In this document: piece by piece, positions 1 to 54,513 of the stretch
Numbering within the stretch: position 1 is the stretch's first letter
Layout: each line of letters opens with the position of its first letter
From: a virus
Taxonomy: Duplodnaviria > Caudoviricetes
Virus record (IMG/VR): IMGVR_UViG_3300032295_002835
Span: 1 to 54,513 of that record
Length of the DNA stretch: 54,513 nucleotides
Reading direction: 5' to 3' (one strand)
Translations under genes and position numbers: made by a program
Notes under the pieces: generated by a model
Told to the model about the DNA's origin: nothing
The model's database searches: none
What the model saw: the letters and a program-made list of their open reading frames with translations, nothing else

Positions 1-36
1 TAGTTCTTTTGCCGGATAAACGATCCGACCCTCGTA

Positions 37-303
37 CTACAACTGGTCACGCTCGTATTGAGTAAGGTAGTCGTCGTCAACGAGCTCCCAGTCTGCGATT
101 GTTTCTGTAAAGTAGTCGCTGGCTTTTTCAATCTGCTCGCGCATTGCCATCACCGTTGCAATCGCGGCGCTTGGGATAACATCTCGTACAACGTATTCGT
201 CGCCGCCTTTGGCCTTCCAGTAAGCATCGGCGCCCTTGCCAATGGTACCATCTTCACGCCAAGCATAATTCTCGTAAACCTGGGTATAGATCACTAGTTT
301 CAT
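37..303 (-). CDS. hypothetical phage early protein (88 aa)
   Basis: ORF with AAGGAG RBS and consensus sigma70 promoter directly upstream. Confidence 0.8.
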   Translation of the reverse strand: MKLVIYTQVYENYAWREDGTIGKGADAYWKAKGGDEYVVRDVIPSAAIATVMAMREQIEKASDYFTETIADWELVDDDYLTQYERDQL

Positions 304-332
304 TTTTGCTCCTTGTTATTCACTATGACTCT

Positions 333-361
333 ATTATAGCAAATGAGCGAATTTTGGTCAA
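333..361 (-). promoter_or_regulatory. sigma70-type early promoter TTGACC-N17-TATAAT
   Basis: -35 at 356-361, -10 at 333-338, 17-nt spacer; near-identical copies at 27291 and 27706. Confidence 0.8.
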
Positions 362-365
362 ATCT

Positions 366-394
366 GGAAAAATGTTGCAGAATCTGCAACATTT
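366..394 (-). terminator. palindromic hairpin / probable intrinsic terminator
   Basis: AATGTTGCAG-aat-CTGCAACATT 10-bp stem with T run on minus strand, downstream of the 415..855 gene. Confidence 0.5.
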
Positions 395-414
395 GTTGCT
401 GAAATGCTAACAGT

Positions 415-855
415 CTAGGGCATGGGCTGCAAAAGCCAGCCCTGTCCGCTGACCTTGTGCAACCAGTGATAGAAAGGTACTACGCTGTCAAATTCCCATC
501 TTGAGCCTGCGGTGATTTGATTGGGTGTGGTCAATTTCATGTTGCTGTTTTGTAGTACCCAGGCAGTGACTTCTTGACCGTCCACCCAAATACCTTCGAA
601 GTCTATACCGGTGGCAAACAGGTTGTGGCTGCGGCTAGGCACATCATAGTCTTCCACCATGATCGTGATGTAGAACTTGGATCGGGCTGCGGTATAGTGC
701 CGCACTGTCATGGTCTCCCAGACTCTCTGCATCATGACCGGTGCATGATTGATGTACACGCTGACCAAGGGCCAATCTCCACCCACCAGCGGTGACAGTT
801 TGATCTCCACGAGGGGAGAGTAGTCAATAGCCTGCAGTTCTAAGTAGGTCAGCAT
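415..855 (-). CDS. hypothetical protein
   Basis: ORF 415..909; start MLTYLEL (855) preferred because it minimises overlap with the upstream radical SAM gene. Confidence 0.6.
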   Translation of the reverse strand: MLTYLELQAIDYSPLVEIKLSPLVGGDWPLVSVYINHAPVMMQRVWETMTVRHYTAARSKFYITIMVEDYDVPSRSHNLFATGIDFEGIWVDGQEVTAWVLQNSNMKLTTPNQITAGSRWEFDSVVPFYHWLHKVSGQGWLLQPMP

Positions 856-2101
856 ATTGGGGGAGATATTCCAAAACAGAGTTGCCACGATTGCGATCAA
901 GCCGGGCAAGATGTCGTGCTAGGTCTGGCAAGCGATGGCTTTCGTCTGGTGCGGTACGCAGATAGTCACAGTAACTGGCAAGGTCTTGTGTGAGTTGTGC
1001 GCGGGTTTGACTGGGGTCGCGAGTGTTGATGATCTGTGACTGAGTCTTGGGCCGCTGCTGATACCAGGCCTGCATGGCATCGGCAATGCTTTGTCTCACC
1101 GGCTGTGGCAGCACCGTGGGACGCATGAACGCAGGATTTTCCAAAAAGTTACAACTTTCCACAGGCAGGTTGTTTTGCCAAGCATAGTCATAAACGGTCA
1201 ACACATTGGCCACTGACAGGCAGGTGGGTGTGGTTCTCAATTGGCCATACCAGCCATGCAGCAAAATCAAGTCACGCCAGCGATCCAGATTCTCCAGCAC
1301 AGAGTCAATGCGACTGGGCCAACGCACATAGTCGTTTACCCTGTCCAGGCACTCCACACTCATGCCCACATGAACGTCTTGAAATTCGCTCAATAGATCC
1401 GTGATGTCCGGATCCCACACAGTGAGATTGGTAGTGAAACCCAGCGTGATTTTTCTGCTACGTTCCGTGGCCACTAGTTCGTCAAGTATGGTGCGGAAGG
1501 CCGGGGTGATCAAGGTTTCGCCGCCAATAAAGTGCAGATACTTCACCGGCGATTGATCCAAAGCTTCGATGAATCTAGCTACCAGTGCAGGATCACTGCT
1601 CCAGTTGGCTGCTGGCAGTTGGTCAATCATGCCCAGTCTAAGATACTCTGTTGCCAATCTGCTGCTGGCTTCGGGCACACAGAACACACAGGCACTGTTG
1701 CAGTGATTGCCAAGATGCACTTGCCAATCCTGAGGCATCTGCTGGGTATTGCCCTGTTGATCAACACTATGCATGAACACCGGATGCCAATCACTGTTGA
1801 CAGCAGTGGGCACAAAATGGTCAGTGCGAATGCCGGTCTTGAGCAACTGCTTCTGACGCCCGCTGACCTTGACATGCTGTTCCATGATCTGGCAAGAACC
1901 GCAGCCCTGGGGCAACTGTCCTTGCAGCAGTTGCCAGCGTACGGGTGCCAGCTGTTGTTGAAAGAAATCCTGCGGTGTGGTTTCGCGAATGTTTGCTGGC
2001 ACCGGCGGCGCACCAAAATTCCACCTGCAGTAGTCCATGGTTCCGTCGTTGAGAATCTGCATGTGAAACCATGGACTGCTGCAGAAGTGTTTTTCAATCA
2101 T
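824..2101 (-). CDS. radical SAM protein with N-terminal twitch/SPASM-like Cys domain
   Basis: CNSACVFC (CxxxCxxC), GGET and TTN motifs; N-terminal FCSSPW...C...CGSC. Confidence 0.85.
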   Translation of the reverse strand: MIEKHFCSSPWFHMQILNDGTMDYCRWNFGAPPVPANIRETTPQDFFQQQLAPVRWQLLQGQLPQGCGSCQIMEQHVKVSGRQKQLLKTGIRTDHFVPTAVNSDWHPVFMHSVDQQGNTQQMPQDWQVHLGNHCNSACVFCVPEASSRLATEYLRLGMIDQLPAANWSSDPALVARFIEALDQSPVKYLHFIGGETLITPAFRTILDELVATERSRKITLGFTTNLTVWDPDITDLLSEFQDVHVGMSVECLDRVNDYVRWPSRIDSVLENLDRWRDLILLHGWYGQLRTTPTCLSVANVLTVYDYAWQNNLPVESCNFLENPAFMRPTVLPQPVRQSIADAMQAWYQQRPKTQSQIINTRDPSQTRAQLTQDLASYCDYLRTAPDESHRLPDLARHLARLDRNRGNSVLEYLPQYADLLRTAGY

Positions 2102-2142
2102 GTGTGCGTTGTGCTAAGTACATAATACTTGATTTATCAATC

Positions 2143-3702
2143 ATGCGCGATATCCTAAACAAACTGATCACAATTACTGAATCTGTGGGCTTGGCCAACC
2201 GCAAACCCGGGGAGGTTTTTGCCAATGACCAGGGCAACGAAATCCGTTTTCAACAGGTGGATTTTTATCCACAGGGCGGCGGCAAGTATAAAAACGCTCA
2301 ACAGATGCAGCAGGCCATGGACGAAGTTATTGAAATGATTGGTGTTTTACCACAGCAAGTCAACTCATACAACCCACGATACTTGTCATTTGGTGTTGCG
2401 CAGTTCATTGATTCGCGTGGCAAGCCCATGGCTTTTATGAAGTTTTACCCCGAAGTCAAGGCCGATCCCCGAGCCAATGCTTGGGATAATCAAACCGGAC
2501 TGCCCGGATATCGCTATCGTGGTCGTGCCGCTGTGAAAACACAGAGTTCAGCCACACCACAAGACATTCTAACCAAACTGGATGATCTCACTGCTGCAGA
2601 CATAGTAAATCAGGTTGCGGCCAAATTCCCCAACAGCAGCCTGGTCACTGTGACTCAACACATTGCACAAGGCGGCGAATTGCCCTACACCTTTGATGCT
2701 CCTGCAGAAATGGACATATCAGCATTTCAAGACTATTTTTGCGAACTGTTGCAGCCCATGGCACTTCAGACCGGTCAATACACCGGAGAAGCCTCAGACG
2801 CAGCAGAAGTTTTCTTGCCGGGCACAGGATTTGCCGACACCTTGATCAGTTTTGGAAAAAACAAGACCGAAGGACTCAGCGACAGCATAATGACAGCCGC
2901 AGATGGTCGAAGCATCAAGGTCAGCAGCAAAGGTGGCAGTGGAGCTGCTGCCAGCAGCAAGAACATTCTTGATGCCTATCAAGAACTGCAAAAGTCGCCC
3001 AAGAATCGACGACTGTTGAAAACTTTGCAGGACACCACGGCCTTGATTGAAACCATGGTGGAAGCTGGACAACACGGTGCGCCGCTGGAACTGGGTTTAC
3101 AGTACGGTATTATATCGGCTAAGGACAGTGATTACATCCAAGCTCTGCGAGGTGCTTCGCCTAAACCATTGGCGTCACTCAAAGACGTCTCTGTCATGGG
3201 CAAGGATCCCAGCAAAAATCTTTTGAAGTTGGCCAATTCACGCACCACAAAAACTCCCGAAAAGGTCAACCTCTATTTCCATCTCATGGCCGCAGTGGCA
3301 CAGAAGGTGGTTGATCATATCAACGAACACACCAGTTTTGGCAAGGACGCTGCTGTGATATTGAACCACAGTGCCTTGATACAGATGTACTCACAGGTCA
3401 AGTCCTCAGGTGATAGTTGGACTTTGCAGAAGTTTTCTACCAAATGGCCAGGCAGTCTGGTCACAGGTGTGGCACTGGATGCCAAGAAAAACTACATGAG
3501 CACCAACATCAAAGGCAATTTTACCTTTGTATTGAATCCCACCAAACAAGATCTCAAGCCAGACACCGGCAAAGATGACATTGGTCCAGACAGTGATCAG
3601 GAAGAGCCAAAGAAAACCCGGCTGCAGGGACCGGGAGTGAAAGCTGCCAAAACAGCAGCCGCTAAAGATACGCCTCAGGTACTGGGACGCAAACGCCGTT
3701 GA
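2143..3702 (+). CDS. hypothetical phage protein (possible internal virion protein, nuclease-like motif)
   Basis: Long ORF; ATG at 2143; E...LSDS...VSSK pattern; Lys/Ala-rich tail. Confidence 0.75.
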   Translation: MRDILNKLITITESVGLANRKPGEVFANDQGNEIRFQQVDFYPQGGGKYKNAQQMQQAMDEVIEMIGVLPQQVNSYNPRYLSFGVAQFIDSRGKPMAFMKFYPEVKADPRANAWDNQTGLPGYRYRGRAAVKTQSSATPQDILTKLDDLTAADIVNQVAAKFPNSSLVTVTQHIAQGGELPYTFDAPAEMDISAFQDYFCELLQPMALQTGQYTGEASDAAEVFLPGTGFADTLISFGKNKTEGLSDSIMTAADGRSIKVSSKGGSGAAASSKNILDAYQELQKSPKNRRLLKTLQDTTALIETMVEAGQHGAPLELGLQYGIISAKDSDYIQALRGASPKPLASLKDVSVMGKDPSKNLLKLANSRTTKTPEKVNLYFHLMAAVAQKVVDHINEHTSFGKDAAVILNHSALIQMYSQVKSSGDSWTLQKFSTKWPGSLVTGVALDAKKNYMSTNIKGNFTFVLNPTKQDLKPDTGKDDIGPDSDQEEPKKTRLQGPGVKAAKTAAAKDTPQVLGRKRR

Positions 3703-4263
3703 TTAGATCATGGCCACATGATCACAGATGTTGAGACTTCGAGCTTCTTGAGCATCCAGCCACACATCATGTGGTGGCAACAATTTTTGTCGTATTACTT
3801 CTTCACTTAATCCAGTACACTGCTGATACAATGACAGCATACGCTGTTGTGTTAATTCAAATTCTTTGATGGTTGCAAACAGTTCATGAGCCTTGCCATC
3901 GCTGCCCCAGTTGAACTGATGACTCAAGATACTGGTATTGGGTGTGAGAACCCGACGCCCAGGTGCACCAGCCAAAAATATCATGAGAGCTGCCGATGCA
4001 ATCTGACCCAGTCCTACGGTCTTGACTGGCACTCGACTGCTGCGCATGACATCAATCAAGGCAAAAGCCGATGACATATCCCCACCCTCGCTGCACAACA
4101 TCAACAGCAACTCTTTGCGACGTTTCTTGTTTACAAAGTTTTCTTGAAGAATCCACTCCACCACAGGCTTCACTGACTCTGTGTTCACTTCACCCATGAA
4201 CACGTAGATGCCAGTGTCCTGCAGAGTTGTGTTTGTGGTGTCTTGTTCGTTGGTATTTGGCAT
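3703..4263 (-). CDS. clpP: ClpP-family protease subunit
   Basis: SEGG, IASAA (catalytic Ser), ILSHQ (His), HDVWL (Asp); start MPNT at 4263 (4281 alternative). Confidence 0.85.
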   Translation of the reverse strand: MPNTNEQDTTNTTLQDTGIYVFMGEVNTESVKPVVEWILQENFVNKKRRKELLLMLCSEGGDMSSAFALIDVMRSSRVPVKTVGLGQIASAALMIFLAGAPGRRVLTPNTSILSHQFNWGSDGKAHELFATIKEFELTQQRMLSLYQQCTGLSEEVIRQKLLPPHDVWLDAQEARSLNICDHVAMI

Positions 4264-4268
4264 AATGG

Positions 4269-4293
4269 AAAACAGGTGCATTGCTGCACCTGT
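4269..4293 (-). terminator. intrinsic terminator-like hairpin
   Basis: ACAGGTGCA-gcaa-TGCACCTGT followed by TTT on minus strand, after the lipoprotein cluster. Confidence 0.55.
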
Positions 4294-4310
4294 GCTTTAG
4301 AACATGTTAA

Positions 4311-4868
4311 TCATCGCTTGTCCATCTCGCGGAACACTTCAGCACTGCGCTGTTCGGCCTGTTGTTGTGCCCGGATGTTGTCTTTGCGTTTTACAATGGC
4401 ATTGGCATCACCAGTAGGCAGTGCCACTAGCACATAACTGCGGAATCTAGTGCCTTCGGCCACACGCTTGACTTCCACAGTTTCAACACCAGAAATGTCA
4501 ACACTGCGGCACAGGCTGCGGATTGCCATGTCGCTGCTCTCTACGCTGGTGTCTGTGAGATCATTACGATACACAGTGCTGCGCTGGTCAACTTCACCGC
4601 CTGCTGCCATACAGATCTTGCCATAGGCCATGACCTTGGCCTTGTTGTCTGCCATGGTAAAGTCCGCACTGGTTGCTGTGCCATTGGCATAGACTGCTGC
4701 GTTGCTCTTGGGCAGTTCGGTCATCCACTTGGGTGCCTTGTCAATGGCACGTTCGGTGTAGCGTTCTTGCCGTGTGCGCTCTTCATCAACGCGGCGTTGA
4801 TAAGGATCGCTGCTGCTGCAACCCACCACAGTCATGGCAACCAAACTGGTACATAAAAGTCGTTTCAT
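4311..4868 (-). CDS. lipoprotein (LPP20-like)
   Basis: MKRLL...VVGC lipobox; APKW motif; AAGGA RBS before ATG 4868. Confidence 0.75.
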   Translation of the reverse strand: MKRLLCTSLVAMTVVGCSSSDPYQRRVDEERTRQERYTERAIDKAPKWMTELPKSNAAVYANGTATSADFTMADNKAKVMAYGKICMAAGGEVDQRSTVYRNDLTDTSVESSDMAIRSLCRSVDISGVETVEVKRVAEGTRFRSYVLVALPTGDANAIVKRKDNIRAQQQAEQRSAEVFREMDKR

Positions 4869-4876
4869 GTTAGTCC

Positions 4877-4999
4877 TTAACGAGTTTTGATCCACTCACC
4901 GGCTTTCTGTAAATCACTGCCGGCACCACTCACAGCACCGCCCATGGTACCACATCCTGTCAGGGCAGCAACAAAAACAAAAATCACACAAGATTTCAT
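4877..4999 (-). CDS. small entericidin EcnA/B-like lipoprotein (40 aa, not in ORF track)
   Basis: MKSCVIFVFVAALTGCGTMGGAVSGAGSDLQKAGEWIKTR; LTGC lipobox; GAGxDLQ.AG pattern; GGAGG RBS. Confidence 0.75.
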   Translation of the reverse strand: MKSCVIFVFVAALTGCGTMGGAVSGAGSDLQKAGEWIKTR

Positions 5000-5023
5000 A
5001 CAGCCTCCATTTTACAGCAAGTG

Positions 5024-5593
5024 TTAAAATTTGTCAACCACAATCCAGCCATCTTCAGCTACCTGGCATACCACACCCTGATAAGTGTAGATGTCGCGAT
5101 TACGAAATGCACTTTCCAAAAACCATCGGCACTGAGCACCGTTGTGCCAAAATCTGTTGGGGAACTCAGAATGCGGCCTAAACTGATGCAGTCGACCTGT
5201 GGTGCCAACCTGAGTGTTGCGTAGTGTGCCAGCATCAGGTGCATCCGTACATACCAATACCTGTTGCGAAGCCACATGAGCCGGACGCAGTTGATTGCGC
5301 AGACTTTGTTCGGCTCGTTTCATGGCCACAGCACAGGCCTCCTCACGTGGACGATCCCCGGGCCAATCATACTGTCCGGTGGCCCAGTGCCAGGTAGAAT
5401 CAACTCTGGCACGGAAGTTAACAATGCAACGTTGACCACCGTCGGGTGCAGGAACCACTTCACGTCGGATGTTGCTGCGCTCTTGCACCACAACCACAGC
5501 ATCAGTCACAGTACGGTCTTGCATCACACATTCACTGCCAAAGGCCACCAATGGCAACAGCATTAGAGCTGCTGTAAATTTCAATTGCCGCAT
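5024..5593 (-). CDS. secreted Cys-containing hypothetical protein
   Basis: Signal peptide (…VAFG); several Cys; 189 aa. Confidence 0.75.
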   Translation of the reverse strand: MRQLKFTAALMLLPLVAFGSECVMQDRTVTDAVVVVQERSNIRREVVPAPDGGQRCIVNFRARVDSTWHWATGQYDWPGDRPREEACAVAMKRAEQSLRNQLRPAHVASQQVLVCTDAPDAGTLRNTQVGTTGRLHQFRPHSEFPNRFWHNGAQCRWFLESAFRNRDIYTYQGVVCQVAEDGWIVVDKF

Positions 5594-5931
5594 AGTGATA
5601 ACCTAAAAAGTTTGTCGTTCACATACATGTTGGTGTTACCCCAACCCACACTGGCATCAGCATCATGTGCGGCAGGATCAGTGAACATGCGCCAGGGTTG
5701 AAGCGCGGTTCTGGCCCGTGCTGCAAATTCTTCGTTTTGTGTGGTTCGCATGCTCTGCAACTGTTCTGTCTGTCGTTGTTTGTCTCGGCAGGAAATCTGA
5801 TAGCGGTTCATGTCATCCACATGCATGGGCACTCGTGCGCGATCAGGTGCTGTGGCACAACCACTACACAGGCTGACAGTTATAACGCACAGTCCAAATA
5901 CGCTTTTTGATAATGGCTTGAGTGTTTTCAT
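5581..5931 (-). CDS. putative lipoprotein
   Basis: Hydrophobic N-terminus ending CSGC; coupled to neighbours. Confidence 0.7.
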   Translation of the reverse strand: MKTLKPLSKSVFGLCVITVSLCSGCATAPDRARVPMHVDDMNRYQISCRDKQRQTEQLQSMRTTQNEEFAARARTALQPWRMFTDPAAHDADASVGWGNTNMYVNDKLFRLSLCGN

Positions 5932-6121
5932 ATTGTTGCTGGCTTTCTAAAGAACTACGTGGAATAGCGGCCTGTGTCTCCAACCATCTCAGTGTGGCCA
6001 CCCGATTGGCACAGTCATTGGGCATGACCTGCACTGCCACAGGGTCTACCATGCTCACTGGAGCAGTCATACAGCCTGTGGTCAAGACAGCACAGGCTGT
6101 CAACAAAATGATAGCTCTCAT
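5864..6121 (-). CDS. putative lipoprotein
   Basis: MRAIILLTACAVLTTGC lipobox; ATG at 6121 immediately after upstream stop. Confidence 0.7.
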   Translation of the reverse strand: MRAIILLTACAVLTTGCMTAPVSMVDPVAVQVMPNDCANRVATLRWLETQAAIPRSSLESQQQYENTQAIIKKRIWTVRYNCQPV

Positions 6122-6122
6122 G

Positions 6123-6278
6123 TCAAATCCAGACCTGACGAACTTGATGTTTGTCGCGACGCTGATAGGTCTTGCGATTGCGTTCCTGACGAGCACGAAA
6201 CGGAGTATCCGCTGCATACAGCTCAACCGCACGACGTCGCTTGCGCGGCACCAAAAATTGTAGAGTTGTGTTTTTCAT
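6123..6278 (-). CDS. small basic protein, ArfA-like (51 aa, not in ORF track)
   Basis: MKNTTLQFLVPRKRRRAVELYAADTPFRARQERNRKTYQRRDKHQVRQVWI; first ORF after promoter 6311-6339. Confidence 0.6.
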   Translation of the reverse strand: MKNTTLQFLVPRKRRRAVELYAADTPFRARQERNRKTYQRRDKHQVRQVWI

Positions 6279-6310
6279 AATATGATAGAAAAATCCCAAT
6301 CAATGCACCT

Positions 6311-6339
6311 ATTGTACACGGACTGGGATTTTAGGTCAA
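6311..6339 (-). promoter_or_regulatory. sigma70-type promoter TTGACC-N17-TACAAT
   Basis: -35 6334-6339, -10 6311-6316; -10 lies in the loop of inverted repeat AAAATCCCA...TGGGATTTT. Confidence 0.7.
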
Positions 6340-6366
6340 ATCTTGCAAATGTTGCTAGATCAGCAA

Positions 6367-6633
6367 TTATTTGCCCTTGTTGTAGGCTGTCATGATGCCT
6401 TCGCCAAATTTCATGTAGTCAAATTTGGTAGCTTCTTTTTGAGCCTTGATGGTTTCATTCAGCACTGCTGTGGCAGTGTCAATACCGACCTTGAAAGCTT
6501 CTTTGGTGTACTTGGTCTGTGCATCAATAAAGTCGGTGAGAGCGGTGCTCACTGCCTGGTTGGTCACAAAGCTTTTGACCATGAGTTTTTTGTTGTCTTG
6601 CACGGTGTCAATCACAGTTTCATATCCAAACAT
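6367..6633 (-). CDS. small helical protein, phasin-like
   Basis: 88 aa amphipathic Ala/Thr/Lys-rich helices; AAGGAG RBS; PhaR-like box upstream. Confidence 0.6.
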   Translation of the reverse strand: MFGYETVIDTVQDNKKLMVKSFVTNQAVSTALTDFIDAQTKYTKEAFKVGIDTATAVLNETIKAQKEATKFDYMKFGEGIMTAYNKGK

Positions 6634-6695
6634 TGGAATCTCCTTGTTGAAAACTTCGGAACAGCACCTGCTGCTCCTGGTGTTTTATTTAGCTG

Positions 6696-6724
6696 AGTAT
6701 ATGCTGCATTGCACAAAATGTCAA
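6696..6724 (-). promoter_or_regulatory. sigma70 promoter TTGACA-N17-TATACT containing a PhaR-like box
   Basis: -35 6719-6724, -10 6696-6701; spacer carries TGCTGCATTGCACA. Confidence 0.65.
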
Positions 6725-6786
6725 GTTTTTTTGGCGAAATACAGTTTGCACCAAAAAATCAAGTAAATACAACAAAGGAGATATCT

Positions 6787-7038
6787 ATGCTTAAGGCCAT
6801 TTTCAACTGGTTCAATCACAAACAACCTGCTCCAGAAGCACTAGCACCTGCGGTGCAACCCGAAGCAGCACCTTACAAAATTGAGCCACCTGTGGTACCG
6901 GTTCTGGTAGGCATGCCCGAACCTGTTGCTGTGGCAGAACCAGCAGCACCAGTCAAAAAACCACGCACCAAGAAAACCGTGGAAAAAACCGCTGAGGAAC
7001 CCAAACCCCGACGTACCCGCAAAAAAGCAGCGGGCTAA
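6787..7038 (+). CDS. Pro/Ala/Lys-rich small protein
   Basis: TAAATA box and AAGGAG RBS precede ATG 6787; basic low-complexity C-terminus. Confidence 0.75.
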   Translation: MLKAIFNWFNHKQPAPEALAPAVQPEAAPYKIEPPVVPVLVGMPEPVAVAEPAAPVKKPRTKKTVEKTAEEPKPRRTRKKAAG

Positions 7039-7042
7039 ACCA

Positions 7043-7132
7043 ACACCCTTAGGACCGTAACTCTGTTACGAGGTGTACCCGGCTGCTGGGGTTAGGAGTA
7101 GCGATTCGCTACCGCGAAACTAAAAAGTGAGC
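7043..7132 (+). ncRNA. candidate structured RNA upstream of desaturase
   Basis: Stems ACACC/GGTGT, CGTAAC/GTTACG, CCC/GGG, GTAGCG/CGCTAC, TTAG/CTAA fill the intergenic gap. Confidence 0.5.
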
Positions 7133-7138
7133 AAATTC

Positions 7139-7846
7139 ATGCTAGAAGTTCTTTACACACTGATAGTCACCCACATAACCATAATGTCGGTGACTCTGTA
7201 TCTGCATCGCTGCCAGGCGCACCGCTCGGTGGAATTTCATCCTGTGATCACACATTTCATGCGTTTTTGGTTGTGGCTGACCACTGGTATGGTTACAAAA
7301 CAATGGGTAGCAGTTCATCGCAAACATCACAGATTCTGTGAGCAGACTGAAGATCCACACAGTCCGCATCAGGTGGGACTATGGCGTGTGCTATTTGGAG
7401 GAGCCCTGTTGTATCATGCTGCCAGTAAAGACACAGAAATGGTCAACACTTAAGGTGTTGGCACTCCTGATGATTGGATCGAGCGTCGCATATACACGCC
7501 TCACAGCAGACTTGGCATTGGTATTCTCTTTGTGCTCAACTTTGCCGTCTTTGGTTGGATTGGCGCCATAATCTGGCTGGTACAGATGTTGTGGATTCCG
7601 TTTTGGGCAGCAGGTGTTATAAATGGCCTAGCGCACTGGTGGGGATATCGCAACGGTGAAACTCGAGATCAAAGTCGCAACATCTTTCCCTGGGGCATCA
7701 TTGTGGGCGGCGAAGAGCTGCACAACAATCACCATCTAGCACCGGGCAGTGCCCGTCTCAGTATCCGGCCCTGGGAGTTTGACCTGGGCTGGTTCTATAT
7801 CTGTCTGCTTAATACACTAGGATTGTCTCGCACTAGACCCACGTAA
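7139..7846 (+). pseudogene. desA: membrane fatty-acid (delta-9 type) desaturase interrupted by in-frame TAA at 7451-7453
   Basis: His boxes HRCQAH, HRKHH, HNNHH; frame continues ...MVNT*GVGTPDDWIERRIYTPHSRLG..., joining the two track ORFs. Confidence 0.85.
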
Positions 7847-7961
7847 ATACGTAAGACCAGTTCCACCTATAAAAATTCTAAAGGAACAAAATGTCGTACG
7901 TGATCAGTCATGAGCTGATTTTGCCCGTGGGGGGCGGTGTTAGATTCGGGGGTTCAATGGC

Positions 7962-8729
7962 ATGGATCCCCTAACCCTCTTTGCCCTCGCAAATGGTGCG
8001 GTACAGGCTGTCAAAAAAGGCTGTGAACTCTACAAAGAAATGGCCAGTGCAGCCGGTGATGTCAAAGGTATTCTAGCAGACCTTGACCAACAGTTTGGCG
8101 ATAAGTTTAGAGATCGTTCGCCCACTGTTGCGGAAAAAAATCAATACATTCAAGAAAAAAATCGCATCATTGAGCTGAGCAAGCAACAGCCCAATGACAT
8201 CTACACCACCATTGGCGAGGAACTGGGTGTGTATTTTGAAAACTACGCCAAGTGCAGTGCCATATTTGAAGAAGAAGAAAAGCATGCTCTTGAAGTCTAC
8301 ACCGGAGAAACCAGTCTAGGCAAACGTGCTCTACAACGAGTGTTGATGCAAAGCAGACTCACTGCCATGGAAGCCGAACTTCGTGAACTCATGGTTTACA
8401 ATTGTCCTCCAGAACTGGGTGATTTGTATACTCGTGTGTATGCCATGATGGAGAAGATGAAGAAAGAACAATCTATTGCCTGGGCCAAGAAACGTGTCCA
8501 GGACAAGATTGCTGCGCAAAAAAGACGTCGTAGAATAGAACATATCAAATGCAATGCCTGGAAATATGGCATTGCCGCTGTGGTCAGTGTGTATTTGATT
8601 TGGTTGGTGTGGGCGGTGGTTCAAATAAGAATAGAAGTTGAACCTGAACTAGGCCGATGTTTGATACCCAAAGGAAGTGCAGTATACAATTGGTATAACA
8701 ATTTGAAGTGGGTGGACTGCGAAAATTAA
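7962..8729 (+). CDS. hypothetical coiled-coil protein with C-terminal membrane anchor
   Basis: 255-aa ORF; MDPLTLFALANGAV N-terminus; one TM segment. Confidence 0.8.
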   Translation: MDPLTLFALANGAVQAVKKGCELYKEMASAAGDVKGILADLDQQFGDKFRDRSPTVAEKNQYIQEKNRIIELSKQQPNDIYTTIGEELGVYFENYAKCSAIFEEEEKHALEVYTGETSLGKRALQRVLMQSRLTAMEAELRELMVYNCPPELGDLYTRVYAMMEKMKKEQSIAWAKKRVQDKIAAQKRRRRIEHIKCNAWKYGIAAVVSVYLIWLVWAVVQIRIEVEPELGRCLIPKGSAVYNWYNNLKWVDCEN

Positions 8730-8740
8730 TAGGCTAAGTT

Positions 8741-8878
8741 ATGAAGCACAAAGTCAACATAAATTTAATTATACGCATGTATCGAGATCATCATTACTCA
8801 GTGGCCGACATCTGCCTGCGCTTGAGATACAGTCCCGATATTGTGGAAGCTGTGATCAAGAGATATGGTGACCGATGA
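8741..8878 (+). CDS. tiny HTH-like protein (45 aa, not in ORF track)
   Basis: MKHKVNINLIIRMYRDHHYSVADICLRLRYSPDIVEAVIKRYGDR. Confidence 0.55.
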   Translation: MKHKVNINLIIRMYRDHHYSVADICLRLRYSPDIVEAVIKRYGDR

Positions 8879-9003
8879 CTGAATACCGACATGCCAAGGC
8901 TGTTTTACAATTACACAATGCCGGCATGAGCATGCTCACCATTGCCAAGCTTTTGAATCTCTCCATTGACCAAGTGGCCAATGTCATAGCTCATTACTCC
9001 TAA
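8875..9003 (+). CDS. tiny HTH-like protein (42 aa, not in ORF track)
   Basis: MTEYRHAKAVLQLHNAGMSMLTIAKLLNLSIDQVANVIAHYS; ATGA overlap with previous ORF. Confidence 0.6.
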   Translation: MTEYRHAKAVLQLHNAGMSMLTIAKLLNLSIDQVANVIAHYS

Positions 9004-9013
9004 GGAGCTGGCC

Positions 9014-9454
9014 ATGAAATTGTTTGTTTCCGCTGTGTTGCTGGCCTTCGCCACTCTGTGTGGTGCTGCCCCTGTTGAATTTCCTGCACCTGGCAAAATG
9101 TCAGTGAACGTTTCGCAGTTTGTTCGCGTGGGCGCAGAAAACAACTATGTGATGTACATGACACCTGATGCGGTTGATGCACACAAGCCTGTTATCGAAC
9201 TTGTGAGCGTGGTAGAGTTTGATACGGAATGGCATTACTATCTACTGACTCAACCAGTTAAGCAAATAGTTGCGCACGGAGCATTGTTGTGTGAACAACA
9301 ACAATATTTCATACTCACACTGTGGTATGTGGATCATGAAAAAAACATTGTGCTGATTGAAAGATATCAACCAGGGGAGTTTGCCAGCGATTTGAGTCAG
9401 GCAAACACTGCCAGAAACGTCATGATGCTCATGGCCTGCCGATCCAGTTCCTGA
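9014..9454 (+). CDS. secreted hypothetical protein
   Basis: AAGGAG RBS; signal peptide MKLFVSAVLLAFATLCGA. Confidence 0.75.
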   Translation: MKLFVSAVLLAFATLCGAAPVEFPAPGKMSVNVSQFVRVGAENNYVMYMTPDAVDAHKPVIELVSVVEFDTEWHYYLLTQPVKQIVAHGALLCEQQQYFILTLWYVDHEKNIVLIERYQPGEFASDLSQANTARNVMMLMACRSSS

Positions 9455-9575
9455 TCCAATCCACAGCGTATTCGCATGCGTGAGCAAAGCCCAGAGCAGT
9501 GATCATTACGATTGTGATCACCGTGCCTGTCATGAGCCAGTAACCAATCATGGACAAAATTGTTGACAGTATCAT
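9429..9575 (-). CDS. small membrane protein (48 aa, not in ORF track)
   Basis: MILSTILSMIGYWLMTGTVITIVMITALGFAHACEYAVDWIRNWIGRP; ATGA coupling to the 9572 stop. Confidence 0.5.
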   Translation of the reverse strand: MILSTILSMIGYWLMTGTVITIVMITALGFAHACEYAVDWIRNWIGRP

Positions 9576-9859
9576 GTCAGCATCCTTATCAATCCAACAG
9601 TATCAATGGTGGTGAGCAAAATGTAGTTGGCCAGCATGCCAAATGATTTGCGGCTCCAGGCAGCCCAGGCATACATTGCACAGCCAGAAATCCAGGCAGG
9701 ATATAGAGCCAGCAGTGGCGGATTGGGCACTGTGATGGCCATGGTAAAGGCGCAGCCAATAGAAACTGCCCAGGCCAGTATTTCAACCACAAATCGCACA
9801 CGATTTGACGCCCAATCATCCCGTATCCAATCAAACGTATGTCGTAGCAAGTTGTTCAC
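9572..9859 (-). CDS. small 3-TM membrane protein
   Basis: 95 aa, three hydrophobic segments; GTG start overlapping upstream stop. Confidence 0.75.
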   Translation of the reverse strand: MNNLLRHTFDWIRDDWASNRVRFVVEILAWAVSIGCAFTMAITVPNPPLLALYPAWISGCAMYAWAAWSRKSFGMLANYILLTTIDTVGLIRMLT

Positions 9860-10974
9860 AGCGGCTCCCTATGTAATTCAGCTGTCATACAATGTATGCC
9901 ACCATCCCAAAAATACAGCGTTGAAAAATCAGGCAACACATGCGGGGTGATGTCATTGTCAACCAAGATGTCTAACAACTGAGGATCAGCTGCGGTTGTG
10001 ATCACATTGGCATTGTCTATGCACAACATGTTGACATCATAACTGCTTTCCCAACTGTATCCAAACCACTGTTGAAAACGTGATTCAATTTCTTGAGTCA
10101 AGGTCTGGTCATGTTCCATGCCCGGTATCCACCATCGTCCCTGAGTTTGATCCAGGAACTGTTGCATTTCTTGACTGCGAGCCAAGTCACGCATGAGGTT
10201 GTTGCCCGGTAATCGATAGATTTTCCAACCAGGCAACATGTGTTCATAATCAATCCAACAGTTGGGCTCGTCCACAGCAATCAATAAGCCAGGTTTGGGC
10301 ACACAGAATATACCATCAATGTGTCCGGCACTTGACACAACATGATGTTGACGTCCGGGAAAGAGTTGTTGATACTTATCATTAGAGTTGGCATGCTTGG
10401 TGTCCGTGCCCCAAATCCATTGCTGACCGAGTCGCATGATCTGACCACCGTCGGCCCAGTCCAGGTTGATGACCTGATTGCCCTGGCTGCGCACATGATC
10501 AACTATGTGTTGATAAGATGCAGAAAACTTTTTTATATATTTGAGTTCGCTTTCAAGGTGACCGCGTCCCATGAGATCTTGTATCTGATGAGCCGGGGCC
10601 AAGGCTAAAAACTGCTCAAGAGTGTCATAAGGCAACCAATCCGGAGCCTTGACATTGTTGTAATAGGTGTGCCAATAGCTGTCGCGATAACAAAAAACAT
10701 CGCCAGCCATGAACATGTAATCTCGAGGCTGTTGTGGCGGAAGTGGAAAATTTTCTGGATCTGCTTGGTCTGGAATGCGTGGACGAATTGTGTACACACC
10801 AAACTGATCCAACAAGCTCAAGAGACGATCCAAGCCAGCACAAGTAACCGAAGCCATGTGCTGCATGGTATCTCTCACTCGGTGATTGGGAATCCAATCA
10901 TAGAAACTGGTGGGATAACTGCTGCCCACCACACAAACTTTCAGTCTATCCCATTCATGTTCAACTGAATACAT
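9856..10974 (-). CDS. amidinotransferase-family (pentein) protein
   Basis: EWDRLKVCVVG, QPRD, DGG, GHIDG, C-terminal GGIHCMT catalytic Cys. Confidence 0.85.
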   Translation of the reverse strand: MYSVEHEWDRLKVCVVGSSYPTSFYDWIPNHRVRDTMQHMASVTCAGLDRLLSLLDQFGVYTIRPRIPDQADPENFPLPPQQPRDYMFMAGDVFCYRDSYWHTYYNNVKAPDWLPYDTLEQFLALAPAHQIQDLMGRGHLESELKYIKKFSASYQHIVDHVRSQGNQVINLDWADGGQIMRLGQQWIWGTDTKHANSNDKYQQLFPGRQHHVVSSAGHIDGIFCVPKPGLLIAVDEPNCWIDYEHMLPGWKIYRLPGNNLMRDLARSQEMQQFLDQTQGRWWIPGMEHDQTLTQEIESRFQQWFGYSWESSYDVNMLCIDNANVITTAADPQLLDILVDNDITPHVLPDFSTLYFWDGGIHCMTAELHREPL

Positions 10975-11980
10975 CGTTCAAGAAACCATCACGAGCCAAG
11001 TTCTTGCCTTTGGCTTCACATTCAATGTCAAAGTCTGTCATGAATCCAGCGGCCCATTGATTCACAGCATGGTTCCAGTAAAAGTCTGAATGGGCTCTGA
11101 GCTTTTGCTTTTTAAAATTTCCAGCAAGTAATCCAGCAAGATCTGGTCTAGTATGGGGATCATGTCCAACAAGAAGATCTTCGCGGCTAACACTGTAGTG
11201 AATAGCAGGGCGCACACCACGCCAAGACTCAGAAACCCGCTTAACACGATCGTCGTTGGGGTCAATATATTCACCTGTCTGCACCCAATGATGATGCACA
11301 TCCAGAACAAGAGCCACACTACCAGCCACAGCAAGAGTACAGTCAAGGCCATTTGTTATTTCGTCGTTTTCTATGGTTATGAGATTGCGAGCTTCCGGAG
11401 ACAGCCTACCAAGAGTACGCAGAAACTTTTCTGCGCCGCCTCGTCCACTCAAATGTACATTTATCATGAATCCATGATCGTGCCAAGTTTTACCATAGCC
11501 CATCCAGCGAGCCATGTCCGCATGATACTCAAATTCCTCAATGCTGCGTTCCACAATGTTGTCATTCTCTGAAGCCAACACGCAAAACTGCCCGGGGTGA
11601 AAGCCAATGCGCACACCCAAACGTCGAGCGGCTTCGCCCACAGGTGCAAAGATGCGTTCACAGTGATCTTGTACATCCCTGCGTTGCCACCAGGCTTTCC
11701 AGTCCTTTTCGGTATAGCCCTGAAGCATTTCTGAACCCAGACGCACCATGCGCAGATGCTCAGGCAATGCGCCCACACGTTCTACCATTTTCAGCGCAGC
11801 CGCTGCGTTGTGGTTCATGATGTCCCACTGACGCTGTTCGGCTTCCTCAGGGTGCTCACGCAGCCAGCGCATGGTGGTACTACGTCCGTTTACCGAACGA
11901 TCTGTGGCGTTGACTTTCATCCCACCAGTTTCTGAGGGATCATTGAGCCATTTGCAGCAAAAACCAATTTTAGCAATCAT
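10961..11980 (-). CDS. uvsE: UV DNA damage endonuclease
   Basis: KIGFCC, HPGQF, INVH, IENDE, LDVHHH, HYS, RAHSD, EAKGK motifs. Confidence 0.92.
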   Translation of the reverse strand: MIAKIGFCCKWLNDPSETGGMKVNATDRSVNGRSTTMRWLREHPEEAEQRQWDIMNHNAAAALKMVERVGALPEHLRMVRLGSEMLQGYTEKDWKAWWQRRDVQDHCERIFAPVGEAARRLGVRIGFHPGQFCVLASENDNIVERSIEEFEYHADMARWMGYGKTWHDHGFMINVHLSGRGGAEKFLRTLGRLSPEARNLITIENDEITNGLDCTLAVAGSVALVLDVHHHWVQTGEYIDPNDDRVKRVSESWRGVRPAIHYSVSREDLLVGHDPHTRPDLAGLLAGNFKKQKLRAHSDFYWNHAVNQWAAGFMTDFDIECEAKGKNLARDGFLNDVFS

Positions 11981-11985
11981 ATCAT

Positions 11986-12014
11986 ATTGTACGCTGTTAT
12001 TGAAATTCTGTCAA
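11986..12014 (-). promoter_or_regulatory. sigma70 promoter TTGACA-N17-TACAAT for uvsE (likely leaderless mRNA)
   Basis: -10 ends 5 nt before the ATG at 11980. Confidence 0.65.
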
Positions 12015-12036
12015 AGCTTTTGATAAATATAGTATC

Positions 12037-12450
12037 ATGCCAAAATACCAAATTTCATTTGCAGATCCAGTGATGGCGATCCCGGTAGAAATGGCTCAAG
12101 AAACATTTGATCCATTTGAATACACCCGGGACAGGTTTTACCTGTGGCGCGACGGTAATGTACATTTCATTGAATTTTACTTCCGAGTTGACGACTACAA
12201 CAGTATTCAAGATCAGCCAGCAGCCAAACTCATACGATTTGTTGCATCCCAAATGTCTGTGACTACAGAACATGGAATTGTGATGATTGTTGATTCTGAT
12301 CACATGTATCTAGATCCCGGACACGATTTCTGGTTCGATGACAGTGTTCCGTTTGATCAACAGGGTCTAGTGGTAGCTGGCGAAGTTGCTAGAGAACTGT
12401 TTTTTTCTGCCTGGAGAATGCTGGGTTGGTCAATCAATCAAATCGACTGA
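12037..12450 (+). CDS. hypothetical protein
   Basis: 137-aa ORF preceded by TAAATA box. Confidence 0.7.
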   Translation: MPKYQISFADPVMAIPVEMAQETFDPFEYTRDRFYLWRDGNVHFIEFYFRVDDYNSIQDQPAAKLIRFVASQMSVTTEHGIVMIVDSDHMYLDPGHDFWFDDSVPFDQQGLVVAGEVARELFFSAWRMLGWSINQID

Positions 12451-13351
12451 GATCAAGAGTCACGCAGTGAAACCCACCGCCCAGAGTACGACTGTGTCTC
12501 AACTCTAATTCAATCACTTCAAAATTGTGTTGTTTCAGCACAGCAATCAAAGGTTGTTGCAGTTGATCCACAATCACAGTATTACGGTCAACTACCAAAA
12601 GATTCATGCCTATCCATTTACTGGCATAGGGATATTGGTAAAAGTCTCTTGGTACACAATCTTCTAGCCAAATTTTTTCCCAGCCATCAAATACCCGAGG
12701 ACAGTTCTGTTCCGTGACTCTGCTGGCGTTCAACAATACCAAGCCTTCTCGCAAAGGCATGATTGTGCTGTCAATGTGAACTCCGGCATAGAAGTCGCAG
12801 AGCTCTACCTTGGCATAGGGAAAAGTATCGCACAACCATTCGTATGATTCCAGATTGCCGCTGGAGCTTTTCAAAAACAACAGATTTTCCGGTCCCAGGC
12901 GCAGAACATTGGCTGCATCAAGCACATGACCAAATTCACGATTCATGCTGATCTGATGTTCGGCCTCGTGCCACAGTTCGGTATAGGCTTCACGTTCAAT
13001 GTCTCTGCTGGGATACAGCATGGCAGTGTCCACCACGGTGCCTCCATACACAAGAAATCTATCCCTGGGGCAATAGTTGTAAAAACCGTTGCGTGCCTGA
13101 AAATCTATAACTTCGGGACGCACCACTGTGACACCCAGTTGTTCAAGAGTGGTGGCAAGAATTTGCAAGTCTTCGTTGGCCTCATCTATGATCCACTGTG
13201 GCACTGGTCCGCTGGGCACTGGTGTTTCTCGCCACAGAGTGCGTTCGCTCTCTAGTGCAAACACCGGATCGGTTGTGGGCCAGTTGGCATTGGTGGCATC
13301 TCCCACCACTACCTTGCGCAGTCGACTCCATTCATCGTAGCTATAAATCAT
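12434..13351 (-). CDS. amidinotransferase (glycine/inosamine-phosphate type)
   Basis: EWSRLRKVVVG, NYCPRD, DAAN, HIDST, GGGFHCVTLD. Confidence 0.9.
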   Translation of the reverse strand: MIYSYDEWSRLRKVVVGDATNANWPTTDPVFALESERTLWRETPVPSGPVPQWIIDEANEDLQILATTLEQLGVTVVRPEVIDFQARNGFYNYCPRDRFLVYGGTVVDTAMLYPSRDIEREAYTELWHEAEHQISMNREFGHVLDAANVLRLGPENLLFLKSSSGNLESYEWLCDTFPYAKVELCDFYAGVHIDSTIMPLREGLVLLNASRVTEQNCPRVFDGWEKIWLEDCVPRDFYQYPYASKWIGMNLLVVDRNTVIVDQLQQPLIAVLKQHNFEVIELELRHSRTLGGGFHCVTLDLSRFD

Positions 13352-13866
13352 ACGTGTCCTGTGATCTGTAGAGTGTACCTGGGCGTGGTTCCAAGATTGG
13401 CAGCCATGTGTTCAAGATCATAATGCCATTCGCACACATCGCCTGCCTGCCAGGCCGTGACAGGTATGCCATCCCCTTCAAAATAATGTCCACTTTGCCA
13501 TGATTGTAAAAATATCACAGCTCGCCGGATGCAGTGTTTTTTGTGCTGCAAATCAAAAATTTCTGCATACCGATGATAGGTATCTCGGTGCGCTGGCAAC
13601 ACAGTGCCTGGCATCATGCGATAATATGCTGTGCCAATGTTTTGCCATCCGCGCTGGCTGAACATATCAATAAATTGCCGATTCCATGTGGGCTGAGTGC
13701 GACGCATGTCACAGAGGTCTCCTGTGAACCTTGAAGTGAATCCCAGGCGTTGCCATTGATCCAACGCCTCACTGTCATTGAATGTTTCTTGAAAGTAATC
13801 AAGCTGTTGATATTCATCGTCCCAGAACGGGACAATGTTATATCTTATGAGACCGGGTGTTGCCAT
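13348..13866 (-). CDS. Fe(II)/2OG-type (cupin) oxygenase-like protein
   Basis: HRD (HxD) ... H-MAAN ... RYTLQITG. Confidence 0.7.
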   Translation of the reverse strand: MATPGLIRYNIVPFWDDEYQQLDYFQETFNDSEALDQWQRLGFTSRFTGDLCDMRRTQPTWNRQFIDMFSQRGWQNIGTAYYRMMPGTVLPAHRDTYHRYAEIFDLQHKKHCIRRAVIFLQSWQSGHYFEGDGIPVTAWQAGDVCEWHYDLEHMAANLGTTPRYTLQITGHV

Positions 13867-15091
13867 ACGAAATCACCTTGACGTTGTTGGGCAGAGTGTG
13901 AGGCAAGCTGCGCCAGGGATCAACCAACACACTGCCCCGTGGTATTTCACAGTAGAAGTGATCTTGTTGAACTGTACCTGTGTAACCATAGGTCACTGTG
14001 CGATTGTGTGCCATGAGTATCACGTGTGGTTCGTCCAGTTTCATCACAACATTGGCGGTGTCATCAGCCAAGGGATCTATGTATCGGATACTCAATCCCA
14101 TTTTGGCAACATAATGTCCTACCAAAGTGCTGTAGCTGCCAATGCAGTAAGGCACATCAGGCTTGTAGGTCTTGCCATGAATGGCTATGGGAATGCCACA
14201 GTTGTCGTCGCTGACGTCAATCAAGAAATGCGCTAGATTTTTGGCTTGACGTTCCCGAGCATGCATGATAGTGTCAAATAGGTCATAACCTATGTCATAT
14301 TCTTCGGCCAACCAACGCAGAGCAATGTTGTCTCGTGGATGACAAGCGCCAGCATCGCCCATGCCTGCTGTCATGTACTTTGGACCCATGATACGCATGT
14401 TGCTTCGTGCCAGAGCCGAGGTAACCACATCTACATTGATGTTGCCAATTCGCATGGCAAAGTCTTGAATCATGTTGGCCAGACCAACCTTGGCAGATAT
14501 AAAAGTGTTGTAAAAGATCTTGATGGCTTCGCACTCTTCCCAGGTACCTATTTCATATCTGGGATCGTTTTCCATCACAGTGTTGTAGAGTTCACAGAGC
14601 TCACGTGCAACTCCTGTTTCACTGCCGTCCTCGGTACCAATGATTACCATTTCTGGATTTACCATGTCCCATTTTACACTGCCCATGGCAATGAGATAGG
14701 GATTGTAGATAAGGTTGTGTCTAGCATCCAAGAGACCCGCAAAATGTCGGCGAGTGGTGCCAGGCAACACTGTGCTTATCAACACCACATTCTTGCTGTC
14801 GCGGGCATGTAAATTTATTTTGTGCAGCGCATTCAATACCGCATCATGGCCAAAATCTCTAGGTTCTAGATGACTGCTGGGCACACTGCCATCATAGCCT
14901 TCTGCGTGTGGAGTAGGCACAGCAATAAAAATCCAATCACTGCTGTCAACAACTTCGGATATGTCACAAACTTTGATTATATCACTGGTACGCGGGTAAA
15001 TATCATACCCTTTCACTGTGTGCTTGCTGGCAAACACTTCGGCGCAGTCTAAACCCAATTTGCCAAGGCCAATAAAACCAATTCTTTGCAT
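13838..15091 (-). CDS. ugd: UDP-glucose/GDP-mannose dehydrogenase family
   Basis: GLGKLG Rossmann, IAVPTP, STVLPGT, KIFYNTF, GACHPRD catalytic Cys. Confidence 0.88.
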   Translation of the reverse strand: MQRIGFIGLGKLGLDCAEVFASKHTVKGYDIYPRTSDIIKVCDISEVVDSSDWIFIAVPTPHAEGYDGSVPSSHLEPRDFGHDAVLNALHKINLHARDSKNVVLISTVLPGTTRRHFAGLLDARHNLIYNPYLIAMGSVKWDMVNPEMVIIGTEDGSETGVARELCELYNTVMENDPRYEIGTWEECEAIKIFYNTFISAKVGLANMIQDFAMRIGNINVDVVTSALARSNMRIMGPKYMTAGMGDAGACHPRDNIALRWLAEEYDIGYDLFDTIMHARERQAKNLAHFLIDVSDDNCGIPIAIHGKTYKPDVPYCIGSYSTLVGHYVAKMGLSIRYIDPLADDTANVVMKLDEPHVILMAHNRTVTYGYTGTVQQDHFYCEIPRGSVLVDPWRSLPHTLPNNVKVISYGNTRSHKI

Positions 15092-15092
15092 A

Positions 15093-16379
15093 ATGTCTGT
15101 TCCTCTTGATAAATTATATGATTTTTTAGATTCAGAAGTCGATCAGGATCTAATCATTTATCGTTGGATGCCGCATGGCTCAAGGAAATTAGAAGATCTT
15201 CAACCCTTGCAAGATTATCATGATTTTGTTGCGTTACACACCACACCCATGGCAATCTTTCACGATCAAGAGCCCTTGAATTACCAGCTGTATGATCTAG
15301 ACAGTTTGATACAGACCTATCTTCACTATCAAGACACATCACAGTTGAAACTGAATTTTGATAAGAGTGATCAAACACTCATGGATCTGTTGTGGGACAT
15401 GCATGTCAGGGGTGTTGGTACCATAGCGTTTGCTAATCTCTATGACAAAACCATTTTGGTTCACAGTGAACTACACAGTGCCCAAGTGCATCAATGGCAG
15501 TGTCACAATTACTTACCGGTGTACTATTGGAGTCATGCTGTTATTGCTCGCGATTGGTTTAGATACGCTGAACATGACAATGCATTGAAACAGCGAAATC
15601 CCAGCAAAGACTTCTTGATATATAATCGGTCTTGGTCTGGTTCAAGAGAATACCGATTGAAATTCACAGAAATGCTCCTGGAGCATGAGCTCAATCACAA
15701 TTGCTTGATCAGCTTCAATCGTTGGTGTGACAACAAACATTACACCGAACATGAATTTGTGAATCGCAATTTTTCCATCCGCAATCACAATCTGCACCAG
15801 CACTATGATCCATGCTTTGCATCCAGTGCCAGCAGCGCAGACTACTGGGCTCCAGACTATGTGAATACCCGATTTGAAGTGGTGTTGGAAACTCTGTTTG
15901 ATGATCAGCGCTGGCATCTCACAGAAAAAACACTGAGACCCATTGCGTGTGGTCAACCGTTTTTGTTGTTGTCCACCCCGGGCAGTCTTGAATATCTACG
16001 CAGTTATGGATTCAAAACCTTTGCGGATTTCTGGGATGAAAGCTATGACAGCATCAGTGACCCAGTGCAACGAATGCAAGCGGTCATTGACGTCATGCAC
16101 GATCTTGTGAATCAACCTAGATCACAGGCCTGGTCACAAAGTCTGTCCGCGGTGTGTGCGCACAATCATGCAAGATTTTTCAGCCAGGATTTTTTGCATC
16201 AAGTCTTGACTGAATACCACACCAACATGAATCATGCATTGCAAGAGACTGCGCAACATCGCAGCGGAGAATTTTTCCGTCGCATGCTGCGCTATCTACA
16301 TGTCAATCAGCATGACATCTGGTCCAACTTTATGACACGCGATCAGTGTGCGGCGCTGTGGCGTCATTTGCGGTCTTGA
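15093..16379 (+). CDS. hypothetical protein, possible glycosyltransferase-like
   Basis: VVLET...LTEKTLRPI...PF...LRSYGFKTF...WDESYD pattern; adjacent to ugd. Confidence 0.7.
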   Translation: MSVPLDKLYDFLDSEVDQDLIIYRWMPHGSRKLEDLQPLQDYHDFVALHTTPMAIFHDQEPLNYQLYDLDSLIQTYLHYQDTSQLKLNFDKSDQTLMDLLWDMHVRGVGTIAFANLYDKTILVHSELHSAQVHQWQCHNYLPVYYWSHAVIARDWFRYAEHDNALKQRNPSKDFLIYNRSWSGSREYRLKFTEMLLEHELNHNCLISFNRWCDNKHYTEHEFVNRNFSIRNHNLHQHYDPCFASSASSADYWAPDYVNTRFEVVLETLFDDQRWHLTEKTLRPIACGQPFLLLSTPGSLEYLRSYGFKTFADFWDESYDSISDPVQRMQAVIDVMHDLVNQPRSQAWSQSLSAVCAHNHARFFSQDFLHQVLTEYHTNMNHALQETAQHRSGEFFRRMLRYLHVNQHDIWSNFMTRDQCAALWRHLRS

Positions 16380-16722
16380 CCCTGGCACCATTCCAGTCTG
16401 GCGATGGTGGATTTTCTTGATACTGTTTGACTCGAACCAACAAATCATCATAGAAACTGTCCAACGCACCGGCCCATTTACCACGTAGGCCTTCAATGGC
16501 ATGCTCGCAATAGGTCCAGTATTGTTGTTTGTAATACTGTATTAGATCCGCATGCACCTTGACATAGGCGTCTTTGTGATTCAATTCATCCACAGGCATG
16601 GTTTCTAAAACACAGTATGCAGTGCGATGTTGTTTGAGTTCAGGCACCCAAAACGTGTCCAGTTCCAACACTGTGTAACGCTTTTTGAGTTCTTCTATTT
16701 TGTCGTCAAAAACTATGTTCAT
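16330..16722 (-). CDS. hypothetical protein
   Basis: ORF; start MNIVFD with GGAG RBS; C-terminal PPSPDWNG. Confidence 0.7.
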   Translation of the reverse strand: MNIVFDDKIEELKKRYTVLELDTFWVPELKQHRTAYCVLETMPVDELNHKDAYVKVHADLIQYYKQQYWTYCEHAIEGLRGKWAGALDSFYDDLLVRVKQYQENPPSPDWNGARVKTANDATAPHTDRVS

Positions 16723-16776
16723 GCATTCTCCGTCAAGATTGGTTAAGCTGGTAAACAAATACTTTAAATATGTATC

Positions 16777-17565
16777 ATGCAATTTTCATTTGACCTAATT
16801 TCTGATTTACACGTGGATCAATGGCAGAGCTTTGATTGGACCACTCAAGCCACGAGCCCGGTCTGTGTTGTGGCTGGCAACGTGGCACGCGGACACAAAG
16901 CTACCATAGACGTTTTGCGCCACCTCACACAGTGTTATCAAGCTGTGTTTTACATTGATGGCAGCATCGAGCATGATCATTATCGTAGCAATCTTTTGTA
17001 CAGCTATCAACAGCTCACAGGACGACTCGCCAACATACCCCGACTGGTGTATTTGCAAGACAATGTGATTGTGCTCAACGGTGTGGCCCTGTTGGCCACC
17101 AATGGTTGGTGGCAGTTTGATTTTGATTCACAGCAAAGCCCAGTGGATGCTGAGCATTGGTTAGGTGAAACCACCGGAGCCGATGATGTCATTATTGATC
17201 AAATAAGAAATATGTCAGAATTTGATACCAATTACATGATCAACGGCATTCGTAGATTACAGACACATACTGATGTCAAGCGCATTGTTATTGTGAGTCA
17301 CACAGTGCCCGACCCTGCCTTGATCGAACATGATCTAGCCATTGCTGATACCCCAGAGTTTATGTGCATGGGCAACAAAACCATGATGCAGGCCATGGCA
17401 GCTGACACTGAAGGAAAAATATCCACCTGGTGTTTTGGTCGTTATCATGGATCTGTGGATCAGGTACGAAGTGGCATAAGGTTCGTTAACAATCCGCGAG
17501 GTGGACCCAACGATCCTTATCCACAGCTGACCTATTTTCCACGTAGAATCACCGTGGACGTTTAA
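16777..17565 (+). CDS. calcineurin-like metallophosphoesterase (degenerate motifs)
   Basis: ISDLH, AGN, DGSIEH, SHTVP, FGRYH, NNPRG. Confidence 0.8.
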   Translation: MQFSFDLISDLHVDQWQSFDWTTQATSPVCVVAGNVARGHKATIDVLRHLTQCYQAVFYIDGSIEHDHYRSNLLYSYQQLTGRLANIPRLVYLQDNVIVLNGVALLATNGWWQFDFDSQQSPVDAEHWLGETTGADDVIIDQIRNMSEFDTNYMINGIRRLQTHTDVKRIVIVSHTVPDPALIEHDLAIADTPEFMCMGNKTMMQAMAADTEGKISTWCFGRYHGSVDQVRSGIRFVNNPRGGPNDPYPQLTYFPRRITVDV

Positions 17566-17870
17566 GCAGACTCAGGTTCAAGTTTGATTTGCAACGGATA
17601 CTGTTGCTGTCTAGCCAGCATGGTAACTTCAATACCTTTCTGCTCGGCTATTTCAAAAGGCAATACAGCTACCACAGCACTACCGGCTTCGTGTATGTCC
17701 ATGGTGATTTTGTCTGCTGTTTCTTGAGTGTAATCAAAATAATCAATCAGGCTTTCAATCACAAACTCATAAGTGGTCTGATTATCATTCAAATATACCA
17801 CGCGATACAGGGGAGGTTCTTTGATGTCTACTACGGTACGAACTTTGGTGCTAACTTCAGAATTTGCCAT
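17562..17870 (-). CDS. clpS: ClpS adaptor protein
   Basis: PPLYRVVYLNDNQTTYEFVI...IHEAGSAVV...YPL. Confidence 0.9.
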   Translation of the reverse strand: MANSEVSTKVRTVVDIKEPPLYRVVYLNDNQTTYEFVIESLIDYFDYTQETADKITMDIHEAGSAVVAVLPFEIAEQKGIEVTMLARQQQYPLQIKLEPESA

Positions 17871-17884
17871 GATCAATCCTCGCA

Positions 17885-17909
17885 AACAGTGGCAGATCAA
17901 CTGCCACTG
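17885..17909 (-). terminator. hairpin between hsp20 and clpS
   Basis: ACAGTGGCAG-N5-CTGCCACTGT 10-bp stem, then short T run; preceded by TAAATA. Confidence 0.5.
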
Positions 17910-17924
17910 TATTTACTCTAACAA

Positions 17925-18374
17925 TTAAGAAACGTAGGTGATTGCAATGCTCTTGGGACGAGCACTTTCGGGTACAATACGTTCCAGGCTCACAGTGAGA
18001 ATACCATCTTGACAGGTAGCACTCTTGACTTCAATGTAGTCGGCCAAGGGAAAAGTGCGTGTGAACTTGCGGGCGCTGATACCACGATGCAGATACTGTG
18101 TGTCATCGTGATCTTCGCGTTTCTTTTCGCCTGTGACTGTGAGAGTGCCATCATGGAAGGTGACATCAATTTCACCCTGAGTGAAGCCGGCCACTGCCAG
18201 ACGAATTTCGTATGTTTCACTGTCGGCTCCACCGGTCTTGACAATGTCATAGGGTGGATAGTTGCCCACATGAGCACTGGTGTCAATTTGGTTCATGATA
18301 CGATCGAACAATCGGTCAACGCCGATACTGTTGCGATAGAAGGGGGTTAGGTCAATAGAAGTTACTCGTGTCAT
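17925..18374 (-). CDS. ibpA: small heat shock protein Hsp20 (IbpA-like)
   Basis: NYPPYDI, AVAGF, YLHRGISARKF, DGIL, C-terminal IAI. Confidence 0.93.
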   Translation of the reverse strand: MTRVTSIDLTPFYRNSIGVDRLFDRIMNQIDTSAHVGNYPPYDIVKTGGADSETYEIRLAVAGFTQGEIDVTFHDGTLTVTGEKKREDHDDTQYLHRGISARKFTRTFPLADYIEVKSATCQDGILTVSLERIVPESARPKSIAITYVS

Positions 18375-18462
18375 TTTGGTCTCCTTTTAAGCAAGTAATG
18401 ACTGTGTAGACCCTAGTGGCATCTACAGTTATATTTATACAGGATTCAGCAGCATTTGCCAA
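18375..18462 (-). promoter_or_regulatory. hsp20 promoter and ROSE-like 5'UTR
   Basis: TTGGCA-N17-TATAAA(TA); hairpin TGTAGATGCC..GGGTCTACA; CTTGCT opposite AGGAG. Confidence 0.65.
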
Positions 18463-18478
18463 ATCCTGTGTTTCCAAA

Positions 18479-20335
18479 TCAAGCTGATTTTACGTCAGCA
18501 TCAATTACAGAATCATCTCCTGATGACTGTGCCGCAGCGGCCTTGGCCTTGTGCAGTGGTTCTAGCTTGGCTGCGAAATCAGTGAAGGCCGTGCGCATTG
18601 CATCCAAATCTTCTGATGCTATGAAAGACTCATATTCATCAATGGCAGCTTCAATATCAGTGCGCTCTTGATCAGTGACACGATTGCCGTGCTCTTTGAG
18701 ATCAGTTCGGGCACTGTGTGCTTGGGCTTCAATTTGGTTGCGAGCTTCAATCAATTCACGCTGCTGGCGATCGCTTTCGGCATTTTCTTCCGCTTCGCGA
18801 ATCATGCGATTGATTTCTTCATCACTCAAACCAGAATTGGCCTTGATGGTGATTTTGTTTTCTTTGCCAGTTTTCTTGTCTACTGCACTGACTTTGAGAA
18901 TACCGTTGGCATCAACATCCAGTGTAACATTGATTTGGGGCATGCCACGTGGTGCTGAATCAATGCCTTCAAGATTGAACTCGCCCAGCAGTTTGTTGTA
19001 CTTGGCTAGTTCACGCTCGCCCTGGTATACCTTGATTGTGACCGCAGGTTGATTGTCTTCCGCGGTGGAGAACACCTGACTGTTTTTGGTGGGAATGGTG
19101 GTGTTCTTTGTGATCAACTTGGTCATAACACCGCCCACGGTTTCAATTCCCAGGCTTAGGGGTGTTACATCCAACAGCAACACATCCTTGCGATCACCTG
19201 CCAACACAGCACCTTGGATGGCAGCGCCCACAGCCACTGCTTCGTCAGGATTGACATCACGACGTGGTGCTTTGCCAAACAGTTTTTCAACTGCTTGTTG
19301 TACTCTAGGCATGCGTGTTTGTCCGCCTACCAAGATAACTTCGTCAATGTCGCTGGCACTGATTCCAGCATCTTTGATGGCCTGACGGCAAGGTTCAAGA
19401 CTGGACTCAATGAGATCTTCCACCATGCTTTCTAGTTTGGCACGTGTGATCTTGATGTTGAGATGTTTGGGTCCGCTGGCATCAGCTGTGATGTAGGGCA
19501 GGTTTACATCGGTCTGAGCACTGTTGGACAGTTCAATCTTGGTACGTTCAGCTGCTTCTTTTAGGCGTTGCAGTGCCATGACATCTTTGCCTAGATCTAC
19601 GCCGCTTTCTTTGCGGAATTCTGCAATGAGATGATCGATGATACGTTGGTCAAAATCTTCACCGCCCAGTGTGGTGTTACCGTTGGTGCTCAAGACTTCA
19701 ATCTGCTTGTCACCGTCAACGTCGGCGATTTCAATAATGCTTACGTCAAATGTGCCACCGCCCAGGTCATACACAGCTACCTTGCGATCACCCTTGGTTT
19801 CTTTGTCCACACCATAGGCCAAGGCCGCTGCTGTGGGTTCGTTGATGATGCGCAATACTTCTAGGCCTGCAATTTGTCCTGCATCCTTGGTGGCCTGACG
19901 TTGACTGTCATTGAAGTAGGCAGGAACTGTGATAACTGCCTGCGTGACTTCATGTCCAAGATAGTCTTCAGCAGTTTTTTTCATTTTACGAAGAACTTCT
20001 GCTGAGATCTGCGGTGGTGCTATGTCGCGATCTTGAGCACGGATCCATGCATCTCCATTGGCGGCCTTGACCACTTCATAGGGCATGGCATGCCGGCCGG
20101 CTTCCTCAAAGCGACGACCAATAAAACGCTTGGCAGCGTAAATGGTATTTTGGGGATTGGTCACAGCCTGTCGTTTGGCTGGTGATCCCACGATGATTTC
20201 ATCAGCGGTATAGGCCACTGTGCTGGGCGTTGTTCGCGCACCTTCTGAATTTTCAATTACTCGGGGAAGTCCGTTTTCGATTACTGCGACGCAGCTATTG
20301 GTGGTACCTAGGTCGATACCTATTACTTTGCTCAT
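18479..20335 (-). CDS. dnaK: Hsp70 chaperone DnaK
   Basis: [45 protein letters not shown]. Confidence 0.97.
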
Positions 20336-20424
20336 GTTTTCTCTCCTCAGTTAAGCAAGATTGGATTGTAGACCCCGGGGGCATCTACAACAGTATTTAT
20401 ACAGCAAAAATCACACAGTGTCAA
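20336..20424 (-). promoter_or_regulatory. dnaK promoter and ROSE-like 5'UTR
   Basis: TTGACA-N17-TATAAA(TA); same hairpin and CTTGCTTAA..AGGAG as hsp20 leader. Confidence 0.65.
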
Positions 20425-20428
20425 GCAT

Positions 20429-20683
20429 TTATCGTGGTTCTATCAATCTAAAATTTTTTAAATAGTGTGTCAAAACATCATTATGGCTCTCAGGCTGCCA
20501 GGTCAAGGCAAAAAAATGATACATTTCTTCGTCGTCAAACGTGATACGCAGAGTGTACTTCACAACTTTTCTACGATACACCACTGCAAAACGTTCACTC
20601 CAGGCAGCTATACGATTGTCTAGTTCTTTGAGAATCAGGCCTGCGGCCTGAGATGATGAGGGCAGAGCAAACTCTATGTACAC
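20429..20683 (-). CDS. hypothetical protein
   Basis: 84-aa ORF, GTG start overlapping clpX stop. Confidence 0.7.
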   Translation of the reverse strand: MYIEFALPSSSQAAGLILKELDNRIAAWSERFAVVYRRKVVKYTLRITFDDEEMYHFFALTWQPESHNDVLTHYLKNFRLIEPR

Positions 20684-21873
20684 TACTGGTTGACAGCCAA
20701 CAATTGATGTGGGTCCTGTACTTGGTCCACATCAATACTCACATGCTTGATGCCTTGCCTACGATATTCTGCCAAGTAAAACATGTGTGGCAGCAATACT
20801 CTTTCCAGTTCGCTGTGTAGACCACGAGCGCCGGTGCGATTTTCTATGGTGCGTTGGGCAATTAGATCCAGTGCTTCGGCGGTGAATTCCAGTTCCACAT
20901 TGTCTCGTTCAAACAGCCAATGGTATTGACTGATGTAACTGTGTTTGACATCCTGTAAGATTTTCACAAGATCATCGCGAGTGAGTTCACTGAGACTGAC
21001 CCAACTGGGGAAGCGGCCTACAAATTCCGGAATCATGCCAAAACGTATGAGGTCTTCGGGCGTGACATCGTCAAGGTATTGTTCAGGATCTTCTGTGACT
21101 TTTGCATTGAATCCAATGCTGGTGCCTTTGATGCGATTTTTTACAATGTTGTCCAGCCCCACAAAAGCACCGCCGGCAATGAACAAGATGTTGGTGGTGT
21201 CAATTTCCACTGTTTCACCTGCAGGGTGCTTGCGACCGCCCGTGGGTGTTATTCTGCAACGTGTGCCTTCAACCAATTTGAGCAAGGCCTGCTGCACACC
21301 TTCGCCTGAAACATCGCGTGTGATACTGGCACTTTCACTGCGTCGACTGATTTTGTCTATCTCATCAATGAACACAATGCCACGTTGGCAACGTTGAACG
21401 TCACTGTCGGCTGCAGCAAACAGTCGAGATATCAGGCTTTCAACATCGTCGCCCACATAGCCTGCTTCGGTGAGACTGGTGGCGTCAGCTATCACAAACG
21501 GCACATCTAGGTATCGGGCCACACTGCGAGCCAACAGTGTTTTGCCTGAACCAGTTGGTCCCAACATCAAGATATTGGTTTTCTCAATTTCTGCTGTGGT
21601 GTCTGTGTTGTTGATGCGTTTGTAGTGATTGACAATGGCCACACTCAAGACCTGTTTGGCTCGTTGCTGACCTATCACGTATTGGTCAAGATTTTGCTTG
21701 ATGGCCATGGGATCAAGTGCAAACTCGGCTGCAGGCGCAACAATTTTATCAACCAGTAGAGTTTGACACAGTTCTACACACTCGTTGCAAATGGCAACTT
21801 CTTCGCCAACAATGAGTTTGGCTACTTCATCTTTGCTTTTACCGCAAAAATTGCATGATGTTGTTTCGGTCAT
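20683..21873 (-). CDS. clpX: ClpX ATP-binding subunit
   Basis: C4 zinc finger, GPTGSGKT, GYVG, IDEIDK, RKH, IGF loop, GARGL. Confidence 0.96.
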   Translation of the reverse strand: MTETTSCNFCGKSKDEVAKLIVGEEVAICNECVELCQTLLVDKIVAPAAEFALDPMAIKQNLDQYVIGQQRAKQVLSVAIVNHYKRINNTDTTAEIEKTNILMLGPTGSGKTLLARSVARYLDVPFVIADATSLTEAGYVGDDVESLISRLFAAADSDVQRCQRGIVFIDEIDKISRRSESASITRDVSGEGVQQALLKLVEGTRCRITPTGGRKHPAGETVEIDTTNILFIAGGAFVGLDNIVKNRIKGTSIGFNAKVTEDPEQYLDDVTPEDLIRFGMIPEFVGRFPSWVSLSELTRDDLVKILQDVKHSYISQYHWLFERDNVELEFTAEALDLIAQRTIENRTGARGLHSELERVLLPHMFYLAEYRRQGIKHVSIDVDQVQDPHQLLAVNQ

Positions 21874-23372
21874 GTTTGATTTTTTTGTTGCAATCTCTCT
21901 GCTACTTGTTCACGTTCCTGCTCGCTCAAAAGCTCAATGTCGTATTCACCGCTGCTGATCTTGTCAATCAAATGATCAATATAGGCAGTGTTATAGGTGT
22001 AGCTGTCACTGATGGTTTTGTCTACCAAGATCCAATCATCACCGTTGTACTTATATAGCCTATTGGGCATAATGTCAACTCTGACATACACGTCGCCCTT
22101 GCGCGGCTCTGGTGGAAAGCTGGTACCAAATCCACTGTTGTTGCCCTCCAAGACTTGATTGTCAGGAACCAGAGCCATCCAAGGCAGCTCTGAGATTTCA
22201 CCACGAGCCAGGCGGCTGCGTTGATTTTTCAAAGTGTCATTGGGATTTTCCTGCTTCCATTGTTGCATTGCAACTTTGATCTGCGGATTGTCTTCATCCT
22301 CGTCTGGTGCTTCTTCGCGAGCAAGACTTTCTTTGTCGTACTTTGACACCAATCTCTCGTCATTGTAGGCTGCTATGTCGCTGTCAAGCGGAACTGTGGG
22401 CGGGGGCTCAGGCGGCTGTGCCACCATGGGTGTGGAATTTTTAAACCAAGACCAGTTTCTAAGATATGGGAAATCTGTGGTAACAGCCACGGCCGGTTCT
22501 GGTACTGATTGTTGAATCTGTTCAATTTGCTCAGGTGTCAGAGCACCATCATCAGGTTCGTACTTTGGCGTATCCTTGTGTTGCAGCGCCGCTTCGGCCA
22601 TGGCCTCAGCATAATCATCACGATGCCATTTAAGACTTTCTGTGGAGGCCAACACCATCATGATTGCCAGGGGATCAAACACCACCACCAACATTATGAT
22701 CACCCAGCGTACCGCTGCTTCCAAGAGATTGGCATCAGGATTGTCGCCGTAGATCAAGGCAGCGATATACTTGATTGGTCCTACTTCGGCTTCAACTTTG
22801 CGTACTTCGGCTGCAATGGGCGCACGTTGTTCGTTGAGATCGCCGATCACACGTTGTTCGGTTTCAATTTCGCGCATGAGTCGCGCACGTTCTTTGGCCT
22901 GCTGACGGCGAATCTGCACAGCACGATCAGCACCTTTTTCGTCGCTGCTGCGACCCATGACCTGATCCACCGCCTCGTCCATTTGCCGGAGTACGCGGCG
23001 ATTGGCTTCGATGTTTTCTTTGGCTGTCTTGATTTTTTCATCGTAGATAGCCAGCTTGGCTAGGACATCACCGCTTACCAGACTTTGATCACTGTGTGCT
23101 TTGCTGAGAAAACCAAAGATACCCATGCTGGTGATTACCATGAGCATGAACACCGCAGGCACTAGATAGATTTTCATGGCCAGACGACAGCGGTGCCAGT
23201 ACTCATGCAACCACACAGTGACCACAACCTTGGCCAGTTCCAAGAAACCGCCCATGATCACAATGGGTATCACAGCCGCGGCGAATATGGCTGCAAGGCC
23301 TAAGATACTGTACCATGCAGCCACCAGACTGAGGCTCAAGGCCACAAACAGAGTTAGATAACTTAGAAACAT
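21870..23372 (-). CDS. membrane-anchored coiled-coil protein
   Basis: N-terminal TM helices, central coiled coil, EAEVGPIKYIA then further TM. Confidence 0.85.
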   Translation of the reverse strand: MFLSYLTLFVALSLSLVAAWYSILGLAAIFAAAVIPIVIMGGFLELAKVVVTVWLHEYWHRCRLAMKIYLVPAVFMLMVITSMGIFGFLSKAHSDQSLVSGDVLAKLAIYDEKIKTAKENIEANRRVLRQMDEAVDQVMGRSSDEKGADRAVQIRRQQAKERARLMREIETEQRVIGDLNEQRAPIAAEVRKVEAEVGPIKYIAALIYGDNPDANLLEAAVRWVIIMLVVVFDPLAIMMVLASTESLKWHRDDYAEAMAEAALQHKDTPKYEPDDGALTPEQIEQIQQSVPEPAVAVTTDFPYLRNWSWFKNSTPMVAQPPEPPPTVPLDSDIAAYNDERLVSKYDKESLAREEAPDEDEDNPQIKVAMQQWKQENPNDTLKNQRSRLARGEISELPWMALVPDNQVLEGNNSGFGTSFPPEPRKGDVYVRVDIMPNRLYKYNGDDWILVDKTISDSYTYNTAYIDHLIDKISSGEYDIELLSEQEREQVAERLQQKNQT

Positions 23373-23376
23373 AAGA

Positions 23377-23679
23377 TTATTTATAGGGTGACATTTTGTG
23401 CACCACGGCGTACTTTACTGCGATCCAGGTGCCAAACTGCTCATCGGGTACTTCAAACCAAACTGTGACCGGTTGGAAGCTCTGTGTCAACTTGCGTTTC
23501 ACATGCTTCTGAGTGCGCCAGTTGCGTCCAAACATTTTTCTTGCTTCTGACATCACAGCATACCAAGTCTTTGTATTCTCAATTTCAAACCAAACCAGAT
23601 GCATCACCTGTGGCGTTTCTCTAAGAAAATCATTTGACTCATGCATGCTCAACGCAGCGGCATCAGTATTGATAGACAT
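23377..23679 (-). CDS. hypothetical protein
   Basis: AAAGGA RBS before ATG 23679. Confidence 0.7.
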   Translation of the reverse strand: MSINTDAAALSMHESNDFLRETPQVMHLVWFEIENTKTWYAVMSEARKMFGRNWRTQKHVKRKLTQSFQPVTVWFEVPDEQFGTWIAVKYAVVHKMSPYK

Positions 23680-23714
23680 CGGTCCTTTCACTGTTTGTTC
23701 CTTAATTGGCATAC

Positions 23715-23860
23715 ACCTCAACCAGTGCTGAGGATTTGACTTTCGTCAAGGACAGTGTTTCATCCTACAGGATTTACGTTCACGTGCCACGGGCACTGCT
23801 GGTCCCAGGTCAAAGCTTTACCAACAGCCCATTGAACCACCCTATCTCACAGGTGATGCT
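23715..23860 (-). ncRNA. candidate structured ncRNA / long 5' leader
   Basis: Multiple stems incl. TTGAC-GAAA-GTCAA, GTGCC/GGCAC, ATCC/GGAT, CCTCAGC/GTTGAGG; begins at expected TSS of a perfect promoter. Confidence 0.55.
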
Positions 23861-23865
23861 GAATG

Positions 23866-23894
23866 ATTATAGTACAGATTGACAGTGATGTCAA
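23866..23894 (-). promoter_or_regulatory. perfect sigma70 promoter TTGACA-N17-TATAAT
   Basis: -35 23889-23894, -10 23866-23871. Confidence 0.85.
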
Positions 23895-23907
23895 GACTTT
23901 TGACAGA

Positions 23908-24336
23908 TTACCACGAGCGCGAAATGTCGGGTGTGTCTGGTGTGGCGTTGGCCAAGCCGGCCACGATTTGAAACTGCTGCCATGCATGAAGCACAGCAGG
24001 ATTGCGTTGCATTTCTACTGGCAGCACTATGGTATCCAACCATGTGTGCCGTGATTTCGTACGATGACCGTACTGTCTGGGTTGATGTAGTCTGCCAGTT
24101 TCGTACAGTTCAATTGCAACACTGCGTACCTGATCTTCGTCACTGTCCTCAAACACCGTCCACTCAGGTGGACTCCAGCCGTTGCGTTCGCGATAGCCCT
24201 GCCACACATTGTGCCACTGCAGGTCATCTCTGGGGTCTAGGTCTGTGCCAGATATCACAATCAAAACATCGTTGATATCCACTGTGCCCTGCACAATATC
24301 ACGAATGCATCTGCTGAAACTCATGCCAATTTTCAT
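23908..24336 (-). CDS. hypothetical phage protein
   Basis: 142-aa ORF, ATGA-coupled. Confidence 0.8.
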   Translation of the reverse strand: MKIGMSFSRCIRDIVQGTVDINDVLIVISGTDLDPRDDLQWHNVWQGYRERNGWSPPEWTVFEDSDEDQVRSVAIELYETGRLHQPRQYGHRTKSRHTWLDTIVLPVEMQRNPAVLHAWQQFQIVAGLANATPDTPDISRSW

Positions 24337-24512
24337 ACAGTTTTGGTCATGTCAAAATGGTCAAGGATGCGCTGTTGCAGTTCAGGATCATCGCACATGG
24401 CCACAACCTGCTCTACCACAGTTTCCCCAAAACGCATCAAGAGATGGCCTCCCACGCCAGGATAATGGCTACCGCCTAATTGTAAAGCAATGTCATACCA
24501 AGGTTGTTTCAT
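24333..24512 (-). CDS. hypothetical protein (59 aa, not in ORF track)
   Basis: MKQPWYDIALQLGGSHYPGVGG...; ATGA overlaps on both sides; GGAG RBS. Confidence 0.7.
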   Translation of the reverse strand: MKQPWYDIALQLGGSHYPGVGGHLLMRFGETVVEQVVAMCDDPELQQRILDHFDMTKTV

Positions 24513-25867
24513 ATTTTTTCTCCTGCCTCAAAACTTCTAAATCTCAAGAATCGCGGGAATCGGAGGCTGTAGCTTCCGTCTTGGTTTTGTGTGACGGCAT
24601 CAGCTTGCACTTCAACCACGTGACCCAATAACTTATCTCGACTGATCCAATACTCATCACGATCAGTATCAGACAAGCCACTCCCAACATTAACTCTAAT
24701 CCTACGTCCATGATCTTCTCCTTCACAAACTATAGCACCTAGGCGGCCCGCATTGCGACCGGTTCCTTCTTCAAAGTCCACAATATTTAGATCAACTGTG
24801 ATTGTGGGTTTCCACTTCATCCAACTGCTGCTGCGTTTGCATTCGTAAGGCGCATTGATATCTTTGATCATGATGCCTTCAAATCCCTGCGCCACGGCAT
24901 CTTGAGCGAACCGTTGCATGATATCACGACCTTCGGCTGAGTCAAGATTGACCTCCAGGCCTGGCATCATGCGCACACAACCATCAGGGCCTAGTGCACC
25001 AATGTGTCGTTCCATGTAGGCCAATCTCTCATGTTGCTTGAGATTGCACTGTCCCTGTTGAAAGTCAGCCAGTGGTATCATGTCAAACACATGAAACACC
25101 ATGTCATCGGTCTTGGCATTGTTTTTGCGATGAGCCTGGCGCATCAAGGTCTGAAAACTCTCGCCCACAATCTCACCATCCAACACACCCATGGTGCCAA
25201 TCTTGTCCAGATTGTCTTCGATAAAACGAGTGATCTGGGGAAAGTTCAAAAATTCTTTGCCGTTGCGACTCATCAAGGTCACACTATAGCCCCGGATCAC
25301 AGCCAACACACGCACACCATCCAGTTTGACTTCCAATCGTTTGGTGCCGCGCATTTTGTCTGGACGGTCAGTGCTGTCTTGTGCCAGCTGACAGGTAAAC
25401 ACCGGTATACGATATTCAGTCTTGCCCAGGATCTTGTTGAGAGTTTTTTCACTGATACCGCAGCGTAGATCCTTGATCAACACACGGCGGCAAATCATGT
25501 TCCACTCATCGCTGTCAAATTCTTGGCTAAGGTCTTCGATGCTTTGGCGAGCGTTGCCTCCGGTCACAGATCTAGTGCGCAGGCTTTCCAGCAGTGCCCA
25601 GAACTTGGGCCAGTCATTGGCAGCATTGACAATGCCTTGAGTCTCAGGCACCTGCTTGATGTGAAACGTATAGTAGGGATTATAGGCTTGATAACAGTTG
25701 TATAGAAAACACTGTGCGGCTGCGCTGCCTAACTTGGAGGCCATGAGAGCCTTTTCAATCACCGACTCTTTGTGCAGGCGACTGTCCGAACTTTCCAAAT
25801 CACGGATCCAATCTGCTGCCAATTTGAGTCCTCGATATCTTGCATCTTCAAAATCTATAGTGTCCAT
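24509..25867 (-). CDS. lig: ATP-dependent DNA ligase
   Basis: KLDGVR (motif I), LDGE, FHVFD, EGIMIK, WMKWK, SLRFPRF. Confidence 0.93.
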   Translation of the reverse strand: MDTIDFEDARYRGLKLAADWIRDLESSDSRLHKESVIEKALMASKLGSAAAQCFLYNCYQAYNPYYTFHIKQVPETQGIVNAANDWPKFWALLESLRTRSVTGGNARQSIEDLSQEFDSDEWNMICRRVLIKDLRCGISEKTLNKILGKTEYRIPVFTCQLAQDSTDRPDKMRGTKRLEVKLDGVRVLAVIRGYSVTLMSRNGKEFLNFPQITRFIEDNLDKIGTMGVLDGEIVGESFQTLMRQAHRKNNAKTDDMVFHVFDMIPLADFQQGQCNLKQHERLAYMERHIGALGPDGCVRMMPGLEVNLDSAEGRDIMQRFAQDAVAQGFEGIMIKDINAPYECKRSSSWMKWKPTITVDLNIVDFEEGTGRNAGRLGAIVCEGEDHGRRIRVNVGSGLSDTDRDEYWISRDKLLGHVVEVQADAVTQNQDGSYSLRFPRFLRFRSFEAGEKI

Positions 25868-25912
25868 GATATTTACAAATCCGCTGTTGGGTTGATAGCA
25901 GTATACAATTGA

Positions 25913-26620
25913 TTAGATCTGATCCAACACCTGCTGAGCTATGATGCGCTGACCATCAGCGTCAGGATGGAAACCGTCGCTGTCAAGATAGCCGTACTCT
26001 CGACAAAAGCCCCACATGTTTGATCGACCTGACAGTTGTATTTGATTGTGTTGGTAGGGCACCAAAACCGAAGCCAATGCCGCATCGTCGGCCACATCTT
26101 TCATCAACAGGTATCTAAACTGAAAGCCCATGCGGGTAAGATCTTCGAACAAATGTCTAATGAAAATTGAGCTCACCAACTGTATGGTATCCAGCGACAT
26201 TGACTTAACATGCCCACGAACGTCAATGCTGTCGCGTGAGAAGTAGGTCCAAGGCACAAGATTCTGATCCCAAGGAATCCATTTGCTTTGATTGCCTTGA
26301 TGCCAATCACACACAGCATCCAGTCGCACTGTTTCTGTGATGTTGAGCAACACCATGGTATCTTGTGGATCATAGGCATTGTTTTGCAGCACATGACTGA
26401 TGGCCTGCCGTGTGACCATGTTGCCATGAGAATTGGCTGCAACATTCACAAGACTGTTTACCTCAAGTTTTTGAGCCACGTGACTGACCCAGGTGCGTGG
26501 TTTGGCACCGTGCAAAAAACTGCAAGCACCGGGACGATCCGCACCTGGTGGCACGCCACCTATGCCATCTGCTGTGAAACTGCAACCACCTGCCACAATG
26601 TGCTTGATGTTCATGTTCAT
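25913..26620 (-). CDS. SGNH/GDSL-hydrolase-like protein
   Basis: GGCSFT near N-terminus and DGFHP near C-terminus. Confidence 0.7.
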   Translation of the reverse strand: MNMNIKHIVAGGCSFTADGIGGVPPGADRPGACSFLHGAKPRTWVSHVAQKLEVNSLVNVAANSHGNMVTRQAISHVLQNNAYDPQDTMVLLNITETVRLDAVCDWHQGNQSKWIPWDQNLVPWTYFSRDSIDVRGHVKSMSLDTIQLVSSIFIRHLFEDLTRMGFQFRYLLMKDVADDAALASVLVPYQHNQIQLSGRSNMWGFCREYGYLDSDGFHPDADGQRIIAQQVLDQI

Positions 26621-27018
26621 TACCAGCTGCTGTTGTAAAATACCTTGAGGCCCATGAACAAGTCAGCCTTGGCCAAGCGAATGAACTCTAGGTCCTGCGC
26701 ACGATAATATTCGTCACTTTCCTCACCAAAGAAAAATCCACGTGTGGAGGGCAATGCATTGTTGAGAATATCTTTTTCCAGCTGATCCAAATCTTCCCAG
26801 GTCAGCTCTAGTTCAACTCCATTGAAGGTGTCGTACTTGACGCCTTTGCGTTCGGCCAACTTCTCCATCCAGCCCTGCAGGTTAGGATGCTTGCGCCAGT
26901 ACATGATTTCACGAGGCTTGCTGATGGTACTGGTTTCTTTGTCAAAATCATAGTTGTCCCAGTACTCCCTGTTCTGACCGGCCTTGGCGGCCACGTATGC
27001 GTATTGATCCAATCCCAT
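26620..27018 (-). CDS. conserved-looking phage hypothetical protein
   Basis: MGLDQY...YWRKHPNLQGW...GFFFG...YNSSW; AGGAG RBS. Confidence 0.85.
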   Translation of the reverse strand: MGLDQYAYVAAKAGQNREYWDNYDFDKETSTISKPREIMYWRKHPNLQGWMEKLAERKGVKYDTFNGVELELTWEDLDQLEKDILNNALPSTRGFFFGEESDEYYRAQDLEFIRLAKADLFMGLKVFYNSSW

Positions 27019-27030
27019 GTCAGTCTCCTA

Positions 27031-27261
27031 TTAGTCCAGCAGGGTCATGTATGCTTCGGGATTTTTGTTGGCAAACCAAGACAGCCCATTGCGTACACCG
27101 TTGTAGTCGCCCATCAGCTCGCAGCCTTTGAGATAATCATACACAGCCAACTCTTCCGGAGTCAGCACACAGGTTTCACCCGAAAACGGATTCTGAACTT
27201 CAGCAGGCTCAGCGTCCATGATAGTGATGCCAGGGAAAAGATCAAAAATAGTTTTAGACAT
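27031..27261 (-). CDS. hypothetical early protein
   Basis: Own promoter and AAGGAG RBS. Confidence 0.8.
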   Translation of the reverse strand: MSKTIFDLFPGITIMDAEPAEVQNPFSGETCVLTPEELAVYDYLKGCELMGDYNGVRNGLSWFANKNPEAYMTLLD

Positions 27262-27290
27262 TTGTCGCTCCTTGTTATCAATATGCCATT

Positions 27291-27319
27291 ATTATAGCAT
27301 CGGTGTGAATTTTGGTCAA
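27291..27319 (-). promoter_or_regulatory. early promoter TTGACC-N17-TATAAT
   Basis: Shares TTGACCAAAATTC with promoters at 361 and 27734. Confidence 0.8.
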
Positions 27320-27322
27320 CAG

Positions 27323-27673
27323 TTACTTGATCAGGGCGTATGGAGCATTCCATTTGCCAATGTTGACACTGATATAATGCGAGCAGTGAAAATAATCGGT
27401 CTGTGCATCCGAATGATCAAAGTAATCCGGACCGTACATGGCTGGGATAACTTCGCTCAGAAAGTCCTTGGCACGACCAGTAAAGTGTTCGTGGTACCAG
27501 TAGGGATTGACCTGGGCACGGTTGTCACCGAAGTCAATATCGCCTTGCTTGATATTCAGTACCAGGGTGCTGTGATTGCGAACAGCCAAGCTGGCTTTGA
27601 CATTGTATTTTTTGCAAATGGCCTTGATAGTGGGTGCCAGTTTTGCTTTCATCTCTTGGGAAACGTATGCCAT
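27323..27673 (-). CDS. hypothetical early protein
   Basis: 116 aa; own promoter and AAGGAG RBS; SDAQTDYF. Confidence 0.85.
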   Translation of the reverse strand: MAYVSQEMKAKLAPTIKAICKKYNVKASLAVRNHSTLVLNIKQGDIDFGDNRAQVNPYWYHEHFTGRAKDFLSEVIPAMYGPDYFDHSDAQTDYFHCSHYISVNIGKWNAPYALIK

Positions 27674-27705
27674 TTGTCGCGCTCCTTATCAGTTACTATA
27701 CCAAT

Positions 27706-27734
27706 ATTGTAGCAAAAAGACGAATTTTGGTCAA
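27706..27734 (-). promoter_or_regulatory. early promoter TTGACC-N17-TACAAT
   Basis: -35 27729-27734, -10 27706-27711. Confidence 0.8.
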
Positions 27735-27845
27735 CCAAAACAATGTTGCTGATCAGCTATGATGATTGTTGTCATCGGTAAAGGCAAAGTAGCCCCAGAT
27801 TGCAATCATTGCACAAATCAAAACAAACCAGATCATGTCATGCCC

Positions 27846-28076
27846 TTAGGTTAGCAATTTAACAATTAAACCGGTTGTATAAATTGCAAGAAGTGTTGCA
27901 TTAATTGTAATAAGACTCCACTCGCGCCATTTTATGGCCACAATCAGCCATAAAAAAGCACCTACATTCAACAGAGCTGGGCCCAGTGGGTAAATGTTAA
28001 CAGAAGTGCAAATCGCGCCCACAATTGTTACAAAAGTTGCAAGCCACTTTAGGTAAAATACAAAGTCTTTTTTCAT
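27846..28076 (-). CDS. small AT-rich 3-TM membrane protein
   Basis: Start MKKDFVF at 28076, just downstream of TTGACC-N17-TATACT (28083-28111). Confidence 0.75.
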   Translation of the reverse strand: MKKDFVFYLKWLATFVTIVGAICTSVNIYPLGPALLNVGAFLWLIVAIKWREWSLITINATLLAIYTTGLIVKLLT

Positions 28077-28107
28077 GCTCACAGTATAGCATGATTGGCC
28101 ATTTAGG

Positions 28108-30294
28108 TCAACTGGCGTTGATTTGGCTGCGTGATGTGGGGTAATTGTCCAGCAGTCCAGTGGCCAGGGCAGGATCAACAAAGTCATTGCCCGTGGTACC
28201 TTCGCCGGGAATCTGTGTTTGTGGTCTGCCCGAAATAGCAGCCGCATCCATGAGGGACTGATTGCTGGCTTCGCGTAGACTGCCCACAAGAGCCTGACCG
28301 CCTTCGGTGGCTGTGTTGGCTATGCTTTCAAGATATTGATAAGCGCCGCCTGTGATTTGGTCACGAGCGTATTCTGGAATGGCCTGAACAAAACTATAGA
28401 TGCTGGTTTGGTTGGGCACTATGTCTGTGGGTGTGAGTCCAGCTCTGGTAACCAAGTCTTGGAAATAGACCATTCTTGCAATTACATTGTTCCAAGCCGC
28501 GGTGGCCGCTGCTGATTCAGTGGGGTATGCTGCCACAATCGCATTAAGTTCCGCAGGCACCAGACTGGCCAATGTATTCACAGCCAAATCTCCAGCGGTG
28601 TATGGGAACGAATTGTTGTATACACCTGCACCTAGGCCAGCAGGCACAGTGACAGGACCTACAAATTGATCACCGTACAGACCACTGGCAACATTGTTCA
28701 TGCGATCATAAATGGTAGTCAAATTGGTGATGTTGGCACCGGCTGCGGTGACTATGGTATTGATTGCTGTGTTTACCGTGGCAAGATTATTAGCTACCAC
28801 TGTATCATTCACAGCCAGGCCCATGAAATCAAAATATGTGATGCTGTTGTATTCGCCTGTGCCTGTGGCAACGTCATTGTCAATAATGTTGATGACATTG
28901 GCGCTGATTGGCGTGGTTTGTGCCGCGATTGAACTTAGGCCTTGCATGGTCTGAAGATTGGGCAGCTCAACCGGTTGCCAATAGTTTGTGTTGTTGATGT
29001 CAGTGCCAGTGGGCACTGTGGTCAAGCTTTGATAATAGCTGGGTGTCGTGGCAGTGGCTACACTGACCACAGTGTTGGGCAGATATTCTTGATCTGGACT
29101 CCACACCCGGTCAGTTGAAGCTGCTACAGTCTCAGCCAGTTCTGGCCAAGTGGTGTTGGCAATGCCTGGAATATTTTGCAATGCCACCTGAATTGCTTTG
29201 TTGGCAGTGGCAGTGCCTTGTGGAATAATTTTGCCCAGTTCATCGCAGCCCGATAACGAAGGCAAATATGAATCCACCACAGGTTGTATGCTGGAATTCA
29301 CATTGCCAGCAGGATCAAAAATAAAAAGATTGCCATTGGGACTGGGTGTCAACAGAGTATCATAACTCAATGGAAACATTTTTACTGGATCCAGCAGTTG
29401 ATTGAGACTGGTGATATTGGGTGTGGTAACTCCCAGTATTTGTAGAATCTGTGCAAGATCATCACCGGTCACAGTGGTCATGGCCTGGTATGCCACTTTT
29501 TGCAGTCGGTCAAAGTCATTGGGCAATAGGCCATCCTGATTGAAAAGACTGTAGCGATTGTCAGTTACAAGATCTGTGATGTCCAATAGATTGGCGCCTT
29601 CACTAACCATGGCAGCTTCTATGGCCGGTAGTGTGCGCCCTTGTATCTTGGCTTCGGCTGAAATCTGTTGCAACAGAGCGGCCGGTGTACCATATAGATC
29701 TAGATTGGCTGTGTTGACCAGCCGACCCTGTCTGGCCAGATCATATCCAAATTGATCAAACACTGGATTCACATTGCTGATGTTGGCAGTGGTCAATGCA
29801 TCAAGGCTACTAAACGTAGGACCAAGATAGCCGTTGGCGTTCTCTTTGGCAAAAATCACTTGATTGGTGCTGGTGATAAATCCACTCACCACTGCGAATA
29901 TCTGTGCAAACACACTGTAGTCTGCGGCCTGACTGGGATAAGGACCTAGTCCACGATACAGGCCAGCCAATTGATTGATATAGTCCACCAACAACGGTGC
30001 TTGACCGTAATTTGACGCCAATGCACTGTTGGCCAATCCTGGACTACCAGTCAACCACAAACCAGTTTGGCCACTGCCTGACAGGAATCTCAAGGCACTG
30101 ACAGTGCTGTCGCTCATCCAACTTGGTGTGATGCTCAAAGCACCTGCGATTGTAGATCTCAAGCCTGAGATAAAATTGCTTTGATAATTGTTTATGGAAG
30201 TGGTAAGAGACGAGTTGACTGATTGAAGTCCCACATTGTCAACCATGTTGGCAGCCAAGGTCAACTGTAGTGGCGTGTATGAACTAATGGCCAT
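28108..30294 (-). CDS. probable virion structural (baseplate-associated) protein
   Basis: 728 aa, Ala/Thr/Asn-rich, coupled to PAAR gene. Confidence 0.7.
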   Translation of the reverse strand: MAISSYTPLQLTLAANMVDNVGLQSVNSSLTTSINNYQSNFISGLRSTIAGALSITPSWMSDSTVSALRFLSGSGQTGLWLTGSPGLANSALASNYGQAPLLVDYINQLAGLYRGLGPYPSQAADYSVFAQIFAVVSGFITSTNQVIFAKENANGYLGPTFSSLDALTTANISNVNPVFDQFGYDLARQGRLVNTANLDLYGTPAALLQQISAEAKIQGRTLPAIEAAMVSEGANLLDITDLVTDNRYSLFNQDGLLPNDFDRLQKVAYQAMTTVTGDDLAQILQILGVTTPNITSLNQLLDPVKMFPLSYDTLLTPSPNGNLFIFDPAGNVNSSIQPVVDSYLPSLSGCDELGKIIPQGTATANKAIQVALQNIPGIANTTWPELAETVAASTDRVWSPDQEYLPNTVVSVATATTPSYYQSLTTVPTGTDINNTNYWQPVELPNLQTMQGLSSIAAQTTPISANVINIIDNDVATGTGEYNSITYFDFMGLAVNDTVVANNLATVNTAINTIVTAAGANITNLTTIYDRMNNVASGLYGDQFVGPVTVPAGLGAGVYNNSFPYTAGDLAVNTLASLVPAELNAIVAAYPTESAAATAAWNNVIARMVYFQDLVTRAGLTPTDIVPNQTSIYSFVQAIPEYARDQITGGAYQYLESIANTATEGGQALVGSLREASNQSLMDAAAISGRPQTQIPGEGTTGNDFVDPALATGLLDNYPTSRSQINAS

Positions 30295-30578
30295 TAGTTT
30301 ACTCTAACATTGGGACTGCCACCAGATCTAGCATGTCCGCAACTGTCGCTGTCACCGGTACGTGTGACCGGAATGTTGCCAGCTCGCACATTGGGACTGG
30401 CCACAGACACTCGAGCCGAACAATGTGCTCCACATCTGCGACGACCGCAGCAGGGATGAGGTGTGACAGGATTGCCCTTGACAGCAATGGGACGATTGTT
30501 TACTCGTACTGATGCTACCCCACCAGTGACCACTCCACCGGCTGAATCGGCATCCCCTATTCGCTGTGCTGCTGGCAT
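30294..30578 (-). CDS. PAAR-repeat spike tip protein
   Basis: MPAAQRIGD, PIAVKG, PVTRTGD..SCGH, GSPNV. Confidence 0.9.
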   Translation of the reverse strand: MPAAQRIGDADSAGGVVTGGVASVRVNNRPIAVKGNPVTPHPCCGRRRCGAHCSARVSVASPNVRAGNIPVTRTGDSDSCGHARSGGSPNVRVN

Positions 30579-30579
30579 A

Positions 30580-30885
30580 TTATCCCAAGATCAGTTTCTT
30601 TTCAGGCACTGTGATACCTGTGGTGGCCTGTACATATTTCATGCGTACTTCTTCGTCAGTGATGACAAACAGGCTCACGCTGTTGATATTTAGTGATGCA
30701 TTTTCGTGGCGATCGCCTGTGAACAAACTGGGCACCAGGCCAATGCCCTGTGGTCCCGGAGCCACACTCACAGGTTCGTTGAGTTGCACTGAGTATTCGT
30801 TCTGTGATTCCACCTTGGCAATGAGTTCCTCACCACTGTTGAGTTTAAAGGTATAGACTTTGCCAATTTCAAGAGCCAATTTCAT
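30580..30885 (-). CDS. hypothetical protein (Sm-like fold suspected)
   Basis: TFKLNSGEELIAKV pattern. Confidence 0.75.
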   Translation of the reverse strand: MKLALEIGKVYTFKLNSGEELIAKVESQNEYSVQLNEPVSVAPGPQGIGLVPSLFTGDRHENASLNINSVSLFVITDEEVRMKYVQATTGITVPEKKLILG

Positions 30886-31115
30886 GAGTTTCCTTTGAGA
30901 AGTTTTTGTCGTAGTTCCTGAAATCCACCCACATGGCTGTCATCCAGAAAGATCTGTGGCAGAGTCCGCGCTGTGGGCACTGCTTCTAATAATTGTTGTT
31001 TTGTCCAATCCTGTGAGATATTGCGTTCTTCGTATTCTATACCTCGGCTCTCCAGAAGAGCCTTGGCCTGGACGCAGAATGGACATGCGTCCTTGGACCA
31101 CACTATTGCTTTCAT
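30882..31115 (-). CDS. grxC: glutaredoxin
   Basis: CPFC active site, TLPQIF, VGGF; follows nrdB. Confidence 0.92.
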   Translation of the reverse strand: MKAIVWSKDACPFCVQAKALLESRGIEYEERNISQDWTKQQLLEAVPTARTLPQIFLDDSHVGGFQELRQKLLKGNS

Positions 31116-31126
31116 TGTTTCCTCTA

Positions 31127-32227
31127 TTATAGATCTGGTAGTGCATCGTAGTCAAGGCTGTCGCTCATGACTCCGATAACATAGTTAGTTGATTCGCTTT
31201 CCTGCAGCGCAGTTTGTTTCTTGTGTGTGTCTACGTGCTTGTTGAACCAAGGAATGGGAGTGGTTCTTGGTGCCGGATTCCAGTACTTGATACCAATTTC
31301 TTTCAAGGCGTTGACTGCCGTATAGTCCACAAAGTCTTTGAGGATGGCCGCATTGAGACCAATCACCGGACCACGAGAAAACAGATAGTCGGCCCAGGCT
31401 TTTTCTTCTTGTATGACATCTGCATAAATGGTCATAACTTCGGCTTCACATGCAATCTTGGCCTGTGCAAATCTTGGATCTTCTTTCACAACCTGATTGA
31501 TGATCCAACCAGTCCTATCACGATGCAAGATTTCATCTTGTAGGATCAAGCTGATGATGTTGCCATTGCCAATAAAGATCTTGTTTTCTACCATGGCCAA
31601 GCTTGTGGCAAAGCTCACCATGAAGCGGAACGCTTCCAGGGCATAGCTGGCGTGTAGGGCTAGGTAAATGGCCTGCACATGATCCTGTTCGTCCACGGAT
31701 TTGCCAACTTCTTTCTGGCAATTGATTTCGTGCAACTTGTCGTAATACTTGCCAACACTTGATGCCATGTCAACAATTTCCTGTGTGTCGTGGATGGTAT
31801 TAAACACTTCCTTGGGCACATTGTAGATGTTGCGAATGATGTGGCTGTAGCTACGACTGTGAATGTTGGTTTCAAAGAATGTCCAATTGTAGACCAAGGC
31901 TTCAAGTTCGGGCAGACTCACAACCGGAGTAAAGATTTGACTTGGGCCTCGACCCTGCAGACTGTCCAGTGCTGTTTGACGCAACAGGTTGCTGGTAAAG
32001 ATATGACGCACAGTTTCCGACGCATCCTTGAAGTCAGCAGAGTCTTTGGTGAGATTGATTTCCTCAGGCACCCAAAAGAATCCACGAGCTTCCTGTTCAA
32101 ACTTCACTATCTTGTTGTATTTGACTTCTTCAAATCGTTGGATGGTTACAGGACCGGCCGGATCCAAAAACATCTTGCGGCTGAGATAATCGGTACGATT
32201 GCGTAGGTTGTATTGTGCTTGACTCAT
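31127..32227 (-). CDS. nrdB: ribonucleotide reductase class Ia beta subunit
   Basis: FFWVPEE, LDSLQGR, ETNIHSRSY, LEAFRF, DEILH, QESESTNY. Confidence 0.95.
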   Translation of the reverse strand: MSQAQYNLRNRTDYLSRKMFLDPAGPVTIQRFEEVKYNKIVKFEQEARGFFWVPEEINLTKDSADFKDASETVRHIFTSNLLRQTALDSLQGRGPSQIFTPVVSLPELEALVYNWTFFETNIHSRSYSHIIRNIYNVPKEVFNTIHDTQEIVDMASSVGKYYDKLHEINCQKEVGKSVDEQDHVQAIYLALHASYALEAFRFMVSFATSLAMVENKIFIGNGNIISLILQDEILHRDRTGWIINQVVKEDPRFAQAKIACEAEVMTIYADVIQEEKAWADYLFSRGPVIGLNAAILKDFVDYTAVNALKEIGIKYWNPAPRTTPIPWFNKHVDTHKKQTALQESESTNYVIGVMSDSLDYDALPDL

Positions 32228-32235
32228 GATATTTT

Positions 32236-33279
32236 TTAATTGTAATTGTACAGCAAACCGCCATCAGTTGTGCGGTGAGTTATTCCGATTGTGGCATGTG
32301 GGCGCACTGCCATTACAGCACACACAGCCGGTCCCCAGTGTCCTAGATCCAGTGTGAGTCGATGTTTACCTTGTGCCATGCCCATTCTGGGAACCAGTAA
32401 CACAGTTTGTTGTCTAAACTGTTGAGTATCCAATTCCAAACACAAACTGTCGGCGTTCCAGTCTATGGGCTGAACCCTGGTACCATCTGCGTCCTGAGTA
32501 GTCACAGTTCCTGCCACAGCATCCAGACGATAACTGGCCACTACTGGAGCAGACTCATGAGTGAGTCTTTGCCAAGGAATGTATCCCCATGCAGTTTCCA
32601 CACCGGTGCCCAGTCGATGTATGCCTGGTGCTAGACTGTCAAAGTCAGGGCGGTGATCAAATGCCAAGTCTGCTATCAATTTTTGAAAATCGTGATCAAT
32701 GTCAACTCCAGGATAGAAACTGGTGTGTTCTTGATTGCCTGTCACAGACTGATAAGCAAAACTGTCACACACTGGCATAGCATGAATCTCCATCCAGTAC
32801 ACACTGGGCAGGAATTGTGCACCAGGTTCGCGTGGCAAACTGTGCCACAGCGATTCACCCCAGAGATTTCCATTCACAGTTTCAGAAAACAAAACACGAC
32901 CAGGTTCGCTGGCTTGATGTTGATAAGTGGTATTTCTTAACTCAATTTTGTCCTGGAGTTTGAGAGTTTCAATGATGTACTGACCCAGTTGATAACGGTC
33001 AGCATTGTTTTCATAGGCCACAACATGCCTAGCTCCATGCTTCAAAGCCAGCATGGTCAACGAACCAGTTCCAAATCCAATGTCAATGCAGTTTCTGTCA
33101 CGCACATGTTCAGCCATGACACAATCATAAAACTGATTGCGCACATGATCATTGATCATTGGCCACGAAACACCATCATGATGCTGCCAATTTATATGTG
33201 TGAACAGTGTTTTGGGATGTTGATAGCCTAGAGGTTTGTCCATGCTGTCAAGATGTTGACCTGTTGTCACAGCTTGCAT
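32236..33279 (-). CDS. class I SAM-dependent methyltransferase (PRMT-like)
   Basis: MINDHVRN..Y, IDIGFGTG, GARHVVAYE, FSE...GE; start may be 33243. Confidence 0.75.
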   Translation of the reverse strand: MQAVTTGQHLDSMDKPLGYQHPKTLFTHINWQHHDGVSWPMINDHVRNQFYDCVMAEHVRDRNCIDIGFGTGSLTMLALKHGARHVVAYENNADRYQLGQYIIETLKLQDKIELRNTTYQHQASEPGRVLFSETVNGNLWGESLWHSLPREPGAQFLPSVYWMEIHAMPVCDSFAYQSVTGNQEHTSFYPGVDIDHDFQKLIADLAFDHRPDFDSLAPGIHRLGTGVETAWGYIPWQRLTHESAPVVASYRLDAVAGTVTTQDADGTRVQPIDWNADSLCLELDTQQFRQQTVLLVPRMGMAQGKHRLTLDLGHWGPAVCAVMAVRPHATIGITHRTTDGGLLYNYN

Positions 33280-35582
33280 GCCTCACAATCTTCGTCCAAC
33301 ATGGGTTCCAACGCCAAGGGTGTTTCCTGGGTGTCTACCTGTTTCACGCCCTGTTTGTTGATCAGGCTGTAGTAAAAAGTTTTTAATCCCCAACGATGTG
33401 CCTGCATGAGATTGGCAGCAATCAATGTGGTTGGAACTTTACGCTCCGGAAAATGTGCTGGATTGTAAAACGTGTTGGTGCTGATGCTTTGGTCCACATA
33501 GGCTGCCAACACCGCTGCGGTCTTGATATAACCTATGCAGTCAGTCTGTTCCCACATCAACTGATAACGATTACGCAGTCGCTGATATTCAGGAACCACT
33601 TGTGTGAATGATCCGGCCTTGCTTTCTTTCACTGTGATCAAGCTCATGGGCATTTCAATGCCATTGGTTGAATTGATCACCACTGAACTGGATTCCACAG
33701 GTGCAATGGCCATCAAGGTAGCATTGCGTACACCATGTTGTTTCATGTTGGCACGCAGAGTTTCCCAGTCCAGTTCTGGCACAAAGTCTGTGAGTTCATT
33801 CACGGCCTGCGCTCTACGCTCCCAGGGAAACACGCCACGACCATACCAGGTGTGATCACTGTCTCGGCAGCGTCCACGTTCCTTGGCCAGTTCCACTGTG
33901 GCTTCGGTGAGGTAGAAGGCCTGATGTTCCATCCAGGTCTTGACCTCGGCCAGGGCGTCGGCTTCACCGTAGTCTAGATCACGCTTGGCATGCCAGTAGG
34001 CCAAGTTTGTGACGCCAATGCCTAGTGGCTGGATTTCCTCGTTGCTGAGTTGGCTTTGAATTGATAGGAAATCTTGATAGTCCAGTATGTTGCATAGACT
34101 GCGTTGTAAAATTCTACAGGCACGGCGCATGTCTTCAGGATTGCGGAATGCACCCCAGTTGATACTGCCCAGAGTGCAGAGAGCAATACGCCCTTCAGCA
34201 TCGTCTAGACGCCGGAAAGGACGTGTGGGCAACAGAATTTCGCAGCAGAGATTGCTTTGATAGATTGTGTGATATTCAGGATCAAACGGACCTTGATTGA
34301 TCACGTTGTCAATGAACACTAAGTAGATGCGTCCGGTGTCGGTGCGTTCTTTGAGAATGCCTGACTTGAATACTTCTTCTGCGCTCATGACTTTCTTGCG
34401 TAGGTCACGACGTCGTTCGTACTTTACGTAAAGTTCCTCGAATAGCGCAGTGTCTTTATAGAAGGCTTCATATAGGTCAGGAACTTCGTTGGGGTCGAAG
34501 AACGTAATGTTCTCCTTGTTCTTAAAGCGACGCCAGAAGAATGCAGATAACACGACACCATAATCCATGTGTCGTACCCGGGTCTCTTCGGTGCCTTGGT
34601 TGTTTTTGAGAACAATGAGGTCATCAAACTGATGATGCCATATGGGATAGAAAACCGTAGCCGAAGCATTTCTTATTCCTCCTTGACTGCAACTGCGCAG
34701 GTCACCAAACCACTTCTTCAAGAATGGAATCATGCCTGTGTGCATGATTTCGCCACCTCTGATGGGACTGCCTAATGGACGTAGTCTTCCAATCTCTAAA
34801 CCAATGCCGGCACGTTTGCTGGCATACTTGGCCATCATTTCACCGCTAGCGAATATACTATCCAGGTCATCATCAGACCTAATAAGAACGCAAGAACTAA
34901 ATTGTTTAGTCGGAGTGCCAAGACCAGCAAGCACAGGAGTAGCAAGAGTGAAAAGCCCATCACTAGCAGCATTATAATATTCCTTGATGTACTTCATGCG
35001 AGCCGTGTTTGGCTCTTCGCGGTGAAACACTGTGGCAGCGGCAATCATGTAGCGTACCTGGGGTGTTTCAAATATTTCCTTGGTGCTGCGATTGCGCACA
35101 AGATATTTTTCAATCAGCTGTTCAATGGCAGCATAGCTGTACTGCTCGTCGCGCGAATGATCAATGATGTCATTCATGCGGTTCCAGTCTTCTTCGCTGT
35201 ACCACTCCAGGAGCTCGGGTGTATAAAGACCAACCTCCACATTTCGCTGTACAATGGCGTAGAGGTGAGGAGGTTGATATGAACCATAAACGTCCTTTCT
35301 CAACATGGAAAGACGCTGTTTGCCAGCCACGTGTTGATAATTGACATGTCCAACTTCAGGATTGGCTTCCACATCAATCAAGTCAACAATGGCCCGCAAC
35401 GTGATGCCATCAATTTCGCGAGTGCTGATGCCATCATAAAAATGCATTTGAGCCTTGATTTCGATCATGCTCTGACTTACGTCTGATGTGCCTTGACACA
35501 CCTTGGCAATTTGATTTTGCCATTTTTCTAGTGACAATGGCTCGCGGGCACCATTGCGTTTGACAACACTGATAGTTTTCAT
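33267..35582 (-). CDS. nrdA: ribonucleotide reductase class Ia alpha subunit
   Basis: ATP cone VVKRNG, ATPV, FSSC, SNLCCEI, KTFYY, C-terminal CEAC. Confidence 0.97.
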   Translation of the reverse strand: MKTISVVKRNGAREPLSLEKWQNQIAKVCQGTSDVSQSMIEIKAQMHFYDGISTREIDGITLRAIVDLIDVEANPEVGHVNYQHVAGKQRLSMLRKDVYGSYQPPHLYAIVQRNVEVGLYTPELLEWYSEEDWNRMNDIIDHSRDEQYSYAAIEQLIEKYLVRNRSTKEIFETPQVRYMIAAATVFHREEPNTARMKYIKEYYNAASDGLFTLATPVLAGLGTPTKQFSSCVLIRSDDDLDSIFASGEMMAKYASKRAGIGLEIGRLRPLGSPIRGGEIMHTGMIPFLKKWFGDLRSCSQGGIRNASATVFYPIWHHQFDDLIVLKNNQGTEETRVRHMDYGVVLSAFFWRRFKNKENITFFDPNEVPDLYEAFYKDTALFEELYVKYERRRDLRKKVMSAEEVFKSGILKERTDTGRIYLVFIDNVINQGPFDPEYHTIYQSNLCCEILLPTRPFRRLDDAEGRIALCTLGSINWGAFRNPEDMRRACRILQRSLCNILDYQDFLSIQSQLSNEEIQPLGIGVTNLAYWHAKRDLDYGEADALAEVKTWMEHQAFYLTEATVELAKERGRCRDSDHTWYGRGVFPWERRAQAVNELTDFVPELDWETLRANMKQHGVRNATLMAIAPVESSSVVINSTNGIEMPMSLITVKESKAGSFTQVVPEYQRLRNRYQLMWEQTDCIGYIKTAAVLAAYVDQSISTNTFYNPAHFPERKVPTTLIAANLMQAHRWGLKTFYYSLINKQGVKQVDTQETPLALEPMLDEDCEACKL

Positions 35583-35593
35583 TGGTTTTTATT

Positions 35594-36019
35594 TTATTTT
35601 AGTTGGGCTAGGATTTGGTGTTGCGACACCGATCGTCGCGGCTGAATTGGCCCTAGGTTGATATTTACAATAGAACTCTGGTCCCAATTCAATATATATT
35701 TCTCTTGATGGGCCAGGACTAAATTGTATTCTCCGTTGTCAATCAAACAACTGTCTTCAAGATCTTCACGTTCTAGCATGGCTATAGTGTACATGATTCC
35801 TAGCCCGCGAGCAACATCACAGAACACATTGTCACTCAATAATTGCCAAGGGTCCGGCCAGGTCTGTTTATCATCCCAGTGTAGGTAATAGGCGCACCAA
35901 GGAGATTGAAACCACCAGGCATTGATGGCTTCCAGCGCAGATTTGGTGTCAAGATCTTGACAGCGATGGCGAAGAGTAGACCAAGACTGCAATCTCAGTG
36001 CAAAGGTATTGGGCCACAT
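35594..36019 (-). CDS. hypothetical protein
   Basis: 141-aa Trp-rich ORF (WPDPWQLL...FC) directly after tail gene. Confidence 0.8.
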   Translation of the reverse strand: MWPNTFALRLQSWSTLRHRCQDLDTKSALEAINAWWFQSPWCAYYLHWDDKQTWPDPWQLLSDNVFCDVARGLGIMYTIAMLEREDLEDSCLIDNGEYNLVLAHQEKYILNWDQSSIVNINLGPIQPRRSVSQHQILAQLK

Positions 36020-37804
36020 TTAGTAGAGATAGCTAATACTGTACTTTATTTGACCATCACCACTGCCGTTGGCAGTGTAGTTTATTGAAATTTCGGGATC
36101 CACTATGCTACCGTTGTGAGCAGCTTCCAAGGTCACAGCAGCATTGCCGTTGTCCACATAGTCATCAACCCAGCTGAAACCCGTGCCCGGTGTGCCGGAC
36201 TGTCCTGTCGCCACTGTCATGCGACCGGTGCGAACTTTGTCACTACGTATGATTGTGTATTCAAACAAAAAAGCCTGTATTTCGCCCCCAACCACGGCCA
36301 AGGTGTTGAATGCGCTATCGTCATTGATGATATCAGCAGTGCCGGCCACTCGTTTGTAGGCACCCAATTCAATGACATTTCTGCGAGTGTTGTCTACCAC
36401 ATTGTTTTGATAAAGTTCTACAAATCTTTGATTGCCGCCCAAGACCACAGCATCTGTGGCGTTGATTTCAATTCTAGGAAAAAGGTCAGCGGCAGCGGCA
36501 CCGCGCTCAAACATGTCGCCTATACTGACATTGAGATTGGCATCAAGATTGATAATTTCAAATTGAGGAAAGGCCTCACCTAGAAATCCGTTGCCTACAT
36601 CATAAAACGTGTTGTAGGCACTGATATTTCTTGACACACTGTCAAACACGATGCCTTGGGCTGCAACTTCGTCAAACAAACACTGCACCACTCTAGTTCC
36701 TGTGGGTCCGCCGTTGACCGGTGATCCGCTTCCCAACACTACACCTTGGAACAAGGTATCAAAAGCCGTGTTGGTAAATGACACGTTTTCTATCTGCTGA
36801 TTGGAAAATGCACCAATGCTGAATCCTGTGACATGACTGTTGTTGATAGTGACATTGCGAGTGATCAATGTGGCCGAACTGGTAAATTCAAATCCCTGGG
36901 CCGACACAGGTGCAATGCTGATACTGGCTATGGTCTGTGGACCTTGCACGGTGACTGCATCAATAAAGCAGTTTTCTGCATATTCGATCAAGACGCCGTT
37001 GTTGGTGCTGTCGCTTTCAAATTGCATGCCAGAAATGCGCAGATTGCCTGGAGGCAAGGCACCATTGGTACCAATATTGACTCCGGTCTGTTGCAGACTG
37101 TCGGTGGTGCGAGCCATGTAGCTGGGCAGCGTTGTGGACTGCCAATATGTGTTGCTGGCGGGTGGCGTGGGTAATGCTTCGCCAATAGGCACCGGAATCA
37201 AGCTGCGGAAATAGTTTCCACCGCTCTCTACCAGTACACCTTGCGCATAGGCCACAGTATTGGTCCAGGGCAGAACCTGAAACTTGATTTTGGTGCTTTT
37301 GTTGCCCTCGCCGTACAGGGTGCAGAACGGTGGGATCAGCAGGGTATCACTGATGATATAGGTGCCACCTGGGAAAAACAGGCTGCGTCTGATCTGCGGA
37401 TTGACTTCACGGCAAAACATCTGGTTCAGCGCCCGATTGATGTCAGCGGTGACATCAGTTACTCCGTCGCCAGTGGCGCCAAAGTCTGTGATCACTGCAT
37501 AGCTGTCCAGTCTGCTCTGTATGCTTTGGCTCACCGGAGCACTGGGTGTGGCGCCGGTTTGCACAGCATAGCCTGCTGCCAAGCCTTGATAGATGTATTG
37601 ATTGGCAAAACTCAGTACATCGCTGAATTCTGTCAAAACTTCGGTGTTGCCAATCACTGGTGCGCCGTCGGCTAGATCGCCGTTGCCAATAAACAAGCGT
37701 CGCTCGTCTACGGCCCAGCCCAGTTCACCCCCAGCCAATGGCTGCGGAAGATCAACCAATAAACCCTTGCGCTGTGTGATACGAGATATTTGTACAATTG
37801 CCAC
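36020..37804 (-). CDS. tail fibre/spike-like protein with pectate-lyase-type beta-helix
   Basis: LAGGELGWAVDERRLFIG, DFGATGDGVTD, LFFPGGTY; GTG start. Confidence 0.8.
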   Translation of the reverse strand: MAIVQISRITQRKGLLVDLPQPLAGGELGWAVDERRLFIGNGDLADGAPVIGNTEVLTEFSDVLSFANQYIYQGLAAGYAVQTGATPSAPVSQSIQSRLDSYAVITDFGATGDGVTDVTADINRALNQMFCREVNPQIRRSLFFPGGTYIISDTLLIPPFCTLYGEGNKSTKIKFQVLPWTNTVAYAQGVLVESGGNYFRSLIPVPIGEALPTPPASNTYWQSTTLPSYMARTTDSLQQTGVNIGTNGALPPGNLRISGMQFESDSTNNGVLIEYAENCFIDAVTVQGPQTIASISIAPVSAQGFEFTSSATLITRNVTINNSHVTGFSIGAFSNQQIENVSFTNTAFDTLFQGVVLGSGSPVNGGPTGTRVVQCLFDEVAAQGIVFDSVSRNISAYNTFYDVGNGFLGEAFPQFEIINLDANLNVSIGDMFERGAAAADLFPRIEINATDAVVLGGNQRFVELYQNNVVDNTRRNVIELGAYKRVAGTADIINDDSAFNTLAVVGGEIQAFLFEYTIIRSDKVRTGRMTVATGQSGTPGTGFSWVDDYVDNGNAAVTLEAAHNGSIVDPEISINYTANGSGDGQIKYSISYLY

Positions 37805-37833
37805 GGTGTTTGTCCTTGAGTGCTATCTCATAT

Positions 37834-38544
37834 TTAGCGTGATTGATAATACTGTTCAACTCGCTGAATCCAGCGCTGATGCCAGTGATCAAAGTCCTGG
37901 GGTTCCAGCACGAATTCTTGATATTGAGGTTCCCCCCAGGTTCCGGGCTCAATTTCAGGCGGGCGTACACACATCAAAATCACCCCGGTGCGAATATTGG
38001 TGCCATGCACTTCATTGTGGGCCGCAGCATAGGCAGCCAGCTGCAGAAAATAGTCGTCAATCCACTCGCGTTTTTTGGGCTTGTTGGTCTGCTTGAAATC
38101 CAATATAGCAGGTTCGCCTTTCCAGGTGCCCACACAGTCAGTGGTGCCAGCATAGAGACCGGGATAATACAAGGGCACTTCGCAGCCCCAGAATTCATCT
38201 GCGCTGCCTAGGCCTTTTAATATGACTTCGGCTGCCATGAACCAACTGGGCTGAGCAAATGGATTGGAAGGAAAATCACCTATGTCATCGTTCTTGATGT
38301 AGCGTTCAAGATAGGTGTGCATCCTGGTACCGCGGTTGGCGGCTTCTGTGGTGATCTGTTGTGCTCGTTCATGCCCAACACGATCGCGCCACTGTTGCAA
38401 GGCTTGTCGGGCTTCTTCGGGCTTGGTGCGATCCAAAATGGTTGTGACACTGGGTACACGTTCGCCCGAGGGTAGACAATAGTGCCGCTTGCCCTCCACT
38501 GTGGTGCGATCAAGACTGTGATAGTTGTAACGTTCTAGAATCAT
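37834..38544 (-). CDS. PD-(D/E)XK exonuclease
   Basis: PSVTTIL, RGTRMH, AGTTD, ILDFKQ, QLAAY. Confidence 0.88.
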   Translation of the reverse strand: MILERYNYHSLDRTTVEGKRHYCLPSGERVPSVTTILDRTKPEEARQALQQWRDRVGHERAQQITTEAANRGTRMHTYLERYIKNDDIGDFPSNPFAQPSWFMAAEVILKGLGSADEFWGCEVPLYYPGLYAGTTDCVGTWKGEPAILDFKQTNKPKKREWIDDYFLQLAAYAAAHNEVHGTNIRTGVILMCVRPPEIEPGTWGEPQYQEFVLEPQDFDHWHQRWIQRVEQYYQSR

Positions 38545-39014
38545 ACTTGGTGCACCTCAACGCCGCTGCGGGCTAGAAATTTTAAACCAGAATCATCGCG
38601 ATAGTCAGTGCGATAATACACACGACCAACTCCGCTCTGATATATCAGTTTGCTGCATTCAAGGCAGGGAGCATGGGTGACAAAGATGTCAGCACCTAGA
38701 CCACTGTTGGATCCACGGGCGAGTTTTGCAATAGCATTTGATTCCGCATGCAAAACCTCAGGTTTGGTTTTTAAGTTATAGGGTTTGCCAGTGTCGTCTT
38801 GATAGTCCCACTGATTGTTATCAATGCTCCACTCGTTGGCATAGACTTCATCTTCACAGTTGTTGTCCCACCCTGCTGGCATGCCATTGTAACCATAACT
38901 GATGACAGTGTCATCTTTCACTATCACAGCACCAACGTGCAGACGACGAGCATGACTGAGCTCACTCACACGTTGTGCCCAGTCCATGTACAAGTCAATG
39001 AATTTCTTTTTCAA
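38541..39014 (-). CDS. dCMP deaminase
   Basis: VGAVIVKD, GYNG, HAESNAI, PCLEC. Confidence 0.92.
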   Translation of the reverse strand: MKKKFIDLYMDWAQRVSELSHARRLHVGAVIVKDDTVISYGYNGMPAGWDNNCEDEVYANEWSIDNNQWDYQDDTGKPYNLKTKPEVLHAESNAIAKLARGSNSGLGADIFVTHAPCLECSKLIYQSGVGRVYYRTDYRDDSGLKFLARSGVEVHQV

Positions 39015-39337
39015 ACTCTAAAGCTTTCTCCGCAGCCGCAACGGTCGCGTTCGTTTGGATTGACAAACTCAAACCCTTCGTTGAGTCCTTGTCTCTTGTA
39101 GTCCATGGTCAAGCCGTCAACATAGGGATGATCTTTACCGTTGACATATATTGTAACACCGTGACTGTCATAAGTGATCCAGTCTCGTGTCACAGGAGGA
39201 TTGTCAACGTATTCCAACTTGTAGGCCAGGCCCGAACAGCCTGTGGTGCGCACACCAATCATGATTCCCACGCCTTTGCCGCGTCGCTCCAGCTGTTGTT
39301 GCACTCGTCGAGCTGCTGTTTCTGTTATTGATATCAT
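39011..39337 (-). CDS. iscA: Fe-S cluster carrier IscA
   Basis: TTGCSGLAY and CGCGESF. Confidence 0.95.
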   Translation of the reverse strand: MISITETAARRVQQQLERRGKGVGIMIGVRTTGCSGLAYKLEYVDNPPVTRDWITYDSHGVTIYVNGKDHPYVDGLTMDYKRQGLNEGFEFVNPNERDRCGCGESFRV

Positions 39338-41085
39338 GTGTTTTCCGTGATCTGTGGTCTAGGTAAAGCTAGGATTCTCGCAGTGTTTTCCAATCTTGGT
39401 CTAGGGTCTGACAGACTGGTACTGTGTTGTTTCATGTACGCCATGAATTTTTTGTAATCGGTTCGGAGATCACGAGCAGAGTTCATCAGCATGCGTAGTA
39501 TAACAGGATGTACTGACCAGGCCAAATCAAAATGAGCAAAGTAGCATGCAGTTAGTTTGCCTTCAGGTGCTGCATGCCCATACAAATCAATTCGGTAATA
39601 AAAACATTTGTTCTCAGTCCAATTTGAGTATAGATCAGCACAGAGTCTTTGAAATGGCTCACTGGTGATAACCTGCTGCATGAGATGTTCGCTGTCAACG
39701 TCACAGCCTATTTCCCAACGAGCTCGACTCAGTGCATGCCAAAACGCCGTAAGCACGGTCATGGCCACCATTTCTTCTTGTGTGAAACTGTAGCAGCTTT
39801 CAGCAAAAGCACTGGTCTGCCAGGCATGCCCGTTCCATCTCAATGCCGTGCTGTGTTTCATGTTGAATCGAGTGGCATAGTCAGGGTCAAGAGCAGCCGG
39901 ACTCATGGGCAACAGTTCATTCACACTGATCAACAGCACACAGCGTTGATTCATGGTTTCAATCAAGGTACGTTGCCATGACCCAAAGCTCTGACCAGGC
40001 AGTCCCACAATCATGTTTATTGAACATGGCACGTCAGGATAATCATGTTGCAGCTCCTGTATCATTTGTCGGTGAACTTGCCAACTCACATCAGGCCGAT
40101 CTATGTTGATCAGCACCTGTGGATCAAGATCCTGCACACTGAAGGCAAACCCTACGTAGGCATGGGCCATTTTTCCACGACCCATGACATGATGCAATTT
40201 CTGCACATTGTTCTTGCGCAGTTTGCTGTAAGTGGCAGTTATTTCAAAACCAGCCCTGCGTTCAAGATTGACGTCGGCAAGGTACTCAAATATTTCAATA
40301 TCTTCGTCATACTGACCAAAATTGGCGTCAGTGATAAAGATCTGTTGAACACCCAGTTGATAGAACAATTCAATTTCGTCACGGAAAGTGCCTTTGCGTC
40401 TGCTGACTTTTCTGTCTAGCCCGTTGTTCCAGTCACAAAAGGTGCAGCTATAGGGGCAACCACGAGTCAATTGCCAGGGCATGATCACTGATATTCCCCG
40501 AGACTGTTGCTGTTCAACCATGTCCCGCAGCAAGTCTTCACAGTGCAAATAAGGACTGGCCTTGGGCTCAGGCACCACTCGATAGTCGGCCACCAGCACA
40601 CGATGTTGATCCGGATCACGCCAGGCCACATTGCTGGTATTGAATCTTATGAGTTTTTTGTGTGTGATCAAGGATTCAATGACGTCACTGAAGGCTTGTT
40701 CACCTGCACCGTATACAGCATAGTCTATCCAGGGTCTCTGATCCAACCAGTCTCGCTCGCTGTGGACACTGACACTGGGGCCGCCTGCAATCACTGTGAT
40801 AGATTCTGGCAATTGATCACGCACACGGCTCATCTGTTGCGCAAAATAAATTTCGTTCCAGACAAAAAGACTGATGCACAACACATCAACCTTGTTGTCG
40901 TGACAAAAATCAATCAGCTCTTGATCTGTGAGACTGCCTTGCACAGGAATTTCCCAGTGCAACTGTGCAGCAATTTCTGGCTTGTGAGTGTCTATGTAGT
41001 GTTTGAGATACAATGCCGATGTGGCCACGTGCATTTGATTGCCGTTGCCCACAAACTGTTTGTGATAAAATGCAATGTTTAGCAT
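39334..41085 (-). CDS. B12-binding-type radical SAM protein (paralogue 2)
   Basis: SLFVWN, AGGPS, GAGE, TRGCPYSCTFCDW, DANFG, GLPGQ. Confidence 0.88.
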   Translation of the reverse strand: MLNIAFYHKQFVGNGNQMHVATSALYLKHYIDTHKPEIAAQLHWEIPVQGSLTDQELIDFCHDNKVDVLCISLFVWNEIYFAQQMSRVRDQLPESITVIAGGPSVSVHSERDWLDQRPWIDYAVYGAGEQAFSDVIESLITHKKLIRFNTSNVAWRDPDQHRVLVADYRVVPEPKASPYLHCEDLLRDMVEQQQSRGISVIMPWQLTRGCPYSCTFCDWNNGLDRKVSRRKGTFRDEIELFYQLGVQQIFITDANFGQYDEDIEIFEYLADVNLERRAGFEITATYSKLRKNNVQKLHHVMGRGKMAHAYVGFAFSVQDLDPQVLINIDRPDVSWQVHRQMIQELQHDYPDVPCSINMIVGLPGQSFGSWQRTLIETMNQRCVLLISVNELLPMSPAALDPDYATRFNMKHSTALRWNGHAWQTSAFAESCYSFTQEEMVAMTVLTAFWHALSRARWEIGCDVDSEHLMQQVITSEPFQRLCADLYSNWTENKCFYYRIDLYGHAAPEGKLTACYFAHFDLAWSVHPVILRMLMNSARDLRTDYKKFMAYMKQHSTSLSDPRPRLENTARILALPRPQITENT

Positions 41086-42797
41086 GCTAGAGCGTGATCT
41101 TGGGAAGTTGCTGAACCACTTATTGCGTTGTCTTTGCAATATTTATAGAGTATGGGCCAATGCTTTTTTAGGTCAACCACGTGAGATATAATCATACGCA
41201 TTACATTGGGATTGTAATACCAACGGTGAAAGGCATCGTCGAATCTACAGGCTGTCATCACGTCGTTTTTGACTGCAATGCCACCGTAGGCCTTTCTAAA
41301 CCAAAATTGATTGTTGTTGCGCCAATTGTCCAAAAGATCCTCACACATGTCATGGTACGACTGGCTGTGTTGAAATTCCTTCACCAAGCTATCAATGTCT
41401 ATCTTTATGCCCAAATCAAATTGAAGAGTTCCCACCGAGACCATTAGATGTGACAGCATGGTCATTTCCACCATGTCTTTGGCATCAAAACTGGCACATG
41501 ATTCAGGGAACTTGTTGCAGTAGTAATATTCCCCGCTGAATCTCTGAGACTCGCTGTATTTCATTTTGAATCTTGCATAGGCTGGATCTAGATTTGCAGG
41601 AGACATGGTGAGAAACTCATTGATGTAAACATACATTTGCGCACCAGTCTTGGTAACTTCAATCAGAGTTTGCTGCCAGGACGCCAAAGTTTGTCCTGGC
41701 AATCCTTGTATCAACTGCACCATCACAGGCAAATGTGGAAATTCTGCCTGTAATTGATCAATCATGTGTTTGTGTGATTCCCATGTAACGTCGGGTCTGT
41801 CAATGTTATCTAGAACTTCAGGGTGTATGTCTTGCACGGCAAGAACAAATCCTCGACCTTCCAATAGGTTGGCTCGTGCAGCTATGGTCAGTAGTTCCAG
41901 GTTTACTTCCTTTTTTATCTTGCTTAGATTGAAATTCAATACAAATCCTGCATTGTGTTCTAGATTTTTGAGAGCAAAATACTTGAACATTTCAATATCT
42001 TCAGGATACTGACCGGTATTGGCATCGGCAATGTCTATTTTTTTGACTCCCAGTTGATAAAAAAGATCAATTTCATCCTGATAGGTTCCGCGTCTGCGTG
42101 TGGTCTTGTTGCTGGGTCCATTGTTCCAGTCGCAGAATGTGCATTTATAAGGGCATCCGCGGGTGACCTGATAAGGCAATTCAACTTCATATCCTCGTTG
42201 CTGTTCTTGTTGCACCATGGCTGTCAAAAGATCCTGACAGTGCAGATATGGACTCACCTTGGGTTCAGGCACATAACGAAAGTCAGCTGTGACTGATTGA
42301 TTTTGTTCGCCACGGCGCCAGGCAACATTGCTGGTGTTGAATCGTATGAGTGGTTGTTGATTGATAATGCTTTCTGCAATGTCTGCAAAAGCCACTTCGC
42401 CAGCGCCGTATACTGCATAATCTATCCAGGGATGTTTTTGTAAAAAATCTGGATCTGAATGAGGTATCACGTGGCCACCACCGGCCACCACACGAGTTTG
42501 CGGTGGCAAACGATGTCTGATCCTCAGCAGCTGACCACTAATATAGTCATAGCTCCAGTGGAACAGACTGAGTCCTAAAATGTCGATCTCGTTATCCCAA
42601 CAGTAGTCAATCAGCTCTTGATCTGTCATGGCATGCTGTAGGGGCAGATGCCAGTTCAGCTGTGACGCTACCTCAGGTCTAGTTAGATCAACATAAGTTT
42701 TGAGGTATAGAGTAGCGACACTTACATATAACTGCGTTGATTGAATCTGATCCTGTTTTGGAATAAAATTGCAGTGATACAAAACAACATTCAACAT
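41079..42797 (-). CDS. B12-binding-type radical SAM protein (paralogue 1)
   Basis: SLFHWS, AGGGH, GAGE, TRGCPYKCTFCDW, DANTG, GLPGQ. Confidence 0.88.
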   Translation of the reverse strand: MLNVVLYHCNFIPKQDQIQSTQLYVSVATLYLKTYVDLTRPEVASQLNWHLPLQHAMTDQELIDYCWDNEIDILGLSLFHWSYDYISGQLLRIRHRLPPQTRVVAGGGHVIPHSDPDFLQKHPWIDYAVYGAGEVAFADIAESIINQQPLIRFNTSNVAWRRGEQNQSVTADFRYVPEPKVSPYLHCQDLLTAMVQQEQQRGYEVELPYQVTRGCPYKCTFCDWNNGPSNKTTRRRGTYQDEIDLFYQLGVKKIDIADANTGQYPEDIEMFKYFALKNLEHNAGFVLNFNLSKIKKEVNLELLTIAARANLLEGRGFVLAVQDIHPEVLDNIDRPDVTWESHKHMIDQLQAEFPHLPVMVQLIQGLPGQTLASWQQTLIEVTKTGAQMYVYINEFLTMSPANLDPAYARFKMKYSESQRFSGEYYYCNKFPESCASFDAKDMVEMTMLSHLMVSVGTLQFDLGIKIDIDSLVKEFQHSQSYHDMCEDLLDNWRNNNQFWFRKAYGGIAVKNDVMTACRFDDAFHRWYYNPNVMRMIISHVVDLKKHWPILYKYCKDNAISGSATSQDHALAC

Positions 42798-43189
42798 GTA
42801 TTTGCACTAAGTCTAGCTTGCTTTTCTTGATAGTCTGCCAAGGCTGCTTTGATAGCATCTTCTGCCAGAATTGAACAGTGTATTTTTACCGGAGGTAACG
42901 CAAGTTCCTGTGCAATTTCTGTGTTCTTGATTGACCCAGCTTCGGCAAGCGTTTTGCCTTTGACCCACTCTGTCACCAGACTTGAACTTGCTATGGCTGA
43001 ACCGCAACCGTAGGTTTTGAATTTGGCATCGGTAATGATGTCGTTTTCAACCTTGATTTGCAGTTGCAGCACATCACCGCAGGCAGGTGCGCCCACCAGC
43101 CCGGTGCCTACAGAAACATCATCTTTGTTCATTTTGCCTACATTACGAGGGTTCTCATAATGATCCAATACCTGTGTTGAATAAGCCAT
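42791..43189 (-). CDS. iscU: Fe-S cluster scaffold IscU
   Basis: DHYENPRNVG, GAPACGD, GCGSAIAS, LPPVKIHC. Confidence 0.97.
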   Translation of the reverse strand: MAYSTQVLDHYENPRNVGKMNKDDVSVGTGLVGAPACGDVLQLQIKVENDIITDAKFKTYGCGSAIASSSLVTEWVKGKTLAEAGSIKNTEIAQELALPPVKIHCSILAEDAIKAALADYQEKQARLSANTC

Positions 43190-43236
43190 GGCTATCCTCC
43201 TGAGTTGTACTACTTCAATGTGTTATTTACAACGGA

Positions 43237-43611
43237 TTATTTTTTGAGGCCACGTTTCATGGCCGAACGTGCTGATTTCGCCACAATGTCTCTGGCACGA
43301 TCCACTGGCATTTCGGGAGGTTCAGTGGTGTCTGTGGTGTCGCCGCCCTTGTACACAATGGGATCGTTGCTGTCAGGACGCAATGGCTCCAACATGTTGC
43401 TGAGAGGCGGCAAGTTGATGATGTCAGGCAACATTTTTTTGGTAATGCGAATGCCAAGACTTTGAGCAAGACTCACAAAAGCGTCTTGATCAATCTGTTT
43501 TTGAGCGTTGCTGTTGTCAGCCAGACCTGACAACAGTTCCACCAACCCCATTAACTGCGCAGGGTTGGGGGTGGGGTCAGCGGTGATGTCAGCTACTTCG
43601 TTGATGCGCAT
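43237..43611 (-). CDS. hypothetical (probable virion) protein
   Basis: MRINEV N-terminus; coupled to upstream gene. Confidence 0.75.
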   Translation of the reverse strand: MRINEVADITADPTPNPAQLMGLVELLSGLADNSNAQKQIDQDAFVSLAQSLGIRITKKMLPDIINLPPLSNMLEPLRPDSNDPIVYKGGDTTDTTEPPEMPVDRARDIVAKSARSAMKRGLKK

Positions 43612-44540
43612 TATCTTTTGGCGCGGCCCAGTGCACCAGCAGCTGGAGCAGCATCTTCTTCATCATCAACAGGTGCAGGTTCTTCCACATCTGTAACGTC
43701 AAGTTCAGTGCTGTCAACTTCTGTGTCGCCAGGCAAGGCAGCAGCAGGGTCAGCAGGAGCACCTAGAGCAGCTGCCGCAGGATCCACAGCAGGAGCTTGA
43801 CCTGTCACAACACCCAGGGCAGTTTCCATTTGCTGCTTGGCACCTTGTAAATTCTGCACCAGGCCACTCAGGGCCGCGGTTGCGTCGGTGTTGAACTGTT
43901 GAGCCTGATCCATGCCTACCTGATTCTTGATGGAATCCACCAGGGCCGGTAGTTCTTTGAACTGAAGTTCTGTGACCTCTTCCAACATGTCTTGCATTTT
44001 GTCTACCATGTCCTGTGCTGCCAACACAACCTGAGCCTGTTGGATTTCACTTTCTTGCAACACATTCCATGCTCTACGCAATTGATCTTCGGTCATGGTC
44101 ATCTGCGCACCCTGTACCAAGCGTGTTTCTTGCGGTGTCAATCGCTGGCCCAGCATGTACTTGCGAATAGCTGTCTTGACCTTGGGATCAGCGAATTTGC
44201 TCTGCGCCTTGGTCACAGCCGTGGTTGCGGCCTGCTGAGATGTTGCTGCACCTGGACCTGCCATGGGTGCTGTGCCCACACCGCCTACTCCTTGTTCGCC
44301 AATGCGAGATGCCAGGGCCTGCTCCATCATCACCAGCTTGAGATAGTTGGGGTTGCTATGGCTGCGGTGACGAGCTGTGGTCGCACGATGTTCGGACAAC
44401 ACAGATCTCACTCGACGCAACATGGTTTTGGCCTGTTGTGGTGTGAGATTGTCAAAACCAATCTTGTTGCCAAAATGGCTCTCAAAGACCTTGGCAATCT
44501 TTTTGGTGGCGCTAGGCGCTGCTAGTTCGAAGAGTTTCAT
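43611..44540 (-). CDS. probable head/scaffold-type protein
   Basis: MKLFEL N-terminus, coiled coil, acidic Pro/Ala tail ending GRAKR. Confidence 0.75.
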   Translation of the reverse strand: MKLFELAAPSATKKIAKVFESHFGNKIGFDNLTPQQAKTMLRRVRSVLSEHRATTARHRSHSNPNYLKLVMMEQALASRIGEQGVGGVGTAPMAGPGAATSQQAATTAVTKAQSKFADPKVKTAIRKYMLGQRLTPQETRLVQGAQMTMTEDQLRRAWNVLQESEIQQAQVVLAAQDMVDKMQDMLEEVTELQFKELPALVDSIKNQVGMDQAQQFNTDATAALSGLVQNLQGAKQQMETALGVVTGQAPAVDPAAAALGAPADPAAALPGDTEVDSTELDVTDVEEPAPVDDEEDAAPAAGALGRAKR

Positions 44541-44985
44541 TGTTGAATCCTTTAAGTTGCAAATATTTAGCCAATTTTATACATTTTTCTAGTTCGGTGG
44601 TGGTGGCTGTGAGTCTGGCTTGTTTGGGTTGCAGTTTGACCGCAACAAGATCACGAAATTCAGTGCGATTACTGCGTTGTGCTTGTTTCTGCCTCTGCTG
44701 TATGTCTGCTGTGAGATCCTGCTTGAGTTGATCAAGACTCTTGATTTCTTCAGTCAAACGACCCTGACGCAATTTGTGTGCTGTGCACCAGCTGATGGCA
44801 GTGCGACGATTGGCAAACACATGCACTGTGCGATTATCTATGGACACAGTGCAGCAGTCGCGGCCAGTCTCCAGTAGATACCGACCAAACGCCAGGATCT
44901 GTCCGTCCTGCTCCAAGATCATGTTGTCAACATGGCGCGGAAGTTCGCGGTCGGCCCAGCGTTGCAGTTTTTGATCGCGTGTCAT
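44512..44985 (-). CDS. hypothetical protein
   Basis: ATGA-coupled start MTRDQK. Confidence 0.7.
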   Translation of the reverse strand: MTRDQKLQRWADRELPRHVDNMILEQDGQILAFGRYLLETGRDCCTVSIDNRTVHVFANRRTAISWCTAHKLRQGRLTEEIKSLDQLKQDLTADIQQRQKQAQRSNRTEFRDLVAVKLQPKQARLTATTTELEKCIKLAKYLQLKGFNNETLRTSSA

Positions 44986-45260
44986 AATGTAGCTAGATAT
45001 TGAGTGGCCAACCAACCACACAGCGACAGCAGCAGCACTATGATGCCAATGCTCCAGTTCTGTATCTGGTTGTTGTGTTTGTCACTGAGCTCATGTACCA
45101 GTTCGTGAGTTTCTTGCATGACCGGTCCCAGTGCGGTGATTTTTTCCTCTAGGGTGTTGAGCTTGTTTTCTACAAATCTGTATCTTTCAGCACAGAGCTC
45201 AACGTGTGCTTCGAGATTCTTTTTTTCAATGTCGGTGGGATCAATCACAACAGTCTCCAT
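44982..45260 (-). CDS. small coiled-coil protein with C-terminal TM
   Basis: LEAHVELCAERY then TM helix; TATAAATA just upstream of ATG 45260. Confidence 0.75.
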   Translation of the reverse strand: METVVIDPTDIEKKNLEAHVELCAERYRFVENKLNTLEEKITALGPVMQETHELVHELSDKHNNQIQNWSIGIIVLLLSLCGWLATQYLATL

Positions 45261-45268
45261 TTTGATAT

Positions 45269-45679
45269 TTATAGCGAAAACCATATATTTTGCTGCGGAC
45301 CTTGGGTACACAACACTGACACTGTGTGAGTAACTTCGTCAAGATTCATGGTCATGGGTACACCTTCACAGTCGGCTCTAAGTCCAGCCAATTCATCCTG
45401 ACCGTTGAGAGCAAACACGCCCTCAGATTCGCTTTCAAACGTGAATTCCCACACGCCTGCCACACACACCGGGTGTGACACATTCATGGGCTGTGTACGC
45501 AAACCAAAAATCTGCAGCAGAGTTTCGTAATTACGCTGTTGGTTTCTACTGCGTTGCCAGCTGTCGTGATCATGCACAGACTGATCAGCCCGATCTCTAA
45601 ATGGAAGTTGTGCTGGTCTAAAACTACCGGTTACTCCGGTATAGGTGCAGTCAAAGAAAGTGCGACACTGTATCTTCAT
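45269..45679 (-). CDS. hypothetical protein
   Basis: Start MKIQC after TAAATA; RNQQRNYET motif. Confidence 0.75.
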   Translation of the reverse strand: MKIQCRTFFDCTYTGVTGSFRPAQLPFRDRADQSVHDHDSWQRSRNQQRNYETLLQIFGLRTQPMNVSHPVCVAGVWEFTFESESEGVFALNGQDELAGLRADCEGVPMTMNLDEVTHTVSVLCTQGPQQNIWFSL

Positions 45680-45700
45680 CGTCGCGATATTTAATGCCAA

Positions 45701-45733
45701 ACAAAAACCCTGGATTTTTTGGATCCAGGGTTG
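45701..45733 (-). terminator. intrinsic terminator
   Basis: AACCCTGGAT-N7-ATCCAGGGTT followed by TTTGTTT. Confidence 0.8.
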
Positions 45734-45751
45734 TTGCTGAGCCTAGTTAGA

Positions 45752-46171
45752 TTAGGACAGTGGGCTTGTGGTAAACACAGCATTGGCAGCGCAACTACTG
45801 AAGCCGATGTTTAGGCCACCAGTTGCGTTTGCTCCCTGGGCTGCAGACAGAATCTGAGCAGCGTTTGCAGCGCCTGTGGGGTACAGAGCGATGTTTAGGA
45901 TTGTGGGTGCTGCTGGGCTTACTTGATAGATTGCCACAGTAGTTGTCTGCTGAATAGCCTGCAGTGCGTTGTTGATGAAACCAGTTGCATTTGCTGCACC
46001 GCTGGCGCTCATCGCGCTGTTGGCAACCAAGCTGAAGAAGTCCAGCTTGGGACCAGCCATCTGTACTGGACCTTGTGCTGCGATGTTTGCAGTGTTGGCA
46101 ATGGTACCGTTGCCTACGTCAATTGCGAATACCGGTTGGGTAGTACCGTTTACTTTGGTAATTTGTGCCAT
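45752..46171 (-). CDS. small Ala-rich probable structural protein
   Basis: TATAAATA late box, AAAGGA RBS, own terminator. Confidence 0.8.
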   Translation of the reverse strand: MAQITKVNGTTQPVFAIDVGNGTIANTANIAAQGPVQMAGPKLDFFSLVANSAMSASGAANATGFINNALQAIQQTTTVAIYQVSPAAPTILNIALYPTGAANAAQILSAAQGANATGGLNIGFSSCAANAVFTTSPLS

Positions 46172-46236
46172 GATTGTTTCCTTTAAAAAGTTAGGCTTTC
46201 GCCCTGCACTTATTTATATCAATTTGGGAAAAACTG

Positions 46237-48138
46237 TCAGTTGGGGTTGTTTCTAGCACGGTTCTGTGCGGCAAAACTCTCAGGATCAAAGCGACTCACA
46301 GCCTTGGCATAGCCCGCAGGTGTGGCCATGACCCAGCCTTCCTGTCCAGGGTGCTGTTGATCCGCCTGCTGCAAAAGATCCATCTTGAGAGCATGCAACA
46401 ATTCAAATGCCAAAAATGCCGCTGCCATGGCCTCGCTGTTGGTGGACGGGCTCTTGAGATATTCCACAATGTTGGCAAACTTGCGAGGCGTGACTCGAGT
46501 CTGCAGCCATTGACCAAACTCGGCCAGCAGTTGTCCAGCTGGCTGCAATGGAGCACCAACCTTGGTATTGATAAAGTCCACAGCCAACTTGAATAGGTCA
46601 GTTATTTGCTGTGCCCGCAGTTCAGCTGGATTGAACAAGGTACGCATGGCAGCACCGTGTTCGCGCATGATTTCACGCAGTTGATTGATGATCGCTGCGT
46701 TGGGCACCAGTTCACGTGGCGATGCTGGACGCTCCAGCATCAGACCCGGCACTTCAGCTAGGCGCACACCACTAAGGGGTTGCCGTGGTTCGTTTTGATC
46801 TGCATACATTGAGTGAATGGCCACACCAACTGTGCTGTCGCCAATGCGTTTGCCTAGACTGCTGTTGACCGGAATACGATACTTCACTGTGTTGGGCTGA
46901 AACTCATATGCGCCTGATACCACGGGCGGTGTATCAGTATACAAGAGATCACCCTTGACATAACCGCGGAAGTTGGGCGGGGTAGCTGCTTCCAGCCAGG
47001 GCCAAAGATCTCTGTAGAGAGCTGTGATCTCGCCGCGTTCGCCCTTGCGCTGATTCTGTATGCGAGCCATCATGTCTGGCGAGGTAGCCATGCCATCATA
47101 GGTCTTGGCATCAAACCCTGATCCGTCAGTGAGCACAAACTCGCCCGTGGCAGGCTTGCGCCCAAATACCACAGCAGGTCTGCCGTCCCACTTGGCTGTG
47201 ACTGTGCGTGGCGATTCTGCTGCCTGTGCCACGATGGTCAGAGCATCCTGTATGCCCTGTGGACCACGACGAAACACTAGATCTTCTAGATGCTCAATGC
47301 CCTTGGCACGACCGCCCACACCGGGCTGTTCGGCCTCCAAGACAACAGCTTCGCTGTCTTCAATCAAGGGCATCATGCCCTGGTTCACAATTCTGTCACG
47401 CAGACGTGCTAGGAAGCCAACTTCATTTTCACGCACTGGCAGTCGTGGTTCCTGCAGTTTTTCACGGGCTAGAAATTCTCGGAAGTCTACCAGCTTGGCA
47501 TCTCGCTTGGGATCATTGGCCAAGGCCTGATAGATAGTTTCAACATTGCGCAGACTCTGACGAGTGTGTCCTGGTCCCAGCAATGCTTGTGCTGCCCAAT
47601 CTGGATCCATGCTGACAACTTCGTTGGTTGCTCTGCTGACCACACCATTGGCGCCAATTTTCAAGCCCTGTACCTTGGCTAGACTGCTCATCAATACATT
47701 TCTGATCATGCCTTTGTAGGCAGAATCTTCGCCGCCGGCATAGAAAAATGTGCCCCAGTCCAGATGCGGGAAGAACATAAAGTCAGTCTGAACAAAGCCA
47801 CGACTGGCATTGCCGGCTATGGGTGTGCGAAAATGCACTTCGCCTTTTTTGCGTACAAAATCCTTGGGATCCTGACCCTGACTTTGGGCCCATTGCTCTA
47901 GACGCTGGGCTACTTCGTCCTTGGTTACTTCGTCCAGTGACACTGCTAGATCAAGATCACCTGATGTAGCGGCTCGTCCGGTGCTGCCCAGCCAGCGATC
48001 TTGGGGGAATTTGATGCCAGTGACCTTTTCAATCCAGGCCACCGTGGCAGGAACGTCTACTTTGTTGATGCGTTGTGTGAGTGGCTGTCCTTCAGCATCT
48101 TTGAAAACATTGCCACCTTCGCCTAGAAATTTATACAC
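46237..48138 (-). CDS. two-domain protein: Pol-beta-type nucleotidyltransferase + ligase-like domain
   Basis: GSTG...SGDLDL...QTD; then KWDG, KGDLL, EGWV, KAV; GTG start at 48138 preferred over 48288. Confidence 0.7.
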   Translation of the reverse strand: MYKFLGEGGNVFKDAEGQPLTQRINKVDVPATVAWIEKVTGIKFPQDRWLGSTGRAATSGDLDLAVSLDEVTKDEVAQRLEQWAQSQGQDPKDFVRKKGEVHFRTPIAGNASRGFVQTDFMFFPHLDWGTFFYAGGEDSAYKGMIRNVLMSSLAKVQGLKIGANGVVSRATNEVVSMDPDWAAQALLGPGHTRQSLRNVETIYQALANDPKRDAKLVDFREFLAREKLQEPRLPVRENEVGFLARLRDRIVNQGMMPLIEDSEAVVLEAEQPGVGGRAKGIEHLEDLVFRRGPQGIQDALTIVAQAAESPRTVTAKWDGRPAVVFGRKPATGEFVLTDGSGFDAKTYDGMATSPDMMARIQNQRKGERGEITALYRDLWPWLEAATPPNFRGYVKGDLLYTDTPPVVSGAYEFQPNTVKYRIPVNSSLGKRIGDSTVGVAIHSMYADQNEPRQPLSGVRLAEVPGLMLERPASPRELVPNAAIINQLREIMREHGAAMRTLFNPAELRAQQITDLFKLAVDFINTKVGAPLQPAGQLLAEFGQWLQTRVTPRKFANIVEYLKSPSTNSEAMAAAFLAFELLHALKMDLLQQADQQHPGQEGWVMATPAGYAKAVSRFDPESFAAQNRARNNPN

Positions 48139-48775
48139 CGGAACCCTTTTTAGTTTTTCTACGAGCCTGGCCTGTTCTGAATCCTTTGACACCACTCGGG
48201 GCCATTTTTTCAATGCGCCCTGGACCGCTGTCAGCAAATGCTTCAAGTGCGTCCCAGGCAGCCTTGGGCATGACAGTACCGCGTTCATCGGTCCAGGTGC
48301 CGTTTGGATACTTGTAGAAAGTTTCTGTATTTTGTGGATTGTTAATGCGTAATCTGTGCCCCTGAGGAATATTTTGAGCTGTTACATTGGGATCGTCAGC
48401 GCCATGTGCGGTACGTACCTGCATTTGACTCTGTTTTACCAGTGATTGCTGATCAAGGAAATTTTGCCATCTGGCATTGACTGCTGATCCACCTTGATTC
48501 CATTTTCCACCAGGATTTCTTGAAAATTTATTGACTTTGCCCTGACTGTCAGTGAATTCGATTTGATCAAGAGTGATGAATTTTACTCCGGGTGCTAACT
48601 GAAGTTTTTCTGCTTCAGGCGAATAATACTGTGCTAGATCATCCGTTTTCCGAAACAGATTGTCAGGATCCTGACCTGTTACACTGCGCACAGCACTGCG
48701 TCCCAGCTGTCTAGCCACTCCCCCTGCCACAGCGCCAACCGCGGCCAATGGGTTGGTGATTTCGTCAATCCGCAT
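48131..48775 (-). CDS. hypothetical (probable internal virion) protein
   Basis: MRIDEI N-terminus; AAGGAG RBS. Confidence 0.75.
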   Translation of the reverse strand: MRIDEITNPLAAVGAVAGGVARQLGRSAVRSVTGQDPDNLFRKTDDLAQYYSPEAEKLQLAPGVKFITLDQIEFTDSQGKVNKFSRNPGGKWNQGGSAVNARWQNFLDQQSLVKQSQMQVRTAHGADDPNVTAQNIPQGHRLRINNPQNTETFYKYPNGTWTDERGTVMPKAAWDALEAFADSGPGRIEKMAPSGVKGFRTGQARRKTKKGSGV

Positions 48776-49010
48776 TTGTTCTCCTTACAGACCGTGCAAA
48801 TTTGCTAGCATCGCGAGTGCGTATGGCATTGAGCAGTTTGCGAGTGAGATTCTCAGCCTGCTCTGCGCTGTATTCAGACTCAATTTGCTCCAACAAGCGT
48901 ATGGCAGATTGAATGATGTTGCTGGCACGATTTTCCAGCACCAGCTTGCGATCACGCTCGATGTATAACGAGTCTAGTTCTTCTAAGAGACTACGGGTCT
49001 TTTTTTGCAT
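48765..49010 (-). CDS. hypothetical helical protein
   Basis: Start MQKKTRSLLEEL after TAAATA box. Confidence 0.75.
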   Translation of the reverse strand: MQKKTRSLLEELDSLYIERDRKLVLENRASNIIQSAIRLLEQIESEYSAEQAENLTRKLLNAIRTRDASKFARSVRRTNAD

Positions 49011-49087
49011 GGTCAAAATATTTTTATTATTTAGCGATTGGCTGCTGCAAATAAATATCTGATACATTTTAACACAAGGAATTTTCA

Positions 49088-50695
49088 ATGACCAGTTCCA
49101 TAAATCCACTCAACATCAACAGCAATTATCCCGTAGCCGGTGTGCCCAACAACACCCAGGGCTTTCGGGACAATTTTACCAATATTCAAAGCAATTTTCA
49201 ATTTGCTGCTGACGAAATAACGGAACTGCAAACCAAGTCAATTCTCAAGGCCGCGCTGACAGGTAGCACTCTTGACAACAACATGAGTGATAACCTGATT
49301 TACGCTGCGCTGATACGAGATTTCAGTGGCGCTATTTCCACCAATACTGCTACTTCAGGGGCAGTTACAATTGATTACAGTGCAGCTCATTACCATGTGT
49401 TGAACCCCGCAGGCAGCATGACCTTGGCATTTACCAATCTGCCCAGCAGCGGCACGCTGGGCATGTGGCGGGTGCGTTTTGTAGTCACCAACGTTGCTTA
49501 CACCATAACCTTCCCGGCCGCAGTATCTGTGGGCACACTTGGTGTTCAGGGCCTCAGCGGCAGTATATTGACATTTGCCCAAACAGGCACTTACGAATTT
49601 GGATTTACTACCACCACAGGCGGTAGCACAATCACAATTTTTGATCTCAATAGACCACTGAGTTATTATACCAATGCAGTCAACGTGGCTGCAACCACAG
49701 CAGCCAACAGCACCACTACCGGTGCTTTGATCGTGGCCGGTGGAGTTGGCATAGGCGGGAATCTATATGTCAACGGTGACATTGTTGGCAACGTCACTTT
49801 TGGTGACATCAACACTGGCAATGTCACAGCAGCCGGCAATGTGGTTGGCGGTAACATTGTTACCACAGGCTTGATCACAGCCACAGGCAACATCACGGGT
49901 GGCAACATAGGCACGGCTGGGCGTATTACAGTTACAGGCAACGTCACTGGCGGCAATGTAATTACAGCAGGACTGATTACAGCCACAGGTGCTATTCAAA
50001 GCACTGCCAACATCACAGGTGGCAACATGGTCACAGCAGGCTTAATCACTGCCACAGCCAACATCACGGGTGGCAACATCCTCACAGCAGGCATTGTATC
50101 AGCCACTGCCAACATCACAGGTGGCAATGTAATCACTGGTGGCCTAATCACTGCCACTGCCAACATCACGGGCGGTAACATTCTCACCGCAGGTATCGTA
50201 TCAGCCACTGGCAATGTTAGTGGTGGAAACTTGATTGTGACTGGCAACATCGTTGATACTGGCCCATTGTCAATCGTAACAACATCAAATGGTAATATAA
50301 CTCTGGCTCCCAATGGCACTGGCACCGTGCTTGCTACCAGCGGCATTACCAGCACTTCCAACACAGGCGGTATTGGCTATGCTGTTGGCGCAGGTTCATC
50401 TGTGGTTCAGGGCACTAACCGCGCCACCGGCGTGCTTATCAATGCAGTGTGCGGAGCAATCACCTTGGTCAGTGCTGCTGGCAACACTACACCAACCACA
50501 TTTACCATGACCAACACCACCATTGCCCAGGCCGATGTTATCATTCTCAACCAACGCAGTGGTACCAACATATACAATCTTGAAGTGTCAAACGTACAGG
50601 CCGGCAGTGCAAATATCACTGTGTTTACCACAGGCGGCACTGCTACCGAAGCTCCGGTGATCAATTTTGCAGTGTTAAAGGCAGTGCAAGCATAA
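49088..50695 (+). CDS. tail-fibre-like structural protein with Gly/Asn/Thr repeats
   Basis: YPVAG..N.QGFRDNF N-terminus; repeats; TAAATA and AAGGA upstream. Confidence 0.8.
   Translation: MTSSINPLNINSNYPVAGVPNNTQGFRDNFTNIQSNFQFAADEITELQTKSILKAALTGSTLDNNMSDNLIYAALIRDFSGAISTNTATSGAVTIDYSAAHYHVLNPAGSMTLAFTNLPSSGTLGMWRVRFVVTNVAYTITFPAAVSVGTLGVQGLSGSILTFAQTGTYEFGFTTTTGGSTITIFDLNRPLSYYTNAVNVAATTAANSTTTGALIVAGGVGIGGNLYVNGDIVGNVTFGDINTGNVTAAGNVVGGNIVTTGLITATGNITGGNIGTAGRITVTGNVTGGNVITAGLITATGAIQSTANITGGNMVTAGLITATANITGGNILTAGIVSATANITGGNVITGGLITATANITGGNILTAGIVSATGNVSGGNLIVTGNIVDTGPLSIVTTSNGNITLAPNGTGTVLATSGITSTSNTGGIGYAVGAGSSVVQGTNRATGVLINAVCGAITLVSAAGNTTPTTFTMTNTTIAQADVIILNQRSGTNIYNLEVSNVQAGSANITVFTTGGTATEAPVINFAVLKAVQA
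49810..50250 (+). repeat. about 8 degenerate 51-bp (17-aa) coding repeats ITATxNITGGNxxTAGx
   Basis: Recurrent CAACATCAC(A/G)GGTGGCAAC. Confidence 0.85.
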
Positions 50696-50696
50696 T

Positions 50697-50750
50697 TTCC
50701 TTTCAGGCTGCTGTGTCTGTAAATATCAGGCAAGGCAACCTGAAAGGCAA
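50697..50750 (+). promoter_or_regulatory. RBS-sequestering hairpin with TAAATA in loop
   Basis: CCTTTCAGG(50699-50707)/CCTGAAAGG(50739-50747); inner TGTCTG/CAGGCA around TAAATA. Confidence 0.65.
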
Positions 50751-50752
50751 CC

Positions 50753-52450
50753 ATGACCGAACTAGAACAAATACAAGCATTACTCACTCAATTTCGTAGA
50801 CCCTGTCCCAACACTGAAGAATACAATCAAAGACTAGCTGAAGAATTTGAAGTAATTGTCAGTCAACGATTCACCGAATACTTTCTCAAGATCCGACGTG
50901 TGTTGGATTTCAACTCAGACATTCCACACATGACTCGCGGCAGTGCCGGATCCAGCCTGGTGTGTTATCTCATGGGCATCACTGATGTAGATCCCATGGA
51001 GTGGAAAATTCCGTTTGCAAGATTTCTCAATCCCTTGAGAGATGATTTACCTGACGTAGACATCGATGTACCGCATCACCAGCAGGCTCGAGCCATGCAG
51101 CGTATTTTTGATGCCTGGCCTGGACGCACAGCACGTATATCCAATTACGTACTGTACAAGGAACGTTCGGCTCGTCGTGAAGCAGCACGTAGACTGGGCG
51201 TGAAAGGCCGTTTGCCACGTGACTTTGAATATGGCAAACTGGGCATTGACGAAACCGAAGCTCGAAGAATTGAAAAGAAACTCATGGGCAAAACACGTTG
51301 TCTCAGCAAACACTGCGGAGGCGTCATAGTGTTTGATCGCAAGCTACCACAGAGTCTGTTTCGCGAAGACAATCTCATACTGCTGGACAAAAACGAAGTG
51401 GAAGATCTTGAACATCTCAAGGTGGACATCCTGGCCAATCGTGGGCTGAGTCAACTCATGGAAATTGATCCCACTCGACGTGTGCATGAATATCCCTTGG
51501 AAGACGACGCCACTGCTGATCTCCTGAGTCGCGGTGATGTGTTGGGCGTGACCCAGGGCGAATCTCCTGCCATGCGCAGATTGTTTAGAGCCATACGTCC
51601 CACTTCAGTAGCGGACTGTGTGTTTGCCACGGCACTGGTGCGACCCGTGGCCATGGAAGGTCGTCGCAAAGCTTCGTGGTTCCGGGACTGGACTGCTGAG
51701 GGCGCCAAAGAACGTGCCATAGTGTGCGAAGACGATGCCATAGAACGCATCATGAAGCTGATTGGTGTCAATGCCTACGAAGCTGATATGTATCGCAGAG
51801 CCTTTGCCAAAAAGAACGAAGAAAAAGTCATGGAATTCATGACACGTCTGGGAGATCATCCGCTCAAGGACGACATCTATCAGGAGATGTTGAATCTGTC
51901 GGGCTTTGGTCTGTGCCGTGCGCATGCTGTGAATCTTGGCAGACTGATCTGGGCCTTGGCCTATCAAAAAGCTCACAATCCACGTGAGTTTTGGCGGGCT
52001 GCGTTGCTGCACTGTCAGGGCAGTTATGCCAAATGGGTGTATAGAAACGAAGCCAAACGTGCAGGTTGGGATCTTAGGGATCTAGGTTTTGACAACTGGC
52101 TCACGGAAGATCCTGTGGAAAGTTTTCAAAAACACGGAGCCTGGAACTCGCCAGGCTTTTTGCCCAACATGGGCGTGCGTGGCCTATACATGGATCAATT
52201 TGAATTTGCTGGCATAGTGGCCAACAGCCGAGTGTTCAAGAAAGATCGCAATCAATACATTCATTTTATCACTCTAGGCGTGGGCGAGGGCGAATACGTG
52301 GATCTAATTGTGGACAAGCCTGTGAAGTACGGTTCAGGATCTGTGATACTGGGCAATGGAAAAATGTCCAGTCGAGATGGCAGTCAGTTTTTGCAATGCT
52401 CAAGATCAAATATCAAGAGTGTGTCTATCAAAGACTATCTAGAAATTTGA
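50753..52450 (+). CDS. dnaE: minimal family-C DNA polymerase (DnaE-like, no PHP domain)
   Basis: RGSAGSSLVCY, PDVDID, SKHCGGV, KVDILANRGL, FGLCRAHA. Confidence 0.85.
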   Translation: MTELEQIQALLTQFRRPCPNTEEYNQRLAEEFEVIVSQRFTEYFLKIRRVLDFNSDIPHMTRGSAGSSLVCYLMGITDVDPMEWKIPFARFLNPLRDDLPDVDIDVPHHQQARAMQRIFDAWPGRTARISNYVLYKERSARREAARRLGVKGRLPRDFEYGKLGIDETEARRIEKKLMGKTRCLSKHCGGVIVFDRKLPQSLFREDNLILLDKNEVEDLEHLKVDILANRGLSQLMEIDPTRRVHEYPLEDDATADLLSRGDVLGVTQGESPAMRRLFRAIRPTSVADCVFATALVRPVAMEGRRKASWFRDWTAEGAKERAIVCEDDAIERIMKLIGVNAYEADMYRRAFAKKNEEKVMEFMTRLGDHPLKDDIYQEMLNLSGFGLCRAHAVNLGRLIWALAYQKAHNPREFWRAALLHCQGSYAKWVYRNEAKRAGWDLRDLGFDNWLTEDPVESFQKHGAWNSPGFLPNMGVRGLYMDQFEFAGIVANSRVFKKDRNQYIHFITLGVGEGEYVDLIVDKPVKYGSGSVILGNGKMSSRDGSQFLQCSRSNIKSVSIKDYLEI

Positions 52451-53449
52451 CCCGCAGTAGTCATCGCAGATCACAAGTCGTCCCTGATCATAACTCTTGC
52501 TGTTCCATGAATTTTTGATTTGATTGAACCATTCAATGCACTGCTGCAAAGAGTATTCCAGTGCATTGTTTTTGGCCACCAAAGCTGTGAGCTGTTGATT
52601 CACAGCCTGATAATACTGCCCATGTCCAAAGGTTCGAGGATACAGTCCAGTCCAGCAGCAGGGACTTACATCGCCATTGGCAGCAATGTAGATACTGCGA
52701 TTGCGTTTGGCATCACATCTCACCCGGCGTCGTGGTTTGCGATCTTTCACTATATCTTCCAGCAACACAGTGTCATTGAGTTTTTTGTGAAACAACAACG
52801 GAAAACTGGTTTCGCCTTGATAGTCCCCCAACACATGCACAAGATTTTGATCACGATCAAACACCGGCGCTGTGTCTCTGCCATCACTCACTAGACTGAA
52901 TTTTGTAAAACCAAGGTCGCGGCTGAGTTGTTTACACTGTTTGACTTGATGTAGATTGTGTTTGAATTTGATCATCTGCCATACCGCAACACCACCGGCC
53001 TTGATAAAAACATCTGCATTGCGAATCACTGTGGACCACACTGTGTTTTGTCTATAGAGATGATGTGTGTCTTGCAAACCGTCCAGTGCAAATACCACCT
53101 GTGCCTGGGCTTTGGCCAGTCTCTGCCAGAAATCTTTGTCACGAGCTCCGCCATTGGTGTGAACTGTGATTTTGATCTTGGGATTGTTGCTGCGGAAATA
53201 TTCGATGATGTCAGCGCCGTCAGGATTCATCACAATGTCACCAAAATTTCCATTCACACGAATGCTTTTGAGTTGTTGCAAAAATTCAGGTGAAAAAATA
53301 GTCTTGGCCTGTGCCAGACCAAGATACAGTTCAGGATAACCGTCATTGTAAGGATATCCCCAGAACGTGCGCGGACACCAGGCACAGGATGCATTACACA
53401 GTGTGGCAGCCTCCAGATGCACATCACGTATCTGGTGATATTCGATCAT
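52439..53449 (-). CDS. radical SAM protein with C-terminal twitch/SPASM Cys domain
   Basis: CNASCAWC, HTNG, ALDG; C-terminal C...GDVSPCC...CDDYC. Confidence 0.85.
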   Translation of the reverse strand: MIEYHQIRDVHLEAATLCNASCAWCPRTFWGYPYNDGYPELYLGLAQAKTIFSPEFLQQLKSIRVNGNFGDIVMNPDGADIIEYFRSNNPKIKITVHTNGGARDKDFWQRLAKAQAQVVFALDGLQDTHHLYRQNTVWSTVIRNADVFIKAGGVAVWQMIKFKHNLHQVKQCKQLSRDLGFTKFSLVSDGRDTAPVFDRDQNLVHVLGDYQGETSFPLLFHKKLNDTVLLEDIVKDRKPRRRVRCDAKRNRSIYIAANGDVSPCCWTGLYPRTFGHGQYYQAVNQQLTALVAKNNALEYSLQQCIEWFNQIKNSWNSKSYDQGRLVICDDYCGSNF

Positions 53450-54513
53450 GTCTGTTTGATACGATTCAACAGATTTTTCAGTTTGGTGGATTGCACATCA
53501 ACGGAGATTTTTCCGGGTTCGTCAGCCACTGTGGCATTGGGCTCGTCTGTAGTAATCTGGCTTTTTGCCTTGATGCTTTCGTAGATGCTGGGTGCTCGCT
53601 TTTTGAATTCCTGATATTGTTCATCTTCGGCGAGGTCAGTAATGCGCATGGTTTCAATGTTGTACTCCAGGTCAATTTTTTGTCCCACGCCGGTTGACGA
53701 GCGACTCTTCATACACTGTATTTGATACTTGCCACGCTCACGCATGGCTCGCGATGTAAAAATACCAAACACATTATCTGCTGTGTTGATTTTTGAAATA
53801 CCGCCCGAGATATGACTGTGGTCAAATTCAATTTCTTCCACTGCACTACGATTCAACTGTGATGCTGTTATCATCAACAGTGACAGTTCCTTGGCCAAGT
53901 TGCGTAGTTCTTCACTCACATACTTGTCTTTCACAAACAAGTCATTGGGACTGACCTTGGCGCTGACCGGCATCAAGAGATCCAAATAGTCTACCATGAT
54001 AAAGTCAACTCTACGTCCGGTCTTGATCTGATATTCTTTGAGATATGCACGAATGTCATTGATGTTGCTCTGTGCTGGCAGTACCTTGATTTGATAGCTG
54101 CCGGCCTTCTTGCCCACCATTTTGACCTTGAGTGCTGCTGTTTCTTTTTCTTTGCGTATTTCCTTGGTGCTCATGTTTGTGAGCATGGCTGATGTACGCA
54201 GACCTGTGAGTTCTTCTGAAAGTTCCAGCGTGACATACACACCATGTAGGCCTTGTTGCACCCAGTTCAAGGCAATGTTCATCATCACAAGGCTCTTGCC
54301 CGAGCCTGATCCGCCGGCAAAGATGTTGAGTTCGCCGCGACTAAAACCACCATACATGATTTTGTCCAACTGTGGCCAACCCGTGCTGACCTGTCCACCA
54401 GCATCAAAATACTTGGTGAACATACCTTCGGGGTCAGCCCAAAAATCTGTGCCTAGATCCTTGGTGAGGCTGATTTGCACAGCATCCTTGATCAGTTTCT
54501 CCACAGGTTCAAA
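53446..54513 (-). CDS. dnaB: replicative helicase, DnaB/T4 gp41-like (5' end outside window)
   Basis: GGSGSGKS Walker A, TLELSE, MVDYLD, TASQLNR, KSR. Confidence 0.9.
   Translation of the reverse strand, partial: FEPVEKLIKDAVQISLTKDLGTDFWADPEGMFTKYFDAGGQVSTGWPQLDKIMYGGFSRGELNIFAGGSGSGKSLVMMNIALNWVQQGLHGVYVTLELSEELTGLRTSAMLTNMSTKEIRKEKETAALKVKMVGKKAGSYQIKVLPAQSNINDIRAYLKEYQIKTGRRVDFIMVDYLDLLMPVSAKVSPNDLFVKDKYVSEELRNLAKELSLLMITASQLNRSAVEEIEFDHSHISGGISKINTADNVFGIFTSRAMRERGKYQIQCMKSRSSTGVGQKIDLEYNIETMRITDLAEDEQYQEFKKRAPSIYESIKAKSQITTDEPNATVADEPGKISVDVQSTKLKNLLNRIKQT

Follow-up and report, generated by a model that had tools for sequence, protein, structure and literature searches.

The question raised by this locus is what lies between a perfect sigma-70 promoter and the start codon about 180 nt beyond it in the window, by which we mean the whole 54,513-nt stretch analysed, a fragment of the genome of an uncultured jumbo phage. 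An earlier note had proposed that the promoter drives a non-coding RNA of about 145 nt ending at 23715. The conserved structured RNA is real, but its reading as a free-standing RNA of that size is not supported. The final paired strand abuts the Shine-Dalgarno (SD) sequence of the following gene and there is no terminator before that gene: on the minus strand, no terminator-like site was found between hairpin P7 and the AUG. The RNA domain instead runs to about 23680. The explanation that we prefer, and to which we give about an even chance, is that it constitutes a new, lineage-specific 5′ leader of about 175 nt that acts in cis on translation, most likely as a protein-bound feedback operator.

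The promoter was correctly identified in the earlier note. It agrees with both consensus hexamers at 12 of 12 positions, on the minus strand from 23894 to 23866, with a spacing inside the 16–18 nt that characterise sigma-70 promoters, and it is the only site in the window without a mismatch. Sites with a 17-nt spacer and at most one mismatch number eight in the window, all on the minus strand, against an expectation of 0.28 and a largest count of two in 100 shuffles. Among 59 distinct relatives the hexamers match at 12/12 positions in 39 and at 11/12 in nine, the 17-nt spacer is present in 48, and the distance from the −10 hexamer to a conserved GCAU is 6 nt in 44. From the geometry of the promoter and the conserved GCA, we infer that transcription would start at 23859. 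The upstream gene ends with a stop at 23908, and a non-coding RNA of about 180 nt on the minus strand extends from the promoter to the conserved AUG at 23679, which follows GAAAGGA and is the ribosome-binding-site-supported start that had been noticed before. An in-frame TTG at 23721 and an ATG at 23712 were considered as starts of the downstream gene and rejected, neither being conserved in the closest relative of the window (L002, 88% identical). Coordinates are collected in Table 1.

Table 1. Promoter, leader elements and first gene of the operon, in coordinates of the window; RNA positions are counted from the predicted transcription start.
Feature	RNA positions	Coordinates	Strand	Remarks
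−35 hexamer TTGACA		23889..23894	-	exact match
−10 hexamer TATAAT		23866..23871	-	exact match; spacer 17 nt
Predicted transcription start	1	23859	-	G of conserved GCAU(G/C)
P2 hairpin	5-9/18-22	23838..23855	-	tentative; 66.7% of cells paired (A5)
P3 long-range helix GUUCA/UGAAC	23-27/78-82	23778..23837	-	encloses P4 and the P-alpha 5′ strand
P4 long hairpin	28-40/57-71	23789..23832	-	base AUGG/CCGU plus variable stem of 7-8 bp
P4 apical loop, AAAGCUUU (23819-23812) and CCUGGG (23809-23804)		23804..23819	-	self-complementary words
P-alpha 5′ strand GGCA	72-75	23785..23788	-	tentative; pseudoknotted with P3
P5 small hairpin AUCC-UGUA-GGAU	87-98	23762..23773	-	tentative; 76.6% of cells paired (A5)
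PK-beta 5′ strand CACUGUCCUU	103-112	23748..23757	-	covaries with the tail
P6 hairpin UUGAC-GAAA-GUCAA	111-124	23736..23749	-	93.1% of cells paired (A5)
P7 hairpin CCUCAGC-ACUG-GUUGAGG	127-144	23716..23733	-	84.1% of cells paired (A5)
P-alpha 3′ strand UGCC	149-152	23708..23711	-	within conserved GUAUGCC
PK-beta 3′ strand AAGG (23703-23700), A-rich bulge, ACAGUG (23694-23689; RNA 166-171)		23689..23703	-	covariation
GAAAGGA, conserved 3′ end of the RNA domain and SD		23683..23689	-	GUGAAAG kept in all groups
First operon gene, 100 aa (about 105 aa in relatives)		23377..23679	-	virus-only family

The viral collection searched holds 593 related stretches of this phage lineage, whose large records indicate genomes of about 320–350 kb. 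Promoter, RNA and the same gene of about 105 aa occur together in 73 of 80 related viral loci. The nhmmer search of viral relatives that the earlier note had proposed recovered the region in 69 of the 80; covariance model R1 returned the same 69 loci and the window, one match each, and a divergent version of the RNA was identified in four of the 11 loci missed by both. Its length varies from 145 to 215 nt across relatives, and there is one RNA per near-complete genome, with a single copy in four of five large records. A pattern scan of genome contigs yielded five matches, of which only one (L090) is real by the covariance model; two others (L088 and L091) appear on reading to be chance matches in coding DNA. 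The viral pattern scan for the divergent group gave 15 matches, six real and nine arising by chance in G+C-rich DNA. Two loci (L082 and L045) keep the gene while promoter and leader are both absent, so that the gene can evidently do without the RNA.

Blastn with 23300-24400 gave no match among GenBank phages, and no match to the RNA was obtained in the cultured distant relatives XacN1, RAS14 and RsoM2USA (best score 10 bits). The moraphage lineage, with Bacteroidota hosts, is a different one according to the available part of its description (PMC12619734). Rfam 15 produced no match in the whole window at gathering thresholds, and on 23620-23960 with E up to 10 it produced three rows at chance level, with 11–15 bits against thresholds of 39–45. 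ARAGORN found no tRNA or tmRNA gene in the window, and both earlier statements, that the RNA is not a tRNA and that it belongs to no nameable family, agree with these searches. The published work consulted on jumbo phages, phage structured RNAs and pseudoknot or riboswitch leaders yielded no description of this RNA. The DNAVirus_X candidate RNAs resemble it in their IMG/VR source and covariation evidence; as the available part of the source describes them, they are intergenic, lie directly upstream of genes in some cases and span 29–151 nt (PMC10690425), a comparison made by description only. A pattern scan with the 142-aa upstream protein gave no relatives. A replication origin at this locus was considered and set aside, the GC skew showing no turn near 23.8 kb.

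The evidence for a conserved fold comes from covariation and not from folding energy. Plain MAFFT alignment followed by RNAalifold gave a poor consensus of 12 pairs because the variable helices were misaligned, and a two-sequence covariance model with hand-set helices was used thereafter. In alignment A5, 86.6% of cells are paired against 35–40% with slid partners, and 40 of 52 pairs have changed on both sides; the observed values were reached by none of 500 shuffles. In A7, a structure-blind MAFFT alignment, 90.4% of cells are paired against 29–35% with slid partners, and 13 of 19 pairs have changed on both sides. Judged from these alignments, P3, P4, P6 and P7 covary strongly, with compensatory substitutions across helices up to 60 nt apart. 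All five pairs of P3, one strand of which is the GGUUCAAUGG stretch, have changed on both sides (96.2% of cells paired in A5, 84.9% in A7), as have all eight of the upper stem of P4 (94.9–96.7% in A5), all three core pairs of P6 and, in A5, six of the seven in P7. Single-sequence folds agree with P4 and P6, and the loops of P6 are mostly GNRA or UUCG across relatives. By thermodynamics alone, the structure of the window sequence is not unusual (minimum free energy −49.6 kcal/mol, z = −1.06, with 25 of 200 shuffles folding equally well), and in this respect the earlier description "highly structured" was not confirmed.

The pairings proposed from the single sequence fared unequally. Covariation supports GCUGUUGGU/ACCAGCAG, which is P4, as well as the GNRA-capped hairpin P6 and CCUCAGC/GUUGAGG in P7. 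The pairings AUCACC/GGUGGU (P2) and AUCC/GGAU (P5) are weak, P2 being only about two-thirds paired and P5 keeping just a CC/GG core, invariant or nearly so, with poor flanking pairs; GUGCC/GGCAC is not conserved in relatives. The P2 loop is RGGAGAU in most relatives, and the unpaired junctions CCGUGGC, UAAAU, UAGG-UGAGAC, CAAAAC and GNGUA are highly conserved. A terminal closing helix P1 (GCAU/AUGC) was rejected, since it shows zero covariation and 10 of 57 sequences lack its A3:U pair, and GGCA/UGCC fits better. By eye, the 5′ ACCAG can pair with the P7 loop CUGGU in some sequences and not in others.

The pairing that ties the fold to the gene, PK-beta, has its 3′ strand outside 23715-23894, the interval of the earlier note. 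In this pseudoknot CACUGUCC(UU), at the P5/P6 junction, is paired with a segment of the 3′ tail that reaches exactly to the SD, the final paired base being the first base of GAAAGGA. Its versions among relatives are CACUGU/ACAGUG, CACUGA/UCAGUG, CACCGU/ACGGUG, CACCU/AGGUG and CACCAG/CUGGUG, and in A5 the best two pairs of the AAGG part occur as UA:19 AU:10 CG:8 UG:7 and as UA:16 AU:12 GU:7 UG:5 CG:4. The alignment was not fitted to these columns, because they are absent from the structure of model R1. The suspicion of a pseudoknot or alternative folds at this point was correct as to the pseudoknot, but the pairing of ACCAGCAGUG with a downstream CACUG is not conserved; CACUG pairs with CAGUG at 23693-23689. 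P-alpha (GGCA/UGCC) is tentatively a second, weaker pseudoknot, in which GGC/GCC is invariant and the fourth pair is distributed as AU:44 UA:9 other:2 in A5 and AU:44 UA:5 other:6 in A7. GUGAAAG is always followed after 4–9 nt by a start codon, which belongs either to the gene or, where the main ORF begins 25–45 nt later, to a short remnant upstream ORF that fills its place. Among the relatives we found no conserved alternative pairing by which the SD would be hidden; in the window UCCUU could pair with it, but relatives such as L055 and L016 have lost this complementarity.

The P4 apical loop has a property of a different kind. In the fold of the window AAAGCUUU sits in a loop of 16 nt, and CCUGGG is palindromic only with G·U pairing. 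Perfect palindromes of at least 6 nt occur in 39 of 48 distinct apical segments (shuffle mean 15.7, maximum 26), at least two occur in 23 of the 48 (shuffle mean 2.2, maximum 7), and all four further distinct segments also contain one. There are 29 different palindromes among the P4 apices; the control region gave 5/43. The sequence of the palindrome drifts even among close relatives and its self-complementarity is retained. Because palindromy is kept while the hexamers change, the loops suggest RNA-RNA dimerisation. The HIV-1 dimerisation initiation site is an apical-loop self-complementary hexamer whose sequence drifts while its symmetry is kept. The P4 apex, with self-complementary words of at least 6 nt in an apical loop, resembles that site and other kissing-loop dimers, the resemblance here being known from sequence alone; it differs from the HIV-1 site, and from GOLLD, ROOL and OLE, in carrying two palindromes per loop and in belonging to an mRNA leader. 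GOLLD, ROOL and OLE form RNA-only complexes, as stated in the available part of the report (10.1101/2024.12.08.627333), and the RNA described here is far smaller than GOLLD or ROOL.

These palindromes, more frequent than in the shuffles, speak for an RNA that shares the transcript but has a function of its own, whether as a self-dimerising or multimerising molecule, a decoy for a host factor or a new self-cleaving ribozyme. The abundance implied by a consensus promoter would suit such an RNA, as would the ending of the domain at GUGAAAG even with the main ORF 25–45 nt further on. We nevertheless consider it rather unlikely: no signal for a 3′ end is present and in every group the tail runs straight into SD and start codon, no known ribozyme family in Rfam matches, and dimerisation is deduced from symmetry only.

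It is conceivable that the double-pseudoknot core is the aptamer of a small-molecule riboswitch, in which a ligand would fix PK-beta beside the SD and so set translation. The preQ1-II and SAM-II riboswitches are translational, with an SD-proximal pseudoknot and the SD itself paired. Their conserved 5′ UTR core, with the 3′ strand of the pseudoknot at the ribosome-binding site, is described in the available parts of two reports (PMC11625349, PMC3303485). The leader recalls them in its 5′ UTR position, its SD-adjacent pseudoknot, its highly conserved unpaired junction nucleotides and its covarying helices, which together give it the appearance of a conserved structured aptamer. It departs from them in that the helix stops one base short of the SD and no conserved anti-SD alternative was found. 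There is also a single gene context (50 of 50 testable loci) with one copy per genome, the downstream genes offer no hint of a metabolite, and no Rfam riboswitch matches even at the relaxed E value. A riboswitch is accordingly improbable in our judgement.

We regard as comparably improbable a constitutive structural leader with no effector, a compact 5′ domain that would shield the highly transcribed early mRNA from decay, present the SD as a standby site, or both. The apparently always free SD accords with such a role, as do a fold that starts within a few bases of the predicted 5′ end, a perfect promoter that implies a need for high output, and the existence of the gene in leaderless, operon-internal form. 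A single 5′ hairpin would suffice for protection, however, and the presence of two pseudoknots, together with invariant junctions and palindromic loops that covary, points to selection for one particular three-dimensional fold.

A conserved small ORF had been named in the earlier note as a finding that would overturn an RNA interpretation. No conserved reading frame was found in the RNA region across the relatives; no frame is kept between the window and its closest relative because the gaps between them are 1, 2, 2 and 1 nt. A small conserved ORF, or DNA operator sites for dimeric proteins, could be argued from the stop-free frame, at least one of six and mostly antisense, in 33 of 59 sequences, from a plus-strand ORF of 58 aa in the window (23706-23882) and from six-base palindromes typical of protein-binding sites, but we dismiss both as highly improbable, given the frame-breaking gaps, the variable length, the compensatory substitutions across distant helices, and palindromes that differ among close relatives, whose every change a DNA-binding protein would have to track.

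The preferred reading, a protein-bound feedback operator, directs attention to the downstream gene. It lies directly downstream in 50 of 52 pattern matches, the remaining two loci ending too early. Its product belongs to no Pfam or PHROG family, RNA-binding families included, with all 38 aligned members covered by the Pfam scan, and the ESM Atlas returned virus-only hypothetical clusters and nothing else. AlphaFold predicts a ferredoxin-like beta-alpha-beta-beta-alpha-beta fold (pLDDT 79.1), and in the family the strands carry aromatic residues that do not vary, while a basic helix with the motif VKRKL is conserved. Foldseek against the PDB found nothing at E ≤0.001 (best E 0.046), and a wide VIA-align comparison gave generic ferredoxin-like matches (Z ≤7.3). 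A relationship between this family and a neighbouring ORF of about 104 aa in RsoM2USA was not detectable.

We propose that host RNA polymerase would transcribe the leader at a high rate, early in infection, and that the folded leader would act in cis on the initiation of translation of the first gene. Through coupling it may affect the whole operon, which encodes the 105-aa protein, a 500-aa membrane protein and a ClpX-like ATPase, with a phage DnaK adjacent. The pseudoknotted core would be bound by a protein, for which the small, basic, ferredoxin/RRM-like first-gene product is the most plausible candidate, and binding would stabilise a fold in which the 30S subunit is held or blocked at the neighbouring SD. 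The outcome would be a maximal promoter combined with a dosed output of protein, comparable to that of the T4 gene 32 and E. coli rpsO leaders.

Both precedents are instructive in their likenesses and in their differences. T4 gp32 autoregulates by means of a 5′ pseudoknot, as the available part of a recent account states (PMC10690425). There, the transcript is strong and the encoded protein sets how much of it is translated, and the leader described here is likewise a phage 5′ leader with a pseudoknot upstream of the ribosome-binding site of an early gene. In contrast to the T4 leader, which we take to have an unstructured tract between pseudoknot and SD, the pseudoknot here abuts the SD with no such tract, and the RNA, which has at least four more helices and may contain two pseudoknots, exceeds the T4 leader about fourfold in size. 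By Pfam and PHROG the downstream protein shows no likeness to gp32, and its binding to the leader is only presumed; the analogy is functional only, because that protein has no family and its fold is generic. In the rpsO operator, S15 acts on a fold beside an SD that stays accessible. The leader resembles this operator in having a pseudoknot beside an accessible SD, one locus per genome and one cognate gene, but it has no sequence or family relation to rpsO or other ribosomal-protein leaders in Rfam, and the gene that it precedes is a phage gene.

A simple operator would not need features as elaborate as the invariant junctions and the palindromic loop of P4. A more ornate phage RNA, which we think unlikely but worth entertaining, would be a double-pseudoknotted domain that pairs with a second copy through the two P4 kissing sites, senses its own concentration or builds a scaffold, and gates a proteostasis operon of small protein, membrane protein and ClpX; alternatively its core could be a new riboswitch aptamer or ribozyme.

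The conserved consensus promoter and the intricate leader mark one of the most tightly engineered early transcription units of the phage, and the covariation data supply a model from which mutational, structural and cryo-EM studies could start directly. If the palindromic loops dimerise, the leader would offer a case of RNA-RNA assembly in a bacterial virus that is small and tractable, and should it prove to bind a ligand or to be self-cleaving, it would represent a new class of riboswitch or ribozyme. If it is a protein-bound operator, RNA binding and feedback would be the first function assigned to this virus-only protein family.

The minus-strand promoter and 5' leader upstream of the small gene constitute a new, lineage-wide pseudoknotted leader that combines a consensus promoter with a fixed attachment to one gene and its translation start. 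An exact TTGACA (23894-23889) is separated by a 17-base spacer from an exact TATAAT (23871-23866), and the upstream gene ends in a stop codon 13 nt ahead of the -35 element. The perfect sigma70 promoter claimed in the earlier note is therefore real, and it is the only site in the window with no mismatch. Sites with at most one mismatch to TTGACA-N17-TATAAT number eight, all on the coding (minus) strand, against an expectation of 0.28, and no count above two was obtained in 100 shuffles of the window. Evidently, the phage employs sigma-70-type promoters, of which the leader promoter is the best within the window; it seems to rely on the host sigma-70 polymerase, and that reliance points to a proteobacterial-type host. 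Among 59 distinct sequences of the locus, the promoter matches the consensus at 12/12 positions in 39, at 11/12 in nine and at fewer in 11; 48 have a 17-nt spacer, and in 44 GCAU is found 6 nt past the -10 element. Taking the G of GCAU (23859) as the predicted start and as position 1 of the RNA, the untranslated leader extends for approximately 180 nt to the conserved AUG at 23679, the distance that had been proposed from the sequence. For the small ORF of the window, TTG 23721 and ATG 23712 are also conceivable starts. L002, the closest relative (85% protein identity), has stops after the counterparts of both, and there the ORF starts at the codon homologous to ATG 23679, preceded by GAAAGGA.

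Genes and promoter-like sites of the window around the leader and elsewhere
Feature	Position	Strand	Remark
ATP-dependent DNA ligase	24509-25867	minus	near leader
Two small ORFs	second ends 23908	minus	between ligase and leader
100-aa ORF	23377-23679	minus	first gene after leader
500-aa protein	21870-23372	minus	hydrophobic N-terminus
ClpX-like ATPase	20683-21873	minus	ClpX zinc finger
84-aa ORF		minus	between ClpX-like ATPase and DnaK
Hsp70/DnaK homologue	18479-20335	minus	full-length, E 1e-249
Seven one-mismatch sigma-70-like sites	333-361, 5009-5037, 6696-6724, 11986-12014, 20396-20424, 22050-22078, 27291-27319	minus	

The window, a 54,513-base IMG/VR virus record, is 16% complete according to CheckV, and near-complete relatives measure 320-350 kb, so it covers part of a jumbo-phage genome. 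The genes that the leader would control are directly followed by a proteostasis module of Hsp70 and the ClpX-like ATPase (18479-21873). The DnaK gene is preceded by a separate promoter-like site, TTGACA-N17-TATAAA (20424-20396), and a short leader with a GUAGA...UCUAC hairpin followed by a GAGGAG ribosome-binding site, the whole spanning 20336-20424 on the minus strand. Elsewhere, the window (39334-42797 and 31127-35582) encodes two adjacent B12-binding radical-SAM proteins and the large and small subunits of a class I ribonucleotide reductase.

Searched with the 500-aa protein, a viral collection yielded 593 related stretches, and the analysis proceeded with the best 80. With nhmmer, a check proposed in the earlier note, the 226-nt region matched 69 of these 80 loci; every match lay just upstream of the small gene, and together they comprise 54 distinct sequences. 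R1, a covariance model trained on the window plus L002, recovered the identical 69 loci and matched the window only once; of five large records with 81-99% completeness, four contain exactly one copy of the RNA. Four of the 11 missed loci (L053, L063, L065 and L070) have a divergent but clearly homologous version, L062 is truncated upstream, and the 345-kb record L082 and L045 have neither promoter nor leader but retain the ~105-aa gene immediately before the 500-aa gene; the remainder differ in gene order. The ~105-aa gene of L082 and L045 is operon-internal. A strict two-block DNA pattern identified 52 further or overlapping viral contigs, partly coinciding with the earlier loci, and all 52 were confirmed by R1; the ~105-aa gene directly follows the RNA in 50, and the other two loci stop 49 and 22 nt past it. 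Applied to a collection with one representative genome for each prokaryotic species, this pattern gave five matches, one of them real. That copy (L090, 3580-3809) is on a 39-kb contig of a metagenome-assembled genome labelled Haliscomenobacter, probably a phage contig binned with the bacterium and thus at best a weak host hint. The region has no match in GenBank phages, and the RNA is absent from the cultured distant relatives Xanthomonas phage XacN1, Stenotrophomonas phage RAS14 and Ralstonia phage RsoM2USA, which have part of the 500-aa protein in common with the lineage.

The single-sequence fold (-49.6 kcal/mol) has a z of only -1.06 relative to shuffles, and therefore thermodynamics gives no ground for the earlier description of the region as highly structured. 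On A5, the model-derived alignment of 57 distinct rows (two junk matches included), 86.6% of cells are paired in the complete structure compared with 35-40% for slid partners, and none of 500 shuffles reached the observed values. The paired share of cells is 96% for helix P3 (23-27/78-82), with changes on both sides at 5/5 pairs; 95-97% for P4 (28-40/57-71), with 8/8 such pairs in its upper stem; 93% for the P6 core (3/3), and 84% for P7 (6/7). Because A5 was fitted to the nested helices, the long-range helices were recounted on A7, a structure-blind MAFFT alignment of 59 distinct sequences, where 90.4% of cells are paired compared with 29-35%, and 13/19 pairs have changes on both sides. Two of the originally proposed helices survive only weakly, P2 being 67% paired and P5 constant only in its CC/GG, and the proposed GUGCC/GGCAC helix is not conserved. 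The P7 loop (134-139; 23726-23721) reads CUGGUAC or CUGAUAC in most relatives and is complementary to a 5' ACCAG or AUCAG in some sequences and not in others; a tertiary contact between this loop and the 5' end is possible.

Open frames alone cannot exclude coding: 33/59 sequences have one or more stop-free frames among the six, mostly antisense. Coding is excluded by the 1-2-nt gaps, by a region length that ranges from 145 to 215 nt among relatives and by the compensatory substitutions between distant strands. A conserved small ORF does not account for the region, since no frame is kept across the gaps of 1, 2, 2 and 1 nt between the window and L002. A 58-aa plus-strand ORF (23706-23882) lies antisense to the leader, its frame likewise not kept across gaps of 1-2 nt.

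The pseudoknot suspected in the earlier note exists, with a different partner. In PK-beta, CACUGUCC(UU) (103-112), between P5 and P6, pairs with AAGG (157-160) and, beyond an A-rich bulge, ACAGUG (166-171) of the 3' tail (23703-23689), outside the region first marked out; the segment originally proposed, ACCAGCAGUG, is the 3' strand of P4. The pairing occurs as CACUGU/ACAGUG, CACUGA/UCAGUG, CACCGU/ACGGUG, CACCU/AGGUG, CACCAG/CUGGUG and CCUGA/UCAG, and within the AAGG part the two inner pairs each show four to five pair types on A5. These columns lie outside the structure of R1, and so their covariation is no fitting artefact. A closing helix between the 5' GCAU and AUGC (148-151) was rejected: it has zero covariation and is broken in 10/57 sequences, which read GUAAGCC. 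The internal GGCA becomes GGCU in nine of these 10 on A5 (five according to A7), which makes GGCA (72-75)/UGCC (149-152) the better reading. This tentative pairing, P-alpha, would cross P3 and thus form a second pseudoknot; its fourth pair is broken in five other sequences, and the compensatory flips may represent one or two events.

Immediately after the paired ACAGUG comes AAAGGA, with the AUG 5-9 nt later. In two divergent groups (L044, L031, L025, L052 and L060; L053, L063, L065 and L070) the main ORF begins 25-45 nt later, and a short ORF, recognisably what is left of the usual N-terminus, starts 4-9 nt after GAAAG; the RNA domain therefore always has its 3' end at a translation start. 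This arrangement suggests that the short and main ORFs are translationally coupled. The later AUG is preceded by GACCUCUUU, without an obvious Shine-Dalgarno sequence. No terminator-like site occurs between P7 and the AUG on the minus strand of the window. A search for a conserved pairing that hides the Shine-Dalgarno sequence found none, the complementary UCCUU of the window being lost in relatives. The small protein belongs to a virus-only family with no Pfam or PHROG counterpart. Its AlphaFold model (pLDDT 79) is beta-alpha-beta-beta-alpha-beta with generic structural matches; invariant W/F residues lie within the strands, and a basic helix is conserved.

The apical 24-nt segment of P4 carries at least one perfect palindrome of at least 6 nt in 39 of 48 distinct sequences (mean 15.7, maximum 26 in 300 dinucleotide shuffles) and at least two in 23 (mean 2.2, maximum 7). 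For comparison, an equally long segment taken from another part of these RNAs has palindromes in 5/43. Each of four further distinct sequences, from a later scan, has two. There are 29 different words, such as AGAUCU, AUCGAU, UAGCUA, GUCGAC and UGAUCA in first place and CCUAGG, CCCGGG, ACCGGU and CUCGAG in second; the window has AAAGCUUU and CCUGGG, palindromic only via G.U. No contiguous hexamer can form pairs internally, and symmetry kept through sequence change is what would be expected of a helix between two RNA copies. The palindromes could alternatively be DNA sites for dimeric proteins, but the protein would then have to track every palindrome change.

We infer that the leader acts in cis on translation initiation, and we favour protein-mediated feedback as the probable mechanism. 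Four points speak for it: the RNA has one locus and one gene context; a maximal promoter requires dosing at the post-transcriptional level; the pseudoknot adjoins a free Shine-Dalgarno sequence; and the first gene encodes a small, basic protein with a ferredoxin/RRM-like predicted fold. The leader would work like those of T4 gene 32 and E. coli rpsO, but belongs to neither family. Three other readings compete with this one: the leader may be a riboswitch for a small molecule, it may serve constitutively as a stabiliser or standby structure, or the RNA may have a function of its own as a dimer, decoy or ribozyme. A simple operator model accounts least well for the palindromes and the invariant junctions. 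The RNA could not be named by the first reading and matches no Rfam family, and we found no description of it in the literature on structured phage and viral-metagenome RNAs, jumbo phages and leaders. An IMG/VR mining study reports, in its accessible text, 8,495 unnamed candidate RNAs of 29-151 nt (PMC10690425), and part of the leader may be among them. For this jumbo-phage lineage, the RNA is best regarded as a structured cis-leader, and there is an appreciable chance that it is of a more unusual kind.

Follow-up and report, generated by a model that had tools for sequence, protein, structure and literature searches.

A phage protein joining a family-X-polymerase-like half to a DUF6267 half of predicted ligase fold

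The window analysed here is a stretch of 54,513 nucleotides that makes up a Caudoviricetes virus record (IMG/VR IMGVR_UViG_3300032295_002835). One of its genes, that of a jumbo phage, encodes in one polypeptide a predicted Pol-beta-type nucleotidyltransferase (NTase) followed by a predicted covalent (lysine) ligase-type NTase. This pair of catalytic domains was proposed from the DNA letters alone in a first-pass annotation and is supported by the predicted folds and by the conservation of both active sites. All the motifs that it had listed (LGSTG-RAAT-SGDLDL and VQTDF, then LIE and VLE in the linker, then TAKWDG, YVKGDLLY, QEGWVM and YAKAV) are present in the protein, and they are near-invariant in 150 homologues, far beyond what chance would give.

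The gene and its family

The gene, translated from a GTG start at 48138, codes a protein of 633 amino acids followed by a stop codon; its features are listed in Table 1. An upstream ATG at 48288 opens a longer ORF on the same strand (46237..48288, 683 aa). This start was rejected and the GTG preferred because homologues are 622–645 aa long with alignments beginning at residues 1–7 of the query, because in relatives at 58% identity the upstream gene stops 1–2 nt ahead of the start of the match, and because the 683-aa version would run 158 nt into the upstream ORF 48131–48775.

At E ≤ 1e-3 the family comprises 3875 proteins among the 8000 candidates scored, and 1354 representative clusters (50% identity). 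Conservation was assessed in an alignment of 150 sequences composed of the query, 120 listed close homologues and 29 representatives of 590–700 aa; in the counts given below the remaining sequences have gaps or substitutions. Both active sites are near-invariant in this set, the catalytic residues of the two domains being kept in 144–149 of the 150 sequences, down to ~35% identity.

DUF6267, a family with no assigned function and which we found named in no paper, is the only Pfam match of the 633-aa protein at E ≤ 10. Searches of NCBIfam and PADLOC with the protein gave 0 families each, PDB sequence and profile searches with both halves and a PDB sequence search with four long fused relatives came back empty, and megablast of positions 40000–52000 against phages found no match. 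Neither a PolX-ligase fusion nor a function of DUF6267 was found described in the literature, gene-level supplementary tables being outside the scope of that search; the ligase reading of DUF6267 is new here. Leads from the Atlas were NTP_transf_2 on 33% of one cluster (0.93), DNA_pol_B_palm on 17% (0.85) and, with a weak score of 0.77, RNA_ligase on 48% of a cluster.

Table 1. Features of the gene and of its predicted protein, with window coordinates
Feature	Residues	Coordinates	Strand	Basis
Whole gene	1-633	46237..48138	-	Translation; start backed by homologue lengths and synteny
N-terminal domain: predicted family-X-like palm and thumb, extra C-terminal helices	1-235	47434..48138	-	AF2, Foldseek, VIA-wide
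G51-S52...S59-G60-D61-L-D63: putative triphosphate loop and first two catalytic carboxylates	51-63	47950..47988	-	Sequence, alignments
VQTDF: predicted third catalytic Asp D119, strand E115-123		47779..47793	-	Sequence, model, 148/150
Thumb-like subdomain with near-invariant G143 and R146	126-205	47524..47763	-	VIA alignment; R146 in 144/150
Linker: conserved helix FLARLRDRIVNQGM, then low-confidence acidic stretch with LIE and VLE	236-280	47299..47433	-	pLDDT 62-81
C-terminal domain: DUF6267, predicted ligase-type covalent NTase fold without OB domain	281-633	46240..47298	-	PF19782, AF2, fold matches
Motif I TAKWDG: predicted AMP-accepting K316, end of strand E44-47 of domain model		47182..47199	-	Sequence, model, alignment
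Motif III-like strand YVKGDLLY (D397)		46939..46962	-	Sequence, model, 145/150
Motif IIIa-like F413-x-P415-N416-x-V-x-Y420	413-420	46879..46902	-	Alignments
All-helical module of ~120 aa between motifs IIIa and IV	474-595	46354..46719	-	Helices H212-326 of model
Motif IV E600-G601 (QEGWVM) and motif V K612...R616 (YAKAVSR), last two strands		46297..46344	-	Sequence, model, 144-146/150

Predicted folds of the two halves

The AF2 model of the N-terminal domain (m5483e2950203, pLDDT 90.3) has, over residues ~13–200, a Pol-beta-type palm with the hG[GS]...DxD signature and a third carboxylate, directly followed by a thumb. The residues G51-S52...D61-x-D63 and D119 are invariant in the alignment A1 of the N half, and among the 150 sequences G51, D61 and D119 are each kept in 148 and D63 in 149. 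Foldseek retrieved 25 chains at E ≤ 1e-3; the matches listed were Pol lambda (the best, E 1.6e-4), Pol beta, Pol mu or bacterial PolX. The top 10 rows of the VIA-wide comparison were likewise all family X polymerases (Z 10.7–7.4, 153–180 residues aligned), headed by Pol beta 142–335 (Z 10.7, rmsd 3.3), whose alignment reaches residue 335. In contrast, the other NTase families (TUTases, CD-NTases, OAS and CCA enzymes) align over the palm only, with 78–94 residues and Z ≤ 6.8. The membership of the Pol-beta superfamily claimed in the first-pass annotation stands, while the identity with CCA-adding enzymes, CD-NTases or generic NTases was rejected for this reason. The assignment to a family-X-polymerase-like palm and thumb, made on the predicted model, is more specific than a generic Pol-beta NTase.

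Only ~12 residues precede the palm, which leaves no room for the 8-kDa (lyase) and the fingers helix-hairpin-helix subdomains; both are absent. ASFV Pol X also lacks them, being a minimal family-X enzyme made of palm and thumb, so that membership of a minimal family X stays compatible with the model. Its whole 174-aa chain aligns with residues 21–199 (Z 9.4, rmsd 3.5, 153 residues), with no sequence similarity detectable between the two proteins. The element EGGNVFK, which is invariant at the N-terminus of the N half, and the extra C-terminal helices set the phage protein apart from ASFV Pol X. Sequence models of the superfamily hardly reach the N half: PF14792 and PF14791 gave no match at E ≤ 10 with the 633-aa protein, PF14792 gave none in the window, and a single one of 26 N-half proteins matched DNA_pol_B_palm (E 0.081), as did a single one the thumb model (E 0.22). 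The RlaP family (PF10127) was not found at E ≤ 10 in the protein and 26 N-half relatives.

The C-terminal half matches PF19782 (DUF6267) over residues 281–616 (95.1 bits for a cut-off of 27, E 7.5e-27), as do all 24 aligned C-half relatives. Fold comparison of its AF2 model (mfa330bc1f697, pLDDT 91.4), a check put forward in the first-pass annotation, returned the ligase nucleotidyltransferase fold. The Foldseek matches listed were all ligase entries, with a best E of only 1.2e-2; rows 1–24 of VIA-wide were all RNA or DNA ligases (Z 7.8–5.4), as were the 50 matches listed by pdb_via, where 101 chains had Z ≥ 5. These Z scores (≤ 8.1) are middling by the aligner's own scale. The nine best pdb_via matches were to the nick-sealing Naegleria RNA ligase (Z 8.1–7.5), whose NTase domain 143–339 accounts for ~183 aligned residues, and the VIA alignments run to model residues 345–364 and take in the NTase domains of the ligases up to their end.

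Motif I is near-invariant (K316, D318 and G319 in 147 sequences each, the other three having gaps). Candidates for motifs Ia, III, IIIa, IV and V (R327, D397, F413, E600-G601 and K612/R616) follow in the order found in ligases and on strands of the model, with D397, E600 and G601 kept in 145 sequences, F413 and R616 in 144 and K612 in 146. The first-pass annotation had assigned motifs I and III to V without IIIa, and its putative motifs are collinear with the predicted ligase fold; the assignments follow sequence pattern and general motif definitions. The motif III position is occupied by Asp where ligases usually have Glu, and ~180 residues separate motif IIIa from motif IV. An OB-fold domain is absent, only ~20 residues following motif V. 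At the sequence level no ligase family was matched by the 24 C-half proteins in Pfam, and neither PF01068 nor PF09414 was found in them or in the protein itself. Comparison of the C-half profile A2 with the canonical ligase of the window gave an hhalign probability of 0.2%, and with a ligase-like protein of phage Atu_ph07 (see below) 1.3%, single-sequence targets making both weak tests. The fold model nevertheless indicates that DUF6267 is of polynucleotide-ligase type, with a KxDG motif and a predicted nucleotide-accepting K316.

The best structural match, NgrRnl (Rnl5, from Naegleria gruberi), seals nicks according to its entry title and shares with the C half the lack of an OB domain. The titles of entries 5COT/6VT9 name K170 as the ligase lysine. 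It differs by its motif I, which is KxDG here, by the helical module of ~120 aa that the phage protein has between motifs IIIa and IV, and by its N-terminal domain, in place of which an N-terminal HPEDL helix is found. RNA ligases hold the top of the comparison (NgrRnl Z 8.1–7.5, REL1 6.9, Trl1 6.9–7.0, Rnl2 6.7, Rnl1 6.2–6.6), and this, with the missing OB domain, favours RNA or a ribo-terminated strand as substrate. A repair of RNA in the style of RlaP and its RNA ligase partners would follow the same logic, the N half restoring 1–2 nucleotides at a damaged 3′ end (e.g., of a tRNA cut by an anticodon nuclease) and the C half rejoining the strand. This reading, raised in the first-pass annotation, is a serious rival, in our opinion less likely than not: RNA and DNA ligases are separated by ~1 Z, which is a near tie, and the N half keeps a family-X thumb with DNA polymerases as its top 10 matches, whereas RNA-specific NTases align over the palm only.

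Nucleotidyl transfer of another kind (mRNA capping coupled to tailing, synthesis of a nucleotide signal or protein NMPylation) appears improbable. The KxDG motif is common to capping enzymes, present among the C-half matches at Z 4.5–4.8, and CD-NTases and OAS align with the N half at Z 4.2–5.7; capping enzymes, however, score clearly below the ligases and bear an OB domain, and CD-NTases and OAS cover only the palm. A PolX-type thumb implies a base-paired substrate, and its presence points, on the predicted model, to templated gap filling rather than to the nucleotide-signal or protein-NMPylating activities suggested at first. A cytidylyltransferase-like small-molecule NTase is a recurrent fusion partner or neighbour of DUF6267, which is also found near MazG, RNR and nucleotidase genes, and a role in nucleotide metabolism is therefore conceivable, but no member of the covalent ligase/capping superfamily is known to act on small molecules.

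The first-pass annotation noted the linker sites LIE and VLE and considered the protein possibly split by a protease. The sites were not accepted as evidence of cleavage by a prohead protease, and splitting is unsupported: VLE belongs to a conserved h-h-h-E-[GA] element that directly precedes the HPEDL motif with which stand-alone DUF6267 proteins begin. In split systems the linker helix may go with either half, ending some stand-alone N proteins and opening some stand-alone C proteins.

Coupling of the halves and genomic context

The two halves are found in distant jumbo phages fused in both orders, split or encoded by neighbouring genes. Of 151 proteins, 57 had the N-C and 6 the C-N order; the C half stood alone in 48 and the N half in 40. 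In phage Atu_ph07, a stand-alone N homologue (99.5%) overlaps a gene for a ligase-like protein of 324 aa that carries KLDG, QPNTVVY and EGVV..KTK. BFVD lists for this phage an 'RNA ligase' of equal length, and a PDB sequence search with the Atu_ph07 protein was empty. Pseudomonas phage PA5oct encodes a DUF6267-like protein (hhalign 86%, Foldseek E 5.6e-6) and, three genes downstream of it, the N homologue (homology 98.7%). The motif IIIa-like element is also present in these ligase-like neighbours (QPNTVVY in Atu_ph07, IPNVIEY in PA5oct). Fusions to HAD-type phosphatases, NT5C and DUF2608 also occur among the relatives.

The window carries a Pol III alpha core, an exonuclease, a DnaB-like helicase, RNR, dCMP deaminase and a canonical ATP-dependent DNA ligase (24509–25867). 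The immediate operon neighbours have no assigned function and only weak 'virion structural' PHROG matches; none is a repair gene. No polynucleotide kinase or 2′,3′-phosphoesterase was found in the conserved operon, no tRNA gene in the window and no cytidylyltransferase in the window, which represents ~16% of the genome.

These surroundings bear on repair of RNA in both directions. The canonical ligase would make plain DNA sealing redundant; the phosphatase fusions just mentioned also speak for RNA; and the Atu_ph07 partner has a sub-threshold match to Pfam RNA_ligase (PF09414, E 0.002, 18.7 bits for a cut-off of 27), the only one, and a weak one, that links a DUF6267-like neighbour gene to the NgrRnl/Rnl2/REL1 clade. 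The RNA_ligase lead of the Atlas goes in the same direction. Two papers place RlaP beside RNA ligases in jumbo phages and have it add 1–2 NMP to damaged RNA, its predicted role being the restoration of lost nucleotides ahead of ligation (PMC7824862, PMC12776372). RlaP thus offers a precedent for a Pol-beta-superfamily NTase coupled to a ligase. The phage protein differs from it by a thumb that suggests templated addition and by a ligase partner that is DUF6267 and not Rnl1 or Rnl2. Against repair of RNA, PF10127 is missing from the protein and the 26 relatives, the operon lacks the end-healing genes named above and the window lacks tRNA genes, and stand-alone DUF6267 of cyanophages lies within a DNA replication module. 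RlaP structures are absent from the fold lists, which says nothing either way.

The same neighbourhood could suggest a virion or scaffold protein with enzyme-like but non-catalytic folds. Two neighbours (up2_114 and dn5_309) match PHROGs annotated 'virion structural protein', synteny with PA5oct extends over part of the module, and the stand-alone N homologue of that phage is annotated 'structural protein, ESI-MS/MS'. Catalytic residues kept this strictly would be surprising in a protein whose role is structural alone, and presence in the virion is compatible with an enzymatic function, making this alternative very improbable. The PA5oct annotation is also what can be cited, indirectly, for the delivery with the virion proposed in the first-pass annotation.

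Gap filling and sealing in jumbo phages and cyanophages

The reading to which we lean, tentatively and with slightly less than an even chance in our judgement, is that of a bifunctional break-repair enzyme whose halves act in succession on the same broken strand. The N half would add one or a few nucleotides, directed by the template, to the 3′-OH at a gap or recessed end, with D61, D63 and D119 as predicted metal ligands. K316 of KWDG would then accept AMP from ATP, or possibly NAD+, and hand it to the 5′-phosphate, after which attack by the 3′-OH would seal the nick. The inserted helical module probably stands in for the OB domain as a clamp on the nucleic acid. The likeliest substrate would be duplex DNA, that is, nicks or gaps in the phage genome, and the polymerase may, in the manner of bacterial LigD, leave at the 3′ end a ribonucleotide favoured by an Rnl5/Rnl2-like ligase. 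Some observations stand against this fill-and-seal scheme: a sequence-level link to either superfamily was not found, the N half is devoid of the 8-kDa and fingers DNA-binding subdomains, and the operon neighbours are not repair genes.

Two systems offer parallels. ASFV Pol X acts with the viral DNA ligase in short-gap repair. Polymerase and ligase are separate proteins in that virus and a single polypeptide here, where the ligase half is not of the OB-bearing DNA-ligase type. LigD resembles the phage protein in mechanism only and not in family: it has in one protein, acting in turn, a polymerase that adds ribonucleotides and a ligase with a preference for a 3′-ribo end. The LigD ligase domain appears in the C-half fold list (1vs0, Z 5.4). 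Its polymerase is of the archaeo-eukaryotic primase type rather than Pol-beta-type, and it differs also by a ligase with OB domain and by an additional phosphoesterase domain.

The C half on its own leads to another long-standing question. One study of cyanomyoviruses describes the DNA ligase gene 30 as 'yet to be identified' (PMC1079782), and another states that ligase homologues were 'not found', considering distant homologues or the host ligase as a substitute (PMC2984593). A third paper also reports the absence of a DNA ligase from these phages; its example protein comes from P-SSM2, a phage that carries DUF6267 (E 4e-63) and a stand-alone ligase DNA-binding domain (PSSM2_317). Stand-alone DUF6267 was present in the replication module of all 8 Kyanoviridae genomes tested, a sample of the 306 matching phage records, and neither PF01068 nor PF01653 was found in any of the 8. 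In 6 of these 8 genomes the gene is next to primase/helicase genes; in Melnitz-3 the primase is two and the DnaB-like helicase three genes upstream, and in C48C1 no primase or helicase is annotated nearby. None of the upstream neighbours of DUF6267 in Melnitz-3, S-WAM2 and Syn30 is a homologue of the N half (probabilities 0.2–0.4%), and a PDB sequence search with the cytidylyltransferase of S-SZBM1 and its upstream gene was empty. The DNA ligase that marine cyanophages have long seemed to lack may be DUF6267 on its own.

A broader proposal unites these observations. DUF6267 proteins would be unrecognised OB-less polynucleotide ligases, replacing gp30 in T4-like cyanophages and their kin (Kyanoviridae), where they would act together with the adjacent or fused cytidylyltransferase-like partner; in several jumbo-phage lineages they would form with a minimal PolX a LigD-like fusion that fills, possibly with a ribonucleotide, and then seals, and in some of them the enzyme would be packaged with the virion and repair the genome on entry. 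We consider the proposal unlikely to hold in its entirety. The cytidylyltransferase-like partner of Kyanoviridae might act as an NMN adenylyltransferase and turn the NMN freed by ligase adenylylation back into NAD+.

A natural polymerase X-ligase fusion, if the fill-and-seal scheme is true, would be a new break-repair architecture and a compact enzyme that might serve as a reagent. The predicted active sites (K316; D61, D63 and D119) give a very large family of viral dark matter residues that can be tested, and the occurrence of a protein of predicted ligase fold next to the primase and helicase of cyanophages makes the question of their missing ligase directly testable.

Gene model and genomic setting

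The minus strand of the window contains an ORF spanning positions 46237..48288, and the 633-aa protein P0001 is its translation from a GTG codon at 48138. This is taken as the right start because the 120 homologues listed are 622–645 aa long (query coverage 99–100%), the upstream gene stops just ahead of the match start in relatives with 58% identity, and the longer reading would run into the upstream ORF 48131–48775. The latter (214 aa, minus strand), located between the neighbour gene up2_114 and the P0001 gene, has no family match. It is restricted to the nearest relatives (93% identity in locus L004, partial in L005), is missing from the other syntenic loci and looks like a recent insertion. 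The proposed catalytic residues of P0001 (see below) are retained in 144–149 sequences of a 150-sequence alignment (query, 120 listed close homologues and 29 representatives of 590–700 aa), the remainder being mostly gaps. Among 8000 candidates scored, 3875 proteins matched at E ≤ 1e-3. Of the representative clusters at 50% identity, 1354 matched at this level, 228 of them with E ≤ 1e-30.

The virus record has 54,513 bases and an estimated completeness of 16%, which implies that the window is a piece of a jumbo phage genome of roughly 340 kb. The longest contig with a P0001 homologue has 358,856 bases. All 21 related loci of at least 8 kb share a syntenic block made up of up2_114, the P0001 gene and the downstream genes dn1 to dn7. 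Matches to PHROGs "virion structural protein" families were obtained for up2_114 (E 4e-15) and the downstream gene dn5_309 (E 2e-12); the remaining block members had no family match. A terminator-like hairpin and a promoter-like site (Table) would enclose a four-gene unit including the P0001 gene, with site counts not above those of shuffled sequence. The gene transcribed divergently from this operon probably codes for a fibre. A passage of PMC7824862 describes a "minimal, split Pol III catalytic module" for some jumbo phages, and the short Pol III core is consistent with it. Full-length Hsp70/DnaK and ClpX-like ATPase genes are found side by side in this phage DNA. The radical SAM/NifU-like cluster is unusual in a phage, and its NifU-like gene is 74–78% identical across the relatives' loci.

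Table. Genes and sites of the window discussed in the text
Feature	Position	Strand	Remarks
Hsp70/DnaK	18479-20335	-	full-length, E 1.3e-249
ClpX-like AAA+ ATPase	20683-21873	-	zinc finger
Canonical ATP-dependent DNA ligase	24509-25867	-	452 aa; DNA_ligase_A_M E 3.4e-22, DNA_ligase_OB_2
Class I ribonucleotide reductase	31127-35582		
Exonuclease	37834-38544		
dCMP deaminase	38541-39014		
B12-binding radical SAM paralogues, two in tandem	39334-41139, 41079-42797	-	601 and 572 aa
NifU-like Fe-S assembly protein	42791-43189	-	adjoins radical SAM pair
Terminator-like hairpin	45706-45732	-	10-bp stem and T run, directly after the neighbour gene dn1_139
Promoter-like site	49173-49201	-	10-of-12 match, upstream of up2_114
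Repeat protein	49088-50695	+	535 aa; long GN(I/V)TGGN(I/V)(L/V)TAG-type repeat run; relatives at 36-88% identity
DNA polymerase III alpha core, short	50753-52450	+	565 aa; NTPase and finger domains only
Third radical SAM protein	52439-53449	-	
DnaB-like helicase	53446-54504		

A polymerase-like and a ligase-like half

The first-pass annotation read P0001 as a Pol-beta nucleotidyltransferase fused to a ligase-like domain, delivered with the virion and possibly split by a protease. All the motifs that it quoted are found in the P0001 sequence; this observation is confirmed and its interpretation partly supported. Pfam recognized DUF6267 alone (PF19782; aa 281–616, E 7.5e-27) and PHROGs assigned the protein to family 455, whose function is unassigned. 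Searches of NCBIfam and PADLOC, and sequence and profile searches of the PDB, gave no match.

The AlphaFold2 model of the N half (pLDDT 90.3, pTM 0.79; alignment A1 of 25 stand-alone relatives) matched 25 PDB chains in Foldseek at E ≤ 1e-3 (best E 1.6e-4; 169–206 columns), and those listed are all Pol lambda, Pol beta, Pol mu or bacterial PolX. An independent all-against-all aligner returned only family X polymerases in rows 1–10: Pol beta 142–335 (Z 10.7, rmsd 3.3, 161 residues), Thermus PolX (Z 9.9, 3.5, 156), TdT (Z 9.8, 3.9, 174), the entire 174-aa ASFV Pol X (Z 9.4, 3.5, 153), Pol lambda (Z 9.4, 4.2, 177) and Pol mu (Z 8.2, 3.5, 168). A clear drop follows, to other nucleotidyltransferases aligned over 78–94 palm residues at Z ≤ 6.8 (TUTases, poly(A)-type enzymes, CD-NTases, OAS, CCA-adding enzymes and antibiotic nucleotidyltransferases). 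This step suggests that the N half retains the thumb, which in family X closes on the nascent base pair. Like ASFV Pol X, the N half lacks the 8-kDa and fingers subdomains. Its conserved residues are G51-S52, S59-G60-D61-x-D63, H102, D119, G143 and R146. With Pfam, the N half stayed unmatched at a cut-off as loose as E ≤ 10, the palm and thumb models each matched one of 26 N-half members (E 0.081 and 0.22, respectively), and PF14792 had no match in the window. As fold and active site agree while the Pfam models fail, membership by sequence is not demonstrable and the N half is best termed family-X-like, a predicted minimal family-X-type polymerase. The fold ranking sharpens the Pol-beta assignment of the first reading in this way and disfavours its suggestion of a signalling or NMPylating enzyme; other chemistries or a non-catalytic role are, even taken jointly, improbable. 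Some stand-alone N-half proteins (members of A1) and long fusions (relative P0158) carry at their C-ends DUF5661 or DUF6321, further uncharacterised modules that accompany the enzyme pair.

The C-half model (pLDDT 91.4, pTM 0.87; alignment A2 of 23 stand-alone relatives) gave weak Foldseek matches (best E 1.2e-2, none ≤ 1e-3), all of those listed being DNA, RNA or tRNA ligases. Rows 1–24 of the all-against-all aligner are likewise all ligases, among them NgrRnl (Z 7.8), Trl1 (7.0), REL1 (6.9), T4 Rnl2 (6.7), Sulfolobus DNA ligase (6.6) and T4 Rnl1 (6.2), values that are middling by the aligner's own caution. Below them stand capping enzymes (Z 4.5–4.8) and unrelated helical proteins (Z about 5.0 and lower). 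Realignment of the top 1000 Foldseek chains yielded 101 at Z ≥ 5, of which the 50 listed are all ligases; the top nine all belong to the nick-sealing RNA ligase of Naegleria (Z 8.1–7.5, ~183 residues, NTase domain 143–339). The ligase reading thus relies on the exclusivity of these matches and on conserved residues in the expected order, not on Z values. These residues comprise motif I (K316-x-D318-G319, at a strand end in the model), a candidate motif Ia (R327), a motif III-like D397 on a strand, a motif IIIa-like F413-x-P-N-x-V-x-Y, and motifs IV and V (E600-G601 and K612 ... R616) on the two final strands. Motif I is preceded by an N-terminal helix whose H-x-E-D element (H283, E285, D286) is invariant, an all-helical module of ~120 aa (aa 474–595) is inserted between motifs IIIa and IV, and the chain ends ~20 residues after motif V, lacking an OB domain. 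The C half is therefore supported as ligase-like and closest to Rnl5/Rnl2, in keeping with the ligase-like domain of the first-pass annotation. The linker between the halves is modelled with low confidence (pLDDT 62–81), and its VLE site is part of a conserved hydrophobic-E-[GA] element, N-terminal in stand-alone DUF6267 proteins. The suggested splitting by a protease is unsupported.

Pairing of the halves and proposed function

Sequence comparison indicates that the two halves belong together. HMMs derived from A1 and A2 identified the order N-C in 57 of 150 representatives plus the query (two with split N), C-N in six, C alone in 48 and N alone in 40; fragments may account for some of the single-domain rows, and the set is biased because it was collected with a two-domain query. 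Longer relatives have additional modules for handling nucleotides: CTP_transf_like (P0143 and P0175), NT5C and DUF5661 (P0158) or DUF2608 (P0140). Independent lineages hold the two homologues as separate genes. In Agrobacterium phage Atu_ph07 a 324-aa gene overlaps at its end with the gene of a stand-alone N homologue (hhalign 99.5%). The 324-aa product has KLDG, QPNTVVY and EGVV...KTK ordered as in DUF6267 and a sub-threshold Pfam RNA_ligase match (E 0.002); a BFVD entry titled "RNA ligase", from the same phage and of equal length, matches the C model (E 1.1e-2). In Pseudomonas phage PA5oct the N homologue EST35_0231 (hhalign 98.7%) lies three genes downstream of EST35_0228, whose product (IKHLDNL, EKIDG, IPNVIEY, VEGYV...VKIVDK) matches A2 with an hhalign probability of 86%; in BFVD, a PA5oct protein as long as this product matches the C model (E 5.6e-6). 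Homologues of up2_114 (E 7.6e-19) and of dn2_143 (E 1e-5), at 86–403 and 6698–6796 of the PA5oct locus, flank this pair, which implies that the whole module, not the enzyme pair alone, is common to distant jumbo phages. Mass spectrometry has detected several of its PA5oct members as virion proteins, the N homologue and several neighbours being annotated "structural protein, ESI-MS/MS"; the PA5oct paper mentions 93 virion-associated proteins. The proposed virion delivery of P0001 thus gains indirect support, one phage removed, but the DUF6267-like PA5oct gene does not carry this mark.

We tentatively favour a fill-and-seal DNA repair enzyme with predicted catalysis, the simplest mechanism in which every part has a role. 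The polymerase half would lengthen the 3'-OH at a gap, the ligase half, adenylylated on K316, would activate the 5'-phosphate, and the nick would then be closed. This is the accepted view of ASFV Pol X with its ligase and of LigD in bacteria. The predicted family-X thumb, the replication and nucleotide-metabolism genes of the window and the presence of stand-alone DUF6267 within cyanophage replication modules favour DNA as substrate. Repair of RNA is a less probable function. RNA or a ribo-terminated strand is favoured by the OB-less RNA ligases being the nearest ligase structures to the C half, by relatives fused to HAD-phosphatases and by the canonical DNA ligase already encoded in the window, which gives this phage two ligase-fold proteins within 25 kb. 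There is also a precedent in jumbo phages: according to passages of PMC7824862 and PMC12776372, the Pol-beta nucleotidyltransferase RlaP is coupled there to RNA ligases and extends damaged RNA by 1–2 NMP. Both sets of evidence would fit together if P0001 placed a LigD-like "ribonucleotide patch" on DNA. The literature searched contained no description of a DUF6267 ligase family or of this polymerase-ligase architecture, and no mention of "DUF6267". P0001 would represent a putative new ligase family and a new polymerase-ligase architecture.

DUF6267 in cyanophages

A tblastn search with P0001 matched 306 of 50,697 phage records, 294 of them from Synechococcus, Prochlorococcus or "Cyanophage"; all 30 rows listed match within the C half (aa 255–529). 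Gene order was compared in eight Kyanoviridae loci. Six have primase/helicase, MazG/pyrophosphatase, in most cases 1–4 small genes, a hypothetical protein of 410–595 aa and then DUF6267. In Melnitz-3 the second gene upstream encodes a primase and the third a DnaB-like helicase, and C48C1 has no primase/helicase annotated near DUF6267. The gene directly after DUF6267 is annotated as a cytidylyltransferase in five loci (L054, L057, L058, L060, L061) and codes for an unannotated hypothetical protein in two; in one locus the cytidylyltransferase is two genes downstream. Among the best 18 BFVD matches, five DUF6267 proteins, one of them from S-PM2, bear the title "Cytidyltransferase-like domain-containing". 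The cytidylyltransferase-like (PF01467-type) domain is fused to DUF6267 in S-PM2 and several uncultured phages, and some proteins combine PolX-like, DUF6267 and CTP_transf_like modules. One possibility is that this partner is a putative NMN adenylyltransferase recycling the ligase cofactor.

Neither PF01068 nor PF01653 matched at E ≤ 0.01 in any of these eight complete DUF6267-carrying Kyanoviridae genomes. The controls gave matches; PA5oct has PF01068 and Atu_ph07 has PF01653. P-SSM2 encodes DUF6267 at 58606–59469 (E 4e-63). A passage of PMC1079782 calls the DNA ligase of P-SSM2 and P-SSM4 "yet to be identified", one in PMC2984593 reports homologues as "not found" in cyanomyoviruses, and a 2021 paper cites P-SSM2 AAX44695.1 as an example from a jumbo-phage subgroup mostly without any known ligase. 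The host ligase serving in cyanophages instead is an alternative. The predicted ligase-like fold, the genomic position and the absence of canonical ligases make DUF6267 a candidate for the missing cyanophage DNA ligase.
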